From positions 37,792 through 101,791 of the forward strand of contig DASWIP010000080.1 in NCBI GenBank assembly GCA_036397635.1: DNA of 64,000 nt, written 5' to 3'. The notes under the pieces were generated by a model. The model was not told where the DNA came from. It worked only from the letters and a program-made list of their open reading frames with translations, and ran no database searches. Position 1 is the stretch's first letter. The number at the start of each line of letters is the position of its first letter. The stretch comes from Actinomycetota bacterium. GTDB taxonomy: Bacteria > Actinomycetota > AC-67. This document shows, piece after piece, positions 1 to 64,000 of the stretch. Made by a program: the position numbers and the translations under genes.

Positions 1-325
1 CCTCCGCGTCGTCGGCGTTATCGAGAACATGGCGACCTTCATCTGCCCGGGCTGCGGTGAGCAGCACGACATCTTCGGGTCAGGCGGCGGTGCGCTGCTC
101 GCCGAGCAGCTGGACACGACGCTGCTCGGACGGGTGCCGATCGATCAGCGGTTGCGTGAGGGCTCGGACGAAGGCAAGCCGCTCGTGCTCACCGATCCGG
201 AGTCACCTGCCGCGAAGGTGCTGCTGGAGATCGCGCGCGAGATCGGCAAGACCGGCCCGTCACTGGCCGGCAAGCGCCTGCCGCTGCTCAGCGGTCCGAT
301 GGGCGCGGGCGGCCACGGCCACTAG
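1..325 (+). CDS. mrp: Fe-S cluster carrier ATPase Mrp/ApbC, C-terminal part (5' end outside window)
   Basis: Translation '...VIENMATFICPGCGEQHDIFGSGGG...' matches the conserved C-terminal region of Mrp/ApbC (CPxCG motif). In frame from position 2, stop at 325. Confidence 0.75.
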   Translation, partial: LRVVGVIENMATFICPGCGEQHDIFGSGGGALLAEQLDTTLLGRVPIDQRLREGSDEGKPLVLTDPESPAAKVLLEIAREIGKTGPSLAGKRLPLLSGPMGAGGHGH

Positions 326-911
326 CGCCGTTGCTCGCGTAGCGAAGCCACAGGTCCCCGACCGCGCGTCCGAGCAACATCCCTCCGATCACGTCGGACG
401 GATAGTGCACGCCCACGTAAACGCGCGAGAACGCGACCATGCGTGGGATCTTGCCCAGGAACCCTCGGGCCGGCGCCGTCACGCGATCCTCCACCACGCG
501 TGTCATCGCGGCGGCGACGGCCGGGTGCCCGCTCGGATAGCTCAGCCCGGCCGGTTTGCGGACGAGGACATCGACGGTGCCCGTGTCGTAGGGACGGGCC
601 CGGCGGAACAGCGGCTTGGCGGCCTGCGCCAGCGTCCAGGCGATCCCGCCGGCGGCGGTGAGGTCGCGCGCCAGGCGCCGGCGACCGCTCAGCCAGAGGA
701 CCGCGCTCGCGCCGGCGATCGCGTAGGTCGAGCCCAGATCGGTCAAGACCGGCATCGCCTTGTCGAAGGTGTCCGAGCGACGGTGCGCGATCGCCTCCCT
801 CGCACGCGCGTCCGCCACGGCGATGCGGCCGCGCGCGGCGAAGCCGAGCGCGGCCGCAGCCGCGAGCCTCAGCACCGGCCCGGCGAGTCCGGGTCGTCGC
901 GCGCGCGCCAC
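288..911 (-). CDS. PAP2-family phosphatase (phosphatidic acid phosphatase type 2)
   Basis: 207 aa with the PAP2 signature motifs 'SYPSGH' and 'YVGVHYPSDV'. Lies immediately downstream of tatA on the minus strand. Confidence 0.7.
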   Translation of the reverse strand: MARARRPGLAGPVLRLAAAAALGFAARGRIAVADARAREAIAHRRSDTFDKAMPVLTDLGSTYAIAGASAVLWLSGRRRLARDLTAAGGIAWTLAQAAKPLFRRARPYDTGTVDVLVRKPAGLSYPSGHPAVAAAMTRVVEDRVTAPARGFLGKIPRMVAFSRVYVGVHYPSDVIGGMLLGRAVGDLWLRYASNGASGRGRPRPSDR

Positions 912-913
912 CC

Positions 914-1306
914 CTACGTGTCCTCGAGCAACCGGGCGTCGCGGTCGAGCGCCGGCTCGGGAGGCGCCTGCTCGGCCGGAGGCTCGGCCGGGTGGGGTGC
1001 CGGCGGGCCGTCCGGCGCTCCGATGCGCTCGGTCCCCTCGGGTGCAGGCTCGGCCGGCGCCTGTTGCGACGAGGGCGTGTCGGGACGATCGATGACGCCG
1101 ACGGTGCTGCGGGGCGCATCGTCCTCGACGGCCGAGCGCAGCACATCGGCCGCCTTCTGTCCCTCGGCTTGGAACGTGCGGATCGCTTTGCCGAGGCTGC
1201 GCGCGATCTCCGGCAGCTTGTTGGGCCCGAAGATCATCAGGGCGAGCAGCAGGATCACGAACAGCTCTCCCATCCCCAGGTTCTGGATGAAGCCGATGGT
1301 CCCCAT
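914..1306 (-). CDS. tatA: Twin-arginine translocase subunit TatA/E
   Basis: N-terminus 'MGTIGFIQNLGMGELFVILLLALMIFGPNKLPEIARSLGKAIRTFQ' is a canonical TatA TM helix plus amphipathic helix. The C-terminus is Pro/Glu-rich. The ATG at 1306 lies 1 nt after the htrA stop. Confidence 0.85.
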   Translation of the reverse strand: MGTIGFIQNLGMGELFVILLLALMIFGPNKLPEIARSLGKAIRTFQAEGQKAADVLRSAVEDDAPRSTVGVIDRPDTPSSQQAPAEPAPEGTERIGAPDGPPAPHPAEPPAEQAPPEPALDRDARLLEDT

Positions 1307-1307
1307 A

Positions 1308-2561
1308 TCAGCGCTCCGAACGTTCGGCGAGGGTGGCGGTCGTCGTGCGCCGCTCGCCGTCGCGCACATAGATGATCGAGACACGGTCGCCGACGTCCTT
1401 GGTGATCAGGTAGCTGATCAGCTCTTCGAAGGAGGAGATGGTTCGGCCGTCCATCCCGACGATCACGTCCTCGGCGCGCAGGCCCGCGCGAGCCGCCGGC
1501 GCCCCAGCGAGCACGCTGGACACCAAGGCTCCCCGCCGGCCGGGGATGCTAGAGCCCTCGATCCCCAAGAACGGCAGGCTCGCGGTGCCCGTCTCGATGA
1601 TCTGATCGGCGACCTTGCGCACCGTGTCGATGGGGATCGCGAACCCGATGCCGACATTGCCACCGACGTCGCTGCCCAGGATCGCGGTGTTGATCCCGAT
1701 CACCTCACCGTTGATGTTGGCGAGCGCGCCGCCGGAGTTGCCGGGGTTGATCGCGGCGTCGGTCTGTATGGCATCGGGGATCCCCGACGCCGCGCCCTGG
1801 AGCGCGTTGCGATGCAACGCGCTGATCACGCCGGATGTGACGGTCGCCTCGAGGCCGAACGGGCTGCCGATCGCGACCGCCAGCTCACCCACGCGAAGGT
1901 CGTTGGAGGTGCCGAACGTCGCAGCGGGCAGCCCCTCGCGCGCGACCTTGATCACCGCGATGTCCACCACGGGCATCGCCGTACCTACCAGCGCGCCGGG
2001 GAGCCGGTCGCCGCTGGGCAGGCGCACCTGGATCTCGTCGGCGTCACGGACCACGTGGTCGTTGGTGATGATGTAGCCGTCGGAACGGTAGATCACTCCC
2101 GAGCCGACGGCCTGCTGTCCGAAGTCTCCGGCGACGTCGATCTGAACGATGTTGGGCAGCACCGCTTCGGCGACCGCGGCGGCGGCGTTCGCGGGCTCGT
2201 CCGGTGGATCCTCGATCGGCGGGGAGACGCGAACAACGGAGCCGCCGCTCACGCGGTCCTCGAACGCGTAGAAAGCCCCGACCGCCCCCGCCGCCGCGCC
2301 GAGCACGGCGGCGATCAGCGCGACGAGCACCACGACCGCGAAGCTCCGATGCGGCGGTCCCAGTCGCTCGTCCCAGAACGGTGTCGGGGGCTCCTCGGCC
2401 GGCTCCGGCTCGCCGCTAATCGGCCCGTCCATAGGCGGCTCCAGATCAAGCTCGGCGTGCGGCTCGGCCGGCAACCGATGCTCCACCGCCCGGACGTCCT
2501 CATCCGGCTCCGGCGCGAGCGCCAGCTCGAACGGAAGATCCGCCTTCTCGGGATCGCTCAT
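1308..2561 (-). CDS. HtrA/DegP-like trypsin-family serine protease with PDZ domain
   Basis: Catalytic-triad context 'ITNDHVV', 'GNSGGAL', and a C-terminal PDZ-like segment. An N-terminal TM segment precedes them. Start chosen at the ATG ('MSDPEK', 2561). The longer ORF upstream is low-complexity. Confidence 0.8.
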   Translation of the reverse strand: MSDPEKADLPFELALAPEPDEDVRAVEHRLPAEPHAELDLEPPMDGPISGEPEPAEEPPTPFWDERLGPPHRSFAVVVLVALIAAVLGAAAGAVGAFYAFEDRVSGGSVVRVSPPIEDPPDEPANAAAAVAEAVLPNIVQIDVAGDFGQQAVGSGVIYRSDGYIITNDHVVRDADEIQVRLPSGDRLPGALVGTAMPVVDIAVIKVAREGLPAATFGTSNDLRVGELAVAIGSPFGLEATVTSGVISALHRNALQGAASGIPDAIQTDAAINPGNSGGALANINGEVIGINTAILGSDVGGNVGIGFAIPIDTVRKVADQIIETGTASLPFLGIEGSSIPGRRGALVSSVLAGAPAARAGLRAEDVIVGMDGRTISSFEELISYLITKDVGDRVSIIYVRDGERRTTTATLAERSER

Positions 2562-2646
2562 CGGCTCTATCCTACGGCCCGCGCGATGGTGCGGCCGCGG
2601 GCCGCCGCTCGCGTGCCATGATGGCAGCATCGAGAGGAGGCCGAGC

Positions 2647-2901
2647 ATGCCCGACGACCAGGAGCAGCGGACGGAGGCCGAAGGCGAGAAGCAACGACGC
2701 TTCGGAAAGGTCGAGGCACGCTGGACCGCGGCCGGCATCATCGCGCTACTGTTCGGGATATTCGTGGCACAGAACAGCGACCCGGTGCGAGTCTCGTTCG
2801 TGTTCTTCGACGCCGAGGTGCGCTTGATCTGGGTCTTCCTGATCTGCGGCGTCATCGGCGGGATCGTGGACCGGCTCCTGCAGCGGCGCGGGATCCTATA
2901 G
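2647..2901 (+). CDS. Small membrane protein, LapA/DUF1049-like
   Basis: 84 aa with a single hydrophobic helix flanked by charged residues. Strong SD 'AGAGGAGG' lies before the ATG. Confidence 0.5.
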   Translation: MPDDQEQRTEAEGEKQRRFGKVEARWTAAGIIALLFGIFVAQNSDPVRVSFVFFDAEVRLIWVFLICGVIGGIVDRLLQRRGIL

Positions 2902-2927
2902 CAGCATCACTGCACGTCGGGACGGGT

Positions 2928-3707
2928 TCAGAAGAATCGAACCTTGGCCGCGAACTCGCTGGCCAGCGCGAGGATGACCGCCAAGTAGAAGAACCCGGTC
3001 GCCGCCTGTAACGAGTTCTCCTTGATCAGCGCGCGGATGAACAGAGCCATCACCGCGCACAGCGCGGCCAGGCCGACCGCGAGCGACACGGTCAGAACCC
3101 CGACGCCCAGCAAGGGTGAGAAGTCGGGGCGTGCCTCTCCCCCACCGGTGCCCCCGAGCAGCACCGCGAGCGCGGCCAGAGCGGTCCCGCTGAGGAAGAA
3201 TAAGTTGATCCGGCCCAGGTATTCACGCGACAGCTTCCGGTCCACCAGATGCCAATGGCCGAGCAGCAACCCGTCCACGACCGCGCCGGCGAACAGCGCG
3301 CCCGCGAGCAACTGGAACGCCGCCAACGGCGCGCCGTTGCGCTCTGCCGGGACCAGCGCCATCGCGATCAGCGCAGCGACCCCGACGGGCACCACCGCGA
3401 TGCCGACGACGCGCACGACACCCGGCGCGCGCAACCACACCACGACCTGCCAGACCACGGTCGCCACCGCGAACGCGCCGAGCAGCGCGAGCGCCGCCGC
3501 GCCCTCGCCTGCATCGGACAACGGGCCGCGCGCAGCGAGGAACGCCAGGATCGCGAAGGCCGCGAGCACTGCCCCATTGACCTTGTAGAAGCTCTCGCGC
3601 ACGCGGCCCCACAACGGCGTCAGCCACAGCACCGCCAGGCCACCGACCGCGATCTCGGCCAGCACCAGGGCGAGCACCATCGCGGGTCCACCGAGGGGAT
3701 CATCCAT
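2928..3707 (-). CDS. Polytopic integral membrane protein (hypothetical)
   Basis: 259 aa, multiple hydrophobic helices, GC3-rich codons. No recognisable catalytic motif. Confidence 0.55.
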   Translation of the reverse strand: MDDPLGGPAMVLALVLAEIAVGGLAVLWLTPLWGRVRESFYKVNGAVLAAFAILAFLAARGPLSDAGEGAAALALLGAFAVATVVWQVVVWLRAPGVVRVVGIAVVPVGVAALIAMALVPAERNGAPLAAFQLLAGALFAGAVVDGLLLGHWHLVDRKLSREYLGRINLFFLSGTALAALAVLLGGTGGGEARPDFSPLLGVGVLTVSLAVGLAALCAVMALFIRALIKENSLQAATGFFYLAVILALASEFAAKVRFF

Positions 3708-3760
3708 GGGTGTTCATTCGCGCGGTTCGACTGAGGCGCGCGCGGCCGCCATGATAGCGG

Positions 3761-4138
3761 GTGATGGCAGACGACATCGTCCCCGGTCTGGCCGGCGAAG
3801 CGAGGCGCGTGGTGACCGAGGCTCAGACCGCGATCGGGCTCGGGTCCGGCGACGTGCCGGTCTTCGGGACGCCCGCGCTGCTCGCGATGATGGAGGAAGC
3901 TGCTGTGGCCGCGCTGCTCGGGGCGCTGCCCGACGGGCGGACCAGTGTCGGCGTCTCGGTCGAGCTCGAGCATCTCGCACCCTCGCGCGTTGGCGCTGAG
4001 GTGCGTGCGCTCGCGCGCATGGTGTCGGCCGAGGGCGGACGCGTGATCTTCGATTGCGAAGCTTACGACGGGGAGACGCTGATCGGGCGGGCGAGGCATG
4101 CGCGCGCGATCGTTGATCGCGTGCGCTTCGGCCGATGA
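3761..4138 (+). CDS. Hotdog-fold thioesterase (FlK/YbgC-like)
   Basis: 125 aa. Central 'TSVGVSVELEHLAPSRVGAEV' followed by a Gly-rich strand, typical of small acyl-CoA thioesterases. Stop overlaps the next start (ATGA). Confidence 0.55.
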   Translation: MMADDIVPGLAGEARRVVTEAQTAIGLGSGDVPVFGTPALLAMMEEAAVAALLGALPDGRTSVGVSVELEHLAPSRVGAEVRALARMVSAEGGRVIFDCEAYDGETLIGRARHARAIVDRVRFGR

Positions 4139-4452
4139 GCACGTACGTCGAGGCCGCGCGCTTGACGGACGTCCCGCCGGGGACCGGCCGGAACGTCGAC
4201 GTGGACGGCCGGCCTGTTGCGCTGTTCAACCTGGACGGGACGTTCTACGCCTACGAGGGAGTCTGCCTGCATCGCGGCGGCCCCGTCGGCGAGGGTGATG
4301 TCGAGGACAGCGTGGTCACGTGTCCCTGGCACGGCTGGCAGTACGAGGTCGCAACAGGCCGGCACACGCTCGATCCTACGATCGGCCTCCGCCCCTACGA
4401 CGTACGGGTCGAAGGGGACGCGGTCCTCGTGGCGATCCCCGATCAGCCCTGA
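4135..4452 (+). CDS. Rieske [2Fe-2S] domain protein (NirD / Rieske ferredoxin-like)
   Basis: Rieske ligand motifs 'CLHRGG' and 'CPWHGW' about 17 residues apart. 105 aa. Confidence 0.8.
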   Translation: MSTYVEAARLTDVPPGTGRNVDVDGRPVALFNLDGTFYAYEGVCLHRGGPVGEGDVEDSVVTCPWHGWQYEVATGRHTLDPTIGLRPYDVRVEGDAVLVAIPDQP

Positions 4453-5969
4453 GCAAGCACGTACTCGACCAAGGTGCGCACGCCCGAGCCGGTCGCCCAC
4501 TTGCTGTTCTCGAATTCGTCCCTATCCGCCTTCGCGGTCCCCGCGATGTCCAGGTGCACCCACGGGGTGTCCCCGGCGAACTGCTTCAGGAACAGAGCGG
4601 CCTGCGTCGCGCCGGCCCCGACGTCGATGCTGCGATGATTGCGCAGGTCGGCGATGTCCGACTTCATGACCGGGAGATACTCCATCTCGAGGGGAAGCTC
4701 CCACGCCTTCTCCCCCGCTCGCTCCGCCGCGTCGAGCACCTTGCGGGTTTCGCTGCGGGGCTCCCCCACAACGCCGAAGACTTTGTTCCCGAGCGCGATC
4801 ACACAAGCACCGGTCAGCGTCGCGATATCCACGATCACATCGGCGCCGCGCTCGCGCGCGTAGGCGATCGCGTCGGCCATCACCAGACGGCCCTCCGCGT
4901 CGGTGTTCCCGATCTCCACGGTCGTTCCGCCGTATTGTGTGATCACGTCGCCGGGCCGCAACGCGTTGCCGTCTGGCATGTTCTCGGCGGTTGCGATGTA
5001 GGCCCACACGTTGACCTTCGGCTTCAAGTGCGCGATCGCCTCCATGGCCCCGAGCACCGCTCCGCCGCCGCCCATATCCATCTTCATCCAGTCGATACCG
5101 CTGGTGCCCGGCTTGAGGTTCAGACCGCCGGAGTCGAACGTGATGCCTTTGCCGACGAGCGCGATCGTGCGCTTCGCGCCGGCCGGCTCGTAGCGCAGCT
5201 CGATCAAGCGCGGAGCCTTCGGGCTGCCACGGCCGACGCCGAGGATGCCGCCGAACCCTTTCGCCTCCAGCTCCTTCTCGTCGAAGACCTTGATCTTGAG
5301 CCTGGTATCCTTCGCGATCCGCCGCGCTTCCTGCGCCAGCGACTCGGGGCTCTTGTCGTTCGACGGAGTGTTGGTCAGGTCGCGCGCGAGGTTCTGGCCC
5401 CGCGCGACCACCTGGGCGCGATCGACCTCCTTGCGTAACGCGCGCGCGTTCCACTTCTTCTCGCCGAGCAGCGTCACCGTCTCGACCACGTTCGGCACGC
5501 CGTTCTGCTGGGCCTTGTACCGCTGGTAACGATAGGTAGCCAGCTCGAAGCCCTCGACGAACAGGCGAACCACCGCGTCGGTGCCACCCTTGACGGCGCG
5601 AGGGATGGTCGTCGCGACGCTGCTCGCACCTCCGCTGCGACGCGCGACCATCGCGCCTGCCTTCATCGCGACGGTGCCCTTGGCCCCGGCCCGCTCTCCC
5701 ATCCCGATCAACAAGACAGACCTCGCGGGCAAACGGCCGAGCGTTTCGAACGCGATCGCGTCGCCCAGCTCGCCGGCGAACGTCGGCCTCTTCGTCGAGA
5801 TCTCGCCCAGCTGCGGCGTCCGCGCGATCACGTCGGCCAGCGACACGTCCAGCGCTGCGAGCACCTCCTTGACACCCGGCCCGGCCTCGCCGCCCTTGAA
5901 GACCGGCAGCGCGAGGACATCGCAGGAGACATCCTGCGGTCGATCGATTGAGAGAGAGAACGTGGCCAT
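4443..5969 (-). CDS. pepA: Leucyl aminopeptidase (M17 family)
   Basis: 508 aa with the M17 signature 'NTDAEGRL', 'GKGITFDSGG' and metal ligands. Confidence 0.9.
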   Translation of the reverse strand: MATFSLSIDRPQDVSCDVLALPVFKGGEAGPGVKEVLAALDVSLADVIARTPQLGEISTKRPTFAGELGDAIAFETLGRLPARSVLLIGMGERAGAKGTVAMKAGAMVARRSGGASSVATTIPRAVKGGTDAVVRLFVEGFELATYRYQRYKAQQNGVPNVVETVTLLGEKKWNARALRKEVDRAQVVARGQNLARDLTNTPSNDKSPESLAQEARRIAKDTRLKIKVFDEKELEAKGFGGILGVGRGSPKAPRLIELRYEPAGAKRTIALVGKGITFDSGGLNLKPGTSGIDWMKMDMGGGGAVLGAMEAIAHLKPKVNVWAYIATAENMPDGNALRPGDVITQYGGTTVEIGNTDAEGRLVMADAIAYARERGADVIVDIATLTGACVIALGNKVFGVVGEPRSETRKVLDAAERAGEKAWELPLEMEYLPVMKSDIADLRNHRSIDVGAGATQAALFLKQFAGDTPWVHLDIAGTAKADRDEFENSKWATGSGVRTLVEYVLAQG

Positions 5970-6102
5970 GAGATCGACTCCTCATCCGTCGGGAGAACGA
6001 CCCCGAGTATATGCACGGACCTCGCGAACCGGAAGGTGACAGCCGGCATCCCGGCGTGGAAGGATGCGTCAGAGTTGCATCCGTCACGAGCGGGAGGGAA
6101 CC

Positions 6103-6405
6103 ATGGTCACGATGCTGGTGTTCTACCGGGCGCCTGCCGACGCCGAGGCTTTCGAGAAGCGTTACGTCGAGGGCCATCTGCCCAAGATAGGGGAGTACCA
6201 GAACATCAAGGAGTTCTCGTTCCACAAGGTGTCACGCAAGGTCATGGGCGACTTCCCGTATGAGTACGTGTTCTCGGGCTCTTGGGCGGACAAGGACGGC
6301 TGGAAGGCGGACCTCGGCAGCGACGCGGCGAAGCAGGCGACCGAGGACGCGAACACCTTCGCCGAAGGCCTGTTCGACGTCGTCCTGCTCGAGCAGCTCG
6401 CCTGA
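6103..6405 (+). CDS. EthD-family / dimeric alpha-beta barrel protein
   Basis: About 100 aa 'MVTMLVFYRAPADAEAFEKRYVEGHLP...'. SD 'GGGAGGG' before the ATG at 6103. Confidence 0.55.
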   Translation: MVTMLVFYRAPADAEAFEKRYVEGHLPKIGEYQNIKEFSFHKVSRKVMGDFPYEYVFSGSWADKDGWKADLGSDAAKQATEDANTFAEGLFDVVLLEQLA

Positions 6406-6415
6406 GGAGCCGTCG

Positions 6416-7207
6416 ATGAGCGACACGATCATCTACGACGTCTCCGACGGTATCGCGACGATCACGCTGAACCGGCCCGATTCGCTGAACGCGCTCAACA
6501 CCGAACTGAGCAACGCGTTCATCAAGGCGATCGGGGACGCCGGGTCGGACCTGGGGGTGCGCGCGGTGATCATCACCGGCGCGGGGCGCGCGTTCTGCGC
6601 CGGCGCCGATCTCGCCGAGGTGCAGAACCAGATGGAAGGCGGGAAGCAGATGCGCCCGGACGAGATCCTGCGCACCCGCTACAACCCGATCGTGCTCGGC
6701 ATCACCGAGATGCCCAAGCCCGTGATCGCCGCCGTGAACGGCGCAGCCGCCGGCGCGGGCTCATCGGTCGCGCTCGCATGCGACATCCGCATCGCCGGTG
6801 ACAAGGCCAAGTTCCTGCAGGCTTTCATCAAGATCGGGCTGATCCCCGACTCGGGCGCTCACTGGCTGCTCCCTCGTTTGGTCGGGCAGGCCAAGGCGAC
6901 GGAGCTCGCGATAACCGGCGAGACGATCGACGCCGAGGAGGCGCTGCGGATCGGGATGGTCAACCGCGTGGTGCCGCAGGCCGAGCTGCTCGAGCAGGCG
7001 ACGGCGTGGGCCAAGCGGTTCGCCACCGGCCCGACCGTGGCGTACGGGCTGACCAAGAAGGCGTTCCGTCTGGCGGCAACCGCGGACCTGTCGACCGTTC
7101 TGGACATCGAGGCCGACCTGCAGGCCGAGGCGGCACTGACCCGCGACAGCGTCGAAGGCGTGGTCGCGTTCATCGAGAAGCGCGACGCGACGTTCGAGGG
7201 CAGATAA
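6416..7207 (+). CDS. Enoyl-CoA hydratase/isomerase (crotonase family)
   Basis: 'ITLNRPDSLNALN', 'AGADL', oxyanion-hole context 'AAVNGAAAGAG'. SD 'GAGGAG' upstream of the ATG at 6416. Confidence 0.85.
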   Translation: MSDTIIYDVSDGIATITLNRPDSLNALNTELSNAFIKAIGDAGSDLGVRAVIITGAGRAFCAGADLAEVQNQMEGGKQMRPDEILRTRYNPIVLGITEMPKPVIAAVNGAAAGAGSSVALACDIRIAGDKAKFLQAFIKIGLIPDSGAHWLLPRLVGQAKATELAITGETIDAEEALRIGMVNRVVPQAELLEQATAWAKRFATGPTVAYGLTKKAFRLAATADLSTVLDIEADLQAEAALTRDSVEGVVAFIEKRDATFEGR

Positions 7208-7210
7208 GCA

Positions 7211-7234
7211 AAGGGGCCCCGATGGGGGCCCTTC
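7211..7234. terminator. GC hairpin between convergent genes (hydratase + / secreted protein -)
   Basis: 'aaggggcccc gatg ggggcccttc' (one bulge). Confidence 0.35.
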
Positions 7235-7251
7235 GCTGCTGCTCGGATCGG

Positions 7252-7725
7252 CTAGACCAGCTTCTGATAATGCACCACGCTGTAGTTGTCGACCGTGATG
7301 GTCACGGTGCCGGTTCCCTCGGGCATCTCGATGCTTTGGCTCTCCCAGCGCTCCGTCTGCGGGTCGGTGGCCCAGTGCCACTCGATCGAGATCGTCGTGT
7401 CGCCGAACTGCCACGTCGCCGGGCCCGGATTCGCAGTCTGCGGGAGGCGTGTCACAGCGACAATCGCATGGGTAGCCCCGGGGGTGAGGTAGTTCGTGTC
7501 GACGAAGGGCAGGTCGGGATCGCCGGCTGTGAGGCAACCATTCGTCCCGGCGTTGAATCCGCGCCGGGCCGCGCCTGCGTCGGCACCCGAGAAGATCACG
7601 ATGTGCCCGGCGTCGCGGAGACAGTTCTCCTCATTGTCTTCCGTCGGATCCGCCTGTGCGCCCAACGGCGCGAGCATCAGCGCGGCAAGCGCGGCCGCCG
7701 CGAGCATGACGGTGCGATTCCTCAT
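7252..7725 (-). CDS. Secreted hypothetical protein
   Basis: Signal peptide 'MRNRTVMLAAAALAALMLAPLGAQA' from the in-frame ATG at 7725. Unknown function. Confidence 0.5.
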   Translation of the reverse strand: MRNRTVMLAAAALAALMLAPLGAQADPTEDNEENCLRDAGHIVIFSGADAGAARRGFNAGTNGCLTAGDPDLPFVDTNYLTPGATHAIVAVTRLPQTANPGPATWQFGDTTISIEWHWATDPQTERWESQSIEMPEGTGTVTITVDNYSVVHYQKLV

Positions 7726-7882
7726 GGGACCTCCCATCGTCTTCAGGCCTCTTGGGCCCGGCGGCGCGCCCCCGACCCCGCATCGATGGATTCGCCGGAG
7801 CTTCCGCCTCTCCTGCTTCCAGCCCCGTCGAGGCAGCGTGGTGAGGGGTACGATTGAGGAGAACCCCACAAGGGAGACCGTC

Positions 7883-8803
7883 ATGAGCTACGAGGAGAAG
7901 GTCGCAGCCTTCAAGGCGCGCATCGACGCCGGCGAGAAGATCGAGGCCTCGGATTGGATGCCCGACGCCTACCGCGAGGCGGCGTTGAAGTTCATCGAGA
8001 TGCACGCCAACTCCGAGATCATGGGCGCGTTGCCCGAGCGCGAGTGGATCCCGCGCGCGCCATCGCTGCGACGCAAGCTCTCGCTGACCGCCAAGGTCCA
8101 GGACGAGGTCGGCCACGCACAGATCCTGTACCGGATCGCCGAGGACCTCGGGAAGAGCCGCGAGGCGATGTTCGAGGATCTGATCAACGGCCGCACCAAG
8201 TTCCATAACGTGTTCCATTACCCGACCTATTCGTGGGGCGACGTCGCCGTGATCGGGTTCCTGATCGACGGCGCGGCGCTGGTGACACAGCGCGCGCTGC
8301 TCGACTCGTCTTATGCGCCGTACGTGCGCGCGATGAAGCGCATCTGCGCTGAGGAGTCGCTGCATCTACGCCACGGTGAGGACCTGCTGCTCGAGCTGGC
8401 GAACGGCACCGACGAGCAGCGCGCGATGTTCCAAGACGCCGTCGATCGCTGGTGGCGGCCGATCATGCACTTCTACGGCCCGCCGTCGAACCCCGAGAAG
8501 GACGTGCTGCTGCACTGGGGCATCAAGACCCGCTCGAACGAGGATCTGCGCAACGAGTTCTTCGACACCTACGTGCCGAAGCTCTGGGATCTCGGTTTCA
8601 GCGTTCCCGACCCGGATCTTCGATGGGACGGCGAGACCTGGAAATGGGGTTCAGAGGACTGGGCGCACTGGGACGAATTCTGGCAGGTCGTGCGCGGCAA
8701 CGGCCCGATGACGCAGACGCGGCTGACCTACCGGCGCGCGATCTGGGACAACCACGCGTGGTTACGCGATGTGTTCGCAGCCATCCCGCGCGCAGCCGCC
8801 TGA
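7883..8803 (+). CDS. paaA: 1,2-phenylacetyl-CoA epoxidase subunit A
   Basis: 306 aa ferritin-like di-iron oxygenase with ExxH motifs ('EVGHAQ', 'EESLHLRHG') and PaaA-specific conservation. SD 'AGGGAGA' before the ATG. Confidence 0.85.
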   Translation: MSYEEKVAAFKARIDAGEKIEASDWMPDAYREAALKFIEMHANSEIMGALPEREWIPRAPSLRRKLSLTAKVQDEVGHAQILYRIAEDLGKSREAMFEDLINGRTKFHNVFHYPTYSWGDVAVIGFLIDGAALVTQRALLDSSYAPYVRAMKRICAEESLHLRHGEDLLLELANGTDEQRAMFQDAVDRWWRPIMHFYGPPSNPEKDVLLHWGIKTRSNEDLRNEFFDTYVPKLWDLGFSVPDPDLRWDGETWKWGSEDWAHWDEFWQVVRGNGPMTQTRLTYRRAIWDNHAWLRDVFAAIPRAAA

Positions 8804-8818
8804 GCCCTGAAGTTCCCT

Positions 8819-10078
8819 CTAGACGATCTCGTAGACGCGTACCTCCGCCAGCCGGCTGCGCAGCAACGCGGTCGCGATGCCCGCGCTGTTCTGCAGCACG
8901 CTCGAGCCGTAGACGCTGAACGTGAGCTGCAGCTCCTCGGCTGCAGGGGCATCGGCCTCCTGCCGGCTCCACACGGCCATCCGCAGCATCTCGTCGAGCA
9001 GCGACACCGGCCCCCCGTGCGCGTCCACGATGCCGGCGCTCGCGCCGGATGCGCAAGCATCGCAAGGACCAGCGACTGCCGTCGCGGTCGAGATCGCCGA
9101 CTCGGTCCACCCGATGAGCGGCGTCGCGCCCTGCACGAACGCCTCGGCCGAATCCACCCTCAGGTCGACGACGTAGATGCGCGCGCGGACGGGCTCGCTC
9201 GGTGTGTCCTCCAGCGTGATCGCCGCGTCGCCGCTTGCGTTGCCCGATCCCGGCGCGGTCCCCGCGACCGGCGATATCACGTCGAGGTCCATCTCCAGGC
9301 GGCCGGTGCTGCGCGCCACCGCGCTGCGGCAGGTGAACGTGGTGCCGATCGACCCGTTGCAGCCACGATCGGCGCGCGCGGCGGTGTAGGGGGCAGCCAG
9401 CATACGCTCGACCGACGGCGTCGCCAGCTCGACGTGGCGCAGCGCGCCCACAACTCTTCCGTGTACCTCGCCGATCCCCTCGAGGGTCGCGGTCACCATC
9501 ACGTGAACCGACGCGCGGATCGTGCCCGGCGGCACAGGGCCACCCAACGGGTCTGCCATCACGGCCAGCACGCTCGCCTCGGCCGGCGGATCGGAAGGGA
9601 CATCCAACAGCTTCTCGGCGCGCCCGACGCAGGCCGCGCAGGTGTCGTGCTCGAGCACGATCTCGACGGACACATCGATCGAGCTCAGCAGCGGCAGCGT
9701 CCCGGATGGCTCCGCGAGCAGTTCATCGAACCCGAACGACGCCACCCCGAGCACCGCTTGGGTCGCCGTGGACCGCACGCTCGTCGCGGTGAACCAGGCC
9801 TCGGCGACACCGGTCACCACTCCGAGGGATGATCCTTCGTCGCGGGTCCGGGCGAGCAGCTCCAGATCGAACCCTCCGGTCTCCGCATCGGCGCTCGCGT
9901 CGAAGGTCACGCAGGTTCCGGTCAGGCCCAGCGAGTCGAAGCATCCCGCCGCCGCGGTCGCCTCCTGGTACGGCGCTGTCACGAAGACCTGGCGTGGGTC
10001 CGTATCGGCGTTCGCGGGCCCGGGCAGCGCGAGACTCATCGCCAGCAGCAGGACCGCTCCGATCCGTCGACATCCCAT
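8819..10078 (-). CDS. Secreted hypothetical protein (Cys-containing)
   Basis: In-frame ATG with SD 'GGGAGG' and signal peptide 'MGCRRIGAVLLLAMSLALPGPANA'. Strong GC3 codon bias throughout. No recognisable domain. Confidence 0.6.
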   Translation of the reverse strand: MGCRRIGAVLLLAMSLALPGPANADTDPRQVFVTAPYQEATAAAGCFDSLGLTGTCVTFDASADAETGGFDLELLARTRDEGSSLGVVTGVAEAWFTATSVRSTATQAVLGVASFGFDELLAEPSGTLPLLSSIDVSVEIVLEHDTCAACVGRAEKLLDVPSDPPAEASVLAVMADPLGGPVPPGTIRASVHVMVTATLEGIGEVHGRVVGALRHVELATPSVERMLAAPYTAARADRGCNGSIGTTFTCRSAVARSTGRLEMDLDVISPVAGTAPGSGNASGDAAITLEDTPSEPVRARIYVVDLRVDSAEAFVQGATPLIGWTESAISTATAVAGPCDACASGASAGIVDAHGGPVSLLDEMLRMAVWSRQEADAPAAEELQLTFSVYGSSVLQNSAGIATALLRSRLAEVRVYEIV

Positions 10079-10171
10079 GGTTCCCTCCCGTTCGACTCGT
10101 TCGCATCCCCATGAGGACCCGTGGGACGCTTCCTTGCACCCCCTCAGGGGTTCCGCCGGCCGCGCTAAGGT

Positions 10172-10510
10172 GTGCGTGTGGAAGTCTTCGAGGTCTTCCA
10201 GCGGCGGACCCATGACGATCCGCTGATCAACGTCGGCTCGATCAAGGCCCCCGACCTGGAGATGGCGTTGCTGCTCGCGCGCGAGACCCATTTCCGGCAT
10301 GGAGAGGGCGTCGAATGCTGGGTGTCCCAGCGAGGCGAGATGCACGCGGTGCCGGACCCCGAGACCATGGGCGGCGTGCTCGATCATTCGTACCGACGCC
10401 AGGACGGCTACGTCGGCGTCGGCGCGAAACACAAGCGGGTCAGCGAGGCGATCGCCGCGCGCGGCCTGCGCATCGACGCAGATCGGCCGACGGCGGGCAC
10501 CCGTGGGTAG
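10172..10510 (+). CDS. paaB: 1,2-phenylacetyl-CoA epoxidase subunit B
   Basis: About 110 aa 'VEVFEVFQRRTHDDPLINVGSIKAPDLEMALLLARETHFRHGEGVECWVSQ', characteristic of PaaB. GTG start (alternative GTG at 10178). Confidence 0.8.
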   Translation: MRVEVFEVFQRRTHDDPLINVGSIKAPDLEMALLLARETHFRHGEGVECWVSQRGEMHAVPDPETMGGVLDHSYRRQDGYVGVGAKHKRVSEAIAARGLRIDADRPTAGTRG

Positions 10511-11387
10511 CGATCCGCGGCTCGGGCTGCTGCTGGCGCTGGCCGACGACGAGTTGATCATGGGCCATCGACTAAGCGAGTGGACCGGCTGGGTCCCATA
10601 CGTCGAGGAGGACCTGGCGATGTCCTCGATCGCCCAGGACGAGCTGGGGCACGCGCGCGCTCTCTACGAGATCGTGTCGTCGATCGACGGGCAGGACGTG
10701 GACGCGCTCGCGCTGGGACGGGCGGCCGATGAGTACCGCAACGCCGTGTTGTGCGAGCGTCCGAACCGCGACTACGCATACACGGTCGCCCGGCACTGGC
10801 TCTACGACACCGCCGACGACGTGCGTCTCGCCGCACTGGATGCCACCACGTTCAAGGAACTGCGCGAGGCGATCGAGGTGTTCAGGCTGGAGGAGCGCTA
10901 CCACCTCGAGCACGCGCGCCTTTGGTTCCGGCGGCTGGCCGAGGGTCCGGTCGAGGCACGACGTCGGCTCGCCGACGCGCTCGAGGCGGCGATCGGCGAG
11001 GCGCTCGCGCTGTTCGAGCCGCTGCCGGAGGAGAACGCGCTGCTCGCGGATGGGACGTTGCCGCGCGCGCACGAAGAGATGCTCGCCGACTGGCTCGCGG
11101 TGATCGGCGCCGACCTGGACGCCGCCGGGCTGGACTACGTGCTCGCCGGCGGCGACGAGGGATCCGACGCGGAGATGATCCCGACCTCCGCGGGTGCGAT
11201 CGAGGCCGACGGGGACGCGCGCGCGCGCCTGCAGGTACCCGGCCTCGCACGACGCGACGGCCGATGGGCACACGAGGGTGCCTTCGCCGGCGCCGGCGGG
11301 CGGCACGGCCAACACTCGGAGGACTTCGAGCCGCTGTGGACCGAGATGACGGCGCTGTACCGCGCGCACCCGGGGGCGTCATGGTGA
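10503..11387 (+). CDS. paaC: 1,2-phenylacetyl-CoA epoxidase subunit C
   Basis: 'LLLALADDELIMGHRLSEWTGWVPYVEEDLAMSSIAQDELGHARALYEI' is the PaaC ferritin-like fold. GTG start overlaps the paaB stop. Carries a C-terminal extension. Confidence 0.8.
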   Translation: MGSDPRLGLLLALADDELIMGHRLSEWTGWVPYVEEDLAMSSIAQDELGHARALYEIVSSIDGQDVDALALGRAADEYRNAVLCERPNRDYAYTVARHWLYDTADDVRLAALDATTFKELREAIEVFRLEERYHLEHARLWFRRLAEGPVEARRRLADALEAAIGEALALFEPLPEENALLADGTLPRAHEEMLADWLAVIGADLDAAGLDYVLAGGDEGSDAEMIPTSAGAIEADGDARARLQVPGLARRDGRWAHEGAFAGAGGRHGQHSEDFEPLWTEMTALYRAHPGASW

Positions 11388-11869
11388 CGCGCGCGCTCAC
11401 CGAGGCCGGCGTGCTCGCGGCGCTGGACGAGGTGATGGATCCCGAGATCCCCTCGTGCTCGGTCGTGGACCTGGGCATCGTCGAGCGCGTCGCGGTCACC
11501 GGTGACGCCGTCGAGGTGGATCTGCTGCCGACGTTCTCGGGCTGTCCGGCCCTGGATGTGATCGGACGCGACGTGGCCCGAGCCGTCGAGCAGCTCGGCG
11601 CGCGCACGCAGGTCCGCTGGGTCCGCACGAGGCCGTGGACGACCGATCGGATCACCGAACGCGGGCGCGCGCGCCTGGCCGAGTACGGCATCGCGCCCCC
11701 CGGTTCGCCGGTTGTCGTCGAACTCGGAAGGCCGGACCCGATCGCGTGCCCCTACTGCGGTGCGAGGGCGACCGAGGAGCAGTCGGCGTTCGGGCCGACC
11801 CCCTGCCGTGCGATCCGCTACTGCCCGGCATGCCGCAATCCATTCGAGGCTTTCAAGCCGAAGGGATAG
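11381..11869 (+). CDS. paaD: Phenylacetate-CoA oxygenase subunit PaaD (MIP18/DUF59 domain plus C-terminal Cys cluster)
   Basis: 'VLAALDEVMDPEIPSCSVVDLGIVERV' and C-terminal 'CPYCG...CRAIRYCPACRNPFEAFK'. ATG overlaps the paaC stop (ATGGTGA). Confidence 0.85.
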   Translation: MVTRALTEAGVLAALDEVMDPEIPSCSVVDLGIVERVAVTGDAVEVDLLPTFSGCPALDVIGRDVARAVEQLGARTQVRWVRTRPWTTDRITERGRARLAEYGIAPPGSPVVVELGRPDPIACPYCGARATEEQSAFGPTPCRAIRYCPACRNPFEAFKPKG

Positions 11870-11875
11870 GATCCA

Positions 11876-12301
11876 ATGGTGGCCGATTGCCTGTTCTGCG
11901 GGATCGTCGCCGGGACCGAGCCGGCGGAGATCCTCTTCGAGGACGAGGACGCGATCGCGTTCCTGGACATCGGCCCGGCGACCGAAGGGCACACCCTAGT
12001 GGTGCCGCGGCATCACTGCGTGGACCTGTTCGACATCGGCGAGGAACGCGCGGGGACGCTCATGCGCACGGCGGTCGAGGTCGCGGAGCTGCTCAAGGTC
12101 GCGCTGCAGCCCGCGGGGATGAACATGGTTCACGCCAGCGGCGCGGCGGCATGGCAATCGGTGTTCCACTTCCATCTGCACCTGATCCCGCGCTATCGCA
12201 TCGACGAGCTGACGCCGCCGTGGCCGATCGGCCGCACCCGTGCAGATGGGAACGAACTGACGGCGGTGGCCGAGCGCATCCGCGCCATCGGCCTCGGCTG
12301 A
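11876..12301 (+). CDS. HIT-family (histidine triad) hydrolase
   Basis: Histidine-triad motif 'HFHLHLIP' and the N-terminal 'CLFCGI' zinc-site context. Confidence 0.85.
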   Translation: MVADCLFCGIVAGTEPAEILFEDEDAIAFLDIGPATEGHTLVVPRHHCVDLFDIGEERAGTLMRTAVEVAELLKVALQPAGMNMVHASGAAAWQSVFHFHLHLIPRYRIDELTPPWPIGRTRADGNELTAVAERIRAIGLG

Positions 12302-12341
12302 CGGTCCGGCTTGCTACGGCGCGCACTCAGACGGCGCGCGC

Positions 12342-12788
12342 TCAGACGGCGCCGGTCTCGGCGAGCGCCTTCAGCTTGCGCATGCTGGCGGCGAGCACGC
12401 GCTCGATCGGACGCCGAAGCACCGAACCGCCGAACTCCCCCAGCGACCCGAACGGCGGGTCCAACTCCTCGGCCCACTCGAAGAACGTGCCGCTTCCCGC
12501 GGGCTCCAGCTCCCACCACGCAAGCCCGCGGATCGGCCAACGATGATGCATGATCGCGATCATCCGCTCGGGCTCCCATCCGGTCACCGTGAAGTGGTCG
12601 CGCAGCGCGATGCCCGCGATCTTGGTCACCGCGCGCACCTTGGTTCCGACACCTTCGCGCTGCGGGCCGACGACCTCGACGCTGGTGGCATCGACCATCC
12701 AGCGCGCCGACCCCTCCCAGTCGCGGAGCAGATCCCACACGCGCGACGGCGGCGCTTCTATCAGCCCGGCGACACGGAAGAAAGCCAT
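12342..12788 (-). CDS. SRPBCC-family protein (polyketide cyclase/START-like)
   Basis: About 148 aa 'MAFFRVAGLIEAPPSRVWDLLRDWEGSARWM...' with a Bet v1-like pattern. Confidence 0.6.
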   Translation of the reverse strand: MAFFRVAGLIEAPPSRVWDLLRDWEGSARWMVDATSVEVVGPQREGVGTKVRAVTKIAGIALRDHFTVTGWEPERMIAIMHHRWPIRGLAWWELEPAGSGTFFEWAEELDPPFGSLGEFGGSVLRRPIERVLAASMRKLKALAETGAV

Positions 12789-12840
12789 GCAGGGCTTACA
12801 TCTACCCGACCCCAGCCGTGGGAGCACATAGACGGGAACG

Positions 12841-13518
12841 TCAGGTCGCGCGCCGCTGCAAGGCCTCCAGGTCGCGTATCACGATCTCACGCCGGTGCGT
12901 GCGGATCGTGCCACGGTCCCGGAGCGAGCGGAGCGCCTTGCTCACCGCCTCGCGCGAGGCACCCGTCCACCCCGCGAGCTCCTCCTGGGTCAGCGGAAGC
13001 TCGACGTGGATCTCGGCGTTGATCCGCTCGCCGAACTGCTCGGCCAGTTCGAGCAACCGTTGCGCGACCCGGCCGGTCACGTCGTGGGTGCCGAACTCGA
13101 CCCGTCTCAGGTTGGCCTCGCGGAGCCGCCCGACCACGGTTCGCAGCAACATGACAGCGACGCGAGGATGCTCCTCCAGATAGGCTTGGAACTCTGGTGC
13201 CGGCACGAGCAGCGCCTCGACAGGATCAAGCGCCGCCACCGTCGCCGATCGCGGCCGGCCGTCCAGCGTGGATAGCTCGCCGAGCAGCTCGCCCGGCCCC
13301 CGCATCGCGTAGACGACCTCTCCCCCGTCGGCGGTGTACGAGCAGATCTTCACCCGGCCCTGCACGATCACGACGACGTGATCGGAGAGGTCGCCCTCGC
13401 TGAACAGGTAGGTGCCGCGCCGGAAACGGCGGGTGGACGCACGATCGATGAGCGCTCGACGCTCTTGCTCGTCCAGCGACGCCAGGAACCCCTGCCGGTC
13501 GGGGCTCGGCTCTCCCAC
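12841..13518 (-). CDS. Crp/Fnr-family transcriptional regulator
   Basis: N-terminal cNMP-binding region ('GTYLFSEGDLSDHVVVIVQGRVKI...RGPGELLGELS') and C-terminal HTH ('LTQEELAGWTGASREAVSKALRSL'). Confidence 0.85.
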   Translation of the reverse strand: MGEPSPDRQGFLASLDEQERRALIDRASTRRFRRGTYLFSEGDLSDHVVVIVQGRVKICSYTADGGEVVYAMRGPGELLGELSTLDGRPRSATVAALDPVEALLVPAPEFQAYLEEHPRVAVMLLRTVVGRLREANLRRVEFGTHDVTGRVAQRLLELAEQFGERINAEIHVELPLTQEELAGWTGASREAVSKALRSLRDRGTIRTHRREIVIRDLEALQRRAT

Positions 13519-13550
13519 GTCGCTGTCATATCACGTTCGGCGGCAGAGGC

Positions 13551-13581
13551 GAAGGGATCCGGGCTTCGCCCGGATCCCTTC
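13551..13581. terminator. Perfect 14-bp-stem GC hairpin downstream of the 13603..14004 gene
   Basis: 'gaagggatccgggc ttc gcccggatcccttc'. Confidence 0.45.
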
Positions 13582-13602
13582 TCGTTGCGCGCCCCCCCCA
13601 GG

Positions 13603-14004
13603 TCAGTCGAGCGCGAGCGCGTCGCCCAGCCAGTTCGGTCCCGCCGGCCCGTGCTCGATCAGATCGGCCTGGCTCAGCTCTGAAGCGTCGCACTGCTCGA
13701 TCTGGTAGGCGGCGAAGCACCGGTCCAGCGCCGCGACCTTGCTGCCGGGGTCGACCGAGACGGTCGCGCGCACCGCAACCTTGTCCACGCGCGCCGTCTG
13801 GTCGACCGTGATGCCCTCAGGCGATGCCGCCAGCGACCCCGTCGTGCCGTGGGTGCTCGAGCCGGCGTTCGTTTCCACCGTCGACTCCCCGCCCCGATCG
13901 ATCCGGAACGTGGCCTCGTCGACCCGGTCCGCCGCGAAGGCGGCCGCACTCGCGAACAGGACGCTGCCCAGAACGAGGATCCCGATCAGCTGCTTGGCCT
14001 TCAT
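13603..14004 (-). CDS. Small secreted hypothetical protein
   Basis: Signal peptide 'MKAKQLIGILVLGSVLFASAAAFA'. 133 aa. Confidence 0.5.
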   Translation of the reverse strand: MKAKQLIGILVLGSVLFASAAAFAADRVDEATFRIDRGGESTVETNAGSSTHGTTGSLAASPEGITVDQTARVDKVAVRATVSVDPGSKVAALDRCFAAYQIEQCDASELSQADLIEHGPAGPNWLGDALALD

Positions 14005-14157
14005 GTCTCCCCCTTATCCGCCGGGACAACGTCCCGAAGTCACTGGGGCCACGGTACGGTCGGGAGGATCCGTCGACGAGGGAGTGGGTCACAGACGGGT
14101 GTGCACTATCCCGGTGTCGGATGTGAACCAGTGCACATCGCGGCGAGAACGCGCAGG

Positions 14158-15429
14158 TCAAGCGGCCCGTGCGCGCGCAGCCGGCGCCGTTTCCTCGGCC
14201 CGCAGCGTCATCGCGAGCACCAGCGCAGAGACCGAGGCGATCACGAAGAAGGCGGCCGAGAAGCTCACGTGCTCGGCGATGGCGCCGGCGGTCACGGGGC
14301 CGATCAGCGAGCCCAGATCGCCGGCGATGCGGTAGCCGCTGACCGCGACGCCTCGCGACTCGGCCGAGGCGACGTCGGCGATCATGGCGGTCGGGCCCGG
14401 CCGCGCGTACCCGCTGGCAGCGCCAACAACCGCCATCACCACGATCACCGATGTCGCATTGGTAACCAGGCCGAGAGCAGCCAGAGCCAGGCCGGCGACC
14501 ACGACCGCGGGCTGCAGCGCGAACTTGCGTCCGCGCCGGTCCGAGAGCGATCCCGCGTGCCAGACGACCAGCAGGCCGGCGAGCGCCGACGCGGTGAACG
14601 GCAGGCCGACCGAGCCTTCCGAACGCCCGAGCACGTCGCGCCAGAGCACAGGGAGCAGCGTCTGCATCGCCGAGACGACAAGGAACCCCCACATCGTGGC
14701 GGTGAGCGCTGCTCGATACGTCGGGTTGGCGAGCAGCGGACGCAGACGGCTCCACGCGGGTGCACGCGGCCCCGGAGGCTCACCGCTCGGCAGGTCGGGC
14801 GCCTGCGTGAGCGCTTCGGCGGGGACGCGCTCGGGGCCGAGCGCGCGCAGGATCAGCGGCACCGAGACCAGGCACGTGGCGCCGTACACGTACAGTGGGA
14901 CGTTCACAGAGGTGAGGGCGATCAGCACGCCACCGATCAGGGGCCCGAGCAGCAATCCGAGCACGAACGAGCCTTGGAAGATGCCCATCGCGCGGCCGCG
15001 CTCCTCGGGAGCAGTCGTGCCGACGAGGTACGCGAGCAGCCCGCCGAGGAACAAAGCCGAGCCGACGCCGCCCACCCCGCGCAGGACCCAGAGCTGGGTG
15101 AACGAGCCCGCCGCGCCGGCCGCGATCGAGGAGACGCCGACGATCAACGCGCCGAGCGCCGTGATCGGCCGCTCACCGAACTTGTCGATCAATGCGCCGG
15201 CGAACAGGTCGCCGATCAGCCGCGTGATCGCGAAGGCGGTGATGACCCAGCCGACGGCGGTCTCGCCGACCTCGAATTGCTTCGCGAACAGCGGCAGCGC
15301 GGGGATGATCAGGCCGAACCCGATCATGATCAGCAAGCTCATCCCGATCACGGCGCGGAAGCGCGCCGAGGCCAGCGGGGTGCGCCCGATCGCACCTGCC
15401 GCAGCGCTCGAGAAGGGTCGACGGGCCAC
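14158..15429 (-). CDS. MFS transporter
   Basis: 423 aa with 12 predicted TM helices and an MFS loop motif 'LSDRRGRK'. Confidence 0.8.
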   Translation of the reverse strand: MARRPFSSAAAGAIGRTPLASARFRAVIGMSLLIMIGFGLIIPALPLFAKQFEVGETAVGWVITAFAITRLIGDLFAGALIDKFGERPITALGALIVGVSSIAAGAAGSFTQLWVLRGVGGVGSALFLGGLLAYLVGTTAPEERGRAMGIFQGSFVLGLLLGPLIGGVLIALTSVNVPLYVYGATCLVSVPLILRALGPERVPAEALTQAPDLPSGEPPGPRAPAWSRLRPLLANPTYRAALTATMWGFLVVSAMQTLLPVLWRDVLGRSEGSVGLPFTASALAGLLVVWHAGSLSDRRGRKFALQPAVVVAGLALAALGLVTNATSVIVVMAVVGAASGYARPGPTAMIADVASAESRGVAVSGYRIAGDLGSLIGPVTAGAIAEHVSFSAAFFVIASVSALVLAMTLRAEETAPAARARAA

Positions 15430-15500
15430 GAGCAGGCATCCTATTCGGCCCTGATGGGGTTCTCTAACCGGCGCCGAGGTCGCGCCCGCGCGGCGCCCCC

Positions 15501-15604
15501 GGTCCTCACCGCGCGCAGCCGCCCACCGTACTCACGTGCAGATCCCGCCCACGGTCCTCACCGCGCGCAGCCGCCCACCGTGCTCACGTCCACATCCCGC
15601 CCAC
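15501..15604. repeat. Intergenic tandem duplication, 2 x 52 bp (3 mismatches)
   Basis: 'ggtcctcaccgcgcgcagccgcccaccgtactcacgtgcagatcccgcccac' is repeated immediately. Lies between the MFS start and the DegV stop. Confidence 0.8.
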
Positions 15605-15707
15605 CCGTTCTCGTCGCGCTCCGCTTCCGCTTGCCGGACGCAGATCGTTACGAGAACGGTGGCAGCCCGTCCTTCCGCCGTGGGAGGCCGTGGCGTTTAC
15701 CCGCGGC

Positions 15708-16553
15708 TCAGCCCCAGAAGGCCACGCCGAGCAGACCGGGTCCCGTGTGAGCGCCCATGAGGGGCGTGAACTCGGCCAGGAGGATCTCTTCGTACGCGAC
15801 CTCGCGCCGGAGCGTCGCCACCAGCTCCTCGGCCTCGTCGGCGCACGCGGCGTGCGCCACGCCGATGTGGAGCGGACCCCCCGCCGCCGCTTTGCGCACC
15901 TCGGTCAGCACGCGCTCGATGGCTCGCGCGCGCGTCCGCGGGCGGCCGAGCTGCTCGACCTGTCCGCGCCGAAACCCGAAGACGGGCTTGATGTTCAGCG
16001 CGGTCGCCGCATACGCCATGAGGACGTTCACGCGACCCGAGCGCCTCAGGAACTCGAACGTGTCGATGGCGGCGATGAAGGCGGTGCGGTCGGCGATGTC
16101 GCGCGCGCGCGCGGCCACCTCTTCGAGGCTCGCGCCGGCGGCCGCGGCGCGCGCGGCCTCGATCGCCGGCAGCCCTTCGCCCAGCGAGGCGCTGCGGGAA
16201 TCGACGACCACGACGCGGCTGGGATCCACCTCGCGCGCCGCGGCGACCGCCGCATCGTGGGTGGCGCTCACGAACGAGGCAACGGTCACGCAGACCAGCG
16301 TGTCGTACCGTTTGAGTGCCCGCTCGTAAGCGCTGCGGAAGTCGCCGATCGAGGGGGCGGAGGTCGATACCGGCACGCGCTCGGCCACGAGCGCGTCGTA
16401 GAACTCGCTCGGGTTCAGGTCGACGCCGTCGAGCGACACACGTTCGCCGAACTTCAGCACCATCGGCACCACGGTGATGCCGAGCTGCTCGAGCAGGTCC
16501 GGCGGGATGTTCGCCGCTGAATCGACCACGATGCCGGTCCTACCCGTCGCCAT
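15708..16553 (-). CDS. DegV-family fatty-acid-binding protein
   Basis: 'IVVDSAANIPPDL...' start and DegV-typical fold length of 282 aa. ATG at 16553. Confidence 0.75.
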   Translation of the reverse strand: MATGRTGIVVDSAANIPPDLLEQLGITVVPMVLKFGERVSLDGVDLNPSEFYDALVAERVPVSTSAPSIGDFRSAYERALKRYDTLVCVTVASFVSATHDAAVAAAREVDPSRVVVVDSRSASLGEGLPAIEAARAAAAGASLEEVAARARDIADRTAFIAAIDTFEFLRRSGRVNVLMAYAATALNIKPVFGFRRGQVEQLGRPRTRARAIERVLTEVRKAAAGGPLHIGVAHAACADEAEELVATLRREVAYEEILLAEFTPLMGAHTGPGLLGVAFWG

Positions 16554-16659
16554 ACATCCTCCCACGCCGCTCCGAGGCCCTCGGGCGGGATATACGATAC
16601 TTGCCGGGCCACCCACATGACGGCCCGACAGACATGCGACACCCAGACGCCCGACACAC

Positions 16660-17457
16660 ATGACGGCAGAGCTGACGCGCTACCGACTGCGCCATCGCGC
16701 GCGGCCCATCGACGTATGGGTCGCGGGCGACGGCCCGCCGATCGTGCTCCTACACGGCTGGGGCCTCAGCGGGCGCGTCTACCGCGATGCCGTCCTGGCG
16801 ATCGCCTCCCGGGGATACCGCGTCGCGGCACCATCGCTGGCCGTCGCCGAGTCCTGGAAGATGGACATGATCGCCGAGATGGCGGCCGAAGCCATGGCCG
16901 GGGTGGACGCGGCGCCGGCCCCGGTGCTCGGACATTCGTTCGGGGGCGCGGTTGGCGTGACACTGGCGGTCCAGCACCCCGACTTCGTGCGCGCGGTCGT
17001 TCCGATCTCCGCCCCGCTGGTCTCGCTCGGCACCCGCGGCATGGGCAAGGTCGTGTTGCCGGGACGTCATTTCCGCATCGTGACCCACGCGCCCGCCGCT
17101 GCCGCGCTGCTGCGCGCGGCCACCACACGCGGGGGCATCGGCAGCCTCGCGCGCGCGGCCCGCTGGGTCATCGGCAACGGGCAAGACCCTAGGCTCGAAA
17201 CCCTGGCCGCCACCGACATCCCGCGCGCGGTGGTCTGGGCCGAGGAGGACTCGCTGCTCTCCCCGGAGGTGGGACGGCGCGCCGCCGAGGTGCTCGCCTG
17301 CACCTTCCACTTGATCGGTGGTGGGAACGGATGGAATGGCACGCGGCTGCCCGATCACGACTGGCCGATGCGCCATCCCGAGCATTTCGCCGACACCATC
17401 CTCCGGATCCTCGGCTCACTACTGCCGGCGGACCCCGACTACGGGCTGCACGCGTGA
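16660..17457 (+). CDS. Alpha/beta-hydrolase fold protein
   Basis: 'VLLHGWGLSG' and nucleophile elbow 'GHSFGG'. Confidence 0.75.
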   Translation: MTAELTRYRLRHRARPIDVWVAGDGPPIVLLHGWGLSGRVYRDAVLAIASRGYRVAAPSLAVAESWKMDMIAEMAAEAMAGVDAAPAPVLGHSFGGAVGVTLAVQHPDFVRAVVPISAPLVSLGTRGMGKVVLPGRHFRIVTHAPAAAALLRAATTRGGIGSLARAARWVIGNGQDPRLETLAATDIPRAVVWAEEDSLLSPEVGRRAAEVLACTFHLIGGGNGWNGTRLPDHDWPMRHPEHFADTILRILGSLLPADPDYGLHA

Positions 17458-18428
17458 GCCGCTCCCGTCAGCGATGCCGCGCCGTGCTGGTCAAAGACGA
17501 CGGCACCCCATACGCGTGCCCGGACGACGCGCAGCCGGGACATCCGTTGTGCGCTCGGCACACCGGCCCGGCGGAACGGGTCGAGGCCGACACGCTGGAG
17601 GAGATGATCGGCGGGTGGGGTCGCGCGGCCGCCGATGCGCTCAAGAAGCGTTTGCGCGGCGAACAACCGGCCGACGGTTCCTACGACGAGGACCTGGTGC
17701 GCGCGCTGCTCCCCTTCGCGATGCCGCTATACGCGATGTACTGGCGGGTCGAGGTCATCGGGATCGAGAACATCCCGACCGAAGGGCCCGCACAGCTCGT
17801 GTCCAACCATTCGGGAACGTTCCCGTTGGACGGCGCGATGCTCAAGATCGCGGTCCTGAAGGAGCACGGCCGCAACCCGTGGCTGCTCGCCGGCGACCTC
17901 GCGTTCACGATCCCGGGGTTCCGCAGCCTGCTTCGGCTCGCGGGCAACGCGCGCGCGCATCGCCAGGACACCCTGGCGCTGCTACGCGCCGGCGAGCTGG
18001 TCGGCGTGTTCCCCGAGGGGTACAAGGGCATCGGCAAGGGATGGAAGCGCCGCTATCAGCTGCAGCGGTTCGGTCGCGGCGGGTTCGTCGAGGTGGCGAT
18101 GGAGACCGGAGCGCCCATCATCCCGGTCGCGATCATCGGCGCCGAGGAGACCTATCCGATGATCGCGAACCTGGGCTTCGTCGCACGCCGCCTCGGACTT
18201 CCCTACTTCCCGGTGACGCCGACCTTCCCGCTCCTCGGACCATTGGGCGTGATCCCATTGCCGTCGAAGTGGATCATCGTGTTCGGTGAGCCGATCCCGA
18301 TGATCGGCTTCGGGGCCTCCATGGCCGAGGACACGCAATCGGTACTCGAGCTCACCGAAGAGGTGCGACAGAACGTGCAGCGGATGCTGACCGAGCACCT
18401 GCCGCGCCGGCGCCGAACGTTCCTGTAG
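17454..18428 (+). CDS. PlsC-family acyltransferase (lysophospholipid acyltransferase-like)
   Basis: HX4D motif 'NHSGTFPLDG' and 'FPEGYKG'. GTG start overlaps the upstream stop (alternative ATG at 17604). Confidence 0.7.
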   Translation: MSRSRQRCRAVLVKDDGTPYACPDDAQPGHPLCARHTGPAERVEADTLEEMIGGWGRAAADALKKRLRGEQPADGSYDEDLVRALLPFAMPLYAMYWRVEVIGIENIPTEGPAQLVSNHSGTFPLDGAMLKIAVLKEHGRNPWLLAGDLAFTIPGFRSLLRLAGNARAHRQDTLALLRAGELVGVFPEGYKGIGKGWKRRYQLQRFGRGGFVEVAMETGAPIIPVAIIGAEETYPMIANLGFVARRLGLPYFPVTPTFPLLGPLGVIPLPSKWIIVFGEPIPMIGFGASMAEDTQSVLELTEEVRQNVQRMLTEHLPRRRRTFL

Positions 18429-18436
18429 GCGTCGGC

Positions 18437-18466
18437 GCGAAGGGCCCGGCACGCCGGGCCCTTCGC
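18437..18466. terminator. GC-rich hairpin (perfect 13-bp stem, 4-nt loop) between convergent genes
   Basis: 'gcgaagggcccgg cacg ccgggcccttcgc'. No U-tract, as is usual in high-GC genomes. Confidence 0.45.
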
Positions 18467-18482
18467 TCGCTCCGCGGTCCAG

Positions 18483-19748
18483 CTAGTCGCAGAAGGGAAA
18501 ATCAGCGACGATATCCGCGTCGACCTTCGTGATGGTCCTCAATCCCGCCGGCTCGGCAGGGTCGATGGCGCTGATCGTGCTCGCCGTCGCCGGGATCTTC
18601 TCCTCGCACGTGTCGCCGTAGGAGATATCGTTCAGCAGGCCGCCCATGTCCGCGTTCTCGAGGCTCTCGAACGCCGCCACGACGCCCTCACGCGTGAGGT
18701 CGCCGTCAGCTATCGCCTTCTCGAGGATCTGGTGGATGATGCGAGCCTGCGTGTAGCCGAACTGGAAGTAGATGTCCGGCTTCTGATCCGGCGCATACTT
18801 CTGGACGTTGTCGAGCATCTCCTTCATGCCCTCACACCCCGCGCCGACCTCACCCCACGAACATGCACCATCAGTCACCAGCCAGTAGGTCTGCTGCAGA
18901 TACTGGACGTGAGGAACGGCCGTGAACGCACCGATCCAGGTTGGCGACTGCCCGATCCATTGAGGCGCGTACCCTGCCTGCGCCGCCGTGCCGGTGATGG
19001 TCAGCGCCTGCGTCGGCACCGTGGTCAGGAACACGTGGTCGGCTCCGGCACGCGCCATGGCCGTGACCTGCGTCACGAACTCGGTATCGCTCGGCTTGTA
19101 GGTCGCCCTGGCGACGATCTCGAAGCCGAGTTTGTCGGCCGCGAACTCCAGCCCCTTCAGGCCCTCCTCGCCGTACTCGTCGTCCTGGTAGATGATGCCG
19201 GCCTTCGGCGTCTTGCCCAGGTCGTTGACGATGTACGACGCGGCGTTGATGAACTGGACCGGGTACGGCGCGCCCGCCGGCACGACGTACTTCTCCCTCA
19301 ACCATTGGGACGAAAGCGTCGCCGCTCCGGTCAGGATGCCGTCGGAGTTGATCTGCGGGAGGATCGCCTGCGTCGTCGGGGTACCAAGCGACTGGGCTAT
19401 CAGCAGCACCTGGTCCTTGACCGCCGCGTACTGCTGCGCATGAACCTGTGGGTCGTACTTCGTGTCCCGCTCGACCAGCTCGACCTGGTATTTCTCGTCA
19501 TCGGCGAGATCGCGGCCCACGCCACCCAGATCCTTGTTGACGTACTCGAAGTACACCCGGTGTCCGTTGGTCAGCGGCTCACCGATCACCTCGACACCGC
19601 CGCTGAACGGCGACAGCTCGCCCAGGAAGATGATCCGCCCGTCGGCATCCACACCGACCGAGGTCTTCACGCCGCTACGACACGCTGCGCCGACGAGCAG
19701 AAGCATGCTCACGCCCAGCAGCGCGACTACGCGCGGTGCCCGTTTCAT
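18483..19748 (-). CDS. ABC transporter substrate-binding protein (Leu/Ile/Val-binding family, type I PBP)
   Basis: Signal peptide/lipobox-like 'MKRAPRVVALLGVSMLLLVGAAC'. SD 'GAGGAGGTG' before the ATG at 19748. About 420 aa periplasmic-binding fold. Confidence 0.8.
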   Translation of the reverse strand: MKRAPRVVALLGVSMLLLVGAACRSGVKTSVGVDADGRIIFLGELSPFSGGVEVIGEPLTNGHRVYFEYVNKDLGGVGRDLADDEKYQVELVERDTKYDPQVHAQQYAAVKDQVLLIAQSLGTPTTQAILPQINSDGILTGAATLSSQWLREKYVVPAGAPYPVQFINAASYIVNDLGKTPKAGIIYQDDEYGEEGLKGLEFAADKLGFEIVARATYKPSDTEFVTQVTAMARAGADHVFLTTVPTQALTITGTAAQAGYAPQWIGQSPTWIGAFTAVPHVQYLQQTYWLVTDGACSWGEVGAGCEGMKEMLDNVQKYAPDQKPDIYFQFGYTQARIIHQILEKAIADGDLTREGVVAAFESLENADMGGLLNDISYGDTCEEKIPATASTISAIDPAEPAGLRTITKVDADIVADFPFCD

Positions 19749-19820
19749 CCCACCACCTCCTCGTTCGAGCCCATCCCTTGCCTTCGATTGTCGCATGATG
19801 TCCGCCTCCTCTCGGGGAAC

Positions 19821-20978
19821 TCAGTAGCTGAACGGCCAGGCCTTGAAGTAGATCTTCGCTCGGCGCCACAGTCCCGCCATGCCGAAGGGCTCGAAGACCA
19901 GGAACACCACGATCAGCAGGCCGAACAGGATGTTGTTGAGGTCGCTCACGCGGAGCAGACCACCCTCGAGGAACGGGATGCTCCCCGAAAACCTCTCGAT
20001 GACCAGCGGCATGGCAGTGATGAACAGAGCCCCGAGGATCGAGCCGAAGATGGTTCCGATCCCACCCACGATGATCATCGCCACGTACTGGATCGAGAGG
20101 AACAAGCTGAAGTTGGTCGGCACGACGAAGCGCACGTACGAGCCGTACAGCGCGCCGGCGATCGCCGCGAACGCGCTCGAGACGACGAACGCGGCGACCT
20201 TGTATCGGAAGAGGTCGACGCCGATGATCGCGGCCGCGATCTCACGGTCCCGGATCGCCTGGAACGCGCGACCGGCGCGAGTGCGCGCCAGGTTCTTGGC
20301 CAGCAGCGCCAGAAGGGCGAGCAGCGGCACGACCAGGTAGTAGAAGCTCTGGTCGCTGCTCAGACCCCCGATGTCGAAGAAGGAGAGCCCGCCTATCTCT
20401 GGTGGGGGAATGGGCCGTCCGCGCGGCCCGCCGGTGACGGCGTCGAGGTTGACGAACAGATGCTCGCCCACGAACACCAAGCCGAGCGTCACGATCGCGA
20501 GGTAAAGCCCCTTGAGCCGGAGCGCGAACGGGCCGATGATCGCGCCGACCAGCGCACCGAGGAGGCCGGCCAGTGGGATCCATACGATGAACGGCAGACC
20601 GAGCCCGCCGGCGTTGCTCGTAGCCTCCCCGCCGAAGTACCCGGCCGTGTAGGCACCCAGCCCGATGAAGAACGCGTGGCCGAGCGAGACCTGGCCGGTA
20701 TAGCCGGTGAGGAGGTTAAGACCGATCGCGCCGATCGCCGCGATCGCGGAGTAGTTCAGGATCACGAGGGGGAAGTCCTCGAGCATGAACGGCGCGGCGA
20801 GCACCACGACCACCAGGATCGCCATGCCGACGCGTCCACCGCTCTCGGGGAACAGTCGCAGGTCCTGCTCATAGGAGACGTGCAAACCCATAGGCCGGGC
20901 CCGGCGCGGGCCACCACCGCGGGCGACCACGTCCGGCATCACGCCGGAGTCGGACCGAGGCGTGCTCTCGACGCTCAA
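19821..20978 (-). CDS. livM: Branched-chain-amino-acid-type ABC permease
   Basis: 'LNLLTGYTGQVSLGHAFFIGLGAYTAGY' LivM signature. Start uncertain (TTG at 20978 overlapping the livH stop, or internal ATGs at 20939, 20891 or 20825). Confidence 0.75.
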   Translation of the reverse strand: MSVESTPRSDSGVMPDVVARGGGPRRARPMGLHVSYEQDLRLFPESGGRVGMAILVVVVLAAPFMLEDFPLVILNYSAIAAIGAIGLNLLTGYTGQVSLGHAFFIGLGAYTAGYFGGEATSNAGGLGLPFIVWIPLAGLLGALVGAIIGPFALRLKGLYLAIVTLGLVFVGEHLFVNLDAVTGGPRGRPIPPPEIGGLSFFDIGGLSSDQSFYYLVVPLLALLALLAKNLARTRAGRAFQAIRDREIAAAIIGVDLFRYKVAAFVVSSAFAAIAGALYGSYVRFVVPTNFSLFLSIQYVAMIIVGGIGTIFGSILGALFITAMPLVIERFSGSIPFLEGGLLRVSDLNNILFGLLIVVFLVFEPFGMAGLWRRAKIYFKAWPFSY

Positions 20979-21871
20979 ACCCGCTCCACTTCCCGGGTGC
21001 CGAAAAGACCATATGGCCGGATCATCAAGACGATCACCATCACGACGTAGGCAGCCACCACGTGGAAGTTGTTGCCGAGCCAGGGCGCGTACTGCGGCTG
21101 ATACCCCTGGCTCAGCACCTCGATCACGCCGATCGCGAGCCCGCCGACCACGGCGCCTCCCGTCGAGTCGAGCCCGCCGAGGATCACGGCGGGGAATGCG
21201 CGCAACGCCACGAAGCCCTTGTCGGGACTGAGGAACTGCGGGTACGCGACCAGGAACATGCCGGCGACGGTCGCCGTCGCGCCGGCGATCGCCCAGGCCA
21301 GCCCGGTCATGCGCCTCACGGAGACGCCGATCGACATGGCGGCCTCCTGGTCGAACGCTGCGGCGCGCATCGCGACGCCGACCTTGGTGTATTTGAAGAA
21401 CAGGAAGAACAGAAGCATGAGCCCGAACGCGGTGAGCAAGGTCGCGACGCTGACCTCGGTGAACCTGATCCCACCGACGGTGTGGACCGCGGTACCCCAG
21501 GGGTTGTCGATACTGCGAGGATCGAAGCCCCAGATGCTGGTTGCGATCTGGCGGACCGCGATCGCGAGGCCGATCGTGATCATCACAACGGCGAAGACCG
21601 GCTTGCCCACCATCGGGCGCAGGATCGTCCGTTCGATGGCGAGTCCCAGCACGCCCATCGACGCCATCGCGATCGGCAGCGCCAAGTAGAACGGGATGCC
21701 CATCTCGTTGCGGAACGTGAACACGAGGTACGCGCCGAACAGCACCAGTTCCCCATGAGCGAAGTTGATGACCTCGGACGATTTGTAGACGATGACGAAG
21801 CCGAGCGCGATCAGCGCGTAGATGCTCCCGAGCACGAGCCCCTGATACAGGAACTGCAGGAACTCGGTCAC
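20975..21871 (-). CDS. livH: Branched-chain-amino-acid-type ABC permease
   Basis: 'VTEFLQFLYQGLVLGSIYALIALGFVIVYKSS...' 298 aa. GTG start overlaps the stop of the upstream acyl-CoA ligase (GTGA). The long N-terminal ORF extension is Arg/His-rich and rejected. Confidence 0.8.
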   Translation of the reverse strand: MTEFLQFLYQGLVLGSIYALIALGFVIVYKSSEVINFAHGELVLFGAYLVFTFRNEMGIPFYLALPIAMASMGVLGLAIERTILRPMVGKPVFAVVMITIGLAIAVRQIATSIWGFDPRSIDNPWGTAVHTVGGIRFTEVSVATLLTAFGLMLLFFLFFKYTKVGVAMRAAAFDQEAAMSIGVSVRRMTGLAWAIAGATATVAGMFLVAYPQFLSPDKGFVALRAFPAVILGGLDSTGGAVVGGLAIGVIEVLSQGYQPQYAPWLGNNFHVVAAYVVMVIVLMIRPYGLFGTREVERV

Positions 21872-23718
21872 GAGCGGTACATCTCCTCGATAAGATCCGC
21901 GAATCGTTCCTCGAGCACCCGGCGCCTTACCTTCTGCGTCGCCGTCAGTTCGCCGTCGTCGTGGTCGAGCTCCTTGGGCAGCAGCCTGAACTTCTTGATG
22001 GACTCGACCGAGGCGAGCTGCTCGTTCGCCTTGCGGATCTCCTGCTCGACCAGGCCGGCGACCTCGGGCTTCTCGGTGAGATCCTTGTAGGTCGTGACGG
22101 CGAGGCCTTGCCGGGTCGCCCAGTCGCCCACCACGTCCACCTCGAGCCCGATCAACGCCACGACGTACGGCCGGCGGTCGCCGACGGCGACGCATTCCTT
22201 GATGTACGGGCTCTGCTTGACCTTGTTCTCGATCTCCGACGGCGAGAGGTTCTTGCCGCCGGCGGTGATGATGATGTCTTTCATGCGGTCGAGGATGAGG
22301 AGGTGGCCGCGCTCGTCGAACTTCCCGACGTCGCCGGTGTGCAACCACCCGTCGGTGTCGACCGTGCGCGCCGTCGCGTCGGGGTCCTTGTAGTAGCCGG
22401 CGAACACCATCGGGCCTCGCAGGAGGATCTCGCCGGTTTCGGGATCGATGGCGATCTCGGTGAGCTCCAGCGGAACGCCGATGGTGCCGAGGCGGACGTC
22501 GTCGGGCGGCGTGAGGGACCCGATGCCGGATGACTCGGTCTGCGCCCAGCCTTCGCGGACCGGGATCCCGATCGCGTGAAAGAACCTCAGCATCTCGGGC
22601 GCGATCGGTGCCGCCCCGCTCACGGCGACCTTGCAACGCACCATCCCCAGCCTTTTCTTCAGCGGCCGGTAGACGAACAGCCAGCCGAGCGCGTACAGCA
22701 CGCTCCACGGGAACGGCGTGCGCATCCTGTTGGCGAACCGCTTGTCTGCGATCTTCATCCCCCACCGGATCCAGAAGTGATAGGAGGCTCGCTTGATCCG
22801 GGAGGAGTCCCGCATGCGGATCTGGACTCCGGCCGCCATCTTCTCCCAGATCCGAGGAACGCCAAGGAAGATGGTGGGCTCCACTTCACGGAGGTTCTCG
22901 GGCACGGTCTCGATCGACTCGGCGAAGTTGGCCGACACGCCGAACGCCAGCGGGACATAGATCGTGAAGATCTTCTCGGCGACGTGGCACAACGGCAGGT
23001 AGCTGAGGACCCGGTCGCCGGGACCAAGATCGCCCCAAGCCGTGGAGGTAACCTGAACGGCGGCAGCGAGGTTCGACTCGGAGAGCATCGCGCCCTTCGG
23101 AGGACCGGTGGTCCCTGAGGTGTACACGATCATCGCGATCTCTTCGGGCTCGCGCTCGCCGATGAGGCGCTCGAACGCGTCGGGATCCGCGGTGTGCTTC
23201 TCACGTCCACGAGCGAGCACATCGTCGAACAGAGTCAGCCGCGGATCGTCGTAGCCGCGCAGTCCGCGGTCGTCGATGACCACGATGTGCTGGAGGCCGG
23301 GGCACTCGGCCGATGCGGCGAGCACCTTGTCCACCTGCTCCTGGTCCTCGACCACCACCAGCCGCGCGCCCGAGTGCGAGAGCACGTAGGCGACCTCGTT
23401 GACAGGATTCGTCGGGTAGACCCCCACCGAGACCAGCCCGGCGCACACCGCGCCGAGCTCGGCGAACACCCACTCGGGACGATCATCGCTCAGGATCGCG
23501 ATCCGCTCTCCGGTCTGCAGGCCGAGCGAAAGCGCGCCCAACCCGAACGCACGCGCGCGCTCCTCGTAATCTGCCCATGTGTACTCGCGCCAGATCCCGT
23601 GGTGCTTCTCGCGTAGCGCAACGGATCCTGGGTTCAGACGGGCTCTGTGTAGGAAGATCGCCGGGAGCGTCGCGAGCTCCTGCCGTGGTGCCGGACGTTC
23701 ACGAAGCTCGACCGCCAT
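21868..23718 (-). CDS. Long-chain acyl-CoA synthetase (AMP-forming, FadD15-like)
   Basis: 616 aa with the AMP-binding motif 'YTSGTTGPPKG' and 'GYGQTE'-equivalent 'GWAQTESSG'. Embedded in the liv-type operon. Confidence 0.85.
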   Translation of the reverse strand: MAVELRERPAPRQELATLPAIFLHRARLNPGSVALREKHHGIWREYTWADYEERARAFGLGALSLGLQTGERIAILSDDRPEWVFAELGAVCAGLVSVGVYPTNPVNEVAYVLSHSGARLVVVEDQEQVDKVLAASAECPGLQHIVVIDDRGLRGYDDPRLTLFDDVLARGREKHTADPDAFERLIGEREPEEIAMIVYTSGTTGPPKGAMLSESNLAAAVQVTSTAWGDLGPGDRVLSYLPLCHVAEKIFTIYVPLAFGVSANFAESIETVPENLREVEPTIFLGVPRIWEKMAAGVQIRMRDSSRIKRASYHFWIRWGMKIADKRFANRMRTPFPWSVLYALGWLFVYRPLKKRLGMVRCKVAVSGAAPIAPEMLRFFHAIGIPVREGWAQTESSGIGSLTPPDDVRLGTIGVPLELTEIAIDPETGEILLRGPMVFAGYYKDPDATARTVDTDGWLHTGDVGKFDERGHLLILDRMKDIIITAGGKNLSPSEIENKVKQSPYIKECVAVGDRRPYVVALIGLEVDVVGDWATRQGLAVTTYKDLTEKPEVAGLVEQEIRKANEQLASVESIKKFRLLPKELDHDDGELTATQKVRRRVLEERFADLIEEMYRS

Positions 23719-24533
23719 CAGGCTCCTCCTCCTGCCGTGCCCATCTCGGGTGTGCCTTGCTCCTCGCCCAGGTAGGCGCGGATCACCTCGGGGTTCGCCT
23801 GAACCTGCTCGGGCGATCCCTCGGCGATCTTGATCCCGAAGTCGAACACCGCTACGCGATCGGCGATGTCCATCACCAACCCCATGTCGTGCTCGACCAG
23901 GATCTGGGTGACACCGAGCTCGTCTTTGATGTCGAGGATGAATCGCGCGGTGTCCTCGGTCTCCTCGACGTTCATGCCCGCCACCGGCTCGTCGAGCATC
24001 AGCAGCTTCGGATCCATCGCGAGGGCACGTCCGAGCTCGACGCGTTTCTGAAGGCCGTACGGCAGGTTCGAGACCAGCTGCGACCGGTACCGCTCGATCT
24101 CCAGGAACTCGATGACGCGCTCGGCCGCCGCCCGATGCTCGACCTCATCGGCCTTAGCCCGCCCCCACCACAGCGCGCCGCTGACGACGCCGGTCTTCAT
24201 CAGGTGGTGGCGCCCCAGCATCAGGTTGTCGATCACCGTGAGGAAGGGGAACAGCTCGATGTTCTGGAAGGTCCGCGCGATCCCCGCCTGCGGCACCTCG
24301 TGACGTTTCAGACGAAGCAGGTCCTGCCCTTCGAAGGTCACCCGCCCGGCGGCCGGCTCGTAGACCCGGCTGATGACGTTGAAGATCGAGGTCTTGCCGG
24401 CACCGTTTGGGCCGATGATCGCGAACAGCTCGCCCTCGGCGACCTCGAAGGACACGTCGTCGAGCGCGCGCACCCCAGCGAATGCGAGCGACACCTCCTG
24501 GAAGGACAGCAGTGTTCGGCTCACGACAGCCAC
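23718..24533 (-). CDS. livG: ABC transporter ATP-binding protein
   Basis: Walker A 'GPNGAGKTS', signature 'LPYGLQKRVEL', Walker B 'LLMLDEP'. Confidence 0.85.
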   Translation of the reverse strand: MAVVSRTLLSFQEVSLAFAGVRALDDVSFEVAEGELFAIIGPNGAGKTSIFNVISRVYEPAAGRVTFEGQDLLRLKRHEVPQAGIARTFQNIELFPFLTVIDNLMLGRHHLMKTGVVSGALWWGRAKADEVEHRAAAERVIEFLEIERYRSQLVSNLPYGLQKRVELGRALAMDPKLLMLDEPVAGMNVEETEDTARFILDIKDELGVTQILVEHDMGLVMDIADRVAVFDFGIKIAEGSPEQVQANPEVIRAYLGEEQGTPEMGTAGGGA

Positions 24534-25315
24534 CTCTTGCGGCGACGGTAGTGCTTCACGTCCCGGTACGAGCGGCGCGCCGATCCTTCCGCGCCAAGTC
24601 CGAGATAGAACTCGCGAACATCCTCGTCGCGGAGGAGATCCGATGCCATCTTGTCCATGACGACCCGGCCCGTCTCGAGGATGAACCCGTGCTGCGCGAT
24701 CTGCAGTGCCATCGCGGCGTTCTGCTCGACCAGCAGCACCGCGGTCCCCGAGCGGTTGATCTCGACGATGATGTCGCGGATCTGTTGCACGATCCGCGGC
24801 GCCAGACCCAGGCTCGGCTCGTCGAGTAGCAGAACCTTCGGGGAAGCCATCAACCCGCGCGCGATCGCCAGCATCTGCTGCTCGCCGCCGGAGAGATAGC
24901 CGGCGACCCGGCGACGACGCTGCTCGAGCACCGGGAACAGCGACATGACCCAGTCGTAGGTACGACGGACGCCCACGCCGTCGCGTCGGGTGAAGGCCCC
25001 GGCCCGCAGGTTCTCGTCCACGGTGAGCGAGACGAAGATCCGCCGGCCCTCGAGCACCTGGGTGATACCGCTGCGCACGATCGCGGCGGCATCCAGCCGG
25101 TCGATCCGGTGGCCGTCCACGAAGATGCCGCCTTTGGTGATCTCACCGTCGTGCACGTGAAGGAGGCCCGAGATAGCACGCAGGGTGGTGGTCTTCCCGG
25201 CCCCGTTGGCGCCCAGGAGAGCCACGATGCCACCATCGGGAACTTCGAGGGAAACGCCGCGCAGGGCGAGGACGACATCGTTGTAAACGACCTCGATGCC
25301 CCGAACCTCGAGCAC
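24521..25315 (-). CDS. livF: ABC transporter ATP-binding protein
   Basis: Walker A 'GANGAGKTT', 'LSGGEQQMLAIAR', 'LLLDEPS'. Confidence 0.85.
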   Translation of the reverse strand: MLEVRGIEVVYNDVVLALRGVSLEVPDGGIVALLGANGAGKTTTLRAISGLLHVHDGEITKGGIFVDGHRIDRLDAAAIVRSGITQVLEGRRIFVSLTVDENLRAGAFTRRDGVGVRRTYDWVMSLFPVLEQRRRRVAGYLSGGEQQMLAIARGLMASPKVLLLDEPSLGLAPRIVQQIRDIIVEINRSGTAVLLVEQNAAMALQIAQHGFILETGRVVMDKMASDLLRDEDVREFYLGLGAEGSARRSYRDVKHYRRRKRWLS

Positions 25316-25603
25316 CCTCTGCCCTCGCGCTTCCCCTCGGCGTCAAGAAAGCGATCCCATCCTATGACGTGCTCGGTACATCTCGCCGGTGCCGGGTGTA
25401 ACTCGTCACGCTTGATAGGTTCCGTCCTCACCCGGTTCGTCACATATGCGTCGGCATCGGCCTCGATAGGTCAAGCGTCCCCCCCTGCACCGGGATGAAC
25501 CTGACCACGAAATGAGCCGAACGCATCAGGCCCGTCGACGCCCGGTGCAACTACCCTCGCTACGAAGGGTGTTCGCGACGCGGCGAACCCACATCCGACG
25601 GGG

Positions 25604-25819
25604 ATGGCGATGCTGCTGACGATTTTCACGTACCGCCTCTGGCTGAGCGCTCGCCTTAACCTGCGCTCCGAGCGCGGAGCGACCGCGCTGGAGTACGCCA
25701 TCGTCGCCGCCGGGATCGCAGCGGTCGTCGTGCTGGCCGTAGCGCTGCTCGGAGGGGCGACCAACTCCGACTTCGCCTGCACCGCCGAATCCTGGGAGAC
25801 TCGAACCGAACGCTGCTAG
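25604..25819 (+). CDS. Flp/Fap-family type IVb prepilin (orphan)
   Basis: '...RSERGATALEYAIVAAGIAAVVVLAV' matches the Flp processing motif (G/xTAxEY) followed by the hydrophobic helix. No tad/cpa genes within the window. Confidence 0.5.
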   Translation: MAMLLTIFTYRLWLSARLNLRSERGATALEYAIVAAGIAAVVVLAVALLGGATNSDFACTAESWETRTERC

Positions 25820-26463
25820 CTCCCCTGCGTCCGGAAGTACGCAAACACTTGTGCGAACAGCTGCTTGGCGTCATCGGGAAGCTCGACATGTCCCCCGAGC
25901 AGCTTGGCAGCGATGAAGACCTGCGCCGTCCGTTCGACCTCGCGCGCTACCAGCATCGCCTTGGACAGATCCCGGCCGACCGCGACCAACCCGTGCGAGG
26001 CGAGGAACGCAGCGTTGCTGGTCTCGCCGAGCGCCGCCGCCACGTTGTCGGCGATCTCCTGGGTCCCCGAGATCGCGTACTCCGCGACCCGAACCCCGTC
26101 GCCGACGTAGACGCCGAACTCGTCCAGGAACGCGGGGAGTGGAACGCGCGCGGCCGCGAACGCGCTCGCCCAAGTGGGATGTGCGTGGATGACCGCGCCG
26201 ATGTCCTCCCGGAACCCGTAGCACGCCAGATGCACCTTGTGCTCGACCGACGGCGCGCGCGCGCCCTCCAGAACGGTTCCCTCCAGGTCCATCAGGATCG
26301 TGTCGTCGGGCGTGATCTCCGCATAGGGGATCGACGAGGGCGTGATGATCACGCCCTCGGGCACGCGCGCGCTGACGTTGCCGGAGGTGCCGACGGTGAG
26401 GCCGCGGTCCTCCATCTCACGGCCGGCGCGGGCGACGGCTTCGCGCTGCTCGAGATAGCGCAT
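25816..26463 (-). CDS. Class II aldolase/adducin-family protein
   Basis: 'GTSGNVSAR', and Zn-ligand His context 'VIHAHP'. 216 aa. Start ATG at 26463 lies 2 nt after the kinase stop. Confidence 0.8.
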   Translation of the reverse strand: MRYLEQREAVARAGREMEDRGLTVGTSGNVSARVPEGVIITPSSIPYAEITPDDTILMDLEGTVLEGARAPSVEHKVHLACYGFREDIGAVIHAHPTWASAFAAARVPLPAFLDEFGVYVGDGVRVAEYAISGTQEIADNVAAALGETSNAAFLASHGLVAVGRDLSKAMLVAREVERTAQVFIAAKLLGGHVELPDDAKQLFAQVFAYFRTQGS

Positions 26464-26465
26464 CG

Positions 26466-27926
26466 TCACATCAGGTCTCCGATCCGTAGAGTCCCGGTCT
26501 CCAGCGCGGCATGCTCGCGCCACGCGGCGTAGTGCGCAGGGTAGCCGTCGGCGGCGCGCGGAGCGACGTCGTGTCCGCGATCGTGCATCGCCTCAGTCGC
26601 CGACTCGACGCCGCCGTGGTGAGCCGACGCGGACACGATCGCGGCGCCGAGGGCCGACGAGGCGGGCTCGACGGCGACGCGAACCGGCTCCTCGCCGGAT
26701 CCCGCCAGCGCCGCCGCGACGACGCCCGAGCGCGCGACGCCACCGGCCAGCGCCAGCGAGCGGTGCTCGCCGAGCCACTCGAGGCCGGCGCGCGCGCCGA
26801 ACGCGACGCCCTCGAAGACCGCGCGCAGCACGTCCGCGCGCGGGCGACCGAGCGCGAGCACCGGCGCGGGGAACGACAGCGCAGCGCGACGCACCAGCGG
26901 GAAGTTCCCGATGTCGCTGGGCCGCGGGTCCACGAACACGACGCCGCCGGCGCCGGGCACGCCCGTCTCGGCTTCCGCGGCCAGCGCGTTCACGTCCGTC
27001 GCCAGCACACCCCCGAGCCAACTCAGGAGCGCGCCGGCCTCACCGCAGTGCGCCTCGCGCACCCATCGGCCCGTCATCGGATGCGGCGAGCGCCACAGGC
27101 GACCGGCCGGATCGGCTGTGGCATCGGCGGTGACCACCTCCGCGATCATCGTGTTGCCCGCCACGACGATCGCGTCACCGGCGTCCCGAACCCCCATGGC
27201 CAGCGCCGCCGCCTGGGTGTCGGCGCCGCCGGACACGACCGGGATGCCCGCCGGGATGCCGAACCGCTCGCTCGCGGAAGCGCGCACATCCCCGACCGCG
27301 TCCCCGACCGCGCGCACCTCCGGCAGCACGCTGTGGGACACACCCAGCGCCTCGAGCAGCTCCTCGCTCCACGCATCGGCCGCGATCTCGTACACGAGCA
27401 GCTCGGCGGCCTGGGTCCGCTCGGTCGCGGCGATCCCGGTCAGCTCGTAGACGACCCAGTCCGCGAGTGAGAGCGCGTGCGCGACCCGGGCGGCGTCGTC
27501 CGGCGCGTTCTCGCGCATCCACGCCAGCCGCGCCGGCAGATACAGCATCGCGGGGAGCCGCCCGTTGATCCGGTAGATGCGCTCGCCGTGCACGCGCTGC
27601 TGCTCGATCCCTTGGGCGACCGCGCGCCCGTCCGCGTTGGGTCCCACCAAGATCGGCGCGCCCTCGGCGTCGAGCAGCGCGACGCCGCTGCGCTGCGAAC
27701 AGACCCCGATCGCCGCGATCGCACCGGCATCGCACCTCGACACCGCATCGCTCAGCGCGGCGGCGACCGCCGCGAGCGCATCGCCCGGCTCGAGGTCGGT
27801 GAGCCCGTGCTCGTTCGTGCGGTAGCGCCATGCATGCTCGGCGGCGGCGACGCGGCGACCTCGCTCGTCCACGATGAGGCATCGGGCGCCGCCGGTCCCG
27901 ACGTCGACGCCGGCGAACAGGGTCAC
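26466..27926 (-). CDS. FGGY-family carbohydrate kinase
   Basis: N-terminal 'LFAGVDVGTGGARCLIVD' and C-terminal FGGY fold, 486 aa. Confidence 0.75.
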   Translation of the reverse strand: MTLFAGVDVGTGGARCLIVDERGRRVAAAEHAWRYRTNEHGLTDLEPGDALAAVAAALSDAVSRCDAGAIAAIGVCSQRSGVALLDAEGAPILVGPNADGRAVAQGIEQQRVHGERIYRINGRLPAMLYLPARLAWMRENAPDDAARVAHALSLADWVVYELTGIAATERTQAAELLVYEIAADAWSEELLEALGVSHSVLPEVRAVGDAVGDVRASASERFGIPAGIPVVSGGADTQAAALAMGVRDAGDAIVVAGNTMIAEVVTADATADPAGRLWRSPHPMTGRWVREAHCGEAGALLSWLGGVLATDVNALAAEAETGVPGAGGVVFVDPRPSDIGNFPLVRRAALSFPAPVLALGRPRADVLRAVFEGVAFGARAGLEWLGEHRSLALAGGVARSGVVAAALAGSGEEPVRVAVEPASSALGAAIVSASAHHGGVESATEAMHDRGHDVAPRAADGYPAHYAAWREHAALETGTLRIGDLM

Positions 27927-28921
27927 GTCGAGGCCCGCAGAACCTCGGGGTTGACGACGCTGGACGGCACCTCGCCGGCGAGCACTGCCTCGAGCCCATC
28001 GGCGATCTGCGCCGTGTGCGTCTCGATCGTCTCCACCGTCGTCCCGCCGATGTGGGGGGTCAGCACCACGTTGGGCATCGACGTGAGCGGATGATCCGCC
28101 GGCAAGAACTCGTGGTGGAAATGATCCAGCGCCGCGCCGGCCAGCCGTCCATCTGCGAGCGCGTCGAGCAGCGCCTGCTCGTCGGCGATGTCGTAGCGCG
28201 CGGTGTTGACGAAGTACGAGCCCGGTCGCAGCCGCGCGAAGATCGCAGCGTCAAGCATCCCTCGTGTTGCGTCGTTCAGCGGCGCGTGCACGCTGACGAT
28301 GTCCGAGGCCTCGAACAACTCTCCCGGTGAGCCGACGGGCTGGACCCCGCCGGCGCGCATGTCGTCCGCATCGATCATCGGATCGGAGGCGAGCACGCGC
28401 GCTCCAAGCGCCAGCAGCTTGCGCGCGGTCGCGCGCCCCACGGCACCGAACCCCACCAGTCCGACCGAGCAGCTGCGTAGCTCTCGCCCTCGGTACCGCT
28501 GCTGCGCGATGCGCTCGTCGACCACCCACCGGCCGGCACGCACATCGTCGTCTGCGGCCACGATCGAACGCAGCAGTGCGAGCATCAGCGCGACGGCCAG
28601 CTCCGCAACGCCCTCCGCGTTGCGGCCCGGCGTCCGGATCACCGTGACCTCGCGGCGCGTCGCGGCGGTCATGTCGACGTTGTTCGGATCGCCGCGACAC
28701 ACGCACAGGAACCGCAACGACGAGCCCTCGAAGACCTCAACCGGGATGAAGTCGGCCTCGACGATCAACACATCCACACCCGCAAGCCGCGCGAGCAGCT
28801 CGCCGGCGGCGTGCAGCTTGATCGGGACGTGATCGATCCACGGGTCGAGCTCCAGATCCCCGAGCGCGCGCAACCGAGCCAGCGCCGGGCCGGCGAGCGG
28901 AGCGAGCGACAGGATCCGCAC
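27923..28921 (-). CDS. D-isomer-specific 2-hydroxyacid dehydrogenase (NAD-binding)
   Basis: 'GLVGFGAVGRATARKL' Rossmann motif and catalytic 'HIGGTT'. GTG start at 28921. The upstream ORF extension is low-complexity. Confidence 0.8.
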   Translation of the reverse strand: MRILSLAPLAGPALARLRALGDLELDPWIDHVPIKLHAAGELLARLAGVDVLIVEADFIPVEVFEGSSLRFLCVCRGDPNNVDMTAATRREVTVIRTPGRNAEGVAELAVALMLALLRSIVAADDDVRAGRWVVDERIAQQRYRGRELRSCSVGLVGFGAVGRATARKLLALGARVLASDPMIDADDMRAGGVQPVGSPGELFEASDIVSVHAPLNDATRGMLDAAIFARLRPGSYFVNTARYDIADEQALLDALADGRLAGAALDHFHHEFLPADHPLTSMPNVVLTPHIGGTTVETIETHTAQIADGLEAVLAGEVPSSVVNPEVLRAST

Positions 28922-29000
28922 GGCGCGCCAGTCTAACGGCTTCGACGCCCGCCCCCTGCGGCGCGACGGGGCGGCCCCGAGCGAATATCCTCCAACGCCG

Positions 29001-30035
29001 ATGCGGAAGATCGTCAAGCGAGTCGTGCTGGGACTGCTCACGCTCGCCGTGCTGTTCGCCGGGCTGGTCGCGTACCTGGCGATCAGCACGCCGGGCCCGC
29101 GCGAAGCTTCGGCGTGGGAACGCTTGCCCGACCTGCCGCGGCCGCGCGGCGAGTTCGCGGCGGCGGTCGGCGCGCGCGTCGGCGACTGCCCGCCCGAGAA
29201 CCCCGCGTGCGTCGCGTCCCCGGTGCGCTTGTTCGTGATGGGCGGGCTCGGCGGTCTGGGCAGGACGATCGATGCGGTCGACATCTACGACCCGGAGGAT
29301 CGGTCCTGGTCCGCCGGACCGGCGCTGCCCGAGAAGCGCCATCATCCCGCCGCGGCGGGATGGGGAGGACTCGTGTATCTGAGCGGTGGTTCGACGTCCT
29401 CGACGGACTGGACGCCTTTGGCCAACCTGTGGGCGCTCTCTCCGACGGGGGACGCGTGGGAGCAGCTCACGCAGATGCCCGAGGGTCGCATGGGCCACAA
29501 GATGATCGCCCTCGACGGGAAGCTGTTCGTCGTGGGTGGGCGAGGCGAGAGTTCGAACGTCCTGATCTACGACATCGCCCAGCGAGCGTGGAGCATCGGG
29601 GCCGAGATGCCGATCCCGCGCGATCACCTCGCCTCCGCGGTCGAAGGCGCGCGCATCTACGCGATCGGGGGACGCGACAACGATCTGGTCGCGCGCGTCG
29701 ACGTCTACGACACGGCGACGGATTCGTGGACCGAGGGGCCGTCGCTGCCCGAGCCGATGAGCGCGATGGCGGCCGGCACGCTCGACGACGGACTCCACGT
29801 CGTCGGCGGAGAGGATCCCGGCACGTTCGGCGGCGGGGTCATCGACCGCCACTACCACCTGCTGCCGGGAGCGCAGACATGGCAGGAAGCTCCCCTACCG
29901 ATCGTGGCGACCCACGGCAGCGCGAGTGCCGTGCTCAGCGACAAGCTCGTGATCGTGGGCGGCGCGCGCCGGCAAGGGGCGCTCTCACCGCTCGGGTGGA
30001 CCGGGATCGTCCAGGTCTACCCGAGCGGCGAGTGA
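29001..30035 (+). CDS. Kelch-repeat protein with N-terminal membrane anchor
   Basis: N-terminal TM segment, then repeated Kelch blades ('LFVMGG', 'LFVVGG', 'IYAIGG', 'LHVVGG', 'LVIVGG'). Confidence 0.75.
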   Translation: MRKIVKRVVLGLLTLAVLFAGLVAYLAISTPGPREASAWERLPDLPRPRGEFAAAVGARVGDCPPENPACVASPVRLFVMGGLGGLGRTIDAVDIYDPEDRSWSAGPALPEKRHHPAAAGWGGLVYLSGGSTSSTDWTPLANLWALSPTGDAWEQLTQMPEGRMGHKMIALDGKLFVVGGRGESSNVLIYDIAQRAWSIGAEMPIPRDHLASAVEGARIYAIGGRDNDLVARVDVYDTATDSWTEGPSLPEPMSAMAAGTLDDGLHVVGGEDPGTFGGGVIDRHYHLLPGAQTWQEAPLPIVATHGSASAVLSDKLVIVGGARRQGALSPLGWTGIVQVYPSGE

Positions 30036-30069
30036 TCCACCTCGGTGGCGTCCAGGCGGGCACGCTCGG

Positions 30070-31083
30070 TCAAGCGTGTACGCGCGCGCGCCGCGCGACG
30101 AGCAGCGCGAGCGCGGCCAGCAGCACCGTGATGCTGCCCCACCCTGTTGCTCCCGCTTGGGCCGCCTGCTCCGCAGCCGTGACCCGGGCGAGCGCAGCGG
30201 AGACCATCTCCATCGGCACGCCGGCGGCGAGCAACCTGCGCACCGCCTCGGTCCGCAGCGCGACCGTTTGGGCGCGAGCGACGTCAGCGGGTGCCATGTC
30301 CGGCCCACCGTCGCCCGGGAGCGGGCCGTCGCCCTCGCCGGGGCAGATCGGGTTCCCACTGCCGCGGCGGTTCTGGTAGCCGCACAGGTACAGCTCGGGG
30401 TCCTCGAGGATGCGCGGGATGTACTCCTGCGAGTCGGCCATCTGCTCTTCGGTATAGGCCTGATCGAACGGTCGGATCACGTGGTACTCGTCGATGCAGG
30501 CGACGATCGGCACGATCACGCCGCACGCGTTGTGATCCATGATCGTCAGCCCGACCTGGGTGTCGGTCATCCCGTCGTCGCAGTACTTGCTCTCGTGCTG
30601 AGAGGCGAGGCAGACATCGACGTAGGTCGCGCCGCCGTGCTTGTCATGAACGCTCTCGCCGTAGCGCGCGTCGTGGTCCGAGCAGTCGTGCGCGAACTCG
30701 AACAGGAAGCAGTGGCTGGCAGCGAAGCCGGCGTGCATCTCATTCGGCCCATCTTCGCCATACCGAGGGAACGTGCTGTTGCCCGCATCGACCCATGCGC
30801 AGTTCTGGTTCGACTCGTAGCTGCCGTCCTCACGGTAGTACGAGCACTCGTCACGCCAGCGCTGCGCGTCCTTGCGCTGCTCCCCGTCGTCTCGATCCTC
30901 GAGGTCGAACAGCGGAACATAGTTGCCGTCCCGCCAGTTCGGCGCTGCGGGAGACTCGTGGCACTCGACCTGGTTTCCCTCACCCCGCTCTTCCCCGTCG
31001 TAGGTACACTCGTGAGCTTGGGCGCGGCCGAAGCCGAGCATGGTCACGGCCAGGACCGCGAGCAGCAACATCGAACGCTTCAT
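30070..31083 (-). CDS. Secreted Cys-rich acidic protein with C-terminal TM anchor (hypothetical)
   Basis: Signal peptide 'MKRSMLLLAVLAVTMLGFGRAQA'. At least 16 Cys, many Asp/Glu/His. C-terminal hydrophobic tail 'ITVLLAALALLVARRARV'. Confidence 0.55.
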   Translation of the reverse strand: MKRSMLLLAVLAVTMLGFGRAQAHECTYDGEERGEGNQVECHESPAAPNWRDGNYVPLFDLEDRDDGEQRKDAQRWRDECSYYREDGSYESNQNCAWVDAGNSTFPRYGEDGPNEMHAGFAASHCFLFEFAHDCSDHDARYGESVHDKHGGATYVDVCLASQHESKYCDDGMTDTQVGLTIMDHNACGVIVPIVACIDEYHVIRPFDQAYTEEQMADSQEYIPRILEDPELYLCGYQNRRGSGNPICPGEGDGPLPGDGGPDMAPADVARAQTVALRTEAVRRLLAAGVPMEMVSAALARVTAAEQAAQAGATGWGSITVLLAALALLVARRARVHA

Positions 31084-31095
31084 GGTTACCCCCTC

Positions 31096-32658
31096 CTAGC
31101 CCAGCACCCGGAAGGCCCAGATGCCGCTCAGATCATCCAGCGGGAGTCCTTGTTCGGTCGTCCCGCTTCCGATGTACAACGAGTCCCCGACCAGTGCGGG
31201 GGCCGACGACGGCGCGCCGTTGAGCGGCACGCGCCGAAGCAGCACACCCGTATCGGCGTGGAAAACATTGATGGCGAAGTCGACTGTTGAGGGCACGAAC
31301 ACGACGCCGTTGGCGTAGGTCGGTGCGCCGTAGGACTGCCGCGACAGCGGCGAGCGCCACAGGATCCGCCCGTCCGCGGCGCTGAGCGCGTGGATCGACA
31401 ACATGCGCAGCGGATCCTCGAGCAGCGACGGGTCGGGCTGCTCCTCGCTGAACGGGGTCGAGATCGCGGTCGTGGCGAACACCGCAGGCTCGCCGTTCAC
31501 CTCGCCGAGCGCCGTCGTGCCGATGATGCCGCCGATCGAGAAGTCCGAGTTCACGCGGCCGGACTGGCCCGGATGGGCCGTCCAGGCCTCCTCGCCGGTG
31601 ACCCGATCGCGAGCGTAGTACCAGCCGTCCTTGCTGCCTTCGCCCACCAGACCGCCGGGCAGCAGGTTCGGGGAGGCGCCGAAGTCGTCGTCGAAGTGGC
31701 GGCTCTCGCTGCGCTCGCCTCGCGGGTCGTACTGCCAGCGGTAAGCGCCCGACGTCAGGTCGATGCCCCACATGGACTCGCCGCTGGTCGGGCCGTCGCG
31801 GCTGCAGCTCGCTGTTCCGAAGAAGACCATGCCCGCTTCGGTGTCCACCGCCGGCGAGGACCAGACGCCGCCGCAGCCCTGCCCGGTCCCGTGCCCGTAG
31901 GTCAGCGGGTCGGTCGTGTAGACGTAGCCGTCCTCACCGTCCTTGTTCTCGTCGGTCGTGTAAGAAAGCTCAGCCTCGGGGTCGAACTTCCAGATCGCCT
32001 CGAGTGTCCATGGCTCTCCGGGCTCCAGCCGCACCGCGAGGATCCCCGTCCGCCCGACGTTGGCTCGGTTGTGGACGTCGTGGCCGACGACGATCCACGT
32101 CTGTTCGCCGACCTCGACGATCGCCGGGGAGGACAGGATGTCGATGTCGGAGTCGGACCCCTCGCACCTCGGTTCGCTGTGCGCGCGCGGATCGGTGCAC
32201 AGGCTCGCCAGGATCGAGCCATCGTCCGCGTCCAGAACGTAGAGCGTCGAGCCGCCTGGGATCACCACTACACGCTTTCCACCCACGTCGCTCACCGCGG
32301 CGGAAGCGACGATCTTGCCGACGTAGTTCCGGTTCCCATCCGGGATCTCGAAGATCCAATCGATCTCGCCGGTCTCGGCGTCGACCGCATACAGGGGCCC
32401 TGCGTTCGCGCCGACGTAGACCACGCCGTCGACGACGCTCGGCGATGCGGTCACCGGGCTGCCGGTCTCGACGTACCACTTGGGCGCGAGCGTCGGCGCG
32501 TTCAGGGGCGTGATGCTCGAGCAGCTCTCTGGTGCCGCGAACGTGCGGCCGAGGTCCCGGCCGTACATCGGCCAGTCGCATTCGACATCCGCGCGTGCGC
32601 CGGCGACGCTCAGTACCAGCGCGAGGAGCGCGACCGAACCACCTACCCTGCGGCCCAT
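31096..32658 (-). CDS. Secreted PQQ-like beta-propeller repeat protein
   Basis: Signal peptide, then repeated 'G.VY.G...G.LYA.DA.TG...W' blades typical of PQQ/BamB-like propellers. 520 aa. Confidence 0.7.
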   Translation of the reverse strand: MGRRVGGSVALLALVLSVAGARADVECDWPMYGRDLGRTFAAPESCSSITPLNAPTLAPKWYVETGSPVTASPSVVDGVVYVGANAGPLYAVDAETGEIDWIFEIPDGNRNYVGKIVASAAVSDVGGKRVVVIPGGSTLYVLDADDGSILASLCTDPRAHSEPRCEGSDSDIDILSSPAIVEVGEQTWIVVGHDVHNRANVGRTGILAVRLEPGEPWTLEAIWKFDPEAELSYTTDENKDGEDGYVYTTDPLTYGHGTGQGCGGVWSSPAVDTEAGMVFFGTASCSRDGPTSGESMWGIDLTSGAYRWQYDPRGERSESRHFDDDFGASPNLLPGGLVGEGSKDGWYYARDRVTGEEAWTAHPGQSGRVNSDFSIGGIIGTTALGEVNGEPAVFATTAISTPFSEEQPDPSLLEDPLRMLSIHALSAADGRILWRSPLSRQSYGAPTYANGVVFVPSTVDFAINVFHADTGVLLRRVPLNGAPSSAPALVGDSLYIGSGTTEQGLPLDDLSGIWAFRVLG

Positions 32659-32716
32659 GGGCTCGATGATTCGCCGCCCGAGCCCGGATTCCTCTAAGAG
32701 ATCCGGCGTTCCGCCC

Positions 32717-33148
32717 TCAGGAACGCGGCGTCATGTCGAGGTCGGGGGGCGGCACGTCGGGAACCTTCCATCGCAGGAAGGACTTGTCGTAGAGATCGTG
32801 GTAGGCGTTCGCCTGTGTCACCATCGCTGCGAACGCTTCCTCGAACGCCTCCCAGTCGGCGTCGTCGATCGCCTTTCGGACTGCCTCGACCTCGGTCGAG
32901 CAGAACGCATCGACGTTGTCGGAGTACTTCGGCCGCAGGAAGGCGCCCTTCTGCAAAAGGTTGACGGCCTCTTTCAACTGGAAGCGCGCCAGCGGCTGGT
33001 TGCGTGCCTTGCCGGCGTAGTAGCACTTCCAGATCCGCTCGCCGACCAGCGGCATCACTTCGGCCATGCCCGGCAGCAAAGGTCCCAGGTCGTCCAGCGA
33101 GAACGAACCCTTCCCGGTATCGATGATGTGGTCGTGCTGCTCGGTCAT
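32717..33148 (-). CDS. Hypothetical protein
   Basis: 144 aa from the ATG 'MTEQHDHIIDTGKGSF...'. Coding-like composition, no motif recognised. Confidence 0.4.
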   Translation of the reverse strand: MTEQHDHIIDTGKGSFSLDDLGPLLPGMAEVMPLVGERIWKCYYAGKARNQPLARFQLKEAVNLLQKGAFLRPKYSDNVDAFCSTEVEAVRKAIDDADWEAFEEAFAAMVTQANAYHDLYDKSFLRWKVPDVPPPDLDMTPRS

Positions 33149-33221
33149 CTCCAGCCTCCAGATCCGTGCTCGCGAGCAACGATACGCGGCAGCCCGGCGC
33201 GGGCACCAACCACGAGGCGCG

Positions 33222-33316
33222 CGCCCGCACCGTCCCCGCGCACCGGCACCACCCCCGCGCACCGGCACCACCCCCGCGCGCCGGCACCGTCCCCGCGCGC
33301 CGGCACCACCCCCGCG
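33222..33316. repeat. Tandem repeat, 5 x 19 bp (c[ag]ccggcacc[ag][ct]ccccgcg)
   Basis: Units at 33222, 33241, 33260, 33279 and 33298. Lies in the divergent intergenic region between 32717..33148 (-) and 33534.. (+). Degenerate GCGCGCC-rich copies follow to about 33440. Confidence 0.8.
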
Positions 33317-33533
33317 ATGAGTCGAACCTGTCCGGGATCTGCATCACATACGGGCGCGATCCCTGACCAGAACGCGCGCGTGCGCGCGCCAACGCGCGCC
33401 GGCACCACGTGCGCGCGCCCGACGCTGCAACGCGCGCCGGGATCCCAACGACCACCTCTCCGGCCGTACGCGCGCCGGAGCGGAAAGGACGATGAGGCCT
33501 TGGGGGCCCGCACGCCGATAGGCTTCGCTCGGC

Positions 33534-34679
33534 ATGCGAGACCGCGCCGCGATCGTCGGGATCGGGCAGACCGAGTTCGCCAAGGACATCGGCCGGCCCG
33601 AGCAGCGCATCGCCTTGGAAGCGATCAGCGCGGCGCTTGACGACTCGGGCGTCGGCGCGCACGAGGTCGACGGGCTGGTGAAGTTCTCGCTCGAGAACAC
33701 CATGGAGGTCGACATCGCGCGCAACCTGGGGATGCAGAACCTTCGGTTCTTCGCCGACGTCGCCTACGGCGGCGGCGCCGGGTGCGGCGCGGTCGGTCAC
33801 GCCGCCATGGCGGTCGCCTCGGGACAGGCCGAGGTCGTGGTGGTATGGCGCGCGCGCAACCGCGGTTCGGGTGGCCGGCCGTGGGCGAAGAAGGGCAACC
33901 GGGCCGGCGGCGAGATGCAGTGGTTCCTGCCGTTCGGCCTGTCGCGCCCGGTCGATCAGATCGCGATGCTCGCGCGCCGTCACATGATCGAGTACGGATC
34001 CACGTCCGAGCAGCTCGGCGCCGTCGCCGTCGCGTTCCGCGAGCACGCGCAGCAGAACCCCGCCGCGCTGATGCACGGCCGGCCGATGACGCTGGAGGAC
34101 TACCTTGCGTCGCGCTGGATCTCCGAGCCGCTGCGGCTTTTCGACTGCTGCCTCGAGACCGACGGCGCGCTCGCCGTCGTCGTCACCTCGGCCGAGCGCG
34201 CGCGCGATCTCCGCCGCCCCGCTGCGCTGGTACGCGGCTACGCGCAGGGCACCGGCTCCGAGCACCTGGTGATGGCCAACTATTTCACGCGTGATCCGCT
34301 GGACTCCCCCGGGCATCACGCCGCGCGCGACCTGTGGCGCAACGCCGGCATCGGCCCCGATGAGATCGACTCCGCGCAGATGTACGACGCGTTCACGCCG
34401 CTGATCCTGATCTCGCTCGAGGCGTTCGGCTTCGCCAAACCCGGCGAGGGAGGGCCTTTCGCGGCCGAGGGCAATCTGCGGCTCGGCGGCGCGCTGCCGA
34501 CGAACACGTCGGGAGGCGGCCTGTCCGAGGCCTACGTGCATGGCATGAACCTGATCCTGGAGGGCGCGCGTCAGATCCGCGGCGATTCCGTCAACCAGGT
34601 GGCGGGCTGCGAGACCGTGATGGTGTCCAGCGGTAACGGCGTCCCGACCAGCGCCTTGGTGCTGAGGAAGGACACATGA
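33534..34679 (+). CDS. Thiolase-like protein (SCP2/Ltp-type, non-specific lipid-transfer thiolase)
   Basis: 'AAIVGIGQTEF', condensing-enzyme fold of 381 aa. Followed by a DUF35 partner. Confidence 0.8.
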   Translation: MRDRAAIVGIGQTEFAKDIGRPEQRIALEAISAALDDSGVGAHEVDGLVKFSLENTMEVDIARNLGMQNLRFFADVAYGGGAGCGAVGHAAMAVASGQAEVVVVWRARNRGSGGRPWAKKGNRAGGEMQWFLPFGLSRPVDQIAMLARRHMIEYGSTSEQLGAVAVAFREHAQQNPAALMHGRPMTLEDYLASRWISEPLRLFDCCLETDGALAVVVTSAERARDLRRPAALVRGYAQGTGSEHLVMANYFTRDPLDSPGHHAARDLWRNAGIGPDEIDSAQMYDAFTPLILISLEAFGFAKPGEGGPFAAEGNLRLGGALPTNTSGGGLSEAYVHGMNLILEGARQIRGDSVNQVAGCETVMVSSGNGVPTSALVLRKDT

Positions 34680-35116
34680 GCGAGCAGCCACGACCCAAGG
34701 ATGCCGGGCGTGCAACGGCGCCGCGTCCGATCCCGGATCCGGATGCCGCGAGCGCGCCGTTCTGGGAGGCGGCGGCGCGCCACGAGCTGCTCGTCCAGCG
34801 ATGTGCCGGATGCGGCGAGTTCCGGCATCCACCCCGGCCGATGTGCCCGCGATGCAGCTCCTTCGAGCATACGTGGGAGCGCGCGAGCGGCCGTGCGCGC
34901 GTGTGGTCTTGGGTGGTCGCGCACAACCCCGTGCTGCCGGCATTCGCGGACAGGGTCCCGTACAACGTGGTCGTAGTCGAACTGGACGAAGGCGTGCGGA
35001 TGATCGGGAACCTGCTCGACGTGCCCGTCGATCAGATCAGCGACGGCATGAAGGTGGTCGTGGACTTCGAGGACGTCGAGGATGGCGTCGCGCTCCCCGC
35101 GTGGAGGTGCGTGTGA
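34676..35116 (+). CDS. DUF35 Zn-ribbon/OB-fold protein (thiolase partner)
   Basis: 'CAGCGEFRHPPRPMCPRCSS' zinc ribbon plus OB fold. ATGA overlap with the upstream thiolase. Confidence 0.8.
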   Translation: MSEQPRPKDAGRATAPRPIPDPDAASAPFWEAAARHELLVQRCAGCGEFRHPPRPMCPRCSSFEHTWERASGRARVWSWVVAHNPVLPAFADRVPYNVVVVELDEGVRMIGNLLDVPVDQISDGMKVVVDFEDVEDGVALPAWRCV

Positions 35117-37215
35117 GCGTCGTGGAGGACCGTGCGGCGACCGATCTGACGTTGTTCTTCCGTCCACGCGTGATCGCCGTCGTCGGCGCGACCGACAACC
35201 AGCGCCACGGTAACTACTTCCTGTTCAAGAAGGTGCAGGCCCGCGCCGCCGTGGACGGCTCGAAGGTGTGGGCCATCAACCCGCGCGAAGGACTGACCGA
35301 GATCGAAGGGTCGCCCTGCGTGCCGACGATCGCCGAGGTCCCCGAGCCGATCGACCTCGCCGTCGTGATGGTCAACAAGGAACGCATCGTCCCGGTACTG
35401 ACCGAGGTGTGTGCGCGCCGGCCCGGCTTCGCGATCGTGTTCACGGCGGGCTTCCGCGAAACCGGCCGGGCCGAAGATGCGGCCCTGGAGGATCAGATCG
35501 CGCGCATCTGCGCCGACGCGAACGTCCGGCTGTTCGGCCCGAACACCAACGTCAACGCGCTCGAGACGTTCCCGGACCTGCCCGGGCCGAAGATGGCGCT
35601 GGTGACGCAGTCGGGTCACCAGGGCCGCGGCGTCGCGCAGGGTCACGCGCTCGGCATCGGCGTGAAGACCTGGGTGCCGACGGGCAACGAAGCCGACCTG
35701 GAGGCCGCCGACTTCTTCGATCATTTCGTCGATGACGACGAGGTCGCGATGATCGCCGCCTACATCGAGGGGTTCAAGGACGCCGCGACACTTCGGCGTG
35801 CGGCGTCCCGCGCGGCCGCGCGCGGCAAGCCCATCGTCCTGGTGAAGATCGGCCGGACCGAGGCCGGCGCGCGCATGGCCGCGTCGCACACCGGTCACCT
35901 CACCGGATCGGACGCCGTGCACGACGCGTTCTTCCGCCAGTTCGGCATGATCCGTGTCGACGACCTCGACGAGGTGCTGGACATGGCGGGGATGTTCACG
36001 CGCCTGCCGCGCGCGCCCGGCGACGGCATCTGCATCTACGCGATCTCGGGAGGGACCGGCACCCACATGGCCGATCTCGCCGCGGCCGGCGGCCTGCGCA
36101 TTCCGACGTTGAGCGAGGGCACGCAGTCGAATCTGCACGAGCTCGGCATCCCCGATTACCTAACGGTCGCGAACCCGGTGGACAACGGCGCGCAGCCGGT
36201 GCGCACGCCGGGGGTGAACCGCGCGCTGATCCAGGCGTGCATGGACGACCCGAGCACCGACATCCTGGTCTGCCCCATCACGGGCATCCTGCCGTCGATG
36301 TCCAGGATCGTCTGCGAGGACATCGTCGACGCGTACCGCACCGCCACAAAGCCCGTGATCGTGATCTGGGGCTCGCCGGTCACCGATGACGAGGGTTACC
36401 GTCTGCTGATCGAAGGCCGCGTCCCGATGTTCCGCTCGTTCACCGCGTGCGTGAAGGGGCTGCGGCGTTACATCGACTTCTGGCGCTTCCACGACTCGTT
36501 CGAGCAGCCGCCGATGACCGACGCCGCGGTCCCCGATGAGCTGGCCGGGCTGCTCGCCGGCGACGGACCACTCTCCGAGCACGACTCGGCGACCGTCGCA
36601 GGCCGCTACGGGGTGTCGTTCCCACCGACGGAGCTATGCGCGACGCCCGACGAGGCCGAACGCGCGGCCGGGAAGCTCGGCGGCGACATCGTGCTGAAGG
36701 CGTGCGCCCCCGAGCTGCTCCACAAGAGCGATCTGGGTCTGGTGAAGGTCGGTGTACCGGCCGGCGACGTGCGTGCCGCGTTCACGGACCTGCTCGCGCG
36801 CGCGCGCGCGGAATCGCATGTCGGCGTGCAGGGGGTCTTGGTGCAAGGGATGGCGCCCGACGGCGTCGAGTGCATCGTCGGCGTCAAACGCGACGAGCAG
36901 TTCGGCCCGGTCGTACTGTTCGGGCTCGGCGGCATCTTCGTCGAGGTGCTGAAGGACGTGTCGATGCGTATCGCGCCGCTCTCACGCCGGGATGCCGAGG
37001 AGATGATCCGCGAGGTCCGAGCCTTCCCCCTGCTCGCCGGCGCGCGCGGCCGCGCACGCGTGGATCTCGACGCGCTCGCCGGCCTGCTGGTGAACGTGTC
37101 GCGCCTGGCGATGGATCTGCGTGATCGCGTCGCCGAACTCGACCTCAATCCCGTGCGCGTGCTGCCGGACGGTCAGGGCGTCATCGCGCTCGACGCGCTC
37201 GTCGTGCGGGGATGA
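35113..37215 (+). CDS. Acyl-CoA synthetase (NDP-forming), fused alpha/beta (CoA-binding, CoA-ligase and ATP-grasp domains)
   Basis: 'VIAVVGATDN...' CoA-binding N-terminus, then succinyl-CoA-synthetase-like 'SQSGHQGRG', then a C-terminal ATP-grasp region. GTG start with SD 'GGAGG' overlaps the DUF35 stop. Confidence 0.75.
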   Translation: MSVVEDRAATDLTLFFRPRVIAVVGATDNQRHGNYFLFKKVQARAAVDGSKVWAINPREGLTEIEGSPCVPTIAEVPEPIDLAVVMVNKERIVPVLTEVCARRPGFAIVFTAGFRETGRAEDAALEDQIARICADANVRLFGPNTNVNALETFPDLPGPKMALVTQSGHQGRGVAQGHALGIGVKTWVPTGNEADLEAADFFDHFVDDDEVAMIAAYIEGFKDAATLRRAASRAAARGKPIVLVKIGRTEAGARMAASHTGHLTGSDAVHDAFFRQFGMIRVDDLDEVLDMAGMFTRLPRAPGDGICIYAISGGTGTHMADLAAAGGLRIPTLSEGTQSNLHELGIPDYLTVANPVDNGAQPVRTPGVNRALIQACMDDPSTDILVCPITGILPSMSRIVCEDIVDAYRTATKPVIVIWGSPVTDDEGYRLLIEGRVPMFRSFTACVKGLRRYIDFWRFHDSFEQPPMTDAAVPDELAGLLAGDGPLSEHDSATVAGRYGVSFPPTELCATPDEAERAAGKLGGDIVLKACAPELLHKSDLGLVKVGVPAGDVRAAFTDLLARARAESHVGVQGVLVQGMAPDGVECIVGVKRDEQFGPVVLFGLGGIFVEVLKDVSMRIAPLSRRDAEEMIREVRAFPLLAGARGRARVDLDALAGLLVNVSRLAMDLRDRVAELDLNPVRVLPDGQGVIALDALVVRG

Positions 37216-38195
37216 AGCTCGAGCAGCTGCGTACCCCGGCGCTGCTCGCGGACGCGGATGCGCTACAGCACAACATAGACACCATGGCGGCGGCGCTGCC
37301 CGGCGCGCGACTACGGCCGCACGTGAAGGCTCACAAGTGCACAGCGCTGGCCCGTCTGCAGGCCGACGCTGGGCACCGGACGTTCTGCGCGGCGACGGTG
37401 CGCGAGATCGAGGGGATGGCGGCCGCGGAACTGGGTGAGGACCTGCTGCTCGCCAACGAGACCCTTGACACGACGCGCCTCGGCGCGCTGGACGCCCGCG
37501 TGACCATCGCGGTCGATTCGCGGGAAACCATCGACGCGGCCGCGCGCGGCGGCGTGCGCGAGGTGTTGATCGACGTCAACGTGGGACTGCCGCGGTGCGG
37601 CATCGCACCGGACGAAGCCGGACGGCTGGCAGACGCCGCGCGCGCCGCCGGGCTGACCGTGCGCGGCGTGATGGGCTACGAAGGCCATGCCGTCGGCATC
37701 CCCGACCGCGCCGTGCGCGAGCAGCTCTGCGCCGACGCGATGCAGGCGCTGCAGCGCGCCCACGCCGACGTCGGCGGCGAACTGATCTCGGCGGGGGGCA
37801 CCGGCACCTACGACATCAACACCTGGGCGACCGAGATCCAAGCCGGTTCCTACGTGCTGATGGACACCGCGTACGCGCAGCTCGGCCTGCCGTTCCGGCA
37901 AGGCCTGTCGATCCTTTCGACCGTCATCAGCGTCTCCGCCGGCTGGGCGGTCGCGGACTGCGGGCTCAAGGCCCTGGGCATGGATCACGGCAACCCGTCG
38001 ATCGACGACGCCGAGGTCTGGTTCGTGTCCGACGAGCACGTCACGTTCGCGCCGTCGTGGCGCGCGCGCGTCGGCGAGCGCGTCTGCGTCCGGCCCGCAC
38101 ACATCGACCCGACCATCGCGACGCACGAGCGCATGCACCTGGTGCGCGGCGACGAGCTGCTCGACACCTGGGAGGTCGATCTGCGCGGATGGTGA
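37212..38195 (+). CDS. PLP-dependent alanine-racemase-fold enzyme (D-serine dehydratase / D-threonine aldolase-like)
   Basis: 'RLRPHVKAHKC' PLP-lysine context, 327 aa. Confidence 0.7.
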   Translation: MKLEQLRTPALLADADALQHNIDTMAAALPGARLRPHVKAHKCTALARLQADAGHRTFCAATVREIEGMAAAELGEDLLLANETLDTTRLGALDARVTIAVDSRETIDAAARGGVREVLIDVNVGLPRCGIAPDEAGRLADAARAAGLTVRGVMGYEGHAVGIPDRAVREQLCADAMQALQRAHADVGGELISAGGTGTYDINTWATEIQAGSYVLMDTAYAQLGLPFRQGLSILSTVISVSAGWAVADCGLKALGMDHGNPSIDDAEVWFVSDEHVTFAPSWRARVGERVCVRPAHIDPTIATHERMHLVRGDELLDTWEVDLRGW

Positions 38196-38680
38196 GTATC
38201 GATCCGCTGCTCGAGCAGCATTACCCAAGCGTGCGTGCGATCTTCGAAGAGGGGATCGCCGGCGGCGACGCCACGTTCGAAGCAGTCGCCCCGGATTGGC
38301 GGGGCTTCGACGATCGGTTCCTGCCGGCGTGTCGCCTGGTCGCGCGCGACGGCGGTGACGTCGTGGGGTGGGCGGCGCTCACGCCGTACTCGCGCCGCGA
38401 GGTGTATCGCGGTGTCGCCGAGGTCAGCGTCTACGTCGCGAGCAGCTCACGCGGCCGGGGCGTCGGGCGCGCGCTGCTCGAGGCGCTGATCGCATTTTCG
38501 GAGGCGGAAGGGTTCTGGACGCTGCAGGCCGGCATCTTCACCGAGAACGCGGCCAGTCTCGCGTTGCATCACGCGTGCGGGTTCCGCATCGTGGGCGAGC
38601 GTCAGCGCATCGGCCGCATGCCCGACGGGCGCTGGCGCGACGTCGTGCTGATGGAGCGCCGCAGCGCTGCGGTCGACTAG
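38189..38680 (+). CDS. GNAT-family N-acetyltransferase (phosphinothricin-acetyltransferase-like)
   Basis: 'RGRGVGRALLEALI' acetyl-CoA-binding motif. ATG overlaps the upstream stop (ATGGTGA). Confidence 0.8.
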   Translation: MVSIDPLLEQHYPSVRAIFEEGIAGGDATFEAVAPDWRGFDDRFLPACRLVARDGGDVVGWAALTPYSRREVYRGVAEVSVYVASSSRGRGVGRALLEALIAFSEAEGFWTLQAGIFTENAASLALHHACGFRIVGERQRIGRMPDGRWRDVVLMERRSAAVD

Positions 38681-39210
38681 TCGGACCGCACGGCGAAAGA
38701 GACACAGGTGTCTCTGACGTTCGGGAGCAACTCGATGATCGCGCGCCGCCCGTCTTGGCCTTCCCAGTCGGGCATCTCGTGGCCGAGCGAGATGCGGAAC
38801 GACCGGAACGCGATCGCGAGCATGTCGGCGACGTGCAGGCAGCCCTCGTCGCGCGGGATGCGCTGCTTGAGCTGCTCCTGGTTGCGTCGCCACACGCTCG
38901 CACCGATCAGGCCGGCCAGCGCCGACATCGCGCGCGGGCACGTGTCGAACGGATGCTTGAGCATGCGCCCCGCGGCCTCGGTCACCGTGCCCTCGGTGTC
39001 GACGCGCAGCGCGATGCGCATCGAGTGGAAATCGTCGTCCAGCTCGGTCACCGAGATCCAGCCGTCCTCGACCGCGTGCAGATGGGTCTGGAACGAGCGC
39101 TCGAAGCGTCGCTCGCCGGCGCGCGCGGCCGCGGTGAGCTGCTCGTAGGCATCAGCGATCGCGTCGGCGTCGGGCGACGGCGTGGTCCAACGAGGTTCGG
39201 GCATGTCCAC
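38677..39210 (-). CDS. Hypothetical protein (possibly DUF2889-like)
   Basis: 177 aa, coding-like. The family assignment is from memory and uncertain. Confidence 0.4.
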   Translation of the reverse strand: MDMPEPRWTTPSPDADAIADAYEQLTAAARAGERRFERSFQTHLHAVEDGWISVTELDDDFHSMRIALRVDTEGTVTEAAGRMLKHPFDTCPRAMSALAGLIGASVWRRNQEQLKQRIPRDEGCLHVADMLAIAFRSFRISLGHEMPDWEGQDGRRAIIELLPNVRDTCVSFAVRSD

Positions 39211-39244
39211 GGATGCTACTCGGCCCCTGCTAGCCTCGCGCGCG

Positions 39245-40303
39245 ATGAGACGGGTCGGGATCGTCGCGGTCGCACAGACCGATCATGCGCGCCACCGCGA
39301 CGATGCGACCGCCGCCGAGTTGCTCTATCCGGTGGTCAAAGAGGCCGTCGCCGCGAGCGGGCTCTCGCGCCACGAGATCGACTACACCTGCGCCGCGTCG
39401 TCCGACTTCCTGGAGGGACGGCCGTTCTCGTTCGGCTTCGCGTTGGACGCCGCGGGCGCCGTCCCGCCGATCGAGGAGTCACACATCGAGGGCGACGGCG
39501 CTTGGGCAGCCTACGACGCGTGGGTGCGCATCCAGGCGGGGCTCGCCGATTCTGCGTTGGTCGTGGCCTGGGGCAAGTCGAGCGAGGGATCCCTCCCCCA
39601 CGTGCTGAACGCGACGCTCGATCCGTTCTGGGAGTCGCCACTTGGGCTGGACGCGGTCGCGCTCGCTGCGCTGCAGGCGCAGGCGCTCGGGCTGCCCGAC
39701 GAGCAGCTTCACGCGATCGTCGCGCGTAACCGCGCGGCCGCACGCGCGAACCCGCATGCGCAGATCACCGCCGAGCCCGACCCGGCCTCGCCGTTCATCG
39801 TCGAACCGTTCCGACGCGAGCACCTCCCGCCGATCTCGGACGGCGCGTGCGCGCTCGTGATGGCGGCCGAGGAAGTGCTCGCGCGGCTGGATGCGCCGGT
39901 CGCGTGGATCGGAGCCGCCGCGCATGCATCCGACGCGGCGAGCATCAGCGCGCGCGACCTCACCCTCGCGAGCAGCGCGCGCGCCGCCATCGCCGCCGCG
40001 GACCCGGATCGGGATTGGCGCATGCTGGACGTCGCCGAGGTGATGGCGCCGTTCCCGCACCAGGAGCCGATGCTGCTCGAGGCGTTCAGCATCAACGTCG
40101 GCGCAGTGAACCCCTCGGGTGGCGCGCTCGCCGCGAACCCGATCATGGCGACCGGCCTGGTGCGCCTTGCCGAGGCCGCGCTGCAAGTGACGGGAACGGC
40201 GGGCCTGCGGCAGGTTCCGGGCGCGCGACGCGGGCTCGCGCACGCGACCGCCGGGCACTGCCTGCAATCCAACATCGTGTTCCTGCTGGAGGGAACACCG
40301 TGA
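39245..40303 (+). CDS. Thiolase-like protein (SCP2 type)
   Basis: 'VGIVAVAQTDH' start, condensing-enzyme fold. Confidence 0.7.
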   Translation: MRRVGIVAVAQTDHARHRDDATAAELLYPVVKEAVAASGLSRHEIDYTCAASSDFLEGRPFSFGFALDAAGAVPPIEESHIEGDGAWAAYDAWVRIQAGLADSALVVAWGKSSEGSLPHVLNATLDPFWESPLGLDAVALAALQAQALGLPDEQLHAIVARNRAAARANPHAQITAEPDPASPFIVEPFRREHLPPISDGACALVMAAEEVLARLDAPVAWIGAAAHASDAASISARDLTLASSARAAIAAADPDRDWRMLDVAEVMAPFPHQEPMLLEAFSINVGAVNPSGGALAANPIMATGLVRLAEAALQVTGTAGLRQVPGARRGLAHATAGHCLQSNIVFLLEGTP

Positions 40304-41436
40304 GGCCGGTCGCCGTCCTGGGCGTCGGCCAGACCGACCACGCCAGCGCGCGCACCGACGTGTCGCTGCCGGGCCTGATCCGCGATGCGATCGACCGCGC
40401 GCTGCTCGACGCTGCGTTGGAGCATGACGACATCGACGCGGTGATCCTGGGGACGGCGCCTGACTTCTTCGAGGGCGTGATGCTGCCCGAGTGGTGGCTG
40501 GCCGGCGCGCTCGGCGGCATCGGCAAGCCGGTCCTACGCGTCCACACGATGGGCTCAGTCGGCGGTGCGACCGCGATCACAGCCGCGGCGCACGTCGGCA
40601 GCGGTCTGTTCGAGCGCGTGCTTGCGGTCGGATTCGAGAAACATTCGGAGTCGCAGGCGTTGTGGGGCCTCACGCCGCGCAACCCGTTCGGCCGCACGTT
40701 CGGCGCCGGCGCCGGCGCCGCGTTCGCGCCGATCTGCCGCGCGTATATGCAGCGCCACAGCGCGCCGGCCGAGATCGGGCCGCGCGTCGCGGTGAAGGCG
40801 CGCGCGAACGCGCTGCGGAACCCCCACGCGCATCTGCGCTTGGACCTGACGCTCGACGAGGTGCTCGCGTCGCCGATGCTGTGGGACCCCATCCGGCGCC
40901 TCGAATCCTGTCCGCAATCCGACGGCGCCGTCGCGATGATCTTCGGCGCGGAAACGCATGCGCGCGCCGGCGCCGCATGGGTGCGCGGCGTCTCGACCAT
41001 GGCGGAGGCGCTGTCGTATCCGGGCCGGGACGTGCTGCGCGCGCCGTCGGGCGTCGAGTGCGCGCGGCGCGCGTACGCGCAAGCAGGTATCACGCCGGCC
41101 GACCTGGACGTCGCCGAGATCTACGAGCCCTTCAGCTGGATCGAAGTGCTGCTGTACGAGCTGCTCGGGTTCTGCGAGCCTGGTGAAGGCTGGCGGATGT
41201 TCGACCACGGTGACACCGACCTCGGAGGCCGCCTGCCGGTGAACCCGAGCGGTGGCGTGCTCTCGACCAACCCGATCGGCGCGAGCGGCATGCTCCGCAT
41301 GGCGGAAGCAGCGCTGCAGGTGATGGCCCGCGCCGGCGAGCGGCAGGTGGACGGCGCGCGCACCGCGCTCGGTCACGCCTACGGGGGCACGCTGAGCTAC
41401 CACGCGTGCATGGTGCTGTCGAAGGAGAAACCGTGA
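40300..41436 (+). CDS. Thiolase-like protein (SCP2 type), paralog
   Basis: 'VAVLGVGQTDH'. GTG overlaps the upstream stop. Confidence 0.75.
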   Translation: MRPVAVLGVGQTDHASARTDVSLPGLIRDAIDRALLDAALEHDDIDAVILGTAPDFFEGVMLPEWWLAGALGGIGKPVLRVHTMGSVGGATAITAAAHVGSGLFERVLAVGFEKHSESQALWGLTPRNPFGRTFGAGAGAAFAPICRAYMQRHSAPAEIGPRVAVKARANALRNPHAHLRLDLTLDEVLASPMLWDPIRRLESCPQSDGAVAMIFGAETHARAGAAWVRGVSTMAEALSYPGRDVLRAPSGVECARRAYAQAGITPADLDVAEIYEPFSWIEVLLYELLGFCEPGEGWRMFDHGDTDLGGRLPVNPSGGVLSTNPIGASGMLRMAEAALQVMARAGERQVDGARTALGHAYGGTLSYHACMVLSKEKP

Positions 41437-42362
41437 CCTTCGTCCGCAGGCCGCTCGACATCGAATACCCGTACACGCACTCGACCGGGCCGGTCGTCGG
41501 GCGCGCGCTCGCGGCGCTGCGCGACGGCGTGCTGCTGGGCGCGCGCTGCTTGCAGTGTGGCGCGGTCGGTGTGCCTGCGCGCGACTGGTGCGAGCGCTGC
41601 GGCGGCGCTGTTGCCGACCTGGTGCCGGTCGGCCCCGGCGGCGTGGTGCGCCACGTCGCGCGCGTTCACCGACCGACCGCGCTCGCGCCCACCGTCGAAG
41701 CATGGGCGTTGATCCGGCTCGACGGCGCCGACACGGACCTTCTCTACGCGGTCCGCGGCGACGTGCAGCCGGGGGGGCGCGTGCGTCCAGTCTGGCGTGA
41801 GCAGCGCGCCGGCTCGATCACCGACATCGAAGCCTTCGAGCCAGGCGAGCCCGAGGACGTTTCAGCTGAAACGTCCTCGGCACCGATCGAGATCTTCCAC
41901 CGTCACGTCTCGCTGCCGTTCACCCTGTCCGCGGGCACGCAGCTCAGCCGCTACTACACCGACATCCGCGAGGGCCGCGGCCTGCACGGGGTACGCTGCT
42001 CGCGATGTGACATGGTGCTGGTGCCGCCACGCGAGGCCTGCCCGCGTTGCTGGGCCGACACCGAAGACTGGATCCCGATCCCCGACCGTGGCATCGTCAC
42101 CAGCTTCGTCGTGGTCAACGTGCCGTTCCACGGCCAGCAGATCGAGATCCCGTACGTGCTCGCGTGGGTGCGCCTCGACGGCGCCGACACATCGTTCCTG
42201 CACCTGCTTAGCGAGATCGATCCGTCCGACGCGCGCATGGGCATGCGCGTCGAAGCCGTCTGGCGCGAGCAGCGCTCCGGCTTCCCCAACGACGATATCG
42301 ACCACTTCCGCCCCACCGGCGAGCCCGACGCGCCGCTGTCGGACTTCATCGAAGGGCTCTAG
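41433..42362 (+). CDS. Tandem double DUF35 (Zn-ribbon/OB-fold) protein
   Basis: Two ribbons ('CLQCGAVGVPARDWCERCGG' and 'CSRCDMVLVPPREACPRCW'), each followed by an OB-fold segment. GTG with SD 'GAAGGAG' overlaps the upstream stop. Confidence 0.75.
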   Translation: MTFVRRPLDIEYPYTHSTGPVVGRALAALRDGVLLGARCLQCGAVGVPARDWCERCGGAVADLVPVGPGGVVRHVARVHRPTALAPTVEAWALIRLDGADTDLLYAVRGDVQPGGRVRPVWREQRAGSITDIEAFEPGEPEDVSAETSSAPIEIFHRHVSLPFTLSAGTQLSRYYTDIREGRGLHGVRCSRCDMVLVPPREACPRCWADTEDWIPIPDRGIVTSFVVVNVPFHGQQIEIPYVLAWVRLDGADTSFLHLLSEIDPSDARMGMRVEAVWREQRSGFPNDDIDHFRPTGEPDAPLSDFIEGL

Positions 42363-42526
42363 GACACCACGAAGAGTGCCCGCAACGCCTCGCCCGAGGC
42401 CAAGATGCCGTGGGAACCAATCTGGCAGGAACTAGGCGTCAACTCGTCGAAGCCGACGGCATCGGGAGCCGCCCTTCACGAGAGCGAGGACGGCACGGTC
42501 GGTCGGTGACACAAGTATTCCTGACG

Positions 42527-43348
42527 CTAGCCTGGCAGTTCAGCAATCCACAGAATCGACGAGCCATGAAACGGGCTGGTGGCGATCTCGACCTCATAGC
42601 TCCAGTCGCCCTTAGCGTCGGTTGCGACAGCTGCCCACGGGAACGGTCCAAGGGAGGGATGAATCCGGGGGTCCAGTCCCCACGAGCTATCGCCGTCTCC
42701 ATCTGGCCCCTTGATGGACAGGCTGCCGGCCTTAGAGTGTAGAAGCGCGAATAGGTATCCACCATTCTGACGAACTTCCCTTAGACCGACGGCTGCCGAG
42801 GCTCCCAGGAGTCCGGCACCGGTACCAATGTTGAAGTCGGCTACTGAGTACTGGTAAGCCACGCCTCCTGAGCGACTCGGTTCTGGATCCCCCTCCACCA
42901 GAACGTGGCATTGAATCGTTCCTCCCCAGGAAGCCCAAATGACCCTGAGGCGCGTATTCTCTTCGGATGTTGTCTCACTCATGACCACTGGACGTACGGA
43001 TCCCTCCGTTAACACGACCTGCTGCTTTGCCCCGGTGAGAGTGAGATCAGCCCGCACGCTGAGGTCAGGTTGAATTCCTAGCCATGAGGCGCTGAGGCCT
43101 CCCGCTTCAGCCTCCATGGAATACGCCTGAAAAATCCGGTGCGGCGAGGACTCAGAGTCTCCAGGGACCGTGCACTGCAGCTCCCAATTGGTATCCGCCT
43201 CCGGCAAGAAAGCATCGACGTAACCCACCGGAACTGACAACTGCTCGCGCGTCTCTGGAGCTAAGGGGGCCTTGGCCTGAACAATATGCGGGATTAGCCC
43301 GGCACACAGCGCCAACGCGACCACGGTGATTGCGCCCGGTCGAATCAC
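42527..43348 (-). CDS. Secreted hypothetical protein with atypical codon usage (likely horizontally acquired)
   Basis: Signal peptide 'MIRPGAITVVALALCAGLIPHIVQA'. Frequent TTA/CTA/ATT/AAT/TCT codons and lower local GC than the flanks. Confidence 0.6.
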   Translation of the reverse strand: MIRPGAITVVALALCAGLIPHIVQAKAPLAPETREQLSVPVGYVDAFLPEADTNWELQCTVPGDSESSPHRIFQAYSMEAEAGGLSASWLGIQPDLSVRADLTLTGAKQQVVLTEGSVRPVVMSETTSEENTRLRVIWASWGGTIQCHVLVEGDPEPSRSGGVAYQYSVADFNIGTGAGLLGASAAVGLREVRQNGGYLFALLHSKAGSLSIKGPDGDGDSSWGLDPRIHPSLGPFPWAAVATDAKGDWSYEVEIATSPFHGSSILWIAELPG

Positions 43349-43494
43349 TTGGCCGGCCCCTCATCCAAGTACATGATCACCTTCGCCTTGAGAAGATGCG
43401 AACCAAGTACACAGTCCAATGGAACGGAACGGCCGGCGCATCCCTGGATCCCCCATGACCGGCATGCTTCCCTGCGGATCGGGCAGCTTCCTGC

Positions 43495-44655
43495 TCATCC
43501 GCGGGGCAGGCCGAGCGCGCGCTCAGCCAGGATGTTCTTCTGGATCTCAGTGGTGCCCGCGCCGATCGTTGTCATGCGGCTCCACACCTCGTCGTGCGCC
43601 CACGAGCCGTCGTCGATCGCGTCCGCGTCACCCTTCCAGCGCAGCCCGTCCGGCCCGAACGCGTGCATCGCCGCTTCGGCGAGGTCTTGGGACACCAGGC
43701 TCCAGTGCAGCTTGCCGATCGGAACCTCGGGCCACGGGTCGTCGCCGCGCGCAGCCTTGGTCACAGCGCGCAGCGCCGTCAGCCGGATGATCTGCACGCG
43801 CACGTACAGATCCGCCAGCTCCTGCTGCAGCGCGGCGGCGCGCACCGGATCGGACGGCCACGATTCTTCGTGTGCGAGCAGCTGCTCGAGCCGCTGCCGG
43901 AGGTTGATGCCGTAGGTGACGGTTCCGACGCGCTCGTGCGTGAGCGTCGCCATCGCGACGCGCCACCCGTCGCCCTCGTCGCCGAGCCGGTCGACGACCG
44001 GCGCGCGCACCTCGGTGAAGAACACCTCGTTGAACTCGGTCCCGCCGGTGATCTCGCGCAGCGGCCGCACCTCGACGCCGGGCGCGCGCATGTCCACCAC
44101 GATCATCGACATGCCGCGGTGTCGCTGCTCGGACGGATCGGAGCGGCACAGCAGCAAGCATCGATCCGAACGGTTCGCGCGAGAGATCCACACCTTCTGC
44201 CCGGTGATCACGTACGCGTCGCCGTCGCGTTCGGCACGAGTCGCGAGCGCCGCGAGGTCGCTGCCGGCGCTCGGCTCGCTGAAGCCTTGGCACCAGATCT
44301 CGTCGGCGGCGAGCATCGGCGGCAGCCAGCGTTGGAGCTGCTCGTCGGTGCCGTACTCGAGGATCGCCGGGCCGATGTTCCACACGCCGATCGAGTTGAT
44401 CACCGTGGGCGCGCGCGCCTCGGCCAGTTCTTCTTGGTAGATGACTCGTTGCGCGACCGAGGCTTCGCGGCCGCCCCACGCGCGCGGCCAGCCGGGCGCG
44501 ACCCAACCGGCGTCGGCGAGACGCCGTTGCCACGCGCGCCTGAACTCGAATGCGTCGTCGGCATCGCCGGGGAGCGGGCCGGGATGGTTCGCGGCGAGCC
44601 ACGCGCGTAGCTCCGCACGGAACGCGGCATCCTCGGGAGTGTCGTCGAAATCCAT
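43495..44655 (-). CDS. Acyl-CoA dehydrogenase
   Basis: ACAD N/M/C domain pattern and C-terminal 'GAGTTEIQKNILAER'. Confidence 0.8.
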   Translation of the reverse strand: MDFDDTPEDAAFRAELRAWLAANHPGPLPGDADDAFEFRRAWQRRLADAGWVAPGWPRAWGGREASVAQRVIYQEELAEARAPTVINSIGVWNIGPAILEYGTDEQLQRWLPPMLAADEIWCQGFSEPSAGSDLAALATRAERDGDAYVITGQKVWISRANRSDRCLLLCRSDPSEQRHRGMSMIVVDMRAPGVEVRPLREITGGTEFNEVFFTEVRAPVVDRLGDEGDGWRVAMATLTHERVGTVTYGINLRQRLEQLLAHEESWPSDPVRAAALQQELADLYVRVQIIRLTALRAVTKAARGDDPWPEVPIGKLHWSLVSQDLAEAAMHAFGPDGLRWKGDADAIDDGSWAHDEVWSRMTTIGAGTTEIQKNILAERALGLPRG

Positions 44656-44797
44656 TTCAGAACGTTATCCGGTCGAGCAGCTTGCCCGCCTCGCCGATCT
44701 GCTCGCAGTAGACGAACATGCCGCGCACCTTCTCGATGCTCACGCGCGCGCATCATCGCATCCGATGTCCGCCGCCGAGTAACCGGGGCATCAGGCG

Positions 44798-44858
44798 CAC
44801 ATCCCCCCGAACTTGTCCGGATCCTGCAGGGTGTACTGACACCATCCCGGACGAGAAC
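44798..44858. repeat. About 61-bp direct repeat, copy A (carries a truncated 5' fragment of the DUF559 gene)
   Basis: About 87% identical to 45766..45826. The minus-strand reading 'MVSVHPAGSGQVRGD...' parallels the DUF559 N-terminus 'MVPVQPAELGQARGD...'. Confidence 0.7.
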
Positions 44859-44873
44859 CGGTGGGCGGAGCGG

Positions 44874-45812
44874 TCACGGTGCGTCGTGGAGGGCCGCCCA
44901 GATCGCGGCGACTAACCTCTCCGGGCGCGCGAGGTCCCTCCAGGTGACATGGATGACCCGCCAGCCGAGCAGCGTCAGCGCGTTGCGCCGTGCCAGGTCG
45001 TGCTCCCAGGGCATGCGGCCGGAGTGCCACCGGTAGCTGTCCGCCTCGATCGCCAGCCGGGCATCGGGGAACGCGAAGTCCACCACGGCTACGGTCCGCC
45101 CACCGCTCCTGATCCGGTACTGGGGAAGCGGTTCGGGCAGACGGGCGCGCCGCAGGACCCGCAGCAGCCGCGACTCCAGGACGCTCTCCGGAGGAGGATC
45201 CGAGGGAGCGCGCGCTTCGAGCAGGGCGCGCATCACTGCGATGCCGGGCCGTCCTCGCTGGTCTCCACGGACGTGCCAGCGCATGCGCGCGATGGAGACG
45301 AGGCGGCGGCGGAGCGCGTCGTCCAGCGCCTCCTCGACCGCATCTCTCGACGCCACCGCCGCGATGTCGATCAGCGTGCGCGCCGGAACGGTCACGGGGA
45401 TCGCCTCCACGATCGTCACGTCTCCGGCCGGAAGAGCGTTCCGATGCACGATCCCGGGTGCGATGCGGTCCCGGCGCCGGGGCACCGTCAGCTCGATCGG
45501 CCCCGGCTCGAAGCCTGCGAGACGAGGCAAGGCGGCAGCCGCGCGATGCGACGCGACGGCGCCGTCACCCCACGCGAGGCAAGCCGCAAGCAGAGACTGG
45601 CGCCATGACGGCGGGACCCCGGCGAGCCGGAACACCCCGCTCGCGCATCGCTCCCACCGGCCCACCTCGAGCCGGTGGTCGATGAAGCCACGCGTAGCGC
45701 CGAGTTCCCTCAGCTGTGCCCGCGTGAAGACCCCGTGCTGGCGTTCCGCAAGGCGCGCCACGCCCGCATCCCCCCGAGCTTGTCCGAGTTCTGCAGGTTG
45801 TACTGGCACCAT
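44874..45812 (-). CDS. DUF559 / AbiEi-N-like domain protein (Vsr-fold endonuclease-like family, multi-copy in actinobacteria)
   Basis: N-terminal 'FTRAQLRELGATRGFIDHRLEVGRWERCASGVFRLAG', C-terminal DUF559-like 'VDFAFPDARLAIEADSYRWH'. Confidence 0.7.
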   Translation of the reverse strand: MVPVQPAELGQARGDAGVARLAERQHGVFTRAQLRELGATRGFIDHRLEVGRWERCASGVFRLAGVPPSWRQSLLAACLAWGDGAVASHRAAAALPRLAGFEPGPIELTVPRRRDRIAPGIVHRNALPAGDVTIVEAIPVTVPARTLIDIAAVASRDAVEEALDDALRRRLVSIARMRWHVRGDQRGRPGIAVMRALLEARAPSDPPPESVLESRLLRVLRRARLPEPLPQYRIRSGGRTVAVVDFAFPDARLAIEADSYRWHSGRMPWEHDLARRNALTLLGWRVIHVTWRDLARPERLVAAIWAALHDAP

Positions 45813-45826
45813 CCCGGACGAGAACT
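45766..45826. repeat. About 61-bp direct repeat, copy B (spans the 5' UTR and start codon of the DUF559 gene)
   Basis: Pairs with 44798..44858. Confidence 0.7.
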
Positions 45827-45939
45827 AACACGGGCGCATGGCGATGTCGCGCTCAGGTGACCGGGTCGAGCACATCGGGGCGATTTACCACCGCGTCGGC
45901 GACGTCCTCCACACACGCGACGTCCGCGCGCAGCCTCCG

Positions 45940-47136
45940 TTAGGCCGATGCGACCACGCGCGCGGGACGGAAGCGGACGGGGAGGCGGTTGGGCGAGCGG
46001 AACGCGTCCCCTTGGATGTACGTCTCGCCGCCGTCCGCGTCCAGCCGCAGGTCCTCCAGCCGATCGAGCAGCGCGTTCATCGCCGTGGTCACCTCCGCGC
46101 GCGCGAGGTGCTCGCCCAGGCAGCGATGCGGCCCTTCGGCGAACGCGAGGTGCGGCGCGCGCACCGCGAACAGGTCGTAGCGGTCCGGATCCTCGAACAC
46201 CGCCTCATCCCTGTTGGCCGAGCCGAGCACCAATCCGATGTGCGCGCCGGCGGGGATCACGGCCGCACCCACCTCGACGTCGCGGGTCGTCATCCGCTCG
46301 ATGAACTGCACCGGGGTCTCCCAGCGCAGCGCCTCCTCGATCGCGGCGGGTAGAAGGTCACGCTGATCCCGTACGGCGTCGAGCTGCCGCGGGTCGTGCA
46401 GCAGCGCGAACAGCAGGGAGCCGAGCAACCGGTAGGTGGTCTCGGCGCCGGCCGGCAGCAGCAGCCGCAGGAACCCAAAGATCTCCTCGTCGGGCAAGGG
46501 CCGCCCGTCGATCTCGGCCCCGGCAAGCTCGCCGATGAGATCCTCGCGTGGGTCGCGACGACGCTGCTCGACGATCGGCGCGAGGTAGGAGCGCATCTCC
46601 TCGGCGGCCTGCAATCCGATCGAGGTCTCCGAGAGCCCGAGCATCGCGATCGACAGCCGAACGAACCGTGGATACTCCTCTCGCGGGATCCCGAGCAACT
46701 CGGCGATGATCTGGATGGGATAGCGGATCGTCACCTCCGAGACCAGCTCGGCGCGCCCGTGTCCGGCGATGCGGTCGATCAGGTCGTGGATCGTCGGCTC
46801 GATCAGGGTGGGCAGCACCCGCTCGATCGCGCGCCGGCGGAAGGTGCCGCCGATCAGCGCGCGATGCTGCTGATGCTCGGCGCCGTCCATCTGCAGGATC
46901 GACGGGCCGAACGCCAGACCGACCGAGTCCTCGTAGCCGCGCGACGAGAATGTCTGCGGGTCACGCAGCATCCGCTCCACGTCGGCGTAGCGGAAGATGG
47001 TGAACCACGCTCCCGCCGGATCCTGCTGCATCACCGGATCCTCCCGGCGCGCCCAGGCGTAATCCGGGTAGGGATCGCGCGCGTCGCCGACCGCGAGCTT
47101 GATCAGCGCGTCGAGGTCGTCGGGCCAGTCGCTCAC
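45940..47136 (-). CDS. Cytochrome P450
   Basis: Heme-ligand loop 'FAEGPHRCLGEHLA' and 'ETLR'-equivalent 'EEALRWETP'. Confidence 0.85.
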   Translation of the reverse strand: MSDWPDDLDALIKLAVGDARDPYPDYAWARREDPVMQQDPAGAWFTIFRYADVERMLRDPQTFSSRGYEDSVGLAFGPSILQMDGAEHQQHRALIGGTFRRRAIERVLPTLIEPTIHDLIDRIAGHGRAELVSEVTIRYPIQIIAELLGIPREEYPRFVRLSIAMLGLSETSIGLQAAEEMRSYLAPIVEQRRRDPREDLIGELAGAEIDGRPLPDEEIFGFLRLLLPAGAETTYRLLGSLLFALLHDPRQLDAVRDQRDLLPAAIEEALRWETPVQFIERMTTRDVEVGAAVIPAGAHIGLVLGSANRDEAVFEDPDRYDLFAVRAPHLAFAEGPHRCLGEHLARAEVTTAMNALLDRLEDLRLDADGGETYIQGDAFRSPNRLPVRFRPARVVASA

Positions 47137-48359
47137 GACGGCGAGAACCTGATCGGGACGCAGTTGGGCGAACGGAACGCGTAGCCGAGCACATGAGGGT
47201 CGCGTCCATCAGCGTCCAGCCGCAGATCCGGCAGCCGGTCGAGCAGCACGTCCAGCGAAACCGCCGCTTCGAGCCTGGCCAGATGCTCACCCAGGCAGCG
47301 GTGCACCCCGTCGCCGAACGCGACGTGGGGCGGCGGACCAGTCCGAGACAGATCGTAGGCGTCGGGGGCGTCGTAGCGAGCCTCGTCCCGGTTCGAGGCG
47401 CCCAGGTTCACGAACACCGGGGTTCCCTCCGCGATCGCGACCCCGGCCAGTTCGGTGTCCCGAGTCGCCTCGCGCATCGCGAACTGCACCGGCGCCTCCC
47501 AACGCAGCGACTCCTCGACCGCTTTCGCGATCAGGCTCCGGTCGGCGCGCACGGCCTCCAGCCGCGACGGCTGCTCGAGCAGCGCGAGCGTCATCGAGCC
47601 GAGCAGCCGATACGTGGTCGCCGCGCCCGCCGGGATCAGCAGTCGCAGGAACCCGTGGATCAGATCCTCGGGAAGCTTCTGCCCGTCGAGCTCAGCGGTG
47701 ACCAGATCGCTGATCACGTCATCGCCGGGCGCGGCGCGGCGCTGCTCGATCACGGTCGCGAAGTAGGCTTCGGCTTCCTTGGCGGCCGCGACGGCGCGAT
47801 CCCAGTCCACCGCGGCGCTCTCGAGCGATACCGCCCAGCGCTGCCAGCGCTCGAGATCGATCGCCGGCACGCCCAGGATCTGCGCGAAGACGCGCACCGG
47901 CACCTGCCAGGTGAACTCGCGCACCAGCTCGGCGTCGCCGCGCGCGGCGAACCGGTCGATGGCCTCGTGGGCGACCGGACGGATCAGGGTCTCCTCCCAC
48001 TGCTTGACCACGGTCGGCCGGAAGGCGTGCCCGATCAGCTTGCGGTGCACGAAATGCTCGCGGCCGTCCATCTCCAGGATCGTTCGCCCGAGCAGCGGTC
48101 GCATCCACGCGCCGTTGATCCGCGCCGAGAAGGTCTCCTCGTCGCGCAGGACGATCGATGCGACGTCGTAGGAGAAGACCATCGTGACCGGCACGCCCAG
48201 ATGCTTCGCCGGCGCGACCGGGGACGCGCGCCGAGCCTCGTGGTAGCGCGGGTACGGGTCGCGATCGTCGCCGATGTTGGCGGCGAGCAGATCGACCTCG
48301 CCGGTCGCCGACGCCCCCGGCTGGTCGGTCGCCCCGGGCACTGGCTGGTCGGTCGCCAC
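47133..48359 (-). CDS. Cytochrome P450 (tandem paralog)
   Basis: 'FGDGVHRCLGEHLA', 'EESLRWEAP'. ATGA overlap with the downstream P450. Confidence 0.85.
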   Translation of the reverse strand: MATDQPVPGATDQPGASATGEVDLLAANIGDDRDPYPRYHEARRASPVAPAKHLGVPVTMVFSYDVASIVLRDEETFSARINGAWMRPLLGRTILEMDGREHFVHRKLIGHAFRPTVVKQWEETLIRPVAHEAIDRFAARGDAELVREFTWQVPVRVFAQILGVPAIDLERWQRWAVSLESAAVDWDRAVAAAKEAEAYFATVIEQRRAAPGDDVISDLVTAELDGQKLPEDLIHGFLRLLIPAGAATTYRLLGSMTLALLEQPSRLEAVRADRSLIAKAVEESLRWEAPVQFAMREATRDTELAGVAIAEGTPVFVNLGASNRDEARYDAPDAYDLSRTGPPPHVAFGDGVHRCLGEHLARLEAAVSLDVLLDRLPDLRLDADGRDPHVLGYAFRSPNCVPIRFSPS

Positions 48360-48427
48360 GGGCTCCTCCCGGTTCGCCTGACGCGGGTGTCAGTCGCAGC
48401 CTACCCCCGCGTGGCTATGCTCCGCGC

Positions 48428-49510
48428 GTGACCGAGCCCCTCACCCCGATCTACGACGAGCCCGTCCGCGGCACCTACCCCTCACTGGCGTGGCTCGGGC
48501 TGCACGGTCGGGACCGGATGAGCACTGGCCGCGCGCTGAAGATCCCCCGTCCCCCCATGCATCACCTCACCGGTCTGCGTCCGGTCGCGATCGAGCAGGA
48601 CGAGGTCGCCTGGGAACTGCCGGCGAGCCCCTGGTTCCAGACCGCGGCCGGCCCGTTCCTCGGCGGAATCTCGGCGCTCGCGGCCGACGCACCCCTGGGC
48701 GGAGTCCTGTTCCCGCACCTCGAGCCCGGCGCCTACCCCACCTCCTCGGAGCTGTCGATGAGCTTCCTGCGCCCCGCCGGGGTCGCCAGCGAGAAGCTGG
48801 TGGCGCGCGCGCGCCTGATCGATGTCGGCCGCACCCAGGGGCTGTCGGAGGCGACCGTGGCGGACGCGCGCGGCCGTGTCGTCGCGCACATGACCTCCCG
48901 GTTGTTCATCAAGACCATCACCCCGGTGCCCGGCCCACCGGACGAACTCACGCTGCCCGAGCAACCCGTCTACGACACGCCCGATCCGTGGGAGCGCCCG
49001 CTTCCGGCGGCGCTCGGGCCCCTGCGCGCCGGGGAAACCTCGGGCATCGACGCGCTCCGCAGGATCGCCTCGGGCGAGTCGCCCGGCGGCCCGTTCATGC
49101 ATCTGTTCGGGATGCGTCTAACGGAAGCGGAGGAAGGCTCGGTGCGGCTGGTGATCCACGCGAGCGAATGGCTCAACAGCGCGGCGCGCGCCATCTACGG
49201 TGGCTTCCTCGCCCTGTTCGTCGACGCGGCGATGACCTTCGCGGTCACCTCGACCATCCCCGCCGGCGGCTCGTGCGCCGCGCTCGACGTCAAGGTGCAT
49301 TTCCTCCGGCCGGGGATCGCCGACGGGCGCGAGCTGGAATGCCGCGCGTTCGTGGTGCATCGGGGGCGCCGGTTCGCGGTGACGCAGGCCGAGCTGCTCA
49401 ACCCTGATGGCAAGCCGGTCGTGATCGCGAGCGGCTCGTCGATGGTCCTCGCCGATCGGCCCTGGGGCTCGATCGTGATCGCCGACGAGGACTCGCCGGG
49501 CGACGACTAG
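48428..49510 (+). CDS. Tandem hotdog-fold (PaaI-type) thioesterase
   Basis: Two PaaI-like halves ('...HLTGLRPVAIEQDEVAWELPA...' and '...HLFGMRLTEAEEGSVRLVIHASEW...'). GTG start. Confidence 0.65.
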   Translation: MTEPLTPIYDEPVRGTYPSLAWLGLHGRDRMSTGRALKIPRPPMHHLTGLRPVAIEQDEVAWELPASPWFQTAAGPFLGGISALAADAPLGGVLFPHLEPGAYPTSSELSMSFLRPAGVASEKLVARARLIDVGRTQGLSEATVADARGRVVAHMTSRLFIKTITPVPGPPDELTLPEQPVYDTPDPWERPLPAALGPLRAGETSGIDALRRIASGESPGGPFMHLFGMRLTEAEEGSVRLVIHASEWLNSAARAIYGGFLALFVDAAMTFAVTSTIPAGGSCAALDVKVHFLRPGIADGRELECRAFVVHRGRRFAVTQAELLNPDGKPVVIASGSSMVLADRPWGSIVIADEDSPGDD

Positions 49511-50340
49511 CTCTCGTAGCCTGCGTCGCGATCGCGGAAGACGTCCTTCATCGAACCTTTCTGCTGGCGAGCAGCGAGCGCGTCCAGCGACGTCTTGGTG
49601 TTGTGCTGGAACTGGTGGACCATGAAGTGGTACTCGAGCGCCGCGCGGTACCCACCGAGGTCCATCGCGTGATTGACCGAGCGCTTGATGTTCTGCGCGG
49701 TGATCGCCGGCAGCCGCGCCACCTTCTCGGCCAGCTCGAACGTCGCCTCCTCCAGCAGCGCGCGCGGCACCACCCGGTTCACGAACCCGAGCCGGTGTGC
49801 CTCGGGAGCCTCCAACGCGTCGCCGGTGAACAGCAACTCCTTCGCCTTCCGCGGTCCCAACTCGATCTCCGCGAGCAGCTCCACCCCCGCCGCCGTCATG
49901 CGCGCGACCGGGTTCTGGAACACCGCGTCGTCGGCGCACACGATCAGGTCGCACATCGCCGCGAGCATCCATCCGGCAGCGACCACGTGGCCCTGCACCA
50001 TCGCGATCGTCGGCGTGCGCAGGTCGCGGATCGCTAGGCATTTGTCGAAGTACTGGGTGCGTTCGTGGTCGAACTTGCCCTCGGGCGTCAGTCGCTTCTC
50101 GTGCCACTCGTCGGCGGGCGCTTCGCCGACGTAGGCCTTCAAGTCGTGCCCAGAGGACCAGTGGTCGCCGGCACCGGCCAGCACGATCACTCGAACGTCC
50201 GGGTCACGGTCGGCGACGCGCATCGCGTCGTCCAGCTCGTCGATCAGCGCGGTGTTCTGCGCGTTGCGCACCTCGGGCCTGTTCATGGTCACCAGCTCGA
50301 TGGCGCCGCGCCGCTCGACCAATAACGTCTGGTAGCCCAT
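49507..50340 (-). CDS. Enoyl-CoA hydratase/isomerase-family protein
   Basis: 'VTMNRPEVRNAQN', 'GAGDHWSSGHDL'. ATG at 50340 with SD 'GGGGAGGA'. The longer ORF extension is low-complexity. Confidence 0.75.
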   Translation of the reverse strand: MGYQTLLVERRGAIELVTMNRPEVRNAQNTALIDELDDAMRVADRDPDVRVIVLAGAGDHWSSGHDLKAYVGEAPADEWHEKRLTPEGKFDHERTQYFDKCLAIRDLRTPTIAMVQGHVVAAGWMLAAMCDLIVCADDAVFQNPVARMTAAGVELLAEIELGPRKAKELLFTGDALEAPEAHRLGFVNRVVPRALLEEATFELAEKVARLPAITAQNIKRSVNHAMDLGGYRAALEYHFMVHQFQHNTKTSLDALAARQQKGSMKDVFRDRDAGYES

Positions 50341-50531
50341 CAATCCTCCCCGGCCCAACGGCGCTGGATCTGCTGCTCGCGCACGCGGCAGGACCTCTCG
50401 AGCGCCCCCGACGCTCGCGCCAGCTCGCGTGCCTCCTCGAACCAGCGCACGCGCTCCTGAACCGGAAGACGCGCGATCTCGCGCAGTTGCGCGCGTCGGT
50501 GCTCGTCCCACGACACCGGCCAGTCACTCAC
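50340..50531 (-). CDS. Small Arg/Glu-rich hypothetical protein (63 aa)
   Basis: GC3-rich codons. GTG start overlaps the NTase stop. Its stop overlaps the hydratase ATG, and its 3' end encodes the hydratase SD. Confidence 0.4.
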   Translation of the reverse strand: MSDWPVSWDEHRRAQLREIARLPVQERVRWFEEARELARASGALERSCRVREQQIQRRWAGED

Positions 50532-51015
50532 GTTGATGTATCGCCTCCAGCGCTTCGATATCGGCCAGGTCTTGGTGCCGTCCGGCCGCGCGTTTCATCG
50601 CGAGCAAGTGCTCGAGTGACACGATACGCGTTTCCGTGACTCCGTAGGGAACAACGATCGACGACGCCCACATCTCCTGGAACGGGAACGGCTCCTCGAC
50701 GAACACGTCCACCCTGCGGGTGAGGTCGTGAACGTCTCTCATGGGGAAGGCCTGCATGTTCCGCTCATCGATCCAGCGTCGTCGCGTCTCAGGATCTGCG
50801 AACGATGCGGCGTCGACAGGTACCGAGGGCGTGAGCCCCAGCCCACTGAGAGCATCCATCGTCCGCCGGGCGTTATCGGGCTCCAGGTCGACGATGAGAT
50901 CAACGTCAAGCGTCAGGCGAGCGTGCCCATGCAGGACCACGGCCAGGCCGCCGACGACCAGGTAGCGCACCCGGGCCTCGTTCAGCGATCGGAGCAGCTC
51001 CTCGACGAAGGTCAC
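50524..51015 (-). CDS. Minimal nucleotidyltransferase-fold protein
   Basis: 'VVGGLAVVLHGHARLTLDVDLIV' (GG...hG..R.T.DxD NTase motif). C-terminal 'HLLAMKRAAGRHQDLADIEALE'. Confidence 0.6.
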   Translation of the reverse strand: MTFVEELLRSLNEARVRYLVVGGLAVVLHGHARLTLDVDLIVDLEPDNARRTMDALSGLGLTPSVPVDAASFADPETRRRWIDERNMQAFPMRDVHDLTRRVDVFVEEPFPFQEMWASSIVVPYGVTETRIVSLEHLLAMKRAAGRHQDLADIEALEAIHQRE

Positions 51016-51059
51016 GCCCCATTATCCGCGCCGCACGGCCGCAAACGCCGAAGAGGGGG

Positions 51060-52232
51060 CTAGGCCTTCGGCTCGCGGGGCAGGCCCAAGATGCGCTCGG
51101 CGATGATGTTGCGCTGGATCTCGCTGGTGCCGCCTGCGATCGACGCCGCGCGCGACCACAACATCGCGCGCGCCCAGCGTCCGCCGTCCACGGCGAGGGG
51201 ATCCTCGGCGAGGCGCAGCGCGTCCGATCCGATGATCGCGCCCGCGTGCTCGGCCATCCGCTGCGTCGTCTCGGTCCAGAACAGCTTCACCATCGACGAC
51301 TCCGGCCCGACCTGCTCGCCCTTCTCGAGCCTCGTCAGCGTGCGCGCATTGTGAAGCCGGAACAGTTCGACATCCATCCACGACTGCGCCACCTTCTGCC
51401 GTACCAGCGGATCGTCGTACAGGCCGCGCGCGACGGCGGTCCGTAGCAGGAGGTCGCGGGCAACCTCCTGTAGCACTTGCTCCTTCCACACGAAGCTGGT
51501 CCCGCGCTCGTTCGCCAGCGTCGTTCCGGCGACGCGCCAGCCCTCGTTCTCGTTGCCGATCAGATTCTCGGCCGGGACCGGTACCTCGTCGAAGAACACC
51601 TCGTTGAACTCGGACTCGCCGGTGATCTGACGGAGCGGTCGCACGTCGATGCCGGATGCGTCCAGCGGGACGGCGACCATCGAGATCCCCCGGTGCTTCG
51701 GCGCCTCTGCGTCGGTGCGCACGAGCGCGATCCCGAAGTCGGCGACCTTTGCGTAGGACGACCATACCTTCTGACCGGTCACGTAGAACGTGTCGCCGCG
51801 ACGCTCCGCGCGCGTGGACAGCCCGGCGAGGTCGCTGCCGGCCCCGGGCTCGGAGAAGAACTGGCACCAGATCTCGCTCGCATCCAGGATCTTCGGCAGC
51901 CATCGCTCCTTCTGCTGCTCGGTCCCGTGGGCCATCAGCGTGGGACCGACCAGGTTCACGCCGGCGCGTCCGAGGATCTGCGGGGCGCGCGCGCGCGCGA
52001 GTTCCTCGTTGTAGATCGCGACCTGGACCAGCGATGCGCCACGGCCTCCGTACTCGGAGGGCCAGTGGATGCCGACCCAGCGGCCGGCGGCGAGCGTCCG
52101 CTGCCACTCGCGCAGCGTTTCCACCTCGCGGAAGTCCGAGGCGACATCGATGTCCGGCGGCGGATGCTCGGCCAGCCACCCACGAAGCTCGTCCCGGAAG
52201 GAGAGATCGTCGGCGGAGAGGTCGAAGTCCAT
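51060..52232 (-). CDS. Acyl-CoA dehydrogenase (paralog of 43495..44655)
   Basis: Same architecture, C-terminal 'GGTSEIQRNIIAER'. Confidence 0.8.
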   Translation of the reverse strand: MDFDLSADDLSFRDELRGWLAEHPPPDIDVASDFREVETLREWQRTLAAGRWVGIHWPSEYGGRGASLVQVAIYNEELARARAPQILGRAGVNLVGPTLMAHGTEQQKERWLPKILDASEIWCQFFSEPGAGSDLAGLSTRAERRGDTFYVTGQKVWSSYAKVADFGIALVRTDAEAPKHRGISMVAVPLDASGIDVRPLRQITGESEFNEVFFDEVPVPAENLIGNENEGWRVAGTTLANERGTSFVWKEQVLQEVARDLLLRTAVARGLYDDPLVRQKVAQSWMDVELFRLHNARTLTRLEKGEQVGPESSMVKLFWTETTQRMAEHAGAIIGSDALRLAEDPLAVDGGRWARAMLWSRAASIAGGTSEIQRNIIAERILGLPREPKA

Positions 52233-52279
52233 CTCGCAAGGATGACAGAGCGCTGCCGGCTGGGGCGAACCCGGGACGA

Positions 52280-52308
52280 CGACGGCGGGGGCACAGCCCC
52301 CGCCGTCG
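52280..52308. terminator. GC-rich hairpin (13-bp stem) downstream of the secreted-protein gene
   Basis: 'cgacggcgggggc aca gcccccgccgtcg'. Confidence 0.4.
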
Positions 52309-52321
52309 GTTTCAGCGGCGT

Positions 52322-52984
52322 CTAGATTGTTGCGTCGTTCGCCATCATGTCGGCGTCTACCACCATGGTTCGCTTGCCGACGATGGCCTTCGCGTTGCCA
52401 GTCCCGGTCACGTTGGCGGTCAGAGAACTCTTGACCACGATCTCGTGGATCCCTGATCCGACGTTGAGCCAGATCCAGCTGAAGCTGTTGGCTGCGCGCG
52501 TGTCCAGGTACTGTCGGAACTCGTGATCGTCTTCGTCGTCGTCGTCGGGGCCGATCGTGACCTGGTTGAACTGCGCGCGGTTGCAGAACACGACGCGCCC
52601 GTTATCCCCTTCGGTCACCGGCACCGGCGTCCCATCGATCTCGACCCACACCTCGATCTTGGCGATCGCCTCCGAGGAATCCGACTCGCCGGCGCCCGCC
52701 GGGGTGCGGATGATGGTGTCGGTGAACAGTGCGCACTCGGCGTTGACCTCGATCAGGAGATCCGTCGGAGACGAGGTGCGCATCGTCCCGCTGAGCAGGA
52801 CGGCTTCCTCCGACGCGGCACCGTCGACCAGCGGGGCGGTCATGACCTCCATCGTGGAGCCGGCAGCGACCACCTTGTTGGCAGGCTGATGGGTGGCGCC
52901 GGCGGGCGCGATGAGGCTGGCGGTCAGCGCACCGATAACTGCGGCGGCCAGAACCATGGACCATCTGACGGCGGGTTTCCTCAC
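52322..52984 (-). CDS. Secreted hypothetical protein
   Basis: Signal peptide 'MRKPAVRWSMVLAAAVIGALTASLIAPAGA'. Acidic 'DDDDEDDHE' stretch. Confidence 0.5.
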   Translation of the reverse strand: MRKPAVRWSMVLAAAVIGALTASLIAPAGATHQPANKVVAAGSTMEVMTAPLVDGAASEEAVLLSGTMRTSSPTDLLIEVNAECALFTDTIIRTPAGAGESDSSEAIAKIEVWVEIDGTPVPVTEGDNGRVVFCNRAQFNQVTIGPDDDDEDDHEFRQYLDTRAANSFSWIWLNVGSGIHEIVVKSSLTANVTGTGNAKAIVGKRTMVVDADMMANDATI

Positions 52985-53196
52985 GTGACGACCTCCTTCG
53001 CTGGGACTTCAGTCCCAATTCGGGCCGGAGAACGTGCTTCCCTCCCGGCGGGTCCGGATTGCCTGTTTCAGGTTACCCGCCAGTCCGTGGACCAAACCTC
53101 GCAAATGGCTCAGAGCGAAACCTGACGCTTCTGTCACGCTTCGAGCACCCCGCAGTAGGATGGCCGCCGACCCGAGCTCGTCCGAGGAGGCGAACG

Positions 53197-54330
53197 ATGG
53201 CCCGGCAGTACCAGGTGATCTCCACCGACGACCACATCATCGAACCCGAAGGCCTGTTCGACGGCAGGCTCCCGGCGGAGTTCGCCGACCGGACGCCCCG
53301 ACTCGAGCACGGCGAGGATGGCTCGGCTTGGCACGTCCCGGGGATCGAGAAGCCGATCCAGATGAGCGGCCTGTCTACAGCCGCCGGGCAGAAGGTCGAG
53401 GAGTTCAGCCCCAAGTCCAAGACCTTCGAGCAGATGCGCCCCGGATGCTACGACCCCGCCGAGCGCCTCAAGGACATGGAAATCGACGGCGTGGACGCCC
53501 AGGTGTGCTTCCCCACGCTCCCGGGGCTGGCCGGGATGGACTTCATCGAGATCGAGGACCGGGCTTACGCGCTCGCGCTGATCCGCGCCTACAACGACTG
53601 GCTGGTGGACGAGTGGAACGCCGCTGACCCCGAGCGTCTGTTCGGGGCCGCCATCCTCCCCCTGTGGGACCTGGACGCGTCCGCCGCCGAGGTGCGCCGG
53701 GTCGCCGGACGCGGGATCCGGGTGGTCTCGCTGCCGTCCAGCCCCGGCACGATCCCCGGGTGCAAGAACTTCCCCGACCCAGCCTGGGAGCCATTGTGGG
53801 ACGCGCTCGAGGAGACGGGCCTGCCCGCGGAGATCCACATCGTCAGCGGCAAGGCCGACCTCTCCGCGTTGCAGGCGACCGGCGCCGGCACCGAGATCTT
53901 CGTGGCGCTCGCGCCGTCATCCAACATGACCACGGTCGCCACCCTGCTGTTCAGCGGCATCCTGCACAAGCACCCAAAGCTGAAGTTCATCTCCGCCGAG
54001 TCCGGCATCGGCTGGCTCCCCTACTTCATCGAGCGGGCCGACTACGCGCACCGCAAGCACCGCTTCTGGACCGGATCGAACATCGAAGTGATGCCCTCGG
54101 AACTGTTCCGCCAGTCCATCTACGCGAACTTCATCAGCGACAAGGCCGGCGTCGAGATGCGCCACCTGATCGGCGTGGACAACATCATGCTCGGCACCGA
54201 TTATCCGCACACCGATTCGTCGTGGCCGGAAACCCGGCGCGTGATCAAGGAGCAGATGGGCGACATCCCCGAGGACGAGCGCCACAAGATCTGCGCCGGT
54301 AACGCGATGCGCGTGCTGAACCTGGGGTAG
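53197..54330 (+). CDS. Amidohydrolase-2-family metal-dependent hydrolase
   Basis: 'ISTDDHIIEP' start, 'GTDYPH' C-terminal metal-ligand motif. SD 'GAGGAGG'. Confidence 0.8.
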   Translation: MARQYQVISTDDHIIEPEGLFDGRLPAEFADRTPRLEHGEDGSAWHVPGIEKPIQMSGLSTAAGQKVEEFSPKSKTFEQMRPGCYDPAERLKDMEIDGVDAQVCFPTLPGLAGMDFIEIEDRAYALALIRAYNDWLVDEWNAADPERLFGAAILPLWDLDASAAEVRRVAGRGIRVVSLPSSPGTIPGCKNFPDPAWEPLWDALEETGLPAEIHIVSGKADLSALQATGAGTEIFVALAPSSNMTTVATLLFSGILHKHPKLKFISAESGIGWLPYFIERADYAHRKHRFWTGSNIEVMPSELFRQSIYANFISDKAGVEMRHLIGVDNIMLGTDYPHTDSSWPETRRVIKEQMGDIPEDERHKICAGNAMRVLNLG

Positions 54331-54390
54331 CGCGCTGTATCCGGTCGAGCTGACCGGAACAGGCTCCGACTGCGCGAGCTGGACCCGTCG

Positions 54391-54777
54391 ATGACCGACG
54401 CCGTCTGGCCGATCGTCGCCGAGGAGACGCAGATCTTCGGTCCCCCGGGCTTCGCCCGCACGCGCGAGGAACTCCGTGACTGGCTGCTCGAGCAGCGCTC
54501 CGCCGCGCGCGCGCCCATCTACCGCGGGCGAGGCTACGCCGCCGAAGCCGCGCCGCTGGTCGTCGGCTTCGGTTTCGAGCAGCTCTCCCTTCGGCGCTTC
54601 GACGCGCTGATCGAACCGTACAACCGCGACGTCGATGAGGGTGGCCGAACAGCTCGGGATGCGACGCGACGAGGTGCTCGAGGGCGTGATCGAGACCGGA
54701 CCCGGCGAGTCGAGGAACGCTGTCCGCTACTCGCTCGTCCGTCGGGGAGGCGCCGATATTTCCTGAGGAGATGTGCG
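54391..54777 (+). pseudogene. Decayed GNAT (RimJ/RimL-like) acetyltransferase remnant
   Basis: Frame 1 carries 'GRGYAAEAAPLVVGFGFEQLSLRRFDALIEPYNRD'. The +1 frame continues 'SMRVAEQLGMRRDEVLEGVIETGPGESRNAVRYSLVRRG'. Motif A is missing, so there is a frameshift plus an internal deletion. Confidence 0.5.
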
Positions 54778-54866
54778 CACTTCAGCGCAGCACGTCCGCC
54801 GTATCCCCAGCTATGCTCGCCGCGCCGGCCCGCAGCCGGCTTCGTTCCGGAAGGGGGTGAACGATC

Positions 54867-55121
54867 ATGCGACGATCCGTCGCGGTCATGCTCTTGACGG
54901 TTGTATTCATCTTCGGGTTGGGTGCGGCTTCGGCCTCGGCCGTCCCGTTGCACCAGCACCAACTGACAACGCCCAATGGCAAGCAAGTGCTGGTAGCTGA
55001 TGGGTTCTGCCGGGTGCCGGAGATCTTCGGCGAGGGAGGACGCGCCCATCAGGCGCTCCACAATTTCCACCAGCACGTCCACCTGGGGAGCCCACCCGTA
55101 GGCTTGGCGTTCTTCTGCTAG
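54867..55121 (+). CDS. Small secreted His-rich hypothetical protein
   Basis: SD 'AAGGGGGTGA', signal peptide 'MRRSVAVMLLTVVFIFGLGAASASA'. 84 aa. Confidence 0.45.
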   Translation: MRRSVAVMLLTVVFIFGLGAASASAVPLHQHQLTTPNGKQVLVADGFCRVPEIFGEGGRAHQALHNFHQHVHLGSPPVGLAFFC

Positions 55122-55191
55122 ACCTTCACATCTGAGCCGGGCCCGCGAGCCAATCGCGGACCCGGCTCGATGGGCGCGCTAGCCTGGGCTC

Positions 55192-55896
55192 ATGCCCGAG
55201 CGCCAGATCGTTCCCTTCGGAGGCATGCGTCCGACCACCGACGGCAGCACACATCACCTGATCACCTGGCTGCTCGATCTGACGGAGAAGCCGCGCGCCA
55301 AGGTGTGCAATATCGCCACCGCGACCGGTGATGCGACCGAAACGCTAGCGCGCTACTACGAGCGCATCCCCGCGGCACGCGCCGAACGCACCCACCTCGC
55401 CTTGTTCAACCGCACGGTGCGAGACATCACGTCGTTCCTGTGCGAGCAAGACGTCATCTTCGTCGGCGGCGGCAACACCGTCAGCTTGCTCGCGGTGTGG
55501 CGCGCGCACGGCGTGGACACGGCCCTGCGGGCTGCCTGGGAGGCCGGGGTGATCCTGACCGGCGGCAGCGCGGGCTCGCTGTGCTGGTTCGAGTGCGGGA
55601 CCACCGACTCCTACGACCTGTTCAACCTTGAACCCTTGCACGACGGACTCGGGTTCCTGCCGGGCAGCCACTGCCCGCACTACGACGGCGAGGTGCAACG
55701 CCGCCCCTTGTACCACCGGCTGATCGGCGAAGGATTCCCCGCCGGGTATGCGATCGACGACGACGCTGCGATCCGATTCATCGGGAGCGAGGTCGGCGAG
55801 GTCGTGAGCGCGCGCGACGGCGCGACCGCCTACCGGGTCGAGAAGGTCGGTGACCAGGTGATCGAGACCCCGCTGACGGCACGCTCGCTGCGTTAG
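55192..55896 (+). CDS. Peptidase S51-family (dipeptidase E / cyanophycinase-like) protein
   Basis: 'VIFVGGGNT' and 'LTGGSAGS' nucleophile context. Confidence 0.75.
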   Translation: MPERQIVPFGGMRPTTDGSTHHLITWLLDLTEKPRAKVCNIATATGDATETLARYYERIPAARAERTHLALFNRTVRDITSFLCEQDVIFVGGGNTVSLLAVWRAHGVDTALRAAWEAGVILTGGSAGSLCWFECGTTDSYDLFNLEPLHDGLGFLPGSHCPHYDGEVQRRPLYHRLIGEGFPAGYAIDDDAAIRFIGSEVGEVVSARDGATAYRVEKVGDQVIETPLTARSLR

Positions 55897-55934
55897 CCGC
55901 GCGCCCTCAGCCGATCGCCCTCAGCCGCGCGCCC

Positions 55935-57077
55935 TCAGCCGCGCGCGATGATCATGCGCTGGATCTCGCTGGAACCGCCGGCGATGCGCATCACACGCGC
56001 CAGGCGGTAGAGCCGCTCGACGGTGTTGCCACGCATGTAGCCGGCGCCGCCGAAGATCTGCACGCAGCGGTCGACCACGTGGCCGACCATCTCGGTGCAG
56101 AAGAGCTTGGCCATCGAGATCTCGCGGAACACGTCCTCGCCGGCATCGGCACGCTGCGCCGCGTCGTAGCACATGGCGCGTGCGGCGTAGAGCTCGGTGT
56201 CGGAATCCGCAATCATCCACTGGATCGCCTGATTCTCGATGATCGGCTTGCCGAAGGTCTTGCGCTCCTTGGCGTAGGCCTTCGCAAGCCCCAGCGCGAG
56301 GTCGGCCATCCCGATCGACAGCGATGCCATGGTGAGGCGCTCGTTGCCGAGGAACTGCATCGCGTACTGGAACGCCTTGCCCGGCTCGCCGATCAGGTTC
56401 TCGGCCGGCACGAACGAATCGTCGAACCAGACCTCGGCCTGGATGTCGTCGCCGCCCATCGATCGCTGCACCTCGCCGACGCGATACGCGTCTCGATCCA
56501 CGAGCAGCATGCTGTATCCGCCCTCCGGCGTCCGCGCGAGCACCTGCAGGAAGTCCGCGAACGGCGCGTTGGAGATGAAGTGCTTGACCCCCGTGAGGAC
56601 GTAGCCGCCTTCGGCAGCCGACGCCGTCGTTCGGATCGCCGCGAGGTCGCTCCCCGCTTCCGGCTCCGTGAGCGCGATCCCGGTCGTCGCCTCCCCGCGC
56701 ATCAGCGGCATCAGGTACCTGTCGCGCTGGTGCTCGTCGGCCAGGTGATAGAGCATCTTGTTCGGCCCGAAGGGCAGCTCCCCGAGCATGAGCATCCCGA
56801 GATGGGATCCCGCGCGCGCGACCTCCTCGCGCACGAGACACATCGCGTATTCGCCGAGCCCTGCTCCCCCGACCTCCTCGGGCATGAACATCGCGAAGAA
56901 CCCCGCCTTGATACTGCGTTTCATCACGTCGCGGCACAGCTCGAACGTCTCGTCGGTCACCTCACCCGACGCGAGCAGCTCGTGGTTGGCCGCATCCAGC
57001 GGCAGCACCTCCCGCTCGAGGAACGCGCGCACCGACGAAACCAGTTCGCGGATCTCCGGTGCGATGTCGTGATGCAC
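55935..57077 (-). CDS. Acyl-CoA dehydrogenase
   Basis: 'GGSSEIQRMIIAR' C-terminus, ACAD fold. Confidence 0.8.
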   Translation of the reverse strand: MHHDIAPEIRELVSSVRAFLEREVLPLDAANHELLASGEVTDETFELCRDVMKRSIKAGFFAMFMPEEVGGAGLGEYAMCLVREEVARAGSHLGMLMLGELPFGPNKMLYHLADEHQRDRYLMPLMRGEATTGIALTEPEAGSDLAAIRTTASAAEGGYVLTGVKHFISNAPFADFLQVLARTPEGGYSMLLVDRDAYRVGEVQRSMGGDDIQAEVWFDDSFVPAENLIGEPGKAFQYAMQFLGNERLTMASLSIGMADLALGLAKAYAKERKTFGKPIIENQAIQWMIADSDTELYAARAMCYDAAQRADAGEDVFREISMAKLFCTEMVGHVVDRCVQIFGGAGYMRGNTVERLYRLARVMRIAGGSSEIQRMIIARG

Positions 57078-57180
57078 CTGCCCTGCTCCGATCCCTCGCT
57101 CCGGGCTGACGTCGGCGTCAGTTCTGCACCATGCTACGGGCAGGACGCCGGCGCGGCGAGAACGGGGCGATCGCCACGCG

Positions 57181-58323
57181 TCAGAGGTTCTTGGCGATGA
57201 TCAGGCGCTGGATCTGGTTGGTCCCGCCGCCGATCGGGCCGAGCAGCGAGTCGCGCACGAGCCGTTGCATGTCGAACTCGCGCAGGTACCCGTAGCCCCC
57301 CATGACCTGCATCCCGTCGATGCAGACCTTGCGCGCGGTCTCGGTCGTATAGACCTTCGCCTGCGAAGCCGCGACGTTGCAGTCCTGGCCGGTCGCCTTC
57401 AGCCAGGCGGCGTAGTAGGTGATCAGCCGGCAGGTCTCGGCACCGATGGTCATGTCGGCCAGGATCTGCTGGATCATCTGGTATTCGGCGATCGGTTTGC
57501 CGAACTGCACGCGCTGCTTCGCGTAGGCGATCGCATCCTCGGTCGCGCGCCTGGCCATGCCGGTGTACTGCGCGGAGATCATGATCCGCTCCAGGTCGAG
57601 CTGCTTCATCAGTTGCAGCCAGCCCTGATCCGCCATCGAGGGCCCGCCCATGACCATCGATCCATGCACGCGCACGTCCTCGAACCAGACCTCGAATAGT
57701 CCGATCAGCTCGCTGCCGATCTTGCCGAGCCGCCTGAACGTGATGCCGGGCGTGTCCATCGGCACCATGAATATGGTCATCCCCGAGTACTCCGCGCCCG
57801 GAGATGTGTTCGTCGCCAGCATGATGTGGGTAGCCACGTCGACGCCCGAGATCATCGTCTTCTGTCCGTTGATGACCCAGTGGTCGCCGTCCCGGGTCGC
57901 GCGCGTCTCGATGTGCACCGCGTCGCTGCCGGCGTTCGGCTCGGTCAGGCCGAAGCAGCCACGGATCTCGCCGGCGGCGACGCGGGGCAGCCACTCCCGC
58001 TTCTGCTCCTCGGAACCGTTGTACACGATCATCTCGCCGGCGAAGAAGGCCGGCAGGATGAAGATGCTCGCGACGGCGGCGCTGCCGTAGGCGAGCTCCT
58101 CGGCCGCGATCACGAACTCCATGACACCGCCGCCGGTCCCTCCGTACTCCTCCGGGAACGGAAGCCCAAGCAGGCCGGTCGCGGCAACCTTCGGCGTCAG
58201 TTCGATCGGGTACCGCCCTTCATCGTCGAGGCGACGGTCAAGGTCCGGTGGGCACTCGCGCTTGATGAAGTCCCGGATCATCTCGCGGAACGCCTCTTGC
58301 TCCTCGGTGAATCCGAAATCCAT
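57181..58323 (-). CDS. Acyl-CoA dehydrogenase
   Basis: 'GGGTNQIQRLIIAKNL' C-terminus, 'GLTEPNAGSD'. Confidence 0.85.
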   Translation of the reverse strand: MDFGFTEEQEAFREMIRDFIKRECPPDLDRRLDDEGRYPIELTPKVAATGLLGLPFPEEYGGTGGGVMEFVIAAEELAYGSAAVASIFILPAFFAGEMIVYNGSEEQKREWLPRVAAGEIRGCFGLTEPNAGSDAVHIETRATRDGDHWVINGQKTMISGVDVATHIMLATNTSPGAEYSGMTIFMVPMDTPGITFRRLGKIGSELIGLFEVWFEDVRVHGSMVMGGPSMADQGWLQLMKQLDLERIMISAQYTGMARRATEDAIAYAKQRVQFGKPIAEYQMIQQILADMTIGAETCRLITYYAAWLKATGQDCNVAASQAKVYTTETARKVCIDGMQVMGGYGYLREFDMQRLVRDSLLGPIGGGTNQIQRLIIAKNL

Positions 58324-58770
58324 TCAGGCCTCCTCGGCGGGGCGGAACTTCGGCAGCCGCAGCGGCTGGTGGAACGCGTCCTCGAGCTGCTCGTCGAACC
58401 AGACCTTGACCGGCATCCCGATCCGAACGCTTTCGGCCGGGCAGTCGGTCACGTTGCTGGTGATGATCGGCCCCTCGTCGAGCTCGACGTCGGCCACGAC
58501 GTAGGGAACCTCGTCGGCGAACGAGGGATGGAATGCGTGTCGCACGACCGTGAAGCTGAACACAGTGCCGTGCCCCGACGCCGGCTGCCAGGACAGATCC
58601 TGGGACAGACAGCTCGAGCAGCACGGCCCACCCGGCAGCTGCCGGTTGCCGCATGCCCCGCACACCTGGATGCGCAGCTGCTCGACCAGCGTGCCTTCCC
58701 AGAAGCCGCGCGTCTCGTCGATCACCACGGGCGAGGTGCCCATCACCAGCTCGGTCAGCGTGTGGGCCAT
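58324..58770 (-). CDS. DUF35 Zn-ribbon/OB-fold protein
   Basis: 'CGACGNRQLPGGPCCSSC'. Abuts the ACAD start. Confidence 0.75.
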   Translation of the reverse strand: MAHTLTELVMGTSPVVIDETRGFWEGTLVEQLRIQVCGACGNRQLPGGPCCSSCLSQDLSWQPASGHGTVFSFTVVRHAFHPSFADEVPYVVADVELDEGPIITSNVTDCPAESVRIGMPVKVWFDEQLEDAFHQPLRLPKFRPAEEA

Positions 58771-58773
58771 CGG

Positions 58774-59931
58774 TCACCGCACCTCGTTGGTTACGATCAG
58801 CGTGGCGTGCGCGGCCTGGAACCCGCCGTGGCCCGAGACGACGCAGACCTCGGCGGCCGGAACCTGCCGCTCGCCGCACGCACCGCGGATCTGGCGCGCC
58901 GCTTCGGCCAGATGGTTCCAGCCGGTCATGTTCGCTTCCGACAGCATCCCGCCGGAGGTGTTCACGGGCAGCGCGCCTCCGAGCATCAGGTTCCCCTCGA
59001 GCGCGAACGGTCCGGCCTCCCCCTTCTTGCAGAAACCGTAGTCCTCCAACGTGATCAGCACGGTCGAGGTGAAACAGTCGTAGAGCTGCGCCACATCGAC
59101 GTCCTCGGGGCCGATGCCCGCCATGGCGTAGGCGCGCGCCGAGGACCGCGCGCCGGCGAAGTGCGTGTAGTGCGTGGGGTCTCGGAAGCCGTCGAGGTTG
59201 TCGCCGGCGCCCATCCCGGCGATATACGCCGGCGGCTGCCGCAGATCTCGCGCGCGCTCCGCGCTGGTGACGACCAGGGCGACGGCGCCGTCGCTTGCGG
59301 CGATCGTGCAATCGAGCACCCGCAGCGGCTCGGCCACATAGCGCGACGCGAGGTACTCCTCCATCGTCAGGGGATCTCGATAGGTAGCGGCCGGGTTCAG
59401 CGAGGCGTGACGGCGACAGGCGATCGCGACCGAGCCGAACATCTCGGCGGTGACGCTGTACTCGCGCATGTATCGCATCGCGCTGCGCGCCTCCATCACC
59501 GGCCCCCCGGCCATCCCGTAGGCGATCTCGTCGGCCTGACCCCGCCCCATCTGCGCGAGCCCGAACAGCATCGGCATCCCGGTCTTGGCGTTCTCGCCGA
59601 ACACGCACAACGCCACCTCGCACATCCCCGCATGGATCGCCATCGCGGCCTCCTGCACCAGCGAGATCGCCGTCGCGCCGCCGATCGACTTGGTCGACAG
59701 GTAGTTCGTCCGCAGCCCGAGCATGCGCCCGAGCACGTGCCCGTGCAACAGCAATGGCTCGGAGAACTGCGACTCGGTGAACAGCCCGTCGACGTCGTCC
59801 TTGGTCAGTCCCGCGTCCTCCAGCGCGAGACGCGCGGCCTCGGCCTGCAGGCTCCACGCCGAGCGTCCCGGCAGCTTGCCGAACGCAGTGGTGCCGACGC
59901 CGGCGATCGCGGTGTCCCCGGAGATGCTCAT
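58774..59931 (-). CDS. Thiolase-like protein (SCP2 type)
   Basis: 'TAIAGVGTTAFGK', 385 aa condensing-enzyme fold. Confidence 0.8.
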   Translation of the reverse strand: MSISGDTAIAGVGTTAFGKLPGRSAWSLQAEAARLALEDAGLTKDDVDGLFTESQFSEPLLLHGHVLGRMLGLRTNYLSTKSIGGATAISLVQEAAMAIHAGMCEVALCVFGENAKTGMPMLFGLAQMGRGQADEIAYGMAGGPVMEARSAMRYMREYSVTAEMFGSVAIACRRHASLNPAATYRDPLTMEEYLASRYVAEPLRVLDCTIAASDGAVALVVTSAERARDLRQPPAYIAGMGAGDNLDGFRDPTHYTHFAGARSSARAYAMAGIGPEDVDVAQLYDCFTSTVLITLEDYGFCKKGEAGPFALEGNLMLGGALPVNTSGGMLSEANMTGWNHLAEAARQIRGACGERQVPAAEVCVVSGHGGFQAAHATLIVTNEVR

Positions 59932-60025
59932 CCGGCGGGCAGTGTAGCCTCGTGCCTGACTCCCATGTCAGGTCGCGGGACCGTAGACTCGGCCTTCCAG
60001 ACTGCAGCGAAAGGGGCATCCGAGC

Positions 60026-60964
60026 ATGAAGATGCGCAGGCTAGGCGCCGACGGGCCGGAGATCTCGGTCGTCGGATTCGGCGCGTGGGAGATGGGCGGC
60101 AGCCATTGGGGGCCCAACCCCGAGGAGGACGTGCTCGGCGCCGCGATCCACGCCGGGCTTGACGCCGGCATGAACTGGATCGACACGGCGGAGGTGTACG
60201 GCAACGGCGTCTCCGAGGAGGTCATCGGCCGCGTGCTCGGGAGCCGCGACGACGTGCTCGTGTTCACCAAGGTGGCACCGAGCCCCACCGGATCCGGTTT
60301 CACGCCCGAGCAGGTGCGCGCGGCGGCGCAGAAGAGCTTGCGGCGTCTCCAGCGCGAGGTGATCGACGTCTACCAGCTGCACTGGCCCTCCGGCGATGTC
60401 CCCATCGAGGAAACCTGGGGCGCCATGGCCGAGCTCGCCGCTGAGGGCATCGTCCGCTACATCGGCGTCTCGAACTTCGACGTCGAGCTGCTCGAGCGAT
60501 GCTTGGCCGTGCGCCACGTCGATTCGCTGCAGCCGCACTTCAGCATGCTCAAGCGGGACGCGCGCGACGATCTGCTTCCCTTCTGCGATCAGAAAGGTAT
60601 CGGCGTGGTGGCGTACGGTCCGCTCGGGTTCGGCCTGCTGACCGGTGCGATCACCATGGAGACCACGTTCCACGACGAGGACTGGCGCGCCGGCAAGACC
60701 GGCCTCGGCAACTATGAGCGCCTCTTCGCGCCGGAGGCTCGCGCCAAGCACCTCGCCGTGGTGGACTCGTTGCGACCCGTGGCGGACCGGCTCGGAGTCA
60801 GCCTCGCGGAGCTGGCGCTCGCCTGGAACATCCACCAGACCGGCGTCACCGGCGCGATCGCCGGATCGCGCGATCCCGCGCACACGGGCACGAACGCGCG
60901 CGCAGGCCATCTGGTGCTGACCGAGAAGGATCTGGAAGAGATCGAGGGCCTGCTCGCGGGCTGA
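60026..60964 (+). CDS. Aldo/keto reductase
   Basis: 'IDTAEVYGNG', 'IGVSNF'. Confidence 0.85.
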   Translation: MKMRRLGADGPEISVVGFGAWEMGGSHWGPNPEEDVLGAAIHAGLDAGMNWIDTAEVYGNGVSEEVIGRVLGSRDDVLVFTKVAPSPTGSGFTPEQVRAAAQKSLRRLQREVIDVYQLHWPSGDVPIEETWGAMAELAAEGIVRYIGVSNFDVELLERCLAVRHVDSLQPHFSMLKRDARDDLLPFCDQKGIGVVAYGPLGFGLLTGAITMETTFHDEDWRAGKTGLGNYERLFAPEARAKHLAVVDSLRPVADRLGVSLAELALAWNIHQTGVTGAIAGSRDPAHTGTNARAGHLVLTEKDLEEIEGLLAG

Positions 60965-60968
60965 GATC

Positions 60969-61616
60969 ATGAACAAGCGCGAGCTGGTCACTCCCATGGT
61001 CGAGCAGATCGAGGCCGCGATCGACGCCGGCGACCAAGCGGAGGCGAAGAGGCTGCTGGGCCTGATGGTCGGCGACTGGACGAGGAACAAAGACTATTCC
61101 ATCAACTGGATCACGTCGTTGTTGTCGTTCATCGGGCGGCGCATGGGCAACGATGCGGTCGAGGAAGCCCTGCGTGACTTCGGCGAGCGCTACCTGCGTG
61201 CGCGCCGCGGCGGCGGCGCCGAACCGCGAAAGATGGTCGAGTACGTCGCGCGCGCCATGAAGGCCAACGGCGCCTCGGTCGAGCTGGACGAGGACGACCA
61301 GAGATGGGAGCTGCGCTTCCGTTGCGGCAGCGGCGGAACGCTGATCGACGAAGGCGCGTACGCGCCGCCGCGCGACTACCTCGTGTTCACCGCGAAAGGA
61401 CCGCTGACCTACGGGGAGGAGTCGATCCCCGTGTACTGCGCCCACTGCCCGGTCAACAACGAGATCCAGCCCATCGAATGGGACGGGGTTCCGGCCTCGA
61501 TCGTGTACCCGCAGACTGAGCCGGGCGGGATCTGCACCCATCACATCTACAAGGATCCGTCGCTGATCCCGGCGTCGGTGTACGAGCGCATCGGGAAGCG
61601 ACCACCGGAGGCGTGA
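60969..61616 (+). CDS. Hypothetical Cys/His-rich protein
   Basis: 215 aa. 'CGSGG', 'CAHCPVNNE', 'CTHH' suggest a metal site. No family recognised. Confidence 0.45.
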   Translation: MNKRELVTPMVEQIEAAIDAGDQAEAKRLLGLMVGDWTRNKDYSINWITSLLSFIGRRMGNDAVEEALRDFGERYLRARRGGGAEPRKMVEYVARAMKANGASVELDEDDQRWELRFRCGSGGTLIDEGAYAPPRDYLVFTAKGPLTYGEESIPVYCAHCPVNNEIQPIEWDGVPASIVYPQTEPGGICTHHIYKDPSLIPASVYERIGKRPPEA

Positions 61617-61948
61617 TGGAGGCCCACGAGACCACCCACGAGCGTTATGTCGAGCAGATCTCGAAGATCGAACGGCTTGCACCGGAGCGGGAAGCCGAGC
61701 TGCTCGCGCAGACGCGCACGGGAGATCGCGACGCGCTCCGCGAGGTGATCTGGTCGTACCTCCGCCTCACCTACCACCTGGCGCAGGAGCTGAAGCCGGA
61801 GTGGATGGAGCCTCTGCTGGCCGCGCAGGAAGCCAACGCCATCCTGAGCCAGGTGGTGGAGGCGCCCGACATCGACGAGATCGAGCCGGCGCTGGAGGCG
61901 AGGCTGCGGGTGCTGTTCGACCGACTCGAACAGGCCGGCTCAGACTGA
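61613..61948 (+). CDS. Hypothetical protein (weak sigma-70 region-2-like helix)
   Basis: ATGA overlap with the upstream gene. 'EREAELLAQTRTGDRDALREVIWSYLRL'. Confidence 0.4.
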   Translation: MMEAHETTHERYVEQISKIERLAPEREAELLAQTRTGDRDALREVIWSYLRLTYHLAQELKPEWMEPLLAAQEANAILSQVVEAPDIDEIEPALEARLRVLFDRLEQAGSD

Positions 61949-61958
61949 GAGAAACAGT

Positions 61959-61980
61959 GGAGGGCCCCGAAGGGCCCTCC
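61959..61980. terminator. Bidirectional GC hairpin between convergent genes
   Basis: 'ggagggccc cgaa gggccctcc', a perfect 9-bp stem. Confidence 0.45.
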
Positions 61981-61995
61981 AGTCCGTCGTGACGA

Positions 61996-62445
61996 TCAGC
62001 CGCAGTTGTTCGCGGTGTCCATGACAAGTTGATCGGCCGACTTGGGCTGCGCCGGCTGCGCGCCCGTCTGGCTCGGGTTCGTGTCGGCCTTGCTGCCGTT
62101 CGGGCCGCTGTAGAACCTCACCCCGCCGCTGTCGGCTTCGGCACCGATGAACCCGTCGGTGCATTCGCTGCCGGCGTTGTCGGAGTCGCCATCGACGTCG
62201 ACGTACCCGCGCTGTGCATTGGCGTCGCCGCCGATCTCGGCGCTGCCCTTGCCCGGCGCCGGGACCGTGCTGCCGTTGTTGCACACGGCCAGCCAGCCGG
62301 CGCCACCCGCCGGGTCGCCGGAGTTCCGAACGCTCACGCCGGCCGGCGTGCTCGTCCCACCGTTGCAACGGCTCGACGCCGCCTGACCCGCACTGAAGCC
62401 GAACGCGGCCGATACGACGACGGCCGATGCGATAAGGATCCGCAT
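61996..62445 (-). CDS. Secreted Gly/Asp-rich hypothetical protein
   Basis: Signal peptide 'MRILIASAVVVSAAFGFSAGQAA'. Cys pairs. Confidence 0.5.
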   Translation of the reverse strand: MRILIASAVVVSAAFGFSAGQAASSRCNGGTSTPAGVSVRNSGDPAGGAGWLAVCNNGSTVPAPGKGSAEIGGDANAQRGYVDVDGDSDNAGSECTDGFIGAEADSGGVRFYSGPNGSKADTNPSQTGAQPAQPKSADQLVMDTANNCG

Positions 62446-62623
62446 CCTCTTCACCACGCTCCCCCTCCTTGGTATCCCCTCGCGACTCACGGCCGCGGGC
62501 CCCACCGTTGGGGTCGGGTGAAGGTTCGACGAACTAGAACAGGTTTCCTTTCACCGGGATGCAAACTTCCTCGCGCCCGTGGCCGATCGCGGCCGATTCG
62601 TCCGATCGGTCCCGGAAAGTCCC

Positions 62624-63790
62624 TCAGAGCAGCTCGAGGACCGTGGCGTTCGCCTGGCCGCCGCCCTCACACATCGTTTGGAATCCCAAACGGCCGCCGG
62701 TGCGCTCGAGCTCGTGCAAGAGCGTGACCATGATGCGCGCGCCCGAGCAGCCCACCGGGTGGCCGAGGGAGATACCGCTGCCGTTGACGTTGACGCGCTC
62801 GTGATCGATACCGAACTCCTTCTCCCACATCGGCACGATCGATCCCATGGCCTCATTGCACTCCAGCAGGTCGAAGTCCTGGACCCGAAGCCCCGTCCGG
62901 TCGAGCAGCTTGCGGGTCACCGGCACCGGTCCCTGCAGCATCACGATCGGCTCGCAGGCGGCGACGGCGAAATGGGCCAGGCGCGCGCGCGGCGCCAGGC
63001 CGAGCTGCTCGGCCCGTTCGGCGGACGCGATCATGATCGCTGCGGCCCCGTCTGAGATGGGAGAGGAGTTCCCGGCGGTGATGTCGGGCGTGCCTTCCAT
63101 GATCGCCGGCAGGCGCGCGAGCGTCTCCATGTCGGTGCCGGGCCGGATGCACTCGTCGGTGGTCATCTCTTCGATCGTTCCGCCGGGCAGCGTGACCTTG
63201 ATCGGCACGATCTCGCGCTCGAAGCGGCCTTCCTGCGTCGCCTGCCATGCGCGGCGGTGCGATTCGACCGCGAGGGTGTCCATATGCTCGCGGGAGATGT
63301 CCCAGCGGCGCGCGATCTCTTGGGCGGCCTGGAACTGCGTGTAGAGGAACTCCTTGCCACCGACGGCTTCGAACCACGAGTCGCTGAACGCGAACCCGGG
63401 GTTCACCGCGTTGGTGCCGAGCCCCACCATCGACATGACTTCGACCCCGCACGCGATCGCCAGATCGTAGGCACCGGCCATGACGCCCTGCGCGGCGAAG
63501 TGAACGGCTTGTTGGGCCGAACCACATTGGCGATCCACCGTCGTCGCAGGGACGTCCCACGGGAGCCCGGCCGCGATCCACGCGTTGCGGGTGACGTTGA
63601 CGCCTTGCGCGCCGGTCTGCGTGACGCAGCCGCCGATGACGTCGTCGACCGCGAGCGGATCCACGCCGGTCCGCTCGAGCAGCGCGCGGAGCACCGTCCC
63701 CAGCAGATCCGTCGGGTGCGTCTGGGCCAGCTTGCCGTTCTTCTTCCCGATCGGACTCCGAACCGCCCCGACGATCACCGCGTCACGCAT
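62624..63790 (-). CDS. Acetyl-CoA C-acyltransferase (thiolase II)
   Basis: Active-site motifs 'VDRQCGSAQQA', 'NGSGISLGHPVGCSGARI', 'GGGQANA'. Confidence 0.9.
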   Translation of the reverse strand: MRDAVIVGAVRSPIGKKNGKLAQTHPTDLLGTVLRALLERTGVDPLAVDDVIGGCVTQTGAQGVNVTRNAWIAAGLPWDVPATTVDRQCGSAQQAVHFAAQGVMAGAYDLAIACGVEVMSMVGLGTNAVNPGFAFSDSWFEAVGGKEFLYTQFQAAQEIARRWDISREHMDTLAVESHRRAWQATQEGRFEREIVPIKVTLPGGTIEEMTTDECIRPGTDMETLARLPAIMEGTPDITAGNSSPISDGAAAIMIASAERAEQLGLAPRARLAHFAVAACEPIVMLQGPVPVTRKLLDRTGLRVQDFDLLECNEAMGSIVPMWEKEFGIDHERVNVNGSGISLGHPVGCSGARIMVTLLHELERTGGRLGFQTMCEGGGQANATVLELL

Positions 63791-63808
63791 GTCAGCCGCC
63801 TTTCGTCT

Positions 63809-63858
63809 GTTCTGGTACCGGGTGGCACCCATATACGAACGCTATCCGGTACCAGAAC
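63809..63858. promoter_or_regulatory. Perfect 13-bp inverted repeat with 24-nt spacer upstream of the thiolase
   Basis: 'GTTCTGGTACCGG-N24-CCGGTACCAGAAC'. Confidence 0.4.
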
Positions 63859-63883
63859 CGTTCCCTGATCCTTTCCCGCTCGA

Positions 63884-64000
63884 TCACGCGCGCATCTTCT
63901 TACGCAGTGCTTTGGTCGCCGTCGTATCGACCGCGAGCGAGTAGTCATCGACCTCCCCGGTCAGCACCACGCCGTAGTCCCGTTGGGCTGCCTCGCGGCT
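63884..64000 (-). CDS. 3' end of an unidentified CDS (N-terminus outside window)
   Basis: Minus-strand reading '...SREAAQRDYGVVLTGEVDDYSLAVDTTATKALRKKMRA*'. Confidence 0.4.
   Translation of the reverse strand, partial: SREAAQRDYGVVLTGEVDDYSLAVDTTATKALRKKMRA

Follow-up and report, generated by a model that had tools for sequence, protein, structure and literature searches.

The 64,000-nt stretch of DNA analyzed here (the window), from an uncultivated soil actinobacterium, carries the genes of a PaaABCD phenylacetyl-CoA epoxidase core together with genes for two secreted proteins on the reverse strand (Table 1). paaA, X419, paaB-paaC-paaD and a HIT-family gene are all present as first described, with the product of the reverse-strand gene after paaA, X419, corrected from 420 to 419 aa. 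The reported translational coupling of paaB-paaC-paaD (10172..11869) fits the overlaps of 8 nt (paaB/paaC) and 7 nt (paaC/paaD), but the paaB start is GTG 10178, not 10172, as independent gene calls and alignment with the paaB start of the relative L001 agree; 6 nt upstream of it stands AAGGTG, a Shine-Dalgarno-like site. A second reverse-strand insertion, Y157, overlooked in the initial annotation, separates the PaaG-like hydratase gene from paaA.

Table 1. Genes and features at and upstream of the paa locus, in window positions
Feature	Position	Strand	Remarks
4HBT-fold thioesterase	3761..4138	+	Pfam 4HBT/FlK; PaaI-like by fold only
Rieske-type [2Fe-2S] ferredoxin, 105 aa	4135..4452	+	Pfam Rieske
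EthD-family protein	6103..6405	+	TIGR02118 40.6 bits (cut-off 30.5); heads the putative ancestral block
PaaG-like enoyl-CoA hydratase/isomerase	6416..7207	+	Top NCBIfam model TIGR02280 (PaaG) 274.5 bits; cut-off of 345 not reached
GC-rich hairpin, likely terminator	7205..7244		Where the PaaG-like gene and Y157 converge
Y157, 157-aa secreted protein, inserted	7252..7725	-	Signal-peptide-like N-terminus; lineage-restricted family
Divergent intergenic region Y157/paaA, 157 nt	7726..7882		Promoters of both predicted from layout
paaA, catalytic di-iron subunit, 306 aa	7883..8803	+	TIGR02156 394 bits (cut-off 280)
Spacer between paaA and X419 convergent stop codons, 15 nt	8804..8818		Direct reading; no terminator
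X419, 419-aa secreted protein, inserted	8819..10078	-	Two tandem beta-sandwich domains
Best-conserved X419 block, GTTFxCRS...ISPVAGTAPGSG	9221..9346	-	Identity to P0002 and L088 homologues
Divergent intergenic region X419/paaB, 99 nt	10079..10177		Candidate promoter region for both
paaB	10178..10510	+	PF06243; other in-frame GTG start at 10172
paaC	10503..11387	+	TIGR02158 190.7 bits (cut-off 133.35)
paaD	11381..11869	+	TIGR02159 168.1 bits (cut-off 108.15); FeS_assembly_P and PaaD zinc ribbon
HIT-family hydrolase	11876..12301	+	PF01230 84 bits; 6 nt after paaD

In likeness to the PaaABC(D)E systems of E. coli and Pseudomonas putida, PaaA, PaaC and PaaD score above the NCBI equivalog cut-offs and PaaB above its Pfam cut-off. 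PaaB reaches 52.4 bits with PF06243 (gathering score 27) but falls short with TIGR02157 (44 bits, cut-off 85.45), and is comparably divergent throughout the clade. PaaA aligns over its full length with E. coli PaaA (3PVR; E 4e-86), and the motifs HxxSE, QDExGH, DGAA and EESxH are identical in the two proteins. We take these to be the di-iron site motifs of PaaA, with ligand residues after Grishin et al. 2011. Compared with relatives, dN/dS is 0.14-0.52 for paaA-D and 0.14-0.21 for paaA alone. Judged by their sequences, the paa genes are intact and under purifying selection, and the locus is predicted to support NAD(P)H- and O2-dependent phenylacetyl-CoA epoxidation. The HIT hydrolase gene finds no tblastn match among 80 related loci, and its presence at this locus is specific to the lineage of the window.

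Gene order among relatives

The closest relatives, L001 and L007, are collinear with the window and have a contiguous paaABCD. The distance from paaA to paaB is 1368-1374 nt in the window versus 0 nt in L007 and 3 nt in L001, and that from the hydratase gene to paaA is 675 nt versus 85 nt (L007) and ~115 nt (L001), where the PaaG-like gene lies immediately 5' of paaA. The EthD gene is syntenic in L007 (67% identity) and in L086. A neighbor-joining tree of PaaA and PaaC, built without bootstrap, clusters the window with the contiguous L001 and L007. Among 77 relatives from Actinomycetota and Chloroflexota, 72 have no gene-sized gap at the paaA|paaB junction; five do, with unrelated cargo where examined. 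Cargo at this junction in other relatives includes an MBL-like gene, a beta-propeller repeat protein, RTX-like proteins with a sigma factor, a carboxypeptidase and a methyltransferase, on either strand and extending up to 4.8 kb. None of the 80 related loci holds a homologue of X419 or of Y157.

The split arrangement itself recurs in diverged relatives, and the presence of both insertions in relatives of ~59-62% identity shows that they are old and stable. On one such contig, P0002 (59% identity), PaaB is encoded divergently from the X419 homologue, on whose other side lies a convergent 73-aa gene fragment, called paaA by position only. In L086, a Y157 homologue (62% identity) sits between the hydratase gene and a paaA whose N-terminus is 89% identical; on a third contig, Y157 copies stand in tandem. 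The comparisons support the initial proposal of an insertion into an ancestral operon, with the contiguous order as the older state and the split as the derived one. The ancestral block EthD/PaaG-like/paaA/paaB/paaC/paaD was probably interrupted twice by unrelated reverse-strand genes for secreted proteins, with Y157 entering before paaA and X419 after it. Both insertions would postdate the split from the closest sequenced relatives and predate the divergence of a small, uncultivated group of related Actinomycetota.

The inserts lack the hallmarks of mobile elements: the gene tables show no transposase or integrase domain, no tRNA target is present, and the search for terminal inverted or flanking direct repeats returned only short repeats of low identity. 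Their G+C content is not atypical. A TetR regulator gene lies 5' of paaA in 39 relatives and is missing at the window locus. We considered an assembly artefact and rejected it, since at least four separate assemblies, drawn from different samples, have this arrangement.

The inserted genes X419 and Y157

X419 is a real gene, coding and constrained. Third codon positions have a GC of 0.80-0.94 along almost the entire ORF, GC1 exceeds GC2 in the minus frame, and a ribosome-binding site, GGGAGGG, lies 4 nt upstream of the ATG. The N-terminus, MGCRRIGAVLLLAMSLALPGPANA followed by D, resembles a signal peptide as judged by eye and is putatively one. The initial annotation had allowed for an ORF devoid of homologues and coding signal; X419 has both, with full-length homologues at 59% (P0002) and 43% (P0009) identity. 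In the best-conserved block, 38 residues are shared identically with P0002, and 34 of 42 with the L088 homologue, 21 of the 34 through different synonymous codons, which indicates constraint at the protein level.

Neither X419 nor any of nine relatives matched a Pfam or NCBIfam model, and the family is tiny and uncharacterized. The protein comprises a tandem pair of beta-sandwich domains whose fold resembles that of carbohydrate-binding modules, with four conserved Cys per domain and an SPxxGxxPGxG motif of its own. Although this beta-sandwich/jelly-roll fold is that of carbohydrate-binding modules, the resemblance to beta-sandwich CBMs (CBM61 2XOM, CBM6/35/36, CBM15) is one of fold only: sequence identity to them is 5-15%, no CBM family claims X419 by sequence in Pfam, and no binding-site residues were found. 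Two homologues, P0009 and the more distant P0010 (27% identity), have neighbors that are not paa genes. Since relatives occur in such non-paa contexts, X419 is most likely functionally unrelated passenger cargo rather than a component of the pathway.

Y157, which also has a signal-peptide-like N-terminus, matches no known family; 5.8 billion proteins include only six homologues, and a Cys pair is conserved. It is not found at the corresponding position in L007 or L001.

Electron supply and transcription

The initial annotation described a HIT gene in place of a PaaE reductase gene, with no paaE nearby. The absence holds. Pfam tables covering ~84 kb of the contig, including ~10 kb upstream of the window and stopping ~1.8 kb short of its end, contain no FAD_binding_6, NAD_binding_1 or Fer2 gene, and a motif scan of the whole window for an FNR module and a plant-type 2Fe-2S module returned nothing credible. 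Replacement by the HIT gene is not supported: the gene after paaD varies among relatives, and none of the 80 related loci has a PaaE-type gene in a motif scan of up to 10 kb of flank on each side. Adjacent paaE is thus missing clade-wide and is not a consequence of the split. paaK and paaZ are likewise absent from the ~84 kb; all three genes may lie elsewhere in the genome or be absent altogether. Unclustered or absent paaE is already known (PMC2653477, PMC13186573). In this clade, the reductase would never have adjoined paaABCD, and either a reductase encoded elsewhere or a shared ferredoxin system would supply the electrons. Upstream, a Rieske-type ferredoxin gene overlaps by 4 nt the end of the thioesterase gene, which had no match in an NCBIfam search. 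The top NCBIfam model for the ferredoxin is the HcaC dioxygenase ferredoxin subunit (66 bits, under the cut-off), and L007 has a counterpart at the equivalent upstream position (56% identity). A role for it as electron carrier for the epoxidase is speculative.

Read on the minus strand, the hairpin between the hydratase gene and Y157 is terminator-like and ends in a T-rich tail, and its MFE of -23.9 kcal/mol is lower than the -22.9 that marks the 1st percentile for 40-nt windows. Unlike that junction, paaA/X419 has no terminator-like site and no outstanding hairpin within ~100 nt, under E. coli-type scan rules that actinobacterial terminators may escape. As first proposed, paaA would need its own promoter, since Y157 severs it from its upstream neighbors as well. 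Transcription of paaA probably begins in the divergent Y157/paaA intergenic region; this region (7726..7882) has no sigma-70 consensus match, which carries little weight at a genome G+C of 69%. The stop codons of paaA and X419 are so close, with no terminator-like hairpin at hand, that a separate paaBCD transcript is not a necessary inference. paaBCD and the HIT gene could have a promoter of their own in the divergent X419/paaB region, depend on read-through across X419, or use both.

Known systems and alternative readings

The start-stop overlaps of paaB, paaC and paaD and the PaaG-like gene upstream resemble the E. coli and P. putida clusters. The window differs from them in that a 1.26-kb reverse-strand gene parts paaA from paaB and another parts paaA from the PaaG-like gene, no PaaE reductase gene lies within ~84 kb of the contig, a HIT gene follows paaD, and the cluster lacks paaK, paaZ, paaH, paaJ and paaX/paaR. 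Among previously surveyed clusters, paaABCD lies in a single operon in 25 of 25 (PMC2653477), and the position of paaA/B/C is strongly conserved (PMC13186573); in the window, X419 breaks this contiguity. The closest precedent for insertion is the paa cluster of Bordetella pertussis Tohama I, where two genes are inserted and paaE is displaced (PMC2653477). There, as here, foreign genes within a conserved oxygenase cluster are recognized from close relatives. In B. pertussis, however, the insertion replaced paaE, whereas in the window the insertions flank paaA and split genes for interacting core subunits, in a clade that would never have had paaE adjacent.

The layout also invites comparison with the noncontiguous operons documented in Staphylococcus aureus (PMC11034616; reviewed in PMC7154746). 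As in those operons, an opposite-strand gene (X419, minus strand) lies inside a same-strand functional set, the convergent genes are tightly spaced and no terminator is evident. It is tempting to speculate that paaA and paaBCD are co-transcribed across X419, with antisense overlap making expression of the epoxidase and of the secreted protein mutually exclusive and the arrangement selected. The embedding of X419 among genes of one complex, the narrow spacer (18 nt on the P0002 contig) and the persistence of the arrangement while X419 diverged to 59% identity all speak for this. However, co-transcription and antisense regulation belong to the S. aureus operons, which the window matches in layout only; the scan rules may overlook actinobacterial terminators, the 99-nt divergent region, which carries a ribosome-binding site ahead of paaB, suffices for an independent promoter, and the cargo of other relatives, up to 4.8 kb long and in either orientation, looks like tolerated insertion rather than designed antisense. 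We regard such an operon as unlikely. More doubtful is the idea that X419 and Y157 serve the pathway, for example as secreted binders of plant-derived polymers or aromatic conjugates feeding phenylacetate catabolism. The CBM-like fold of X419 and the retention of both genes around paaA in diverged lineages are in keeping with it, but two X419 homologues reside away from paa genes, neither protein matches a known family, the closest paaABCD relatives have neither gene, and the junction holds unrelated cargo elsewhere; we rate this improbable.

There is little reason to expect that the locus is a decaying remnant whose epoxidase lost function after the split and without a reductase, and we consider this very unlikely. 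The missing paaE, paaK, paaZ and TetR genes and the sub-threshold NCBIfam score of PaaB would suit such a remnant, but none of the four ORFs is broken, their start and stop codons overlap, the alignment shows conserved metal-site motifs, dN/dS is far under 1, PaaB is equally divergent across the whole clade, and the arrangement has been retained over substantial divergence. That the split is ancestral, with contiguity in relatives arising by loss of the intervening genes, is scarcely credible. It draws on the occurrence of the split in more than one lineage, yet it runs against the absence of a gene-sized gap between paaA and paaB in most relatives, the contiguity of the window's nearest tree neighbors, the lack of X419 and Y157 homologues in all 80 loci, the contiguity of characterized paa clusters (PMC2653477) and parsimony.

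The account that we consider probable is a PaaABCD core locus whose ancestral block was broken twice, with X419 as cargo, the paa genes constrained and the reductase not adjacent. A far-reaching extension would make the paaA|paaB junction of this uncultivated Actinomycetota/Chloroflexota clade a recurrent, selected docking site in which secreted-protein genes on the opposite strand form noncontiguous operons, setting aromatic-acid catabolism against the cell-surface or secreted proteome, and would have a PaaE-less PaaABCD fed by a Rieske-type ferredoxin, much like four-component di-iron monooxygenases; we think this a long shot. The locus is a genuine, if modest, variant of gene order and not a new system, and the retention of X419 and Y157 beside paaA in at least two to three lineages could reflect a functional link.

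The paa genes and the reverse-strand gene X419

The paaA, paaB, paaC and paaD genes look functional, as judged from their sequences. All four ORFs are intact; paaA, paaC and paaD pass their equivalog cut-offs, and paaB lies above the Pfam threshold but below that of NCBIfam. The paaA product aligns end to end with Escherichia coli PaaA (PDB 3PVR; E 4e-86), and the motifs HxxSE, QDExGH, DGAA and EESxH are identical between the two. In pairwise comparisons with contiguous and split relatives, dS is near saturation and dN/dS comes to 0.14-0.21 (paaA) and 0.27-0.52 (paaB-D). paaB and paaC overlap by 8 nt, and paaC and paaD by 7 nt. Gene coordinates in the initial annotation were accurate, save that the start of paaB moves from 10172 to a GTG at 10178, as independent gene calling for this contig and an alignment with the closest relative both indicate.

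Coordinates of the features discussed
Feature	Position	Strand	Remarks
4HBT thioesterase and Rieske ferredoxin gene pair	3761-4452	+	4-nt overlap
HcaC-like Rieske ferredoxin gene	4135-4452	+	105 aa
PaaG-like hydratase gene	6416-7207	+	
GC hairpin	7205-7244		-23.9 kcal/mol
Y157	7252-7725	-	157 aa
Divergent region before paaA	7726-7882		157 nt
paaA	7883-8803	+	306 aa; TIGR02156 (NCBI equivalog) 394 bits, cut-off 280
X419	8819-10078	-	ORF between paaA and paaB
Most conserved block of X419	9221-9346	-	
Divergent region before paaB	10079-10177		99 nt
paaB	from 10178		
paaC	10503-11387		
paaD	11381-11869		
HIT-family gene	11876-12301		begins 6 nt past paaD end
SRPBCC/polyketide-cyclase-fold gene	12342-12788	-	right after HIT gene; weak, sub-cut-off match to Rv0910-type toxin model
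Crp/Fnr-family regulator gene	12841-13518	-	downstream of HIT gene, after SRPBCC gene
Flp/Fap pilin gene	25610-25819	+	lone; 69 aa; adjoins sugar-kinase and aldolase genes
Lipid/steroid side-chain-type beta-oxidation genes	~33500-62000		dense
AbiEi antitoxin-type domains (AbiEi_4, AbiEi_1, MTES_1575)	44874-45761	-	between P450 pair and acyl-CoA dehydrogenase gene

The beta-oxidation set of the window includes several pairs of thiolase (Thiolase_C_1) and ChsH2-type OB-fold/zinc-finger genes, five acyl-CoA dehydrogenases, two adjacent cytochrome P450s, an ADP-forming CoA ligase and an amidohydrolase.

The ORF that separates paaA from paaB, X419, is by its coding signals a real gene. Third-codon-position G+C is 0.80-0.94 over nearly the whole ORF, GC1 is above GC2 in the minus but not the plus frame, a GGGAGGG ribosome-binding site lies upstream of the ATG, and the N-terminus resembles, by eye, a Sec signal peptide. 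A homologue search with the product returned full-length matches at 59% (P0002) and 43% (P0009) identity. The most conserved block shares 34 of its 42 residues with the 43%-identical homologue. Since 21 of these 34 are encoded by different synonymous codons, constraint there acts on the protein. Within the block, a 38-residue stretch (motif ISPVAGTAPGSG) is 100% identical in the homologue with just 59% overall identity and mostly retained in the 43% homologue.

Among 1.84 billion representatives, an exhaustive profile search picked out 14 relatives of X419, some two-domain (~420 aa) and others one-domain (~220 aa); none of the nine scanned carries a Pfam domain. The two halves of X419 are themselves an internal duplication (26% identity, E 4e-9, four Cys in register), and an AlphaFold model from a 12-sequence alignment has two all-beta domains (pLDDT 88, pTM 0.81). 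It supersedes a model from a 2-sequence alignment, which had pLDDT 44 and meaningless Foldseek matches. Homologues P0009 and P0010 (27% identity) do not adjoin paa genes. X419 is most simply read as unrelated cargo, namely a secreted protein of binding type.

PaaE and electron supply

The initial annotation saw a HIT gene in place of paaE and took the reductase to be encoded elsewhere or replaced. An adjacent paaE is indeed missing, but this is not specific to the locus. Pfam gene tables cover ~84 kb of the contig, starting ~10 kb before the window and stopping ~1.8 kb short of its end. In them no gene combines an FNR-type reductase with a plant-type ferredoxin domain, there is no PaaZ, and no PaaK-type ligase adjoins the cluster. 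A scan for the two-module PaaE motifs gave no credible match in the whole window and nothing in the flanks (up to 10 kb each side) of 80 relatives. Because these flanks gave no PaaE match and the gene after paaD varies by locus, the absence of an adjacent paaE is, on gene neighbourhood, a clade-wide property and not a result of the split. The HIT gene occurs in none of the 80 loci. Recurrent neighbours are instead a TetR regulator upstream of paaA (39 loci), absent from the window locus, aldehyde dehydrogenase (20), enoyl-CoA hydratase (15) and thiolase (9). PaaD was considered as a hidden reductase and discarded, its 'paae_haloarch' match being to the zinc ribbon only.

An unclustered or missing paaE is already known (PMC2653477, PMC13186573), with 19 of 23 cases having a clustered paaE (PMC2653477). 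It is tempting to speculate that the Rieske ferredoxin encoded 3.4 kb upstream, whose gene holds a syntenic position ahead of paaABCD in the close relative L007, could carry electrons to a PaaE-less epoxidase. Automatic pathway annotation in which paaE is obligatory would wrongly mark these environmental bacteria as pathway-negative.

Two insertions into a contiguous operon

Scanning a single genome from each species yielded 80 related paaA loci, mostly from uncultivated Actinomycetota and Chloroflexota; in 72 of 77 relatives paaA and paaB are not separated by a gene-sized gap. The window shares its gene order with L007 through the Rieske ferredoxin, M17 peptidase, EthD, PaaG-like hydratase, paaA, paaB, paaC and paaD genes, and is also collinear with L001; both group with it in a neighbour-joining tree of PaaA and PaaC. 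In these closest relatives paaA and paaB abut (L007) or lie 3 nt apart (L001). Compared with them the window has two extra segments, X419 and a second reverse-strand gene, Y157, which the initial annotation overlooked; the gap between the PaaG-like gene and paaA, where Y157 lies, is 675 nt in the window versus 85 nt in L007 and ~115 nt in L001. The comparison supports a derived split and two insertions, in agreement with the proposed insertion into an ancestral operon.

Y157 has a signal-peptide-like N-terminus and only six relatives in a 5.8-billion-protein collection, a family of seven with a conserved Cys pair and the motifs FSGTDAGAARRG and RWESQSI; two homologues stand in tandem on one related metagenomic contig. 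Kinship between X419 and Y157 was rejected. On the P0002 contig, the X419 homologue is divergent from PaaB, and a convergent gene lies 18 nt past its stop codon. Locus L086 has EthD, the hydratase, a Y157 homologue (62% identity) and a paaA whose N-terminus matches the window's at 89% identity. Both insertions are evidently old. An assembly chimera is ruled out, since the arrangement recurs in at least four separate assemblies made from different samples. The inserts left no convincing footprint in the form of flanking repeats, transposase, integrase, tRNA or Rfam families, and no atypical composition was seen in them.

Gene-sized paaA-paaB gaps occur in five of 77 relatives (L002, L003, L015, L065 and L069), with unrelated and often secreted cargo: an MBL-like gene, a 909-aa secreted repeat protein (beta-propeller repeat), two RTX-like proteins with an ECF sigma/anti-sigma pair, an M14 carboxypeptidase and a methyltransferase. 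As L002, L003 and L015 form a clade of their own apart from the window in the PaaA and PaaC tree, this junction was invaded at least twice within Actinomycetota, and again in Chloroflexota. paaB and paaC are separated in L002 and L009, and paaC and paaD in no locus. A collagen-like protein is also among the cargo at the paaA-paaB and paaB-paaC gaps.

Transcription can be inferred from the layout. On this inference, paaA must have its transcription start within the divergent region between it and Y157. For paaBCD and the HIT gene there are two candidate routes: a start in the divergent region before paaB, which has an AAGGTG site ahead of that gene, or read-through that comes from paaA and crosses X419. 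The paaA and X419 stop codons converge 15 nt apart with no terminator-like site or outstanding hairpin, unlike the junction of the convergent hydratase and Y157 genes, where a near-perfect GC hairpin (GGGGCCCC-GATG-GGGGCCC) lies beyond the 1st percentile of 40-nt windows. A sigma-70 promoter scan found no match, which is uninformative at the window's 69% G+C. If read-through occurs, the layout would match the noncontiguous operons of Staphylococcus aureus (PMC11034616, PMC7154746).

Implications for operon constraint

The paaABCD genes are a standard example of an operon kept together by one stoichiometric complex. The gene-order variant is new in a well-known system; it indicates no new mechanism, and understanding of the pathway itself is unchanged. 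The complex is given as PaaA2B3-4C2E1 (PMC9493321), and paaABCD formed a single operon in 25 of 25 clusters (PMC2653477), a generalization that this locus contradicts. The analysis also defines two small secreted-protein families of uncharacterized function. Together with the five relatives, the locus shows that the operon constraint can break and that the broken state can be kept for long. It offers a natural test case of whether co-transcription is truly needed, or whether read-through or antisense overlap compensates.

Follow-up and report, generated by a model that had tools for sequence, protein, structure and literature searches.

A putative surface metalloprotein with an invariant N-terminal histidine, optionally paired with a PQQ-like propeller in uncultured Actinomycetota

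LPMOs, particulate methane monooxygenase and proteins of copper trafficking are all based on metal sites with an N-terminal histidine, and new families with such a histidine have repeatedly shown unexpected chemistry. Secreted propellers with small partners form a second group of described systems. In the amine dehydrogenases MADH and AADH, a propeller is joined by a small six-disulfide subunit that carries a Trp-derived quinone, with QHNDH as a parallel case, and in methanol/ethanol-type dehydrogenases a vicinal Cys-Cys disulfide lies over the PQQ. An N-terminal His that follows a signal peptide chelates metal whatever the fold of the protein (PMC12537917, PMC10952591). The two groups meet where a histidine-brace copper enzyme can be driven by a secreted PQQ dehydrogenase, as with the fungal AA12 pyranose dehydrogenase and LPMOs (PMC5960967). 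Here we compare with these systems a locus from a 64,000-nucleotide stretch of an Actinomycetota MAG (assembly GCA_036397635.1, contig DASWIP010000080.1; hereafter the window), in which the gene of a Cys-rich protein (CRP) follows that of a PQQ-like propeller.

A first-pass annotation of the window had described three adjacent genes, for a Kelch protein, CRP and the propeller. All three ORFs were present at the positions listed in Table 1, and their codon-position GC content carries the signature of real genes in a genome of about 70% GC (GC3 0.86-0.89 vs GC2 0.47-0.54). Reading the sequence directly also bore out the described order, with the propeller gene upstream of CRP on the same strand and a 12-nt gap between them.

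Table 1. Features of the three-gene region, with positions counted from the first letter of the window.
Feature	Position	Strand	Basis or remark
Membrane-anchored six-blade Kelch propeller, 344 aa	29001..30035	+	Pfam Kelch_1, E=2.5e-35
CRP, 337 aa	30070..31083	-	
C-terminal TM anchor of CRP, W315-A330, then positive tail RRARVHA	30094..30141	-	Hydropathy
Pro/Gly-rich linker and predicted helical stalk, CRP residues 251-314	30142..30333	-	Alignment A1, AF2
CRP conserved core, residues 24-250, beta-rich, six sequential Cys pairs	30334..31014	-	
His24 codon, predicted mature residue 1, candidate N-terminal metal chelator	31012..31014	-	Family conservation
CRP signal peptide, residues 1-23, MKRSMLLLAVLAVTMLGFGRAQA	31015..31083	-	Hydropathy; cleavage predicted after A-Q-A
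Intergenic spacer, 12 nt	31084..31095	-	Holds ribosome-binding site GGAGGGGG for the downstream CRP gene
Secreted PQQ-like beta-propeller, 520 aa	31096..32658	-	Pfam PQQ_2, E=2.9e-23; PF01011, E=2e-19

CRP had been described as rich in Asp, Glu and His, with a C-terminal tail and at least 16 Cys. The acidic and His content (54 Asp + Glu, 12 His) and the tail stood, but only 12 Cys were counted. The N-terminal signal peptide is a feature absent from that description. Its cleavage site was placed by the -3/-1 rule, and all full-length family members carry a small-x-small motif, with A or G at -1, directly before the His. The linker and stalk occur only in an anchored subgroup (alignment A1), and the AF2 model of full-length CRP has helices at residues 265-286 and 291-311. 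A tail resembling the C-terminal anchor was found in 14 of about 60 family members, and in some relatives (variants P0060 and P0063) SLH domains replace it. The aligned tails of the anchored subgroup hold no conserved LPxTG/LAxTG-like motif, and sortase anchoring was rejected on this ground; from its sequence, we read the CRP tail as a plain C-terminal TM anchor. One subgroup also carries an extra Lys/His-rich insertion right behind the N-terminal H-x-C.

CRP belongs to a small, previously undescribed extracytoplasmic family of uncultured Actinomycetota. A sequence search returned 58 clusters at E <= 2.8e-46, and a Pfam search with these 58 members gave zero matches at E<=5. Compared with three orthologs, CRP showed dN/dS values of 0.36-0.56, which are indicative only since dS is near saturation. 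Conservation centres on His and Asp. Every one of the 64 sequences with an N-terminus has His at position 24, H124, H132, H146 and H149 as well as D147, D156, D174 and D183 are present in 66 of 66 sequences, and H137 and H184 in 65 of 66. The conserved set of the core comprises H117, H124, H132, H137, H146, D147, H149, D156, D174, D183, H184, D198, E199 and H201. All 58 sequences of alignment A2 share three Trp residues (W50, W76 and W97), and in the wider alignment A6, of 67 sequences, each of these stays at 90% conservation or more. The most divergent members (P0061, P0065, P0067 and P0074, 26-47% identity) keep the His and Asp residues and lose Cys in pairs; P0067, at 32% identity, retains H24 though the adjacent Cys pair is gone. 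Because C125/C134, C158/C168 and C26/C41 are each lost jointly, these Cys behave as structural disulfides. The earlier proposal of metal or redox binding thus fits the conservation through His and Asp, but not through Cys. As had been noted, CRP lacks a CxxCH haem motif; a regular-expression search found no CxxC either, and CRP was rejected as a c-type cytochrome. Speaking against a simple chelate is the number of conserved residues, eight His and seven acidic ones, which is more than one needs and would also suit a multinuclear hydrolase.

This pattern recalls the histidine-brace proteins. Like the LPMOs of AA9-AA17, CopC, YcnI and the PmoB CuB site, CRP has a signal peptide followed by an invariant His that is the predicted mature residue 1, and the 'signal strapping' finds DUF4198, DUF6702, Ang-1 and Ang-2 share the same start. 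As in histidine-brace proteins, further invariant His are possible second ligands (H146 and H149 among other candidates for a brace-type site), and the protein is surface-located or secreted. Unlike them, CRP has no Ig-like, FnIII or cupredoxin beta-sandwich fold and belongs to neither the LPMO nor the CopC family; its confidently predicted structure matched no fold when compared with solved structures. Metal binding is suggested by the conserved His, one of which is the predicted first residue after cleavage, and we take CRP for a metalloprotein anchored at the surface, with a putative N-terminal-His chelate.

The description of the upstream gene product as a 520-aa secreted PQQ-type propeller was confirmed by the PQQ_2 and PF01011 matches and by an N-terminal signal peptide (MGRRVGGSVALLALVLSVAGARA, followed by D). 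The best PF01011 stretch (70.2 bits vs a cut-off of 26.7) aligns residues 29-359 with profile positions 1-336 of 595, and the length of the protein points to probably eight blades. A profile of seven propeller orthologs matched quinohemoprotein ADHs at 2e-21 to 6e-18. Like MxaF/MxaI with cytochrome cL, PQQ-ADH with azurin or a cytochrome, and AA12, this is a secreted PQQ-repeat propeller that appears to be co-transcribed with a small secreted partner, and the partner plausibly carries a redox-active metal. CRP is, by contrast, unrelated to MxaI, cytochromes and cupredoxins, and unlike in the quinoprotein systems there is no haem motif and pairing is optional. No pqq, cytochrome c or copper-handling gene was found within about 15 kb, as judged from the domains of the genes examined.

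The propeller itself also departs from quinoprotein dehydrogenases. It falls far under the NCBIfam cut-offs of the PQQ alcohol-dehydrogenase family TIGR03075 (37.7 bits vs 480) and of TIGR03074 (33.4 bits vs 833), none of its Cys (27, 46, 154, 165, 262 and 285) are adjacent and thus no vicinal Cys-Cys is present, and GTAS occupies the position of GTGN in 1kv9. Its D323-D-D325-F-G aligns with the catalytic-Asp motif E-W-D-Y-T of the ADH 8gy2, with a six-residue shift relative to 1kv9 and 1yiq; we take the Asp of W-D-[FY] to be catalytic and the Asn of G-x-G-N to be a metal ligand in PQQ dehydrogenases. Given the lack of a vicinal Cys-Cys, the low family scores and the ambiguous catalytic-Asp alignment, the propeller may bind no PQQ and could resemble 'empty' quinoprotein propellers in this respect. 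It shares PQQ-type repeats with TIGR04528 (acido-empty-quinoprotein group A) and BamB at weak similarity (8.6e-8 and 2.5e-12). Unlike these, it has invariant motifs specific to its own clade (KFDPE, GCGGVW, FGTxxC, D323-x-D325-F-G and KDGxYY) and scores 31 vs a cut-off of 650 for TIGR04528. The candidate identity as BamB was rejected on the TIGR03300 score (46.2 bits vs 285) and on the source, an Actinomycetota MAG; to our knowledge, Actinomycetota have no outer-membrane BAM machinery.

We then asked how CRP and the propeller are distributed. In about 11 distinct loci, set among differing genes, CRP and a propeller are same-strand neighbours separated by short spacers. The propeller precedes CRP in the window, L003, L005, L017 and L034, and CRP comes first in L013, L014, L015, L019, L038 and L039; spacers measure 14-22 nt in L003, L005 and L017, the propeller-first loci with called gene coordinates. 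The first-pass annotation had staked its proposal on CRP being a conserved ORF and adjacent to propeller homologs elsewhere, and both were found. The idea of a companion of the propeller holds to that extent, but the pairing is facultative. In four loci (L001, L008, L012 and L018) both flanks of CRP are available and neither holds a propeller, and of 79 loci centred on a propeller only 6 contain CRP, those without it including propellers 49-57% identical to that of the window. A different secreted partner, of the unrelated family T2, accompanies the propeller in 14 other loci. The link between CRP and the propeller is real but optional, not obligate. All matches that bear an organism name come from Actinomycetota MAGs, and part of the adjacency is therefore explained by common descent of a syntenic block (thiolase, propeller, CRP, Kelch, 2-hydroxyacid dehydrogenase, FGGY kinase and aldolase). 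Among other neighbours, sulfur-transfer genes lie beside the CRP-propeller pair of L019, and a chromate-transporter-family permease gene lies immediately downstream of CRP in L001 and L002.

Our main reading, to which we give a probability of roughly 40%, is that CRP is a surface metalloprotein with an N-terminal-His metal chelate and an optional metal or redox partner of the propeller. Actinomycetota are monoderm. CRP would be exported by its Sec-type signal peptide, and cleavage would expose the invariant His as residue 1. The domain content places the protein at the cell surface through a TM anchor here and SLH domains in some relatives, with others released. Six sequential disulfides would stabilise the core of about 225 residues, as the paired Cys losses suggest. 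The N-terminal His, another six or seven invariant His and several invariant Asp/Glu may then combine into one or more sites for a transition metal, for which copper is the likeliest candidate given the analogy to histidine-brace proteins. The CRP gene of this genome lies 12 nt downstream of the propeller gene and is probably co-transcribed with it. In paired loci the two proteins may serve one surface process, in which CRP would accept or donate electrons or would be an oxidative centre that the propeller supplies; this is the weakest step. A bolder version, which we consider unlikely, makes CRP a new structural class, an N-terminal-His, multi-His metalloprotein with a fold unseen in the PDB that serves the propeller as redox partner with copper or another metal, or as oxidative centre, T2 filling the same role in other lineages. 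If true, CRP and the propeller would form the bacterial equivalent, free of cytochromes, of the fungal arrangement in which a PQQ dehydrogenase drives a histidine-brace enzyme.

Alternatively, CRP could work alone outside the cell as a metalloenzyme, such as a multinuclear Zn/Mn/Fe hydrolase whose substrate lies in the environment or the cell wall, and its adjacency to the propeller could be inherited synteny without functional coupling. The eight invariant His and seven acidic residues are more usual in a catalytic, perhaps multinuclear, site than in a carrier, and exoenzymes are commonly displayed by SLH or TM anchoring. In the trinuclear-zinc P1 nuclease and phospholipase C, the N-terminal residue also serves as a ligand, which provides a precedent. 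The four CRP loci without a propeller and the majority of propellers without CRP fit this explanation as well. The adjacency persists, however, whichever gene comes first and also where the neighbourhoods are unrelated, as in L019, a pattern not easily preserved by drift. CRP also has no family or fold match, and neither HExxH nor another known hydrolase motif was seen by eye in its alignments. On balance we regard a stand-alone hydrolase as doubtful, though a serious competitor.

It is rather improbable that CRP captures or buffers metal at the surface in the manner of 'anglerase', CopC or YcnI and passes a scarce metal on to transporters or secreted enzymes, of which the propeller could be one possible client. 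An N-terminal His chelate is common to CopC, YcnI and the Ang-1/Ang-2/DUF4198 proteins (PMC12537917; YcnI, 10.1101/2021.06.11.448128). Membrane or wall anchoring, the Lys/His-rich insertion of one subgroup and varied neighbours, the permease of L001 and L002 included, would suit such a role. Set against these, no metal transporter or metalloregulator is consistently linked to CRP across its loci, and the large, rigid, highly conserved core, rich in invariant residues, exceeds the needs of known carriers.

The third gene encodes, as described earlier, a Kelch protein with an N-terminal TM anchor, the evidence being the Kelch_1 match (120 bits vs a cut-off of 20.1, in four stretches) and a long hydrophobic segment at about residues 8-28. 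Kelch_6, Kelch_2 and Kelch_4 also pass their Pfam cut-offs, and a PDB sequence search matched KLHL and Keap1 Kelch domains down to 1e-41. The broader Pfam model NANM was narrowly passed (50.5 bits vs 45), but a role as N-acetylneuraminate epimerase or YjhT mutarotase was rejected, since the NanM/YjhT models TIGR03547 and NF010730 gave 36.5 and 40.3 bits against NCBIfam cut-offs of 256 and 416. The first-pass annotation had grouped the three genes as a cell-surface trio. All three proteins are exported or anchored, and L005, L017 and L034 likewise show the propeller followed by CRP and then Kelch. These loci share the entire syntenic block, with 49-74% protein identity, and the Kelch gene lies on the opposite strand, converging on CRP, which puts it outside the CRP transcript. 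It accompanies the propeller whether or not CRP is there (propeller then Kelch, no CRP, in L040, L041, L046 and L082), and in L001 and L009 the 2-hydroxyacid dehydrogenase gene adjoins CRP while Kelch is absent. Every locus with CRP but no propeller lacks the Kelch gene, the downstream flank being missing in L007, L009 and L010. These independent patterns of presence and absence largely refute a single functional surface module, which we hold to be very unlikely; the Kelch gene is a separate, independent neighbour outside the operon.

Least credible of all is a two-subunit dehydrogenase on the MADH/AADH/QHNDH plan, with CRP as cofactor-bearing light subunit and the propeller as scaffold: a beta-propeller gene beside that of a seemingly co-transcribed, disulfide-rich secreted protein with 12 Cys and three strongly conserved Trp resembles the TTQ/CTQ amine dehydrogenases, but MauA, MauB and QhpC homology is lacking (MauA and MauB families unmatched in Pfam and NCBIfam), a maturation gene of mauG-like di-haem or radical-SAM type is missing within about 15 kb, CRP and the propeller also occur apart, CRP is double the size of MauA (about 225 aa vs about 80-130 aa for the small subunits) and the propeller is of the PQQ-repeat class, not that of MauB, and a MauA-like TTQ light subunit was accordingly rejected.

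With a confidently predicted structure that matches no known fold, dense invariant His and Asp and clear TM or SLH anchoring, CRP offers metal analysis and crystallography a clearly defined target. Should it prove uncoupled from the propeller, that finding would still be of use. The Kelch and PQQ-like genes are ordinary, and the trio is in all likelihood an artefact of synteny. If it works with the propeller, the pair would show how extracellular quinoprotein-type oxidation can be wired without cytochrome c in Actinomycetota, which have no periplasm.

The G+C content of the window is about 70%. The three ORFs that the first-pass annotation had claimed were all found, with exactly the boundaries it had proposed, and their codon-position G+C (GC3 0.86-0.89, GC2 0.47-0.54) follows the pattern of real genes. 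For all three, dN/dS was below 1, which is supportive only, as dS is near saturation. They encode a Kelch protein, a secreted PQQ-like beta-propeller (hereafter the propeller) and, between them, a His/Asp-rich, Cys-containing protein hereafter named CRP. A ribosome-binding site (GGAGGGGG) precedes CRP in the short gap that separates it from the propeller gene. The Kelch protein has a hydrophobic stretch of about 21 residues near its N-terminus, which was read as a signal anchor, since its length exceeds that of cleaved signal peptides. The Kelch and CRP genes are convergent, on opposite strands, and co-transcription of the two is therefore impossible. A promoter scan of the locus found no sigma-70-like sites, and a terminator scan gave two terminator-like matches, both within the Kelch gene; the two scans were uninformative.

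Table. Coordinates of the genes and sequence features in the window and at related loci (L numbers)
Feature	Location	Strand	Description
Kelch gene	window 29001-30035	+	344 aa; Kelch_1 E=2.5e-35
CRP gene	window 30070-31083	-	337 aa, acidic; 12 nt downstream of propeller gene
Propeller gene	window 31096-32658	-	520 aa; signal peptide; PQQ_2 2.9e-23, PF01011 2e-19
143-aa ORF	window 32717-33148	-	good ribosome-binding site; 58 nt upstream of propeller, same strand; no signal peptide
Tandem repeat	window 33218-33316		19 bp, consensus CGCGCGCCGGCACCACCCC, 5.2 copies, 88% matches
D-2-hydroxyacid dehydrogenase gene	window 25816-28900	-	64-67% identity
Chromate-transporter-family permease gene	L001:8835-10022; L002:1672-2859		55 nt downstream of CRP, same strand; CRP locus without propeller
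Propeller homologs with PEP-CTERM signal	L025:2113-4890; L027:3896-6670		46% identity; fused to ~400-aa extension with PEP-CTERM sorting signal at end
T2 gene	L021:3010-3915; L023:3028-3936; L053:3069-3974; L044:1139-2065; L022:45-761
T2 gene, more loci	L049-L052, L068, L069, L071, L081, L086

CRP represents a genuine, conserved family that has no annotation at all. When 5.8 billion proteins were searched by word index, 58 clusters were returned (E 7e-140 to 3e-46), none carrying a Pfam domain annotation; all organism-named matches among them were Actinomycetota MAGs, and the locus scan named Acidimicrobiia and Acidimicrobiales as further hosts. The exact protein of the window is already on record under locus tag VGB52_10000, labelled hypothetical. 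An exhaustive HMM/profile search of 1.84 billion cluster representatives recovered 25 representatives, all inside the family, and no distant relatives outside it. Assignment to a known family was ruled out: the window protein had no match in Pfam or NCBIfam, the 58 members had no consistent Pfam match at E<=5, and the family profile matched nothing among all PDB sequences at E<=10. SLH domains and a Cys-rich tail are the sole fusions, and no CRP-propeller fusion was found among the family matches.

The window protein starts with a typical signal peptide ending in A-Q-A, which the first-pass annotation had missed, and finishes with a hydrophobic segment (W315-A330) followed by RRARVHA. A C-terminal TM segment and basic tail of this type are present in 14 of about 60 members, and the alignment of these tails contains no sortase-like motif before the TM segment. 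Two members (P0060 and P0063) carry three C-terminal SLH domains in place of the TM tail (Pfam SLH 5e-15 and 7e-18), and the remaining members, with neither module, end after the core. Together, these features point to a protein that would work outside the cytoplasmic membrane, tethered or free.

All full-length members share a positive n-region, a hydrophobic h-region and a small-x-small motif (A/G at -1), followed by His-x-Cys. Cleavage predicted by the -3/-1 rule would make His24 (numbering of the window CRP) residue 1 of the mature protein. This position is His in 64/64 sequences with an N-terminus, from a set of 66. H124, H132, H146 and H149 are kept in 66/66 sequences, H137 and H184 in 65/66 and H117 in 64/66, as are D147, D156, D174 and D183 in 66/66 and D198, E199 and D207 in 65/65. 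The window protein contains 12 His, 54 Asp+Glu and 12 Cys, where 16 or more Cys had been counted before; it lacks CxxCH, as had been reported correctly, and CxxC as well. The most divergent members, P0061, P0062, P0065, P0067 and P0074 (26-47% identity) keep the His/Asp residues and lose Cys pairwise. Across the family, five sequences have lost both C125 and C134, two have lost both C158 and C168, and one has lost both C26 and C41. This is the behaviour expected of structural disulfides, predicted between sequence neighbours (26-41, 80-95, 125-134, 158-168, 187-196 and 234-247). The functional residues of CRP are therefore the His/Asp set and not the Cys, and Cys as metal ligands, whether for Cu(I) storage or in a type-1 copper site, were ruled out, because sequences that lose Cys pairs retain the His.

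Two kinds of variant were observed. P0067 and P0074 are very divergent, with most disulfide Cys gone, the His/Asp set kept and a Cys-rich C-terminal extension added. A subgroup (P0031, P0032, P0035, P0039 and P0043) has a 30-45 residue Lys/Ala/His-rich insertion (for example, GGKGHDGPHK...) right after the N-terminal His-x-Cys, in columns ~40-95 of the family alignment A1; at L018, the sole locus of this subgroup examined, no propeller adjoins.

A His that signal-peptide cleavage leaves at the N-terminus is known to chelate transition metals and underlies the copper histidine brace (PMC10952591), and this principle has recently been used to search for new metalloproteins of unrelated folds (PMC12537917). 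From this precedent and the invariant His/Asp set, we infer that CRP is a putative metalloprotein. The many invariant ligand-type residues suggest that it may hold two or more metal ions or else combine a metal with catalytic residues. Our preferred explanation, to which we give a probability of about 0.4, is that CRP would represent a new family of metalloproteins, tethered at the surface and stabilised by disulfides; its N-terminal His and invariant His/Asp cluster would chelate a transition metal, copper being the likeliest, and, where co-transcribed with the propeller, CRP would serve as the metal or redox partner of that protein. This explanation starts from observed coding and conservation, residue pattern, anchoring modules and recurrent adjacency, and would add to them the point of cleavage, the binding of a metal, which metal this is, and functional coupling.

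Adjacency was evaluated in both directions. The scan with CRP homologs showed CRP and a propeller ortholog as direct same-strand neighbours in the window and at L003, L005, L013, L014, L015, L017 and L019, and a propeller-centred scan added the pairs at L034, L038 and L039. The propeller comes first at five loci, with spacers of 12-22 nt in the four cases with known gene coordinates (window, L003, L005 and L017), and CRP comes first at six. The wider neighbourhoods of the pairs vary; that of L019, for example, consists of sulfur-transfer genes. Conservation beside propeller homologs, on which the first-pass annotation had staked its Cys-rich gene, came out in favour of CRP, with adjacency in both gene orders and in differing neighbourhoods. 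CRP was found without a propeller at L001, L008, L012 and L018, where both flanks are present; L007, L009 and L010 each lack one flank. Among 79 loci from a metagenome scan with a profile of CRP-linked propellers, CRP adjoins in only 6, and some propellers 49-57% identical to that of the window have no adjoining CRP. This reciprocal scan ruled out obligate pairing: the link is facultative. That CRP is instead a stand-alone metallo-hydrolase or oxidase, adjacent to the propeller through synteny, is the best-placed alternative and an unlikely one. Slightly less probable is a metal-capture or metal-buffering protein of the CopC/YcnI/'anglerase' kind. In one CRP locus that lacks a propeller, the gene downstream of CRP encodes a chromate-transporter-family permease (Table).

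Independent, modest support for a propeller that works with a partner came from the repeated gain of a small secreted partner gene by the propeller clade. T2 is a second unannotated secreted family of about 300 aa, acidic, with 8 Cys and the motif GADDNLDxGEHDSS, and has no counterpart in Pfam or NCBIfam. It directly adjoins propeller homologs at 14 of the 79 metagenome loci, upstream in 13 and downstream in L050, and never occurs together with CRP at these 79 loci. A MaoC dehydratase gene follows T2 at six of its 14 loci. Homology between T2 and CRP was not demonstrable (hhalign probability 17-20%).

A more constant backbone has the order propeller - [CRP] - [Kelch] - D-2-hydroxyacid dehydrogenase. 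The dehydrogenase gene directly follows the propeller at L029, L031, L033, L035-L037, L094 and L095. L040 and L041 carry propeller, Kelch and dehydrogenase genes in this order, with no CRP, and at L046 and L082 the Kelch gene directly follows the propeller and the contig ends before any dehydrogenase position. Each of CRP and Kelch acts as an optional insert within a syntenic block, independently of the other, and the trio proposed by the first-pass annotation is therefore rejected as a unit. With Kelch on the other strand, and present or absent independently of CRP, it was excluded from the module, and a working three-gene module is very improbable. The dehydrogenase gene adjoins the propeller at many loci, even with propellers only ~30% identical, and at the three closest loci genes for an FGGY kinase and a class II aldolase accompany it; the linkage of this cytoplasmic enzyme with a secreted propeller is more constant than that of CRP.

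By class, the propeller is of the PQQ-repeat type, and its scores are far below the cut-offs of the PQQ alcohol/glucose dehydrogenase families, of BamB and of the 'empty quinoprotein' group. A seven-ortholog profile matches quinohemoprotein alcohol dehydrogenases of solved structure (2e-21 to 6e-18), and the clade has invariant motifs of its own. D323-D-D325-F-G aligns with the catalytic-Asp motif E-W-D-Y-T of the Gluconobacter-type ADH 8gy2, with a six-residue shift relative to 1kv9 and 1yiq, and G-T-G-N of 1kv9 is aligned to G-T-A-S. The propeller has no vicinal Cys-Cys, and genes for pqq, cytochrome c or copper handling are absent within ~15 kb. The surroundings comprise genes for acyl-CoA/lipid metabolism, a branched-chain amino-acid ABC transporter, two P450s, a 2-hydroxyacid dehydrogenase, an FGGY kinase and a class II aldolase. 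CRP as a MADH-like, cofactor-bearing light subunit is the least credible reading of the pair.

No Pfam/NCBIfam family matches the 143-aa ORF upstream of the propeller, and none of the 98 related loci contains it. It was therefore ruled out as part of the system and appears to be a lineage-specific insertion at the operon head. The 19-bp tandem repeat is intergenic, between this ORF and a divergent thiolase-like gene, and may consist of binding sites for a regulator or be a tract prone to slippage. The PEP-CTERM signal of two extended propeller homologs implies that exosortases would display them on the surface in another lineage, probably a diderm one.

Taken singly, the Kelch and PQQ-like genes are ordinary. 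By working principle, CRP is closest to the histidine-brace/N-terminal-His proteins, but it fails the fold and family tests and so is a member of none of these families. The CRP-propeller pair resembles quinoprotein dehydrogenases with dedicated partners by analogy only, and likewise the PQQ dehydrogenase-driven LPMO arrangement of fungi (PMC5960967). The family that CRP forms is new, and so, by prediction, is its fold; the principle on which it is built is a known one. Weighed against its narrow family, putative function and facultative neighbour link, it is a clean, experimentally tractable candidate for metalloprotein discovery.

Follow-up and report, generated by a model that had tools for sequence, protein, structure and literature searches.

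Three thiolase-fold modules, each with a DUF35 partner, are confirmed in a 64-kb stretch of DNA (the window) from an uncultured soil actinobacterium. They probably serve as retro-aldol "bypass" modules of a β-oxidation-like pathway for β-branched acyl-CoAs and are carried by three juxtaposed catabolic units. Genes were called by GC3 and domains assigned with Pfam over the whole window, and both agree with the original prediction on three thiolase-like plus DUF35 loci, at 33534..35116 (T1 and D1), 39245..42362 (T2a, T2b and DD) and 58324..59931 (T3 and D3). The predicted enoyl-CoA hydratases are present as crotonases at 49507-50340 and 6260-7207, as is a true degradative thiolase (62624..63832, minus strand; Pfam Thiolase_N 8e-68, Thiolase_C 1.1e-39) which keeps its Cys, His and Cys residues in the motifs RQCGS, GHP and GCSG. 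The acyl-CoA dehydrogenases (ACADs) number four, at 43495, 51060, 55935 and 57181, rather than the five first counted. Among the genes called in the window, neither a MaoC hydratase nor a 3-hydroxyacyl-CoA dehydrogenase was identified.

The aldolase reading draws on active-site residues and on family placement. The catalytic base of characterised thiolase-fold aldolases is a tyrosine, found in the motif Y294DHF of TcLtp2 (Ltp2 of T. curvata) and Y302DCY of CtSal (PMC12329534). This tyrosine is kept in T1 (YDAF), T2b (YEPF) and T3 (YDCF), and in all three glycine replaces the thiolase nucleophile. A neighbor-joining tree with 200 bootstraps was built from the thiolase-fold proteins of the window together with Ltp proteins, BbsB, SCP2-thiolase and 7yvy. 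T1 groups with TcLtp2, T3 falls in a clade with T1, TcLtp2 and 4u4e, T2b lies within the Ltp3 family and T2a within the Ltp4 family, each with 100% bootstrap support, while BbsB, SCP2-thiolase and 7yvy fall outside all four clades. The phylogeny called for originally thus places the thiolase-like proteins in Ltp lineages (T1, T2a and T2b at 100% bootstrap) and away from the BbsB, archaeal and SCP2 thiolases. It is extremely improbable that the modules are genuine thiolases like BbsAB or SCP2-thiolase, cleaving 3-oxoacyl-CoA as in anaerobic alkyl- and benzylsuccinate pathways. BbsAB, a real thiolase, is a DUF35 plus thiolase pair, and the window proteins have weak NCBIfam matches to BbsB (101-126 bits) and BbsA (52 bits), but the BbsB scores are far under the 750-bit cut-off, the nucleophilic Cys is absent from all four thiolase-fold proteins, and neither T2a nor T2b has the acid/base Cys or the GHP His. 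The analogy to BbsAB that had been drawn is excluded because the catalytic cysteines are missing.

Unit A consists of T1-D1 and an ADP-forming synthetase, which in relatives are linked to one or more P450s, a thioesterase, a crotonase and the acyl-CoA dehydrogenase ACAD2. T1 (33534..34679, plus strand; 381 aa; Thiolase_C_1 2.7e-30) is a predicted Ltp2-family thiolase-fold aldolase that is 49% identical to TcLtp2 (PDB 6ok1_A, E 2.6e-112) and reaches 537 bits with NCBIfam PRK07855, for which the cut-off is 469. Gly80 occupies its nucleophile position, its motif reads Y284-D-A-F, and its Tyr334 corresponds to TcLtp2 Tyr344; it differs from Ltp2 in having Ala in place of the oxyanion-hole His296. 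D1 (34676..35116, plus strand; 146 aa), a stand-alone DUF35 protein with a Cys4 zinc ribbon (C43, C46, C57, C60; zf-ChsH2 2.9e-14) and an OB fold (OB_ChsH2_C 6.2e-20), is the predicted partner of T1. It overlaps T1 by 4 bp and is conserved next to the T1 orthologs of the related loci L169-L172. The synthetase (35113..37215, plus strand; 700 aa) is an ADP-forming (NDP-forming) acyl-CoA synthetase of fused alpha/beta type (CoA_binding_2, Succ_CoA_lig, ATP-grasp_5) whose NCBIfam matches are archaeal acetate-, 3-hydroxypropionate- and 4-hydroxybutyrate-CoA ligases, all far under cut-off.

Orthologs of the synthetase, 72-76% identical, come after T1-D1 in L169-L171, and there the conserved set also takes in the P450(s), thioesterase, crotonase and ACAD2. 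The two tandem P450s of the window, rightly predicted, are P450a (45940-47136) and P450b (47133-48359), both on the minus strand and recognised by Pfam p450; they share 47% identity and have orthologs (57-79%) with T1-D1-synthetase in L169-L171. The double-hotdog (4HBT) acyl-CoA thioesterase (48428..49510, plus strand; 4HBT, 4HBT_3, 4HBT_3C) is kept beside the P450s in these loci, which also encode orthologs (70-78% identical) of the crotonase-type enoyl-CoA hydratase (49507..50340, minus strand; ECH_1 5.5e-43). ACAD2 (51060..52232, minus strand; Pfam) has orthologs 83% identical in L169 and 79% in L004.

Several genes between the first and second loci had gone unmentioned: the synthetase, a fold-type III PLP enzyme resembling D-Ser dehydratase and D-Thr aldolase (37212..38195, plus strand; 327 aa; Ala_racemase_N, D-ser_dehydrat), a GNAT acetyltransferase (38189..38680, plus strand; Acetyltransf_1 1.2e-15) and a DUF2889 protein (38677..39204, minus strand; Pfam DUF2889 3.7e-13). 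Overlaps of 4 bp occur at the junctions of T1, D1, the synthetase and the PLP enzyme and, as GTGA, at both junctions of the second locus; genes within each of these groups are therefore probably translationally coupled. Despite its adjacency, the PLP enzyme is not conserved as part of the T1-D1-synthetase unit, for it is not present in L169-L171 and none of the 80 metagenome loci encoding its homologs (66-74% identical) has T1, D1 or synthetase neighbours. It is doubtful that the GNAT belongs to the unit, as relatives have none at the equivalent position and the GNAT of L171 sits between the thioesterase and the crotonase. L171 has an ortholog of the DUF2889 protein (53% identical), encoded between its synthetase gene and its P450 operon.

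Unit B is made up of T2a, T2b, DD and ACAD1. Pfam, PDB matches and an AlphaFold2 model bear out the description of this locus as two thiolase-like paralogs followed by a genuine double DUF35. T2b (40300..41436, plus strand; 378 aa; Pfam 3.5e-42) is Ltp3-like, being 53% identical to the Rhodococcus Ltp3 ortholog and scoring 511 bits against NCBIfam PRK08313, for which the cut-off is 514. Its residues were mapped from HMMER alignments to SCP2-thiolase (6hsj) and BbsB (7pxp_C). Gly85 aligns to the nucleophilic Cys of both, Y275-E-P-F replaces the HDCF motif with Pro277 aligned to its Cys, Asn324 stands for the GHP His, and Ala328 for the CxG Cys. T2b is without counterparts of Ltp2 Tyr344 and Sal Cys304. 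The tyrosine at this site is invariant in 79 of 79 Ltp3-family sequences, and T2b is predicted to be the catalytic subunit. T2a (39245..40303, plus strand; 352 aa), an Ltp4-like thiolase-fold protein, has a weak Pfam match (1.8e-9), is 42% identical over its full length to the Rhodococcus Ltp4 ortholog and reaches 337 bits against NCBIfam PRK07937, under the cut-off of 419. It too is missing the nucleophilic Cys, Met267 stands in place of the catalytic Tyr of the aldolases, and the stretch from this site to the xNP motif that replaces GHP is about 18 residues shorter than that of T2b. Ltp4-family proteins from sterol-type loci carry His at the position of Met267; those from window-type loci carry Met, Ala, Gly or His. 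T2a also changes faster than T2b (49-70% vs 70-80% identity for the same genome pairs), and it is probably a degenerate, non-catalytic partner. ACAD1 (43495..44655, minus strand; all three ACAD domains in Pfam) travels with the trio, since its orthologs (51-69% identical) lie convergent to it and just downstream in L004, L006 and L086. Genes for enoyl-CoA hydratases, AMP-ligases and aldehyde dehydrogenases are recurrent in the window-type loci.

DD (41433..42362, plus strand; 309 aa) is a tandem DUF35 protein of the Rv3521 family, 44% identical to the Rhodococcus Rv3521 ortholog and composed of two units of zinc ribbon plus OB fold. Both ribbons are intact (C39/42/53/56 and C189/192/203/206) and the inter-domain linker is about 16 residues long. 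The N-terminal half (residues 14-115) matches PDB 3irb and the C-terminal half (178-280) matches the DUF35 domain of ChsH2 (6ok1_B), and the halves align end-to-end with each other (local score 202, z = 36 vs shuffles). In the AlphaFold2 model (mean pLDDT 90.2) the strand-helix-zinc ribbon-OB pattern is seen twice, but, with a monomer pTM of only 0.56, how the two domains are oriented to each other is uncertain. Foldseek retrieved single-DUF35 chains only, each spanning about half of the model; all 21 significant matches are DUF35 chains, most of them from the thiolase-fold complexes 6ok1, 9myr, 7pxp, 6esq, 5m3k and 9vbo. The architecture had been considered unusual, yet Ltp4/Ltp3 modules normally have a tandem DUF35 as their third gene. 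At least 593 stretches of reference genomes encode a DD relative, every one of the 120 best homologs is full-length with two domains, and a DD relative adjoins both Ltp4 and Ltp3 in all 75 untruncated sterol-type loci, as well as their homologs in L004, L006, L086, L087 and the P0018 locus. In actinobacteria the Ltp4/Ltp3 pair has this protein as a conserved third partner, the arrangement known from M. tuberculosis as Rv3521-ltp4-ltp3. Sterol-type proteins of the Rv3521 family have lost their zinc ribbons, whereas DD of the window has kept them.

Unit C comprises T3-D3 with ACAD4 and ACAD3. T3 (58774..59931, minus strand; 385 aa) is a thiolase-fold protein that matches PDB 4u4e (250.6 bits), TcLtp2 (244 bits) and Sal (9myr_A; 182.6 bits). 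It has Gly at the nucleophile position and a Sal/SLP-type motif, Y284-D-C286-F; the Tyr and Cys dyad of Sal and SLP is kept, and Tyr344 of Ltp2 is replaced by Asn334. D3 (58324..58770, minus strand; 148 aa) is a stand-alone DUF35 protein with a Cys4 ribbon (OB_ChsH2_C 4.9e-26, zf-ChsH2 4.3e-6), is 40% identical to D1 and is the predicted partner of T3. The pair ACAD3 (55935-57077) and ACAD4 (57181-58323), both on the minus strand and assigned by Pfam, lies downstream of T3-D3. Locus L004 repeats the order T3-D3-ACAD4-ACAD3 at 84%, 69%, 88% and 72% identity, respectively.

In the proposed pathway an acid, which the P450s may generate from a methyl group, would be converted to its CoA thioester, desaturated by an ACAD and then hydrated by a crotonase. 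With a fully substituted β-carbon the product would be a tertiary alcohol, from which oxidation could not produce the ketone needed for thiolysis, and the aldolase/DUF35 complex would instead make a retro-aldol cut between Cα and Cβ, giving a ketone or aldehyde and acetyl- or propionyl-CoA. Substrates may include β-branched or alicyclic acyl-CoAs of isoprenoid-, hopanoid- or sterol-like type. The Unit B enzyme is likely a 1:1:1 assembly in which T2b would contribute the catalytic Tyr275, T2a would be a degenerate structural partner, and DD is predicted to act as a two-headed staple with one zinc-ribbon/OB head per T2a or T2b protomer. Ltp2-ChsH2(DUF35) and Sal-Shy(DUF35), by comparison, are homodimers flanked by two separate DUF35 copies, where Unit B would use one tandem DD instead. 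DD also matches structurally the DUF35 subunits of PhlABC, MucABC and the archaeal complex, and the PhlA/PhlC/PhlB layout likewise has two thiolase-fold paralogs and a DUF35 protein. Nevertheless, it is very unlikely that the modules are biosynthetic complexes forming C-C bonds, resembling PhlABC/MucABC or archaeal thiolase/HMG-CoA synthase/DUF35, with the P450s and thioesterase as tailoring enzymes. An HMG-CoA synthase or KAS-III partner is absent, T2b has no Cys for carrying an acyl group, PhlC scores are low (60-66 bits), and the ACAD, crotonase and CoA ligase neighbours are typical of catabolism.

The nearest characterised relatives of all three modules act in sterol side-chain catabolism. 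According to Wilbrink 2012, as relayed in PMC10832528 and PMC7807495, ltp3 and ltp4 are required for C24-branched sterol side chains and their products are called aldol-lyases, an assignment which, in the literature, is genetic and by analogy. A genuine island for degradation of cholesterol or phytosterol side chains would have T1 as the Ltp2 for the last C3 unit, T2a/T2b/DD as the C24-branch module and the P450s as C26 oxidases. This is unlikely. The second-best PDB match of P450a is a reconstructed CYP125 ancestor (217 bits), but the best PDB matches of the P450s are generic (6gmf, that reconstruction and CYP109B1); they are 32% identical to the Rhodococcus Cyp125 ortholog and score about 160-165 bits against Cyp142 structures, values on which the P450 half of the original prediction fails. 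The true thiolase is 46% identical to the Rhodococcus FadA5 ortholog, a likeness in favour of a sterol role yet a distant one. T2b is 53-56% identical to sterol-type Ltp3 proteins, which are themselves 74-82% identical to each other, and the T2 trio forms a separate subclade (95% bootstrap for T2b of the window type) with reversed gene order and intact zinc ribbons. YDAF rather than YDHF is present in 116 of the 120 closest T1 homologs. FadD19, EchA19, an Rv3520c-like oxidoreductase, Cyp125 and FadA5 are neighbours in 79 of 80 genome loci. The window has no ortholog of FadD19, EchA19, the Rv3520c-like oxidoreductase or Cyp125, and none of the five neighbours was found in L004, L006 or L086. 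The window also lacks an Rv3517 ortholog and a KstR operator, and neither MaoC proteins of the ChsH1/H2 kind nor ring-degradation genes were found in its 64 kb. Its hydratases are crotonases, whereas known steroid aldolases partner with the MaoC type. Nothing in the window specifically indicates sterols; of the sterol reading first put forward, Ltp-family membership stands, while the sterol-specific gene context, the P450 assignment and the single island do not.

Synteny with relatives resolves the supposed single island into three separable units whose arrangement varies by genome. It is possible, though doubtful, that these units are unrelated neighbours by chance that act on separate substrates and form no single pathway, which would be compatible with the aldolase mechanism. 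The metagenome-assembled genome SMAG_U2902 carries its T1 unit (L169, DASWJS010000007) and T2 unit (L006, DASWJS010000014) on separate contigs, neither L170 nor L171 has a T2 or T3 unit within 10 kb of its T1, and the place of the relatives' AMP-ligase is taken in the window by the T2 block, an AbiEi-like gene and a low-GC ORF. Against chance, the T2 unit, the T3 unit and ACAD2/Amidohydro_2 are neighbours in L004, and in L086 the T2 unit is followed by a T1 ortholog (77% identical). That the units recur close together, in changed orders, suggests that they are functionally linked, but since they are not always adjacent in relatives they may not form one pathway. The finding is real, yet fairly ordinary: this actinobacterium has relatives of sterol side-chain enzymes in a non-sterol setting.

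Gene calling by third-position GC across the whole window, followed by annotation with Pfam, places thiolase-like and DUF35 genes at three loci whose coordinates agree with those of the original prediction. The GC content of the window is ~69%, and its sequence is identical to ENA contig k141_2386154 and also matches an NCBI TPA MAG of an Actinomycetota bacterium (proteins HEX9712867.1 and HEX9712874.1). At the first locus, T1 (thiolase-like, 33534-34679, + strand) is followed by D1 (a stand-alone DUF35 protein of 146 aa, 34676-35116, + strand). Between this pair and the second locus lie genes for an ADP-forming acyl-CoA synthetase of 700 aa (35113-37215) and a fold-type III PLP enzyme with Ala_racemase_N and D-ser_dehydrat domains (37212-38195), then a GNAT gene and a DUF2889 gene on the minus strand. 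The second locus is a trio of plus-strand genes, the thiolase-like T2a (39245-40303) and T2b (40300-41436) and DD (41433-42362), a DUF35 protein with two zinc-ribbon matches. The start codons of the DUF2889 gene and T2a are divergent and only ~40 bp apart (38677-39244), so that the promoter of the trio must overlap the DUF2889 gene or its start region. Downstream of DD are, in order, a 273-aa ORF of low GC with no Pfam match, the acyl-CoA dehydrogenase (ACAD) gene ACAD1 (43495-44655), an AbiEi-like gene, two tandem P450s, a double-hotdog thioesterase, a crotonase, ACAD2 (51060-52232), an Amidohydro_2 gene, an S51 peptidase, ACAD3 (55935-57077) and ACAD4 (57181-58323). These are followed by the third locus, consisting of D3 (DUF35, 58324-58770) and T3 (thiolase-like, 58774-59931) on the minus strand, and then by an aldo-keto reductase and a true thiolase. 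Five ACADs had been counted originally, and tblastn yields four in the window. When checked for catalytic-base or ChsE-like heteromer signatures, all four showed Gly or Ala near the C-terminus at the position of MCAD Glu376, a feature that is not diagnostic; these enzymes, if active, must take their base from elsewhere in the protein. Neither a MaoC hydratase nor a 3-hydroxyacyl-CoA dehydrogenase was found in the window by gene calls and Pfam.

Phylogenetic comparison of the thiolase-like proteins with Ltp2 and BbsB, as proposed in the original prediction, bears out their assignment to Ltp families. In a neighbor-joining tree (200 bootstraps, capped distances), T2b falls within the Ltp3 family (100%) in a subclade of its own (95%), apart from the subclade (100%) of the sterol-type loci, which are the Rv3521-ltp4-ltp3-like loci of actinobacterial sterol clusters. 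T2a falls within the Ltp4 family (100%) and outside its sterol-type subclade (99%), and the Ltp3 and Ltp4 families are sisters (90%). T1 groups with T. curvata Ltp2, or TcLtp2 (100%), and T3 groups with T1, TcLtp2 and 4u4e (100%). BbsB, SCP2-thiolase and the thiolase 7yvy lie outside the Ltp3, Ltp4 and T1/T3 clades.

The window encodes three thiolase-fold proteins that lack the catalytic cysteine and carry aldolase-type residues, each with a DUF35 partner. In TcLtp2, Tyr294 of a YDHF motif serves as the base, Tyr344 as the acid, and His296 lies in the oxyanion hole, while CtSal uses Tyr302 and Cys304 of a YDCY motif; the corresponding motif is YDCF in TbSLP and HDCF in true SCP2 thiolases (PMC12329534). 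When T2b was aligned to SCP2-thiolase and BbsB with HMMER, Gly85 took the place of the nucleophilic Cys, Y275-E-P-F (including Pro277) that of HDCF, and Asn324 that of the His in the GHP motif, and a MAFFT alignment put Ala328 at the Cys of CxG. The residues Gly85, Pro277, Asn324 and Ala328 exclude a thiolase, and the aldolase Tyr is kept. This Tyr is invariant in all 79 Ltp3-family sequences compared, 74 of which have YVPF and five, the window-type members, YEPF. At the equivalent site the Ltp4 family has His in 73 of 83 sequences, and window-type members have Met, Ala, Gly or His (Met267 in T2a). The stretch of T2a from the Met267 site to the Asn-Pro motif is ~18 residues shorter than that of T2b. 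T2a also diverges faster than T2b, with 49-70% versus 70-80% identity for the same genome pairs. Within the trio, only the Ltp3-type subunit keeps the invariant aldolase-type tyrosine. The nucleophilic Cys is absent from T1, T2a and T3 as well, as judged from an alignment made partly by hand.

The trio corresponds to a gene set known from sterol catabolism. Rhodococcus sp. KBS0724 has, in order, genes for an AMP-ligase, a crotonase, a 319-aa protein, a luciferase-like oxidoreductase, a DD homolog, a 356-aa protein and a 393-aa thiolase-like protein, followed by a P450 gene divergent from a thiolase gene. The published order in M. tuberculosis is fadD19 (Rv3515c), echA19, Rv3517, Rv3520c, Rv3521, ltp4 (Rv3522), ltp3 (Rv3523) and cyp125/fadA5 (PMC6429209), and the match between the two orders identifies DD as a member of the Rv3521 family. 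Rv3521 was listed as a conserved hypothetical protein in 2019 (PMC6429209) and in 2022 was still described as conserved hypothetical, possibly DNA-binding and close to ltp4 (PMC9782250). Published accounts treat ltp3 and ltp4, which R. rhodochrous requires for C24-branched sterol side chains, as aldol-lyases needed only for such sterols. These accounts go back to Wilbrink et al. (2012), through citations in PMC10832528, PMC7807495 and PMC10398937, and the evidence behind the Ltp3/Ltp4 pair is genetic only. No description of a tandem DUF35 partner of ltp3/ltp4 was found in the open-access literature searched.

Among the best 80 genome loci, located with Rhodococcus proteins as markers, 79 have the sterol-type arrangement of DD, Ltp4 and Ltp3, and all three genes are present in each of the 75 loci with enough downstream sequence. 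The tandem DUF35 gene always adjoins Ltp4 and Ltp3. As in the sterol module, the three families in the window are adjacent and co-oriented, the thiolase residues of the Ltp3 member are replaced by Tyr-x-Pro-Phe, Asn-Pro and Ala, and the tandem DUF35 stems from one internal duplication. Identities to the Rhodococcus orthologs are 42% for T2a and Ltp4, 53% for T2b and Ltp3, and 44% for DD and the Rv3521 ortholog, and curated NCBIfam cut-offs were missed for PRK07937 (337 bits versus 419) and PRK08313 (511 bits versus 514). Unlike the sterol type, the window has the order Ltp4-like, Ltp3-like, DD, which is common only to the window, a soil Actinomycetota MAG (L006), the metagenome loci L004, L086 and L087, and the P0018 locus. 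The window trio further differs from the sterol type in forming a separate subclade (95% bootstrap), in having YEPF rather than YVPF, in having Met in the Ltp4-like protein where sterol Ltp4 has a conserved His, and in keeping both zinc ribbons of DD intact.

The two-domain architecture of DD is real but common, and its description in the original prediction as unusual was mistaken. The N-terminal half of the protein matches the Sulfolobus DUF35 structure 3irb and the C-terminal half matches ChsH2-DUF35, and an alignment of one half with the other spans them completely and takes in both CxxC...CxxC ribbons (score 202, z = 36). An AlphaFold2 model of DD (pLDDT 90.2, pTM 0.56) contains the same secondary-structure pattern twice. 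Foldseek searches with this model returned only single-DUF35 chains, each spanning about half of it, and no solved structure covering both halves. The best 120 DD homologs are all 285-373 aa long with at least 84% query coverage and come from Rhodococcus, Nocardioides, Jatrophihabitans, Pseudonocardiales and many MAGs, and in a scan of one genome per GTDB species at least 593 stretches encode a DD relative. The best DD match among 185,579 GTDB species genomes, none of which closely resembles the source organism, is 48% identical. Four cysteines are kept in each half of the window-type tandem DUF35s, as in 31 of the 120 best matches. In the alignment of these homologs, the ribbon of the N-half is gone from the sterol-type (Rv3521-type) proteins, and that of the C-half is largely or entirely gone as well. 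The Rhodococcus proteins have no zinc-binding cysteines left, whereas all eight are retained in the lineage outside the sterol clusters, a sister lineage whose zinc ribbons are intact.

The region had been read as a steroid or terpenoid side-chain degradation island. This reading is partly right as regards the Ltp family and retro-aldolase-type chemistry, but a sterol substrate is not demonstrated. The sterol-type neighbors FadD19, EchA19, an F420-type oxidoreductase, Cyp125 and FadA5 are present in 79 of 80 genome loci and missing in the window, L004, L006 and L086, where the neighbors are instead ACADs, enoyl-CoA hydratases and CoA ligases. The window contains no orthologs of FadD19, EchA19, Rv3517 or Rv3520c. 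The KstR operator TnnAACnnGTTnnA has no match in the 64 kb against a background expectation of 0.02, a weak test that is informative only as absence of a regulon signature, as the lineage's own regulator and motif are not known. The assignment of the P450s to a Cyp125/Cyp142 type did not hold up. In P450 nomenclature, family membership corresponds to more than 40% identity, and the identity of the window P450s to the Rhodococcus Cyp125 ortholog is 32%. In the PDB they match 6gmf, CYP109B1 and a reconstructed CYP125 ancestor (217 bits) best, with Cyp142 structures scoring ~160-165 bits.

Thiolase-fold/DUF35 aldolases such as Ltp2 and Sal have been studied as M. tuberculosis drug targets and as biocatalysts for steroid synthons. 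T1 resembles the Ltp2-ChsH2(DUF35) complex (T. curvata, PDB 6OK1; M. tuberculosis Rv3540c in the igr operon) in being 49% identical to TcLtp2, in exceeding the cut-off of the NCBIfam 'lipid-transfer protein' model PRK07855 (536.7 bits versus 469) and in having a DUF35 partner with a Cys4 ribbon. Its Gly80 at the nucleophile position, Y284-D-A-F and Tyr334 align to TcLtp2 such that the equivalents of Tyr294 and Tyr344 are kept, but the oxyanion-hole His296 of YDHF is replaced by Ala, and YDAF occurs in 116 of the 120 closest T1 homologs. In contrast to the Ltp2 system, D1 is encoded by a stand-alone gene rather than forming the C-terminal domain of a MaoC hydratase, the partners of T1 are an ADP-forming acyl-CoA synthetase, a crotonase and non-Cyp125 P450s, and the ChsH1/H2 and ChsE1/E2 arrangement of igr-type operons is absent around T1. 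T3, which adjoins D3, follows the Sal/SLP pattern with Y284-D-C286-F and Asn334, and Gly occupies the place of the nucleophile. It shares the Tyr and Cys dyad of YDC[F/Y] with the bile-acid aldolase Sal-Shy(DUF35) (C. testosteroni, PDB 9MYR) and with the trypanosomal SCP2-thiolase-like protein TbSLP, whose YDCF motif is identical, and at the Ltp2 Tyr344 position both T3 (Asn) and Sal (Gln) have a residue other than Tyr. By bit score T3 is closer to 4u4e and TcLtp2 (~250 bits) than to Sal (183 bits), and it differs from Sal-Shy in that D3 stands alone, two ACADs follow T3 and a Shy-like hydratase is absent. The benzoylsuccinyl-CoA thiolase BbsAB (PDB 7PXP) likewise combines thiolase-fold and DUF35 subunits, but BbsB has the catalytic Cys and His of a real thiolase. 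The thiolase-like proteins of the window lack these residues and score 101-126 bits against the NCBIfam BbsB model, for which the cut-off is 750.

The three units are separable, and their clustering in the window is partly the result of local rearrangement. Two linked blocks are conserved in L169 (from the same MAG as L006, on another contig), L170 and L171. The first contains a PQQ-propeller gene on the minus strand and then T1-D1-synthetase, and the second contains a 413-aa AMP-ligase, one or two P450s (57-79% identical to those of the window), a thioesterase, a crotonase and ACAD2, with an additional aldehyde dehydrogenase in L169. The presence of the P450s in these T1-linked blocks indicates that they belong to the T1 unit and not to the T2 trio. 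A tblastn search with the relatives' 413-aa AMP-ligase found no counterpart in the window, where T2a-T2b-DD, the 273-aa low-GC ORF, ACAD1 and the AbiEi-like gene occupy this position instead. Within 42527-45761, the 273-aa ORF lies in the lowest-GC stretch of the window (0.64), and ACAD1 is flanked by the AbiEi/DUF559-like gene as well. The trio is likewise followed by ACAD1 in L004, L006 and L086. In L004, T3-D3-ACAD4-ACAD3 lie ~4 kb downstream of the trio with ACAD2/Amidohydro_2 upstream, and in L086 a T1 ortholog (77% identical) comes after the trio. Other window-type loci contain CoA ligases, crotonases, MaoC pairs, ACADs, and alcohol and aldehyde dehydrogenases. L087 (15000-15883) and the P0018 locus encode small MaoC-type hydratases in pairs, a 743-aa fusion of two ACADs, and dehydrogenases for alcohols and aldehydes, and such varied neighbors suggest that the trio serves several different acyl-CoA pathways.

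A single conserved operon of T1, D1, the synthetase, the PLP enzyme and the GNAT gene was considered and rejected. The PLP enzyme is unusually well conserved, with 66-74% identity on at least 80 soil contigs in a metagenome scan, and none of 80 loci with such homologs has T1, D1 or the synthetase nearby. This lack of shared neighbors places the PLP enzyme outside the conserved unit, and it and the GNAT protein are treated as bystanders. Horizontal acquisition of the region as an island was also rejected, as GC is uniform at ~0.69-0.72 across 26-42 kb and the flanking genes are syntenic with those of relatives; small inserts at 18.5-25.3 kb and 42.5-45.8 kb are excepted from this rejection. The former (18483-25315) encodes a LivK-type binding protein, a permease, a 616-aa AMP-ligase and two ABC ATPases, has a GC of 0.65-0.66 compared with ~0.70 around it, and lies between the genes for an acyltransferase and a class II aldolase, which in L086, L169 and L171 are immediate neighbors. 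The block resembles a lineage-specific insertion. Elsewhere in the window, 3761-11387 encodes an FlK-type thioesterase, a Rieske ferredoxin, a crotonase (6260-7207) and two PaaA/PaaC-family di-iron oxygenase-like ORFs (7496-8803 and 10299-11387), which may constitute a separate acyl- or aryl-CoA oxygenase set.

A heteromeric T2a/T2b core would find its closest analogs in the archaeal acetoacetyl-CoA thiolase/HMG-CoA synthase/DUF35 complex (PDB 6ESQ/6ET9) and the PhlABC/MucABC acyltransferases, in which DUF35 scaffolds two different thiolase-superfamily subunits. Those systems have one single-domain DUF35 per pair, possess catalytic cysteines and build C-C bonds, whereas in the window trio the DUF35 is duplicated within one chain and the cysteines are absent. 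Each of the window complexes would catalyze retro-aldol cleavage of a beta-hydroxyacyl-CoA in which oxidation to the ketone is blocked, the same logic as for Ltp2 at steroid C17 and the proposed Ltp3/4 step at C24. In the trio, T2b would be the catalytic subunit and T2a a structural one. By analogy with the alpha-beta-beta-alpha Ltp2 and Sal complexes, the tandem DUF35 could provide one head per protomer of a T2a/T2b heterodimer. It is possible, though somewhat short of probable, that the window-type trio is a heterotrimeric retro-aldolase for non-steroid beta-branched acyl-CoAs, in which a catalytic subunit and a pseudo-enzyme are joined by an internally duplicated, two-headed Zn-ribbon/OB protein, making it the zinc-intact sister of Rv3521-Ltp4-Ltp3.

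These results, among them the strict co-occurrence of the three genes, reveal no new kind of system, but they yield a concrete model of which subunits make up the Ltp3/Ltp4 enzyme, one that can be tested. Modules predicted from sequence to act as retro-aldol bypasses occur three times in a single region of this uncultured soil actinobacterium, and the results suggest a use of such chemistry on branched substrates other than those of the sterol type.
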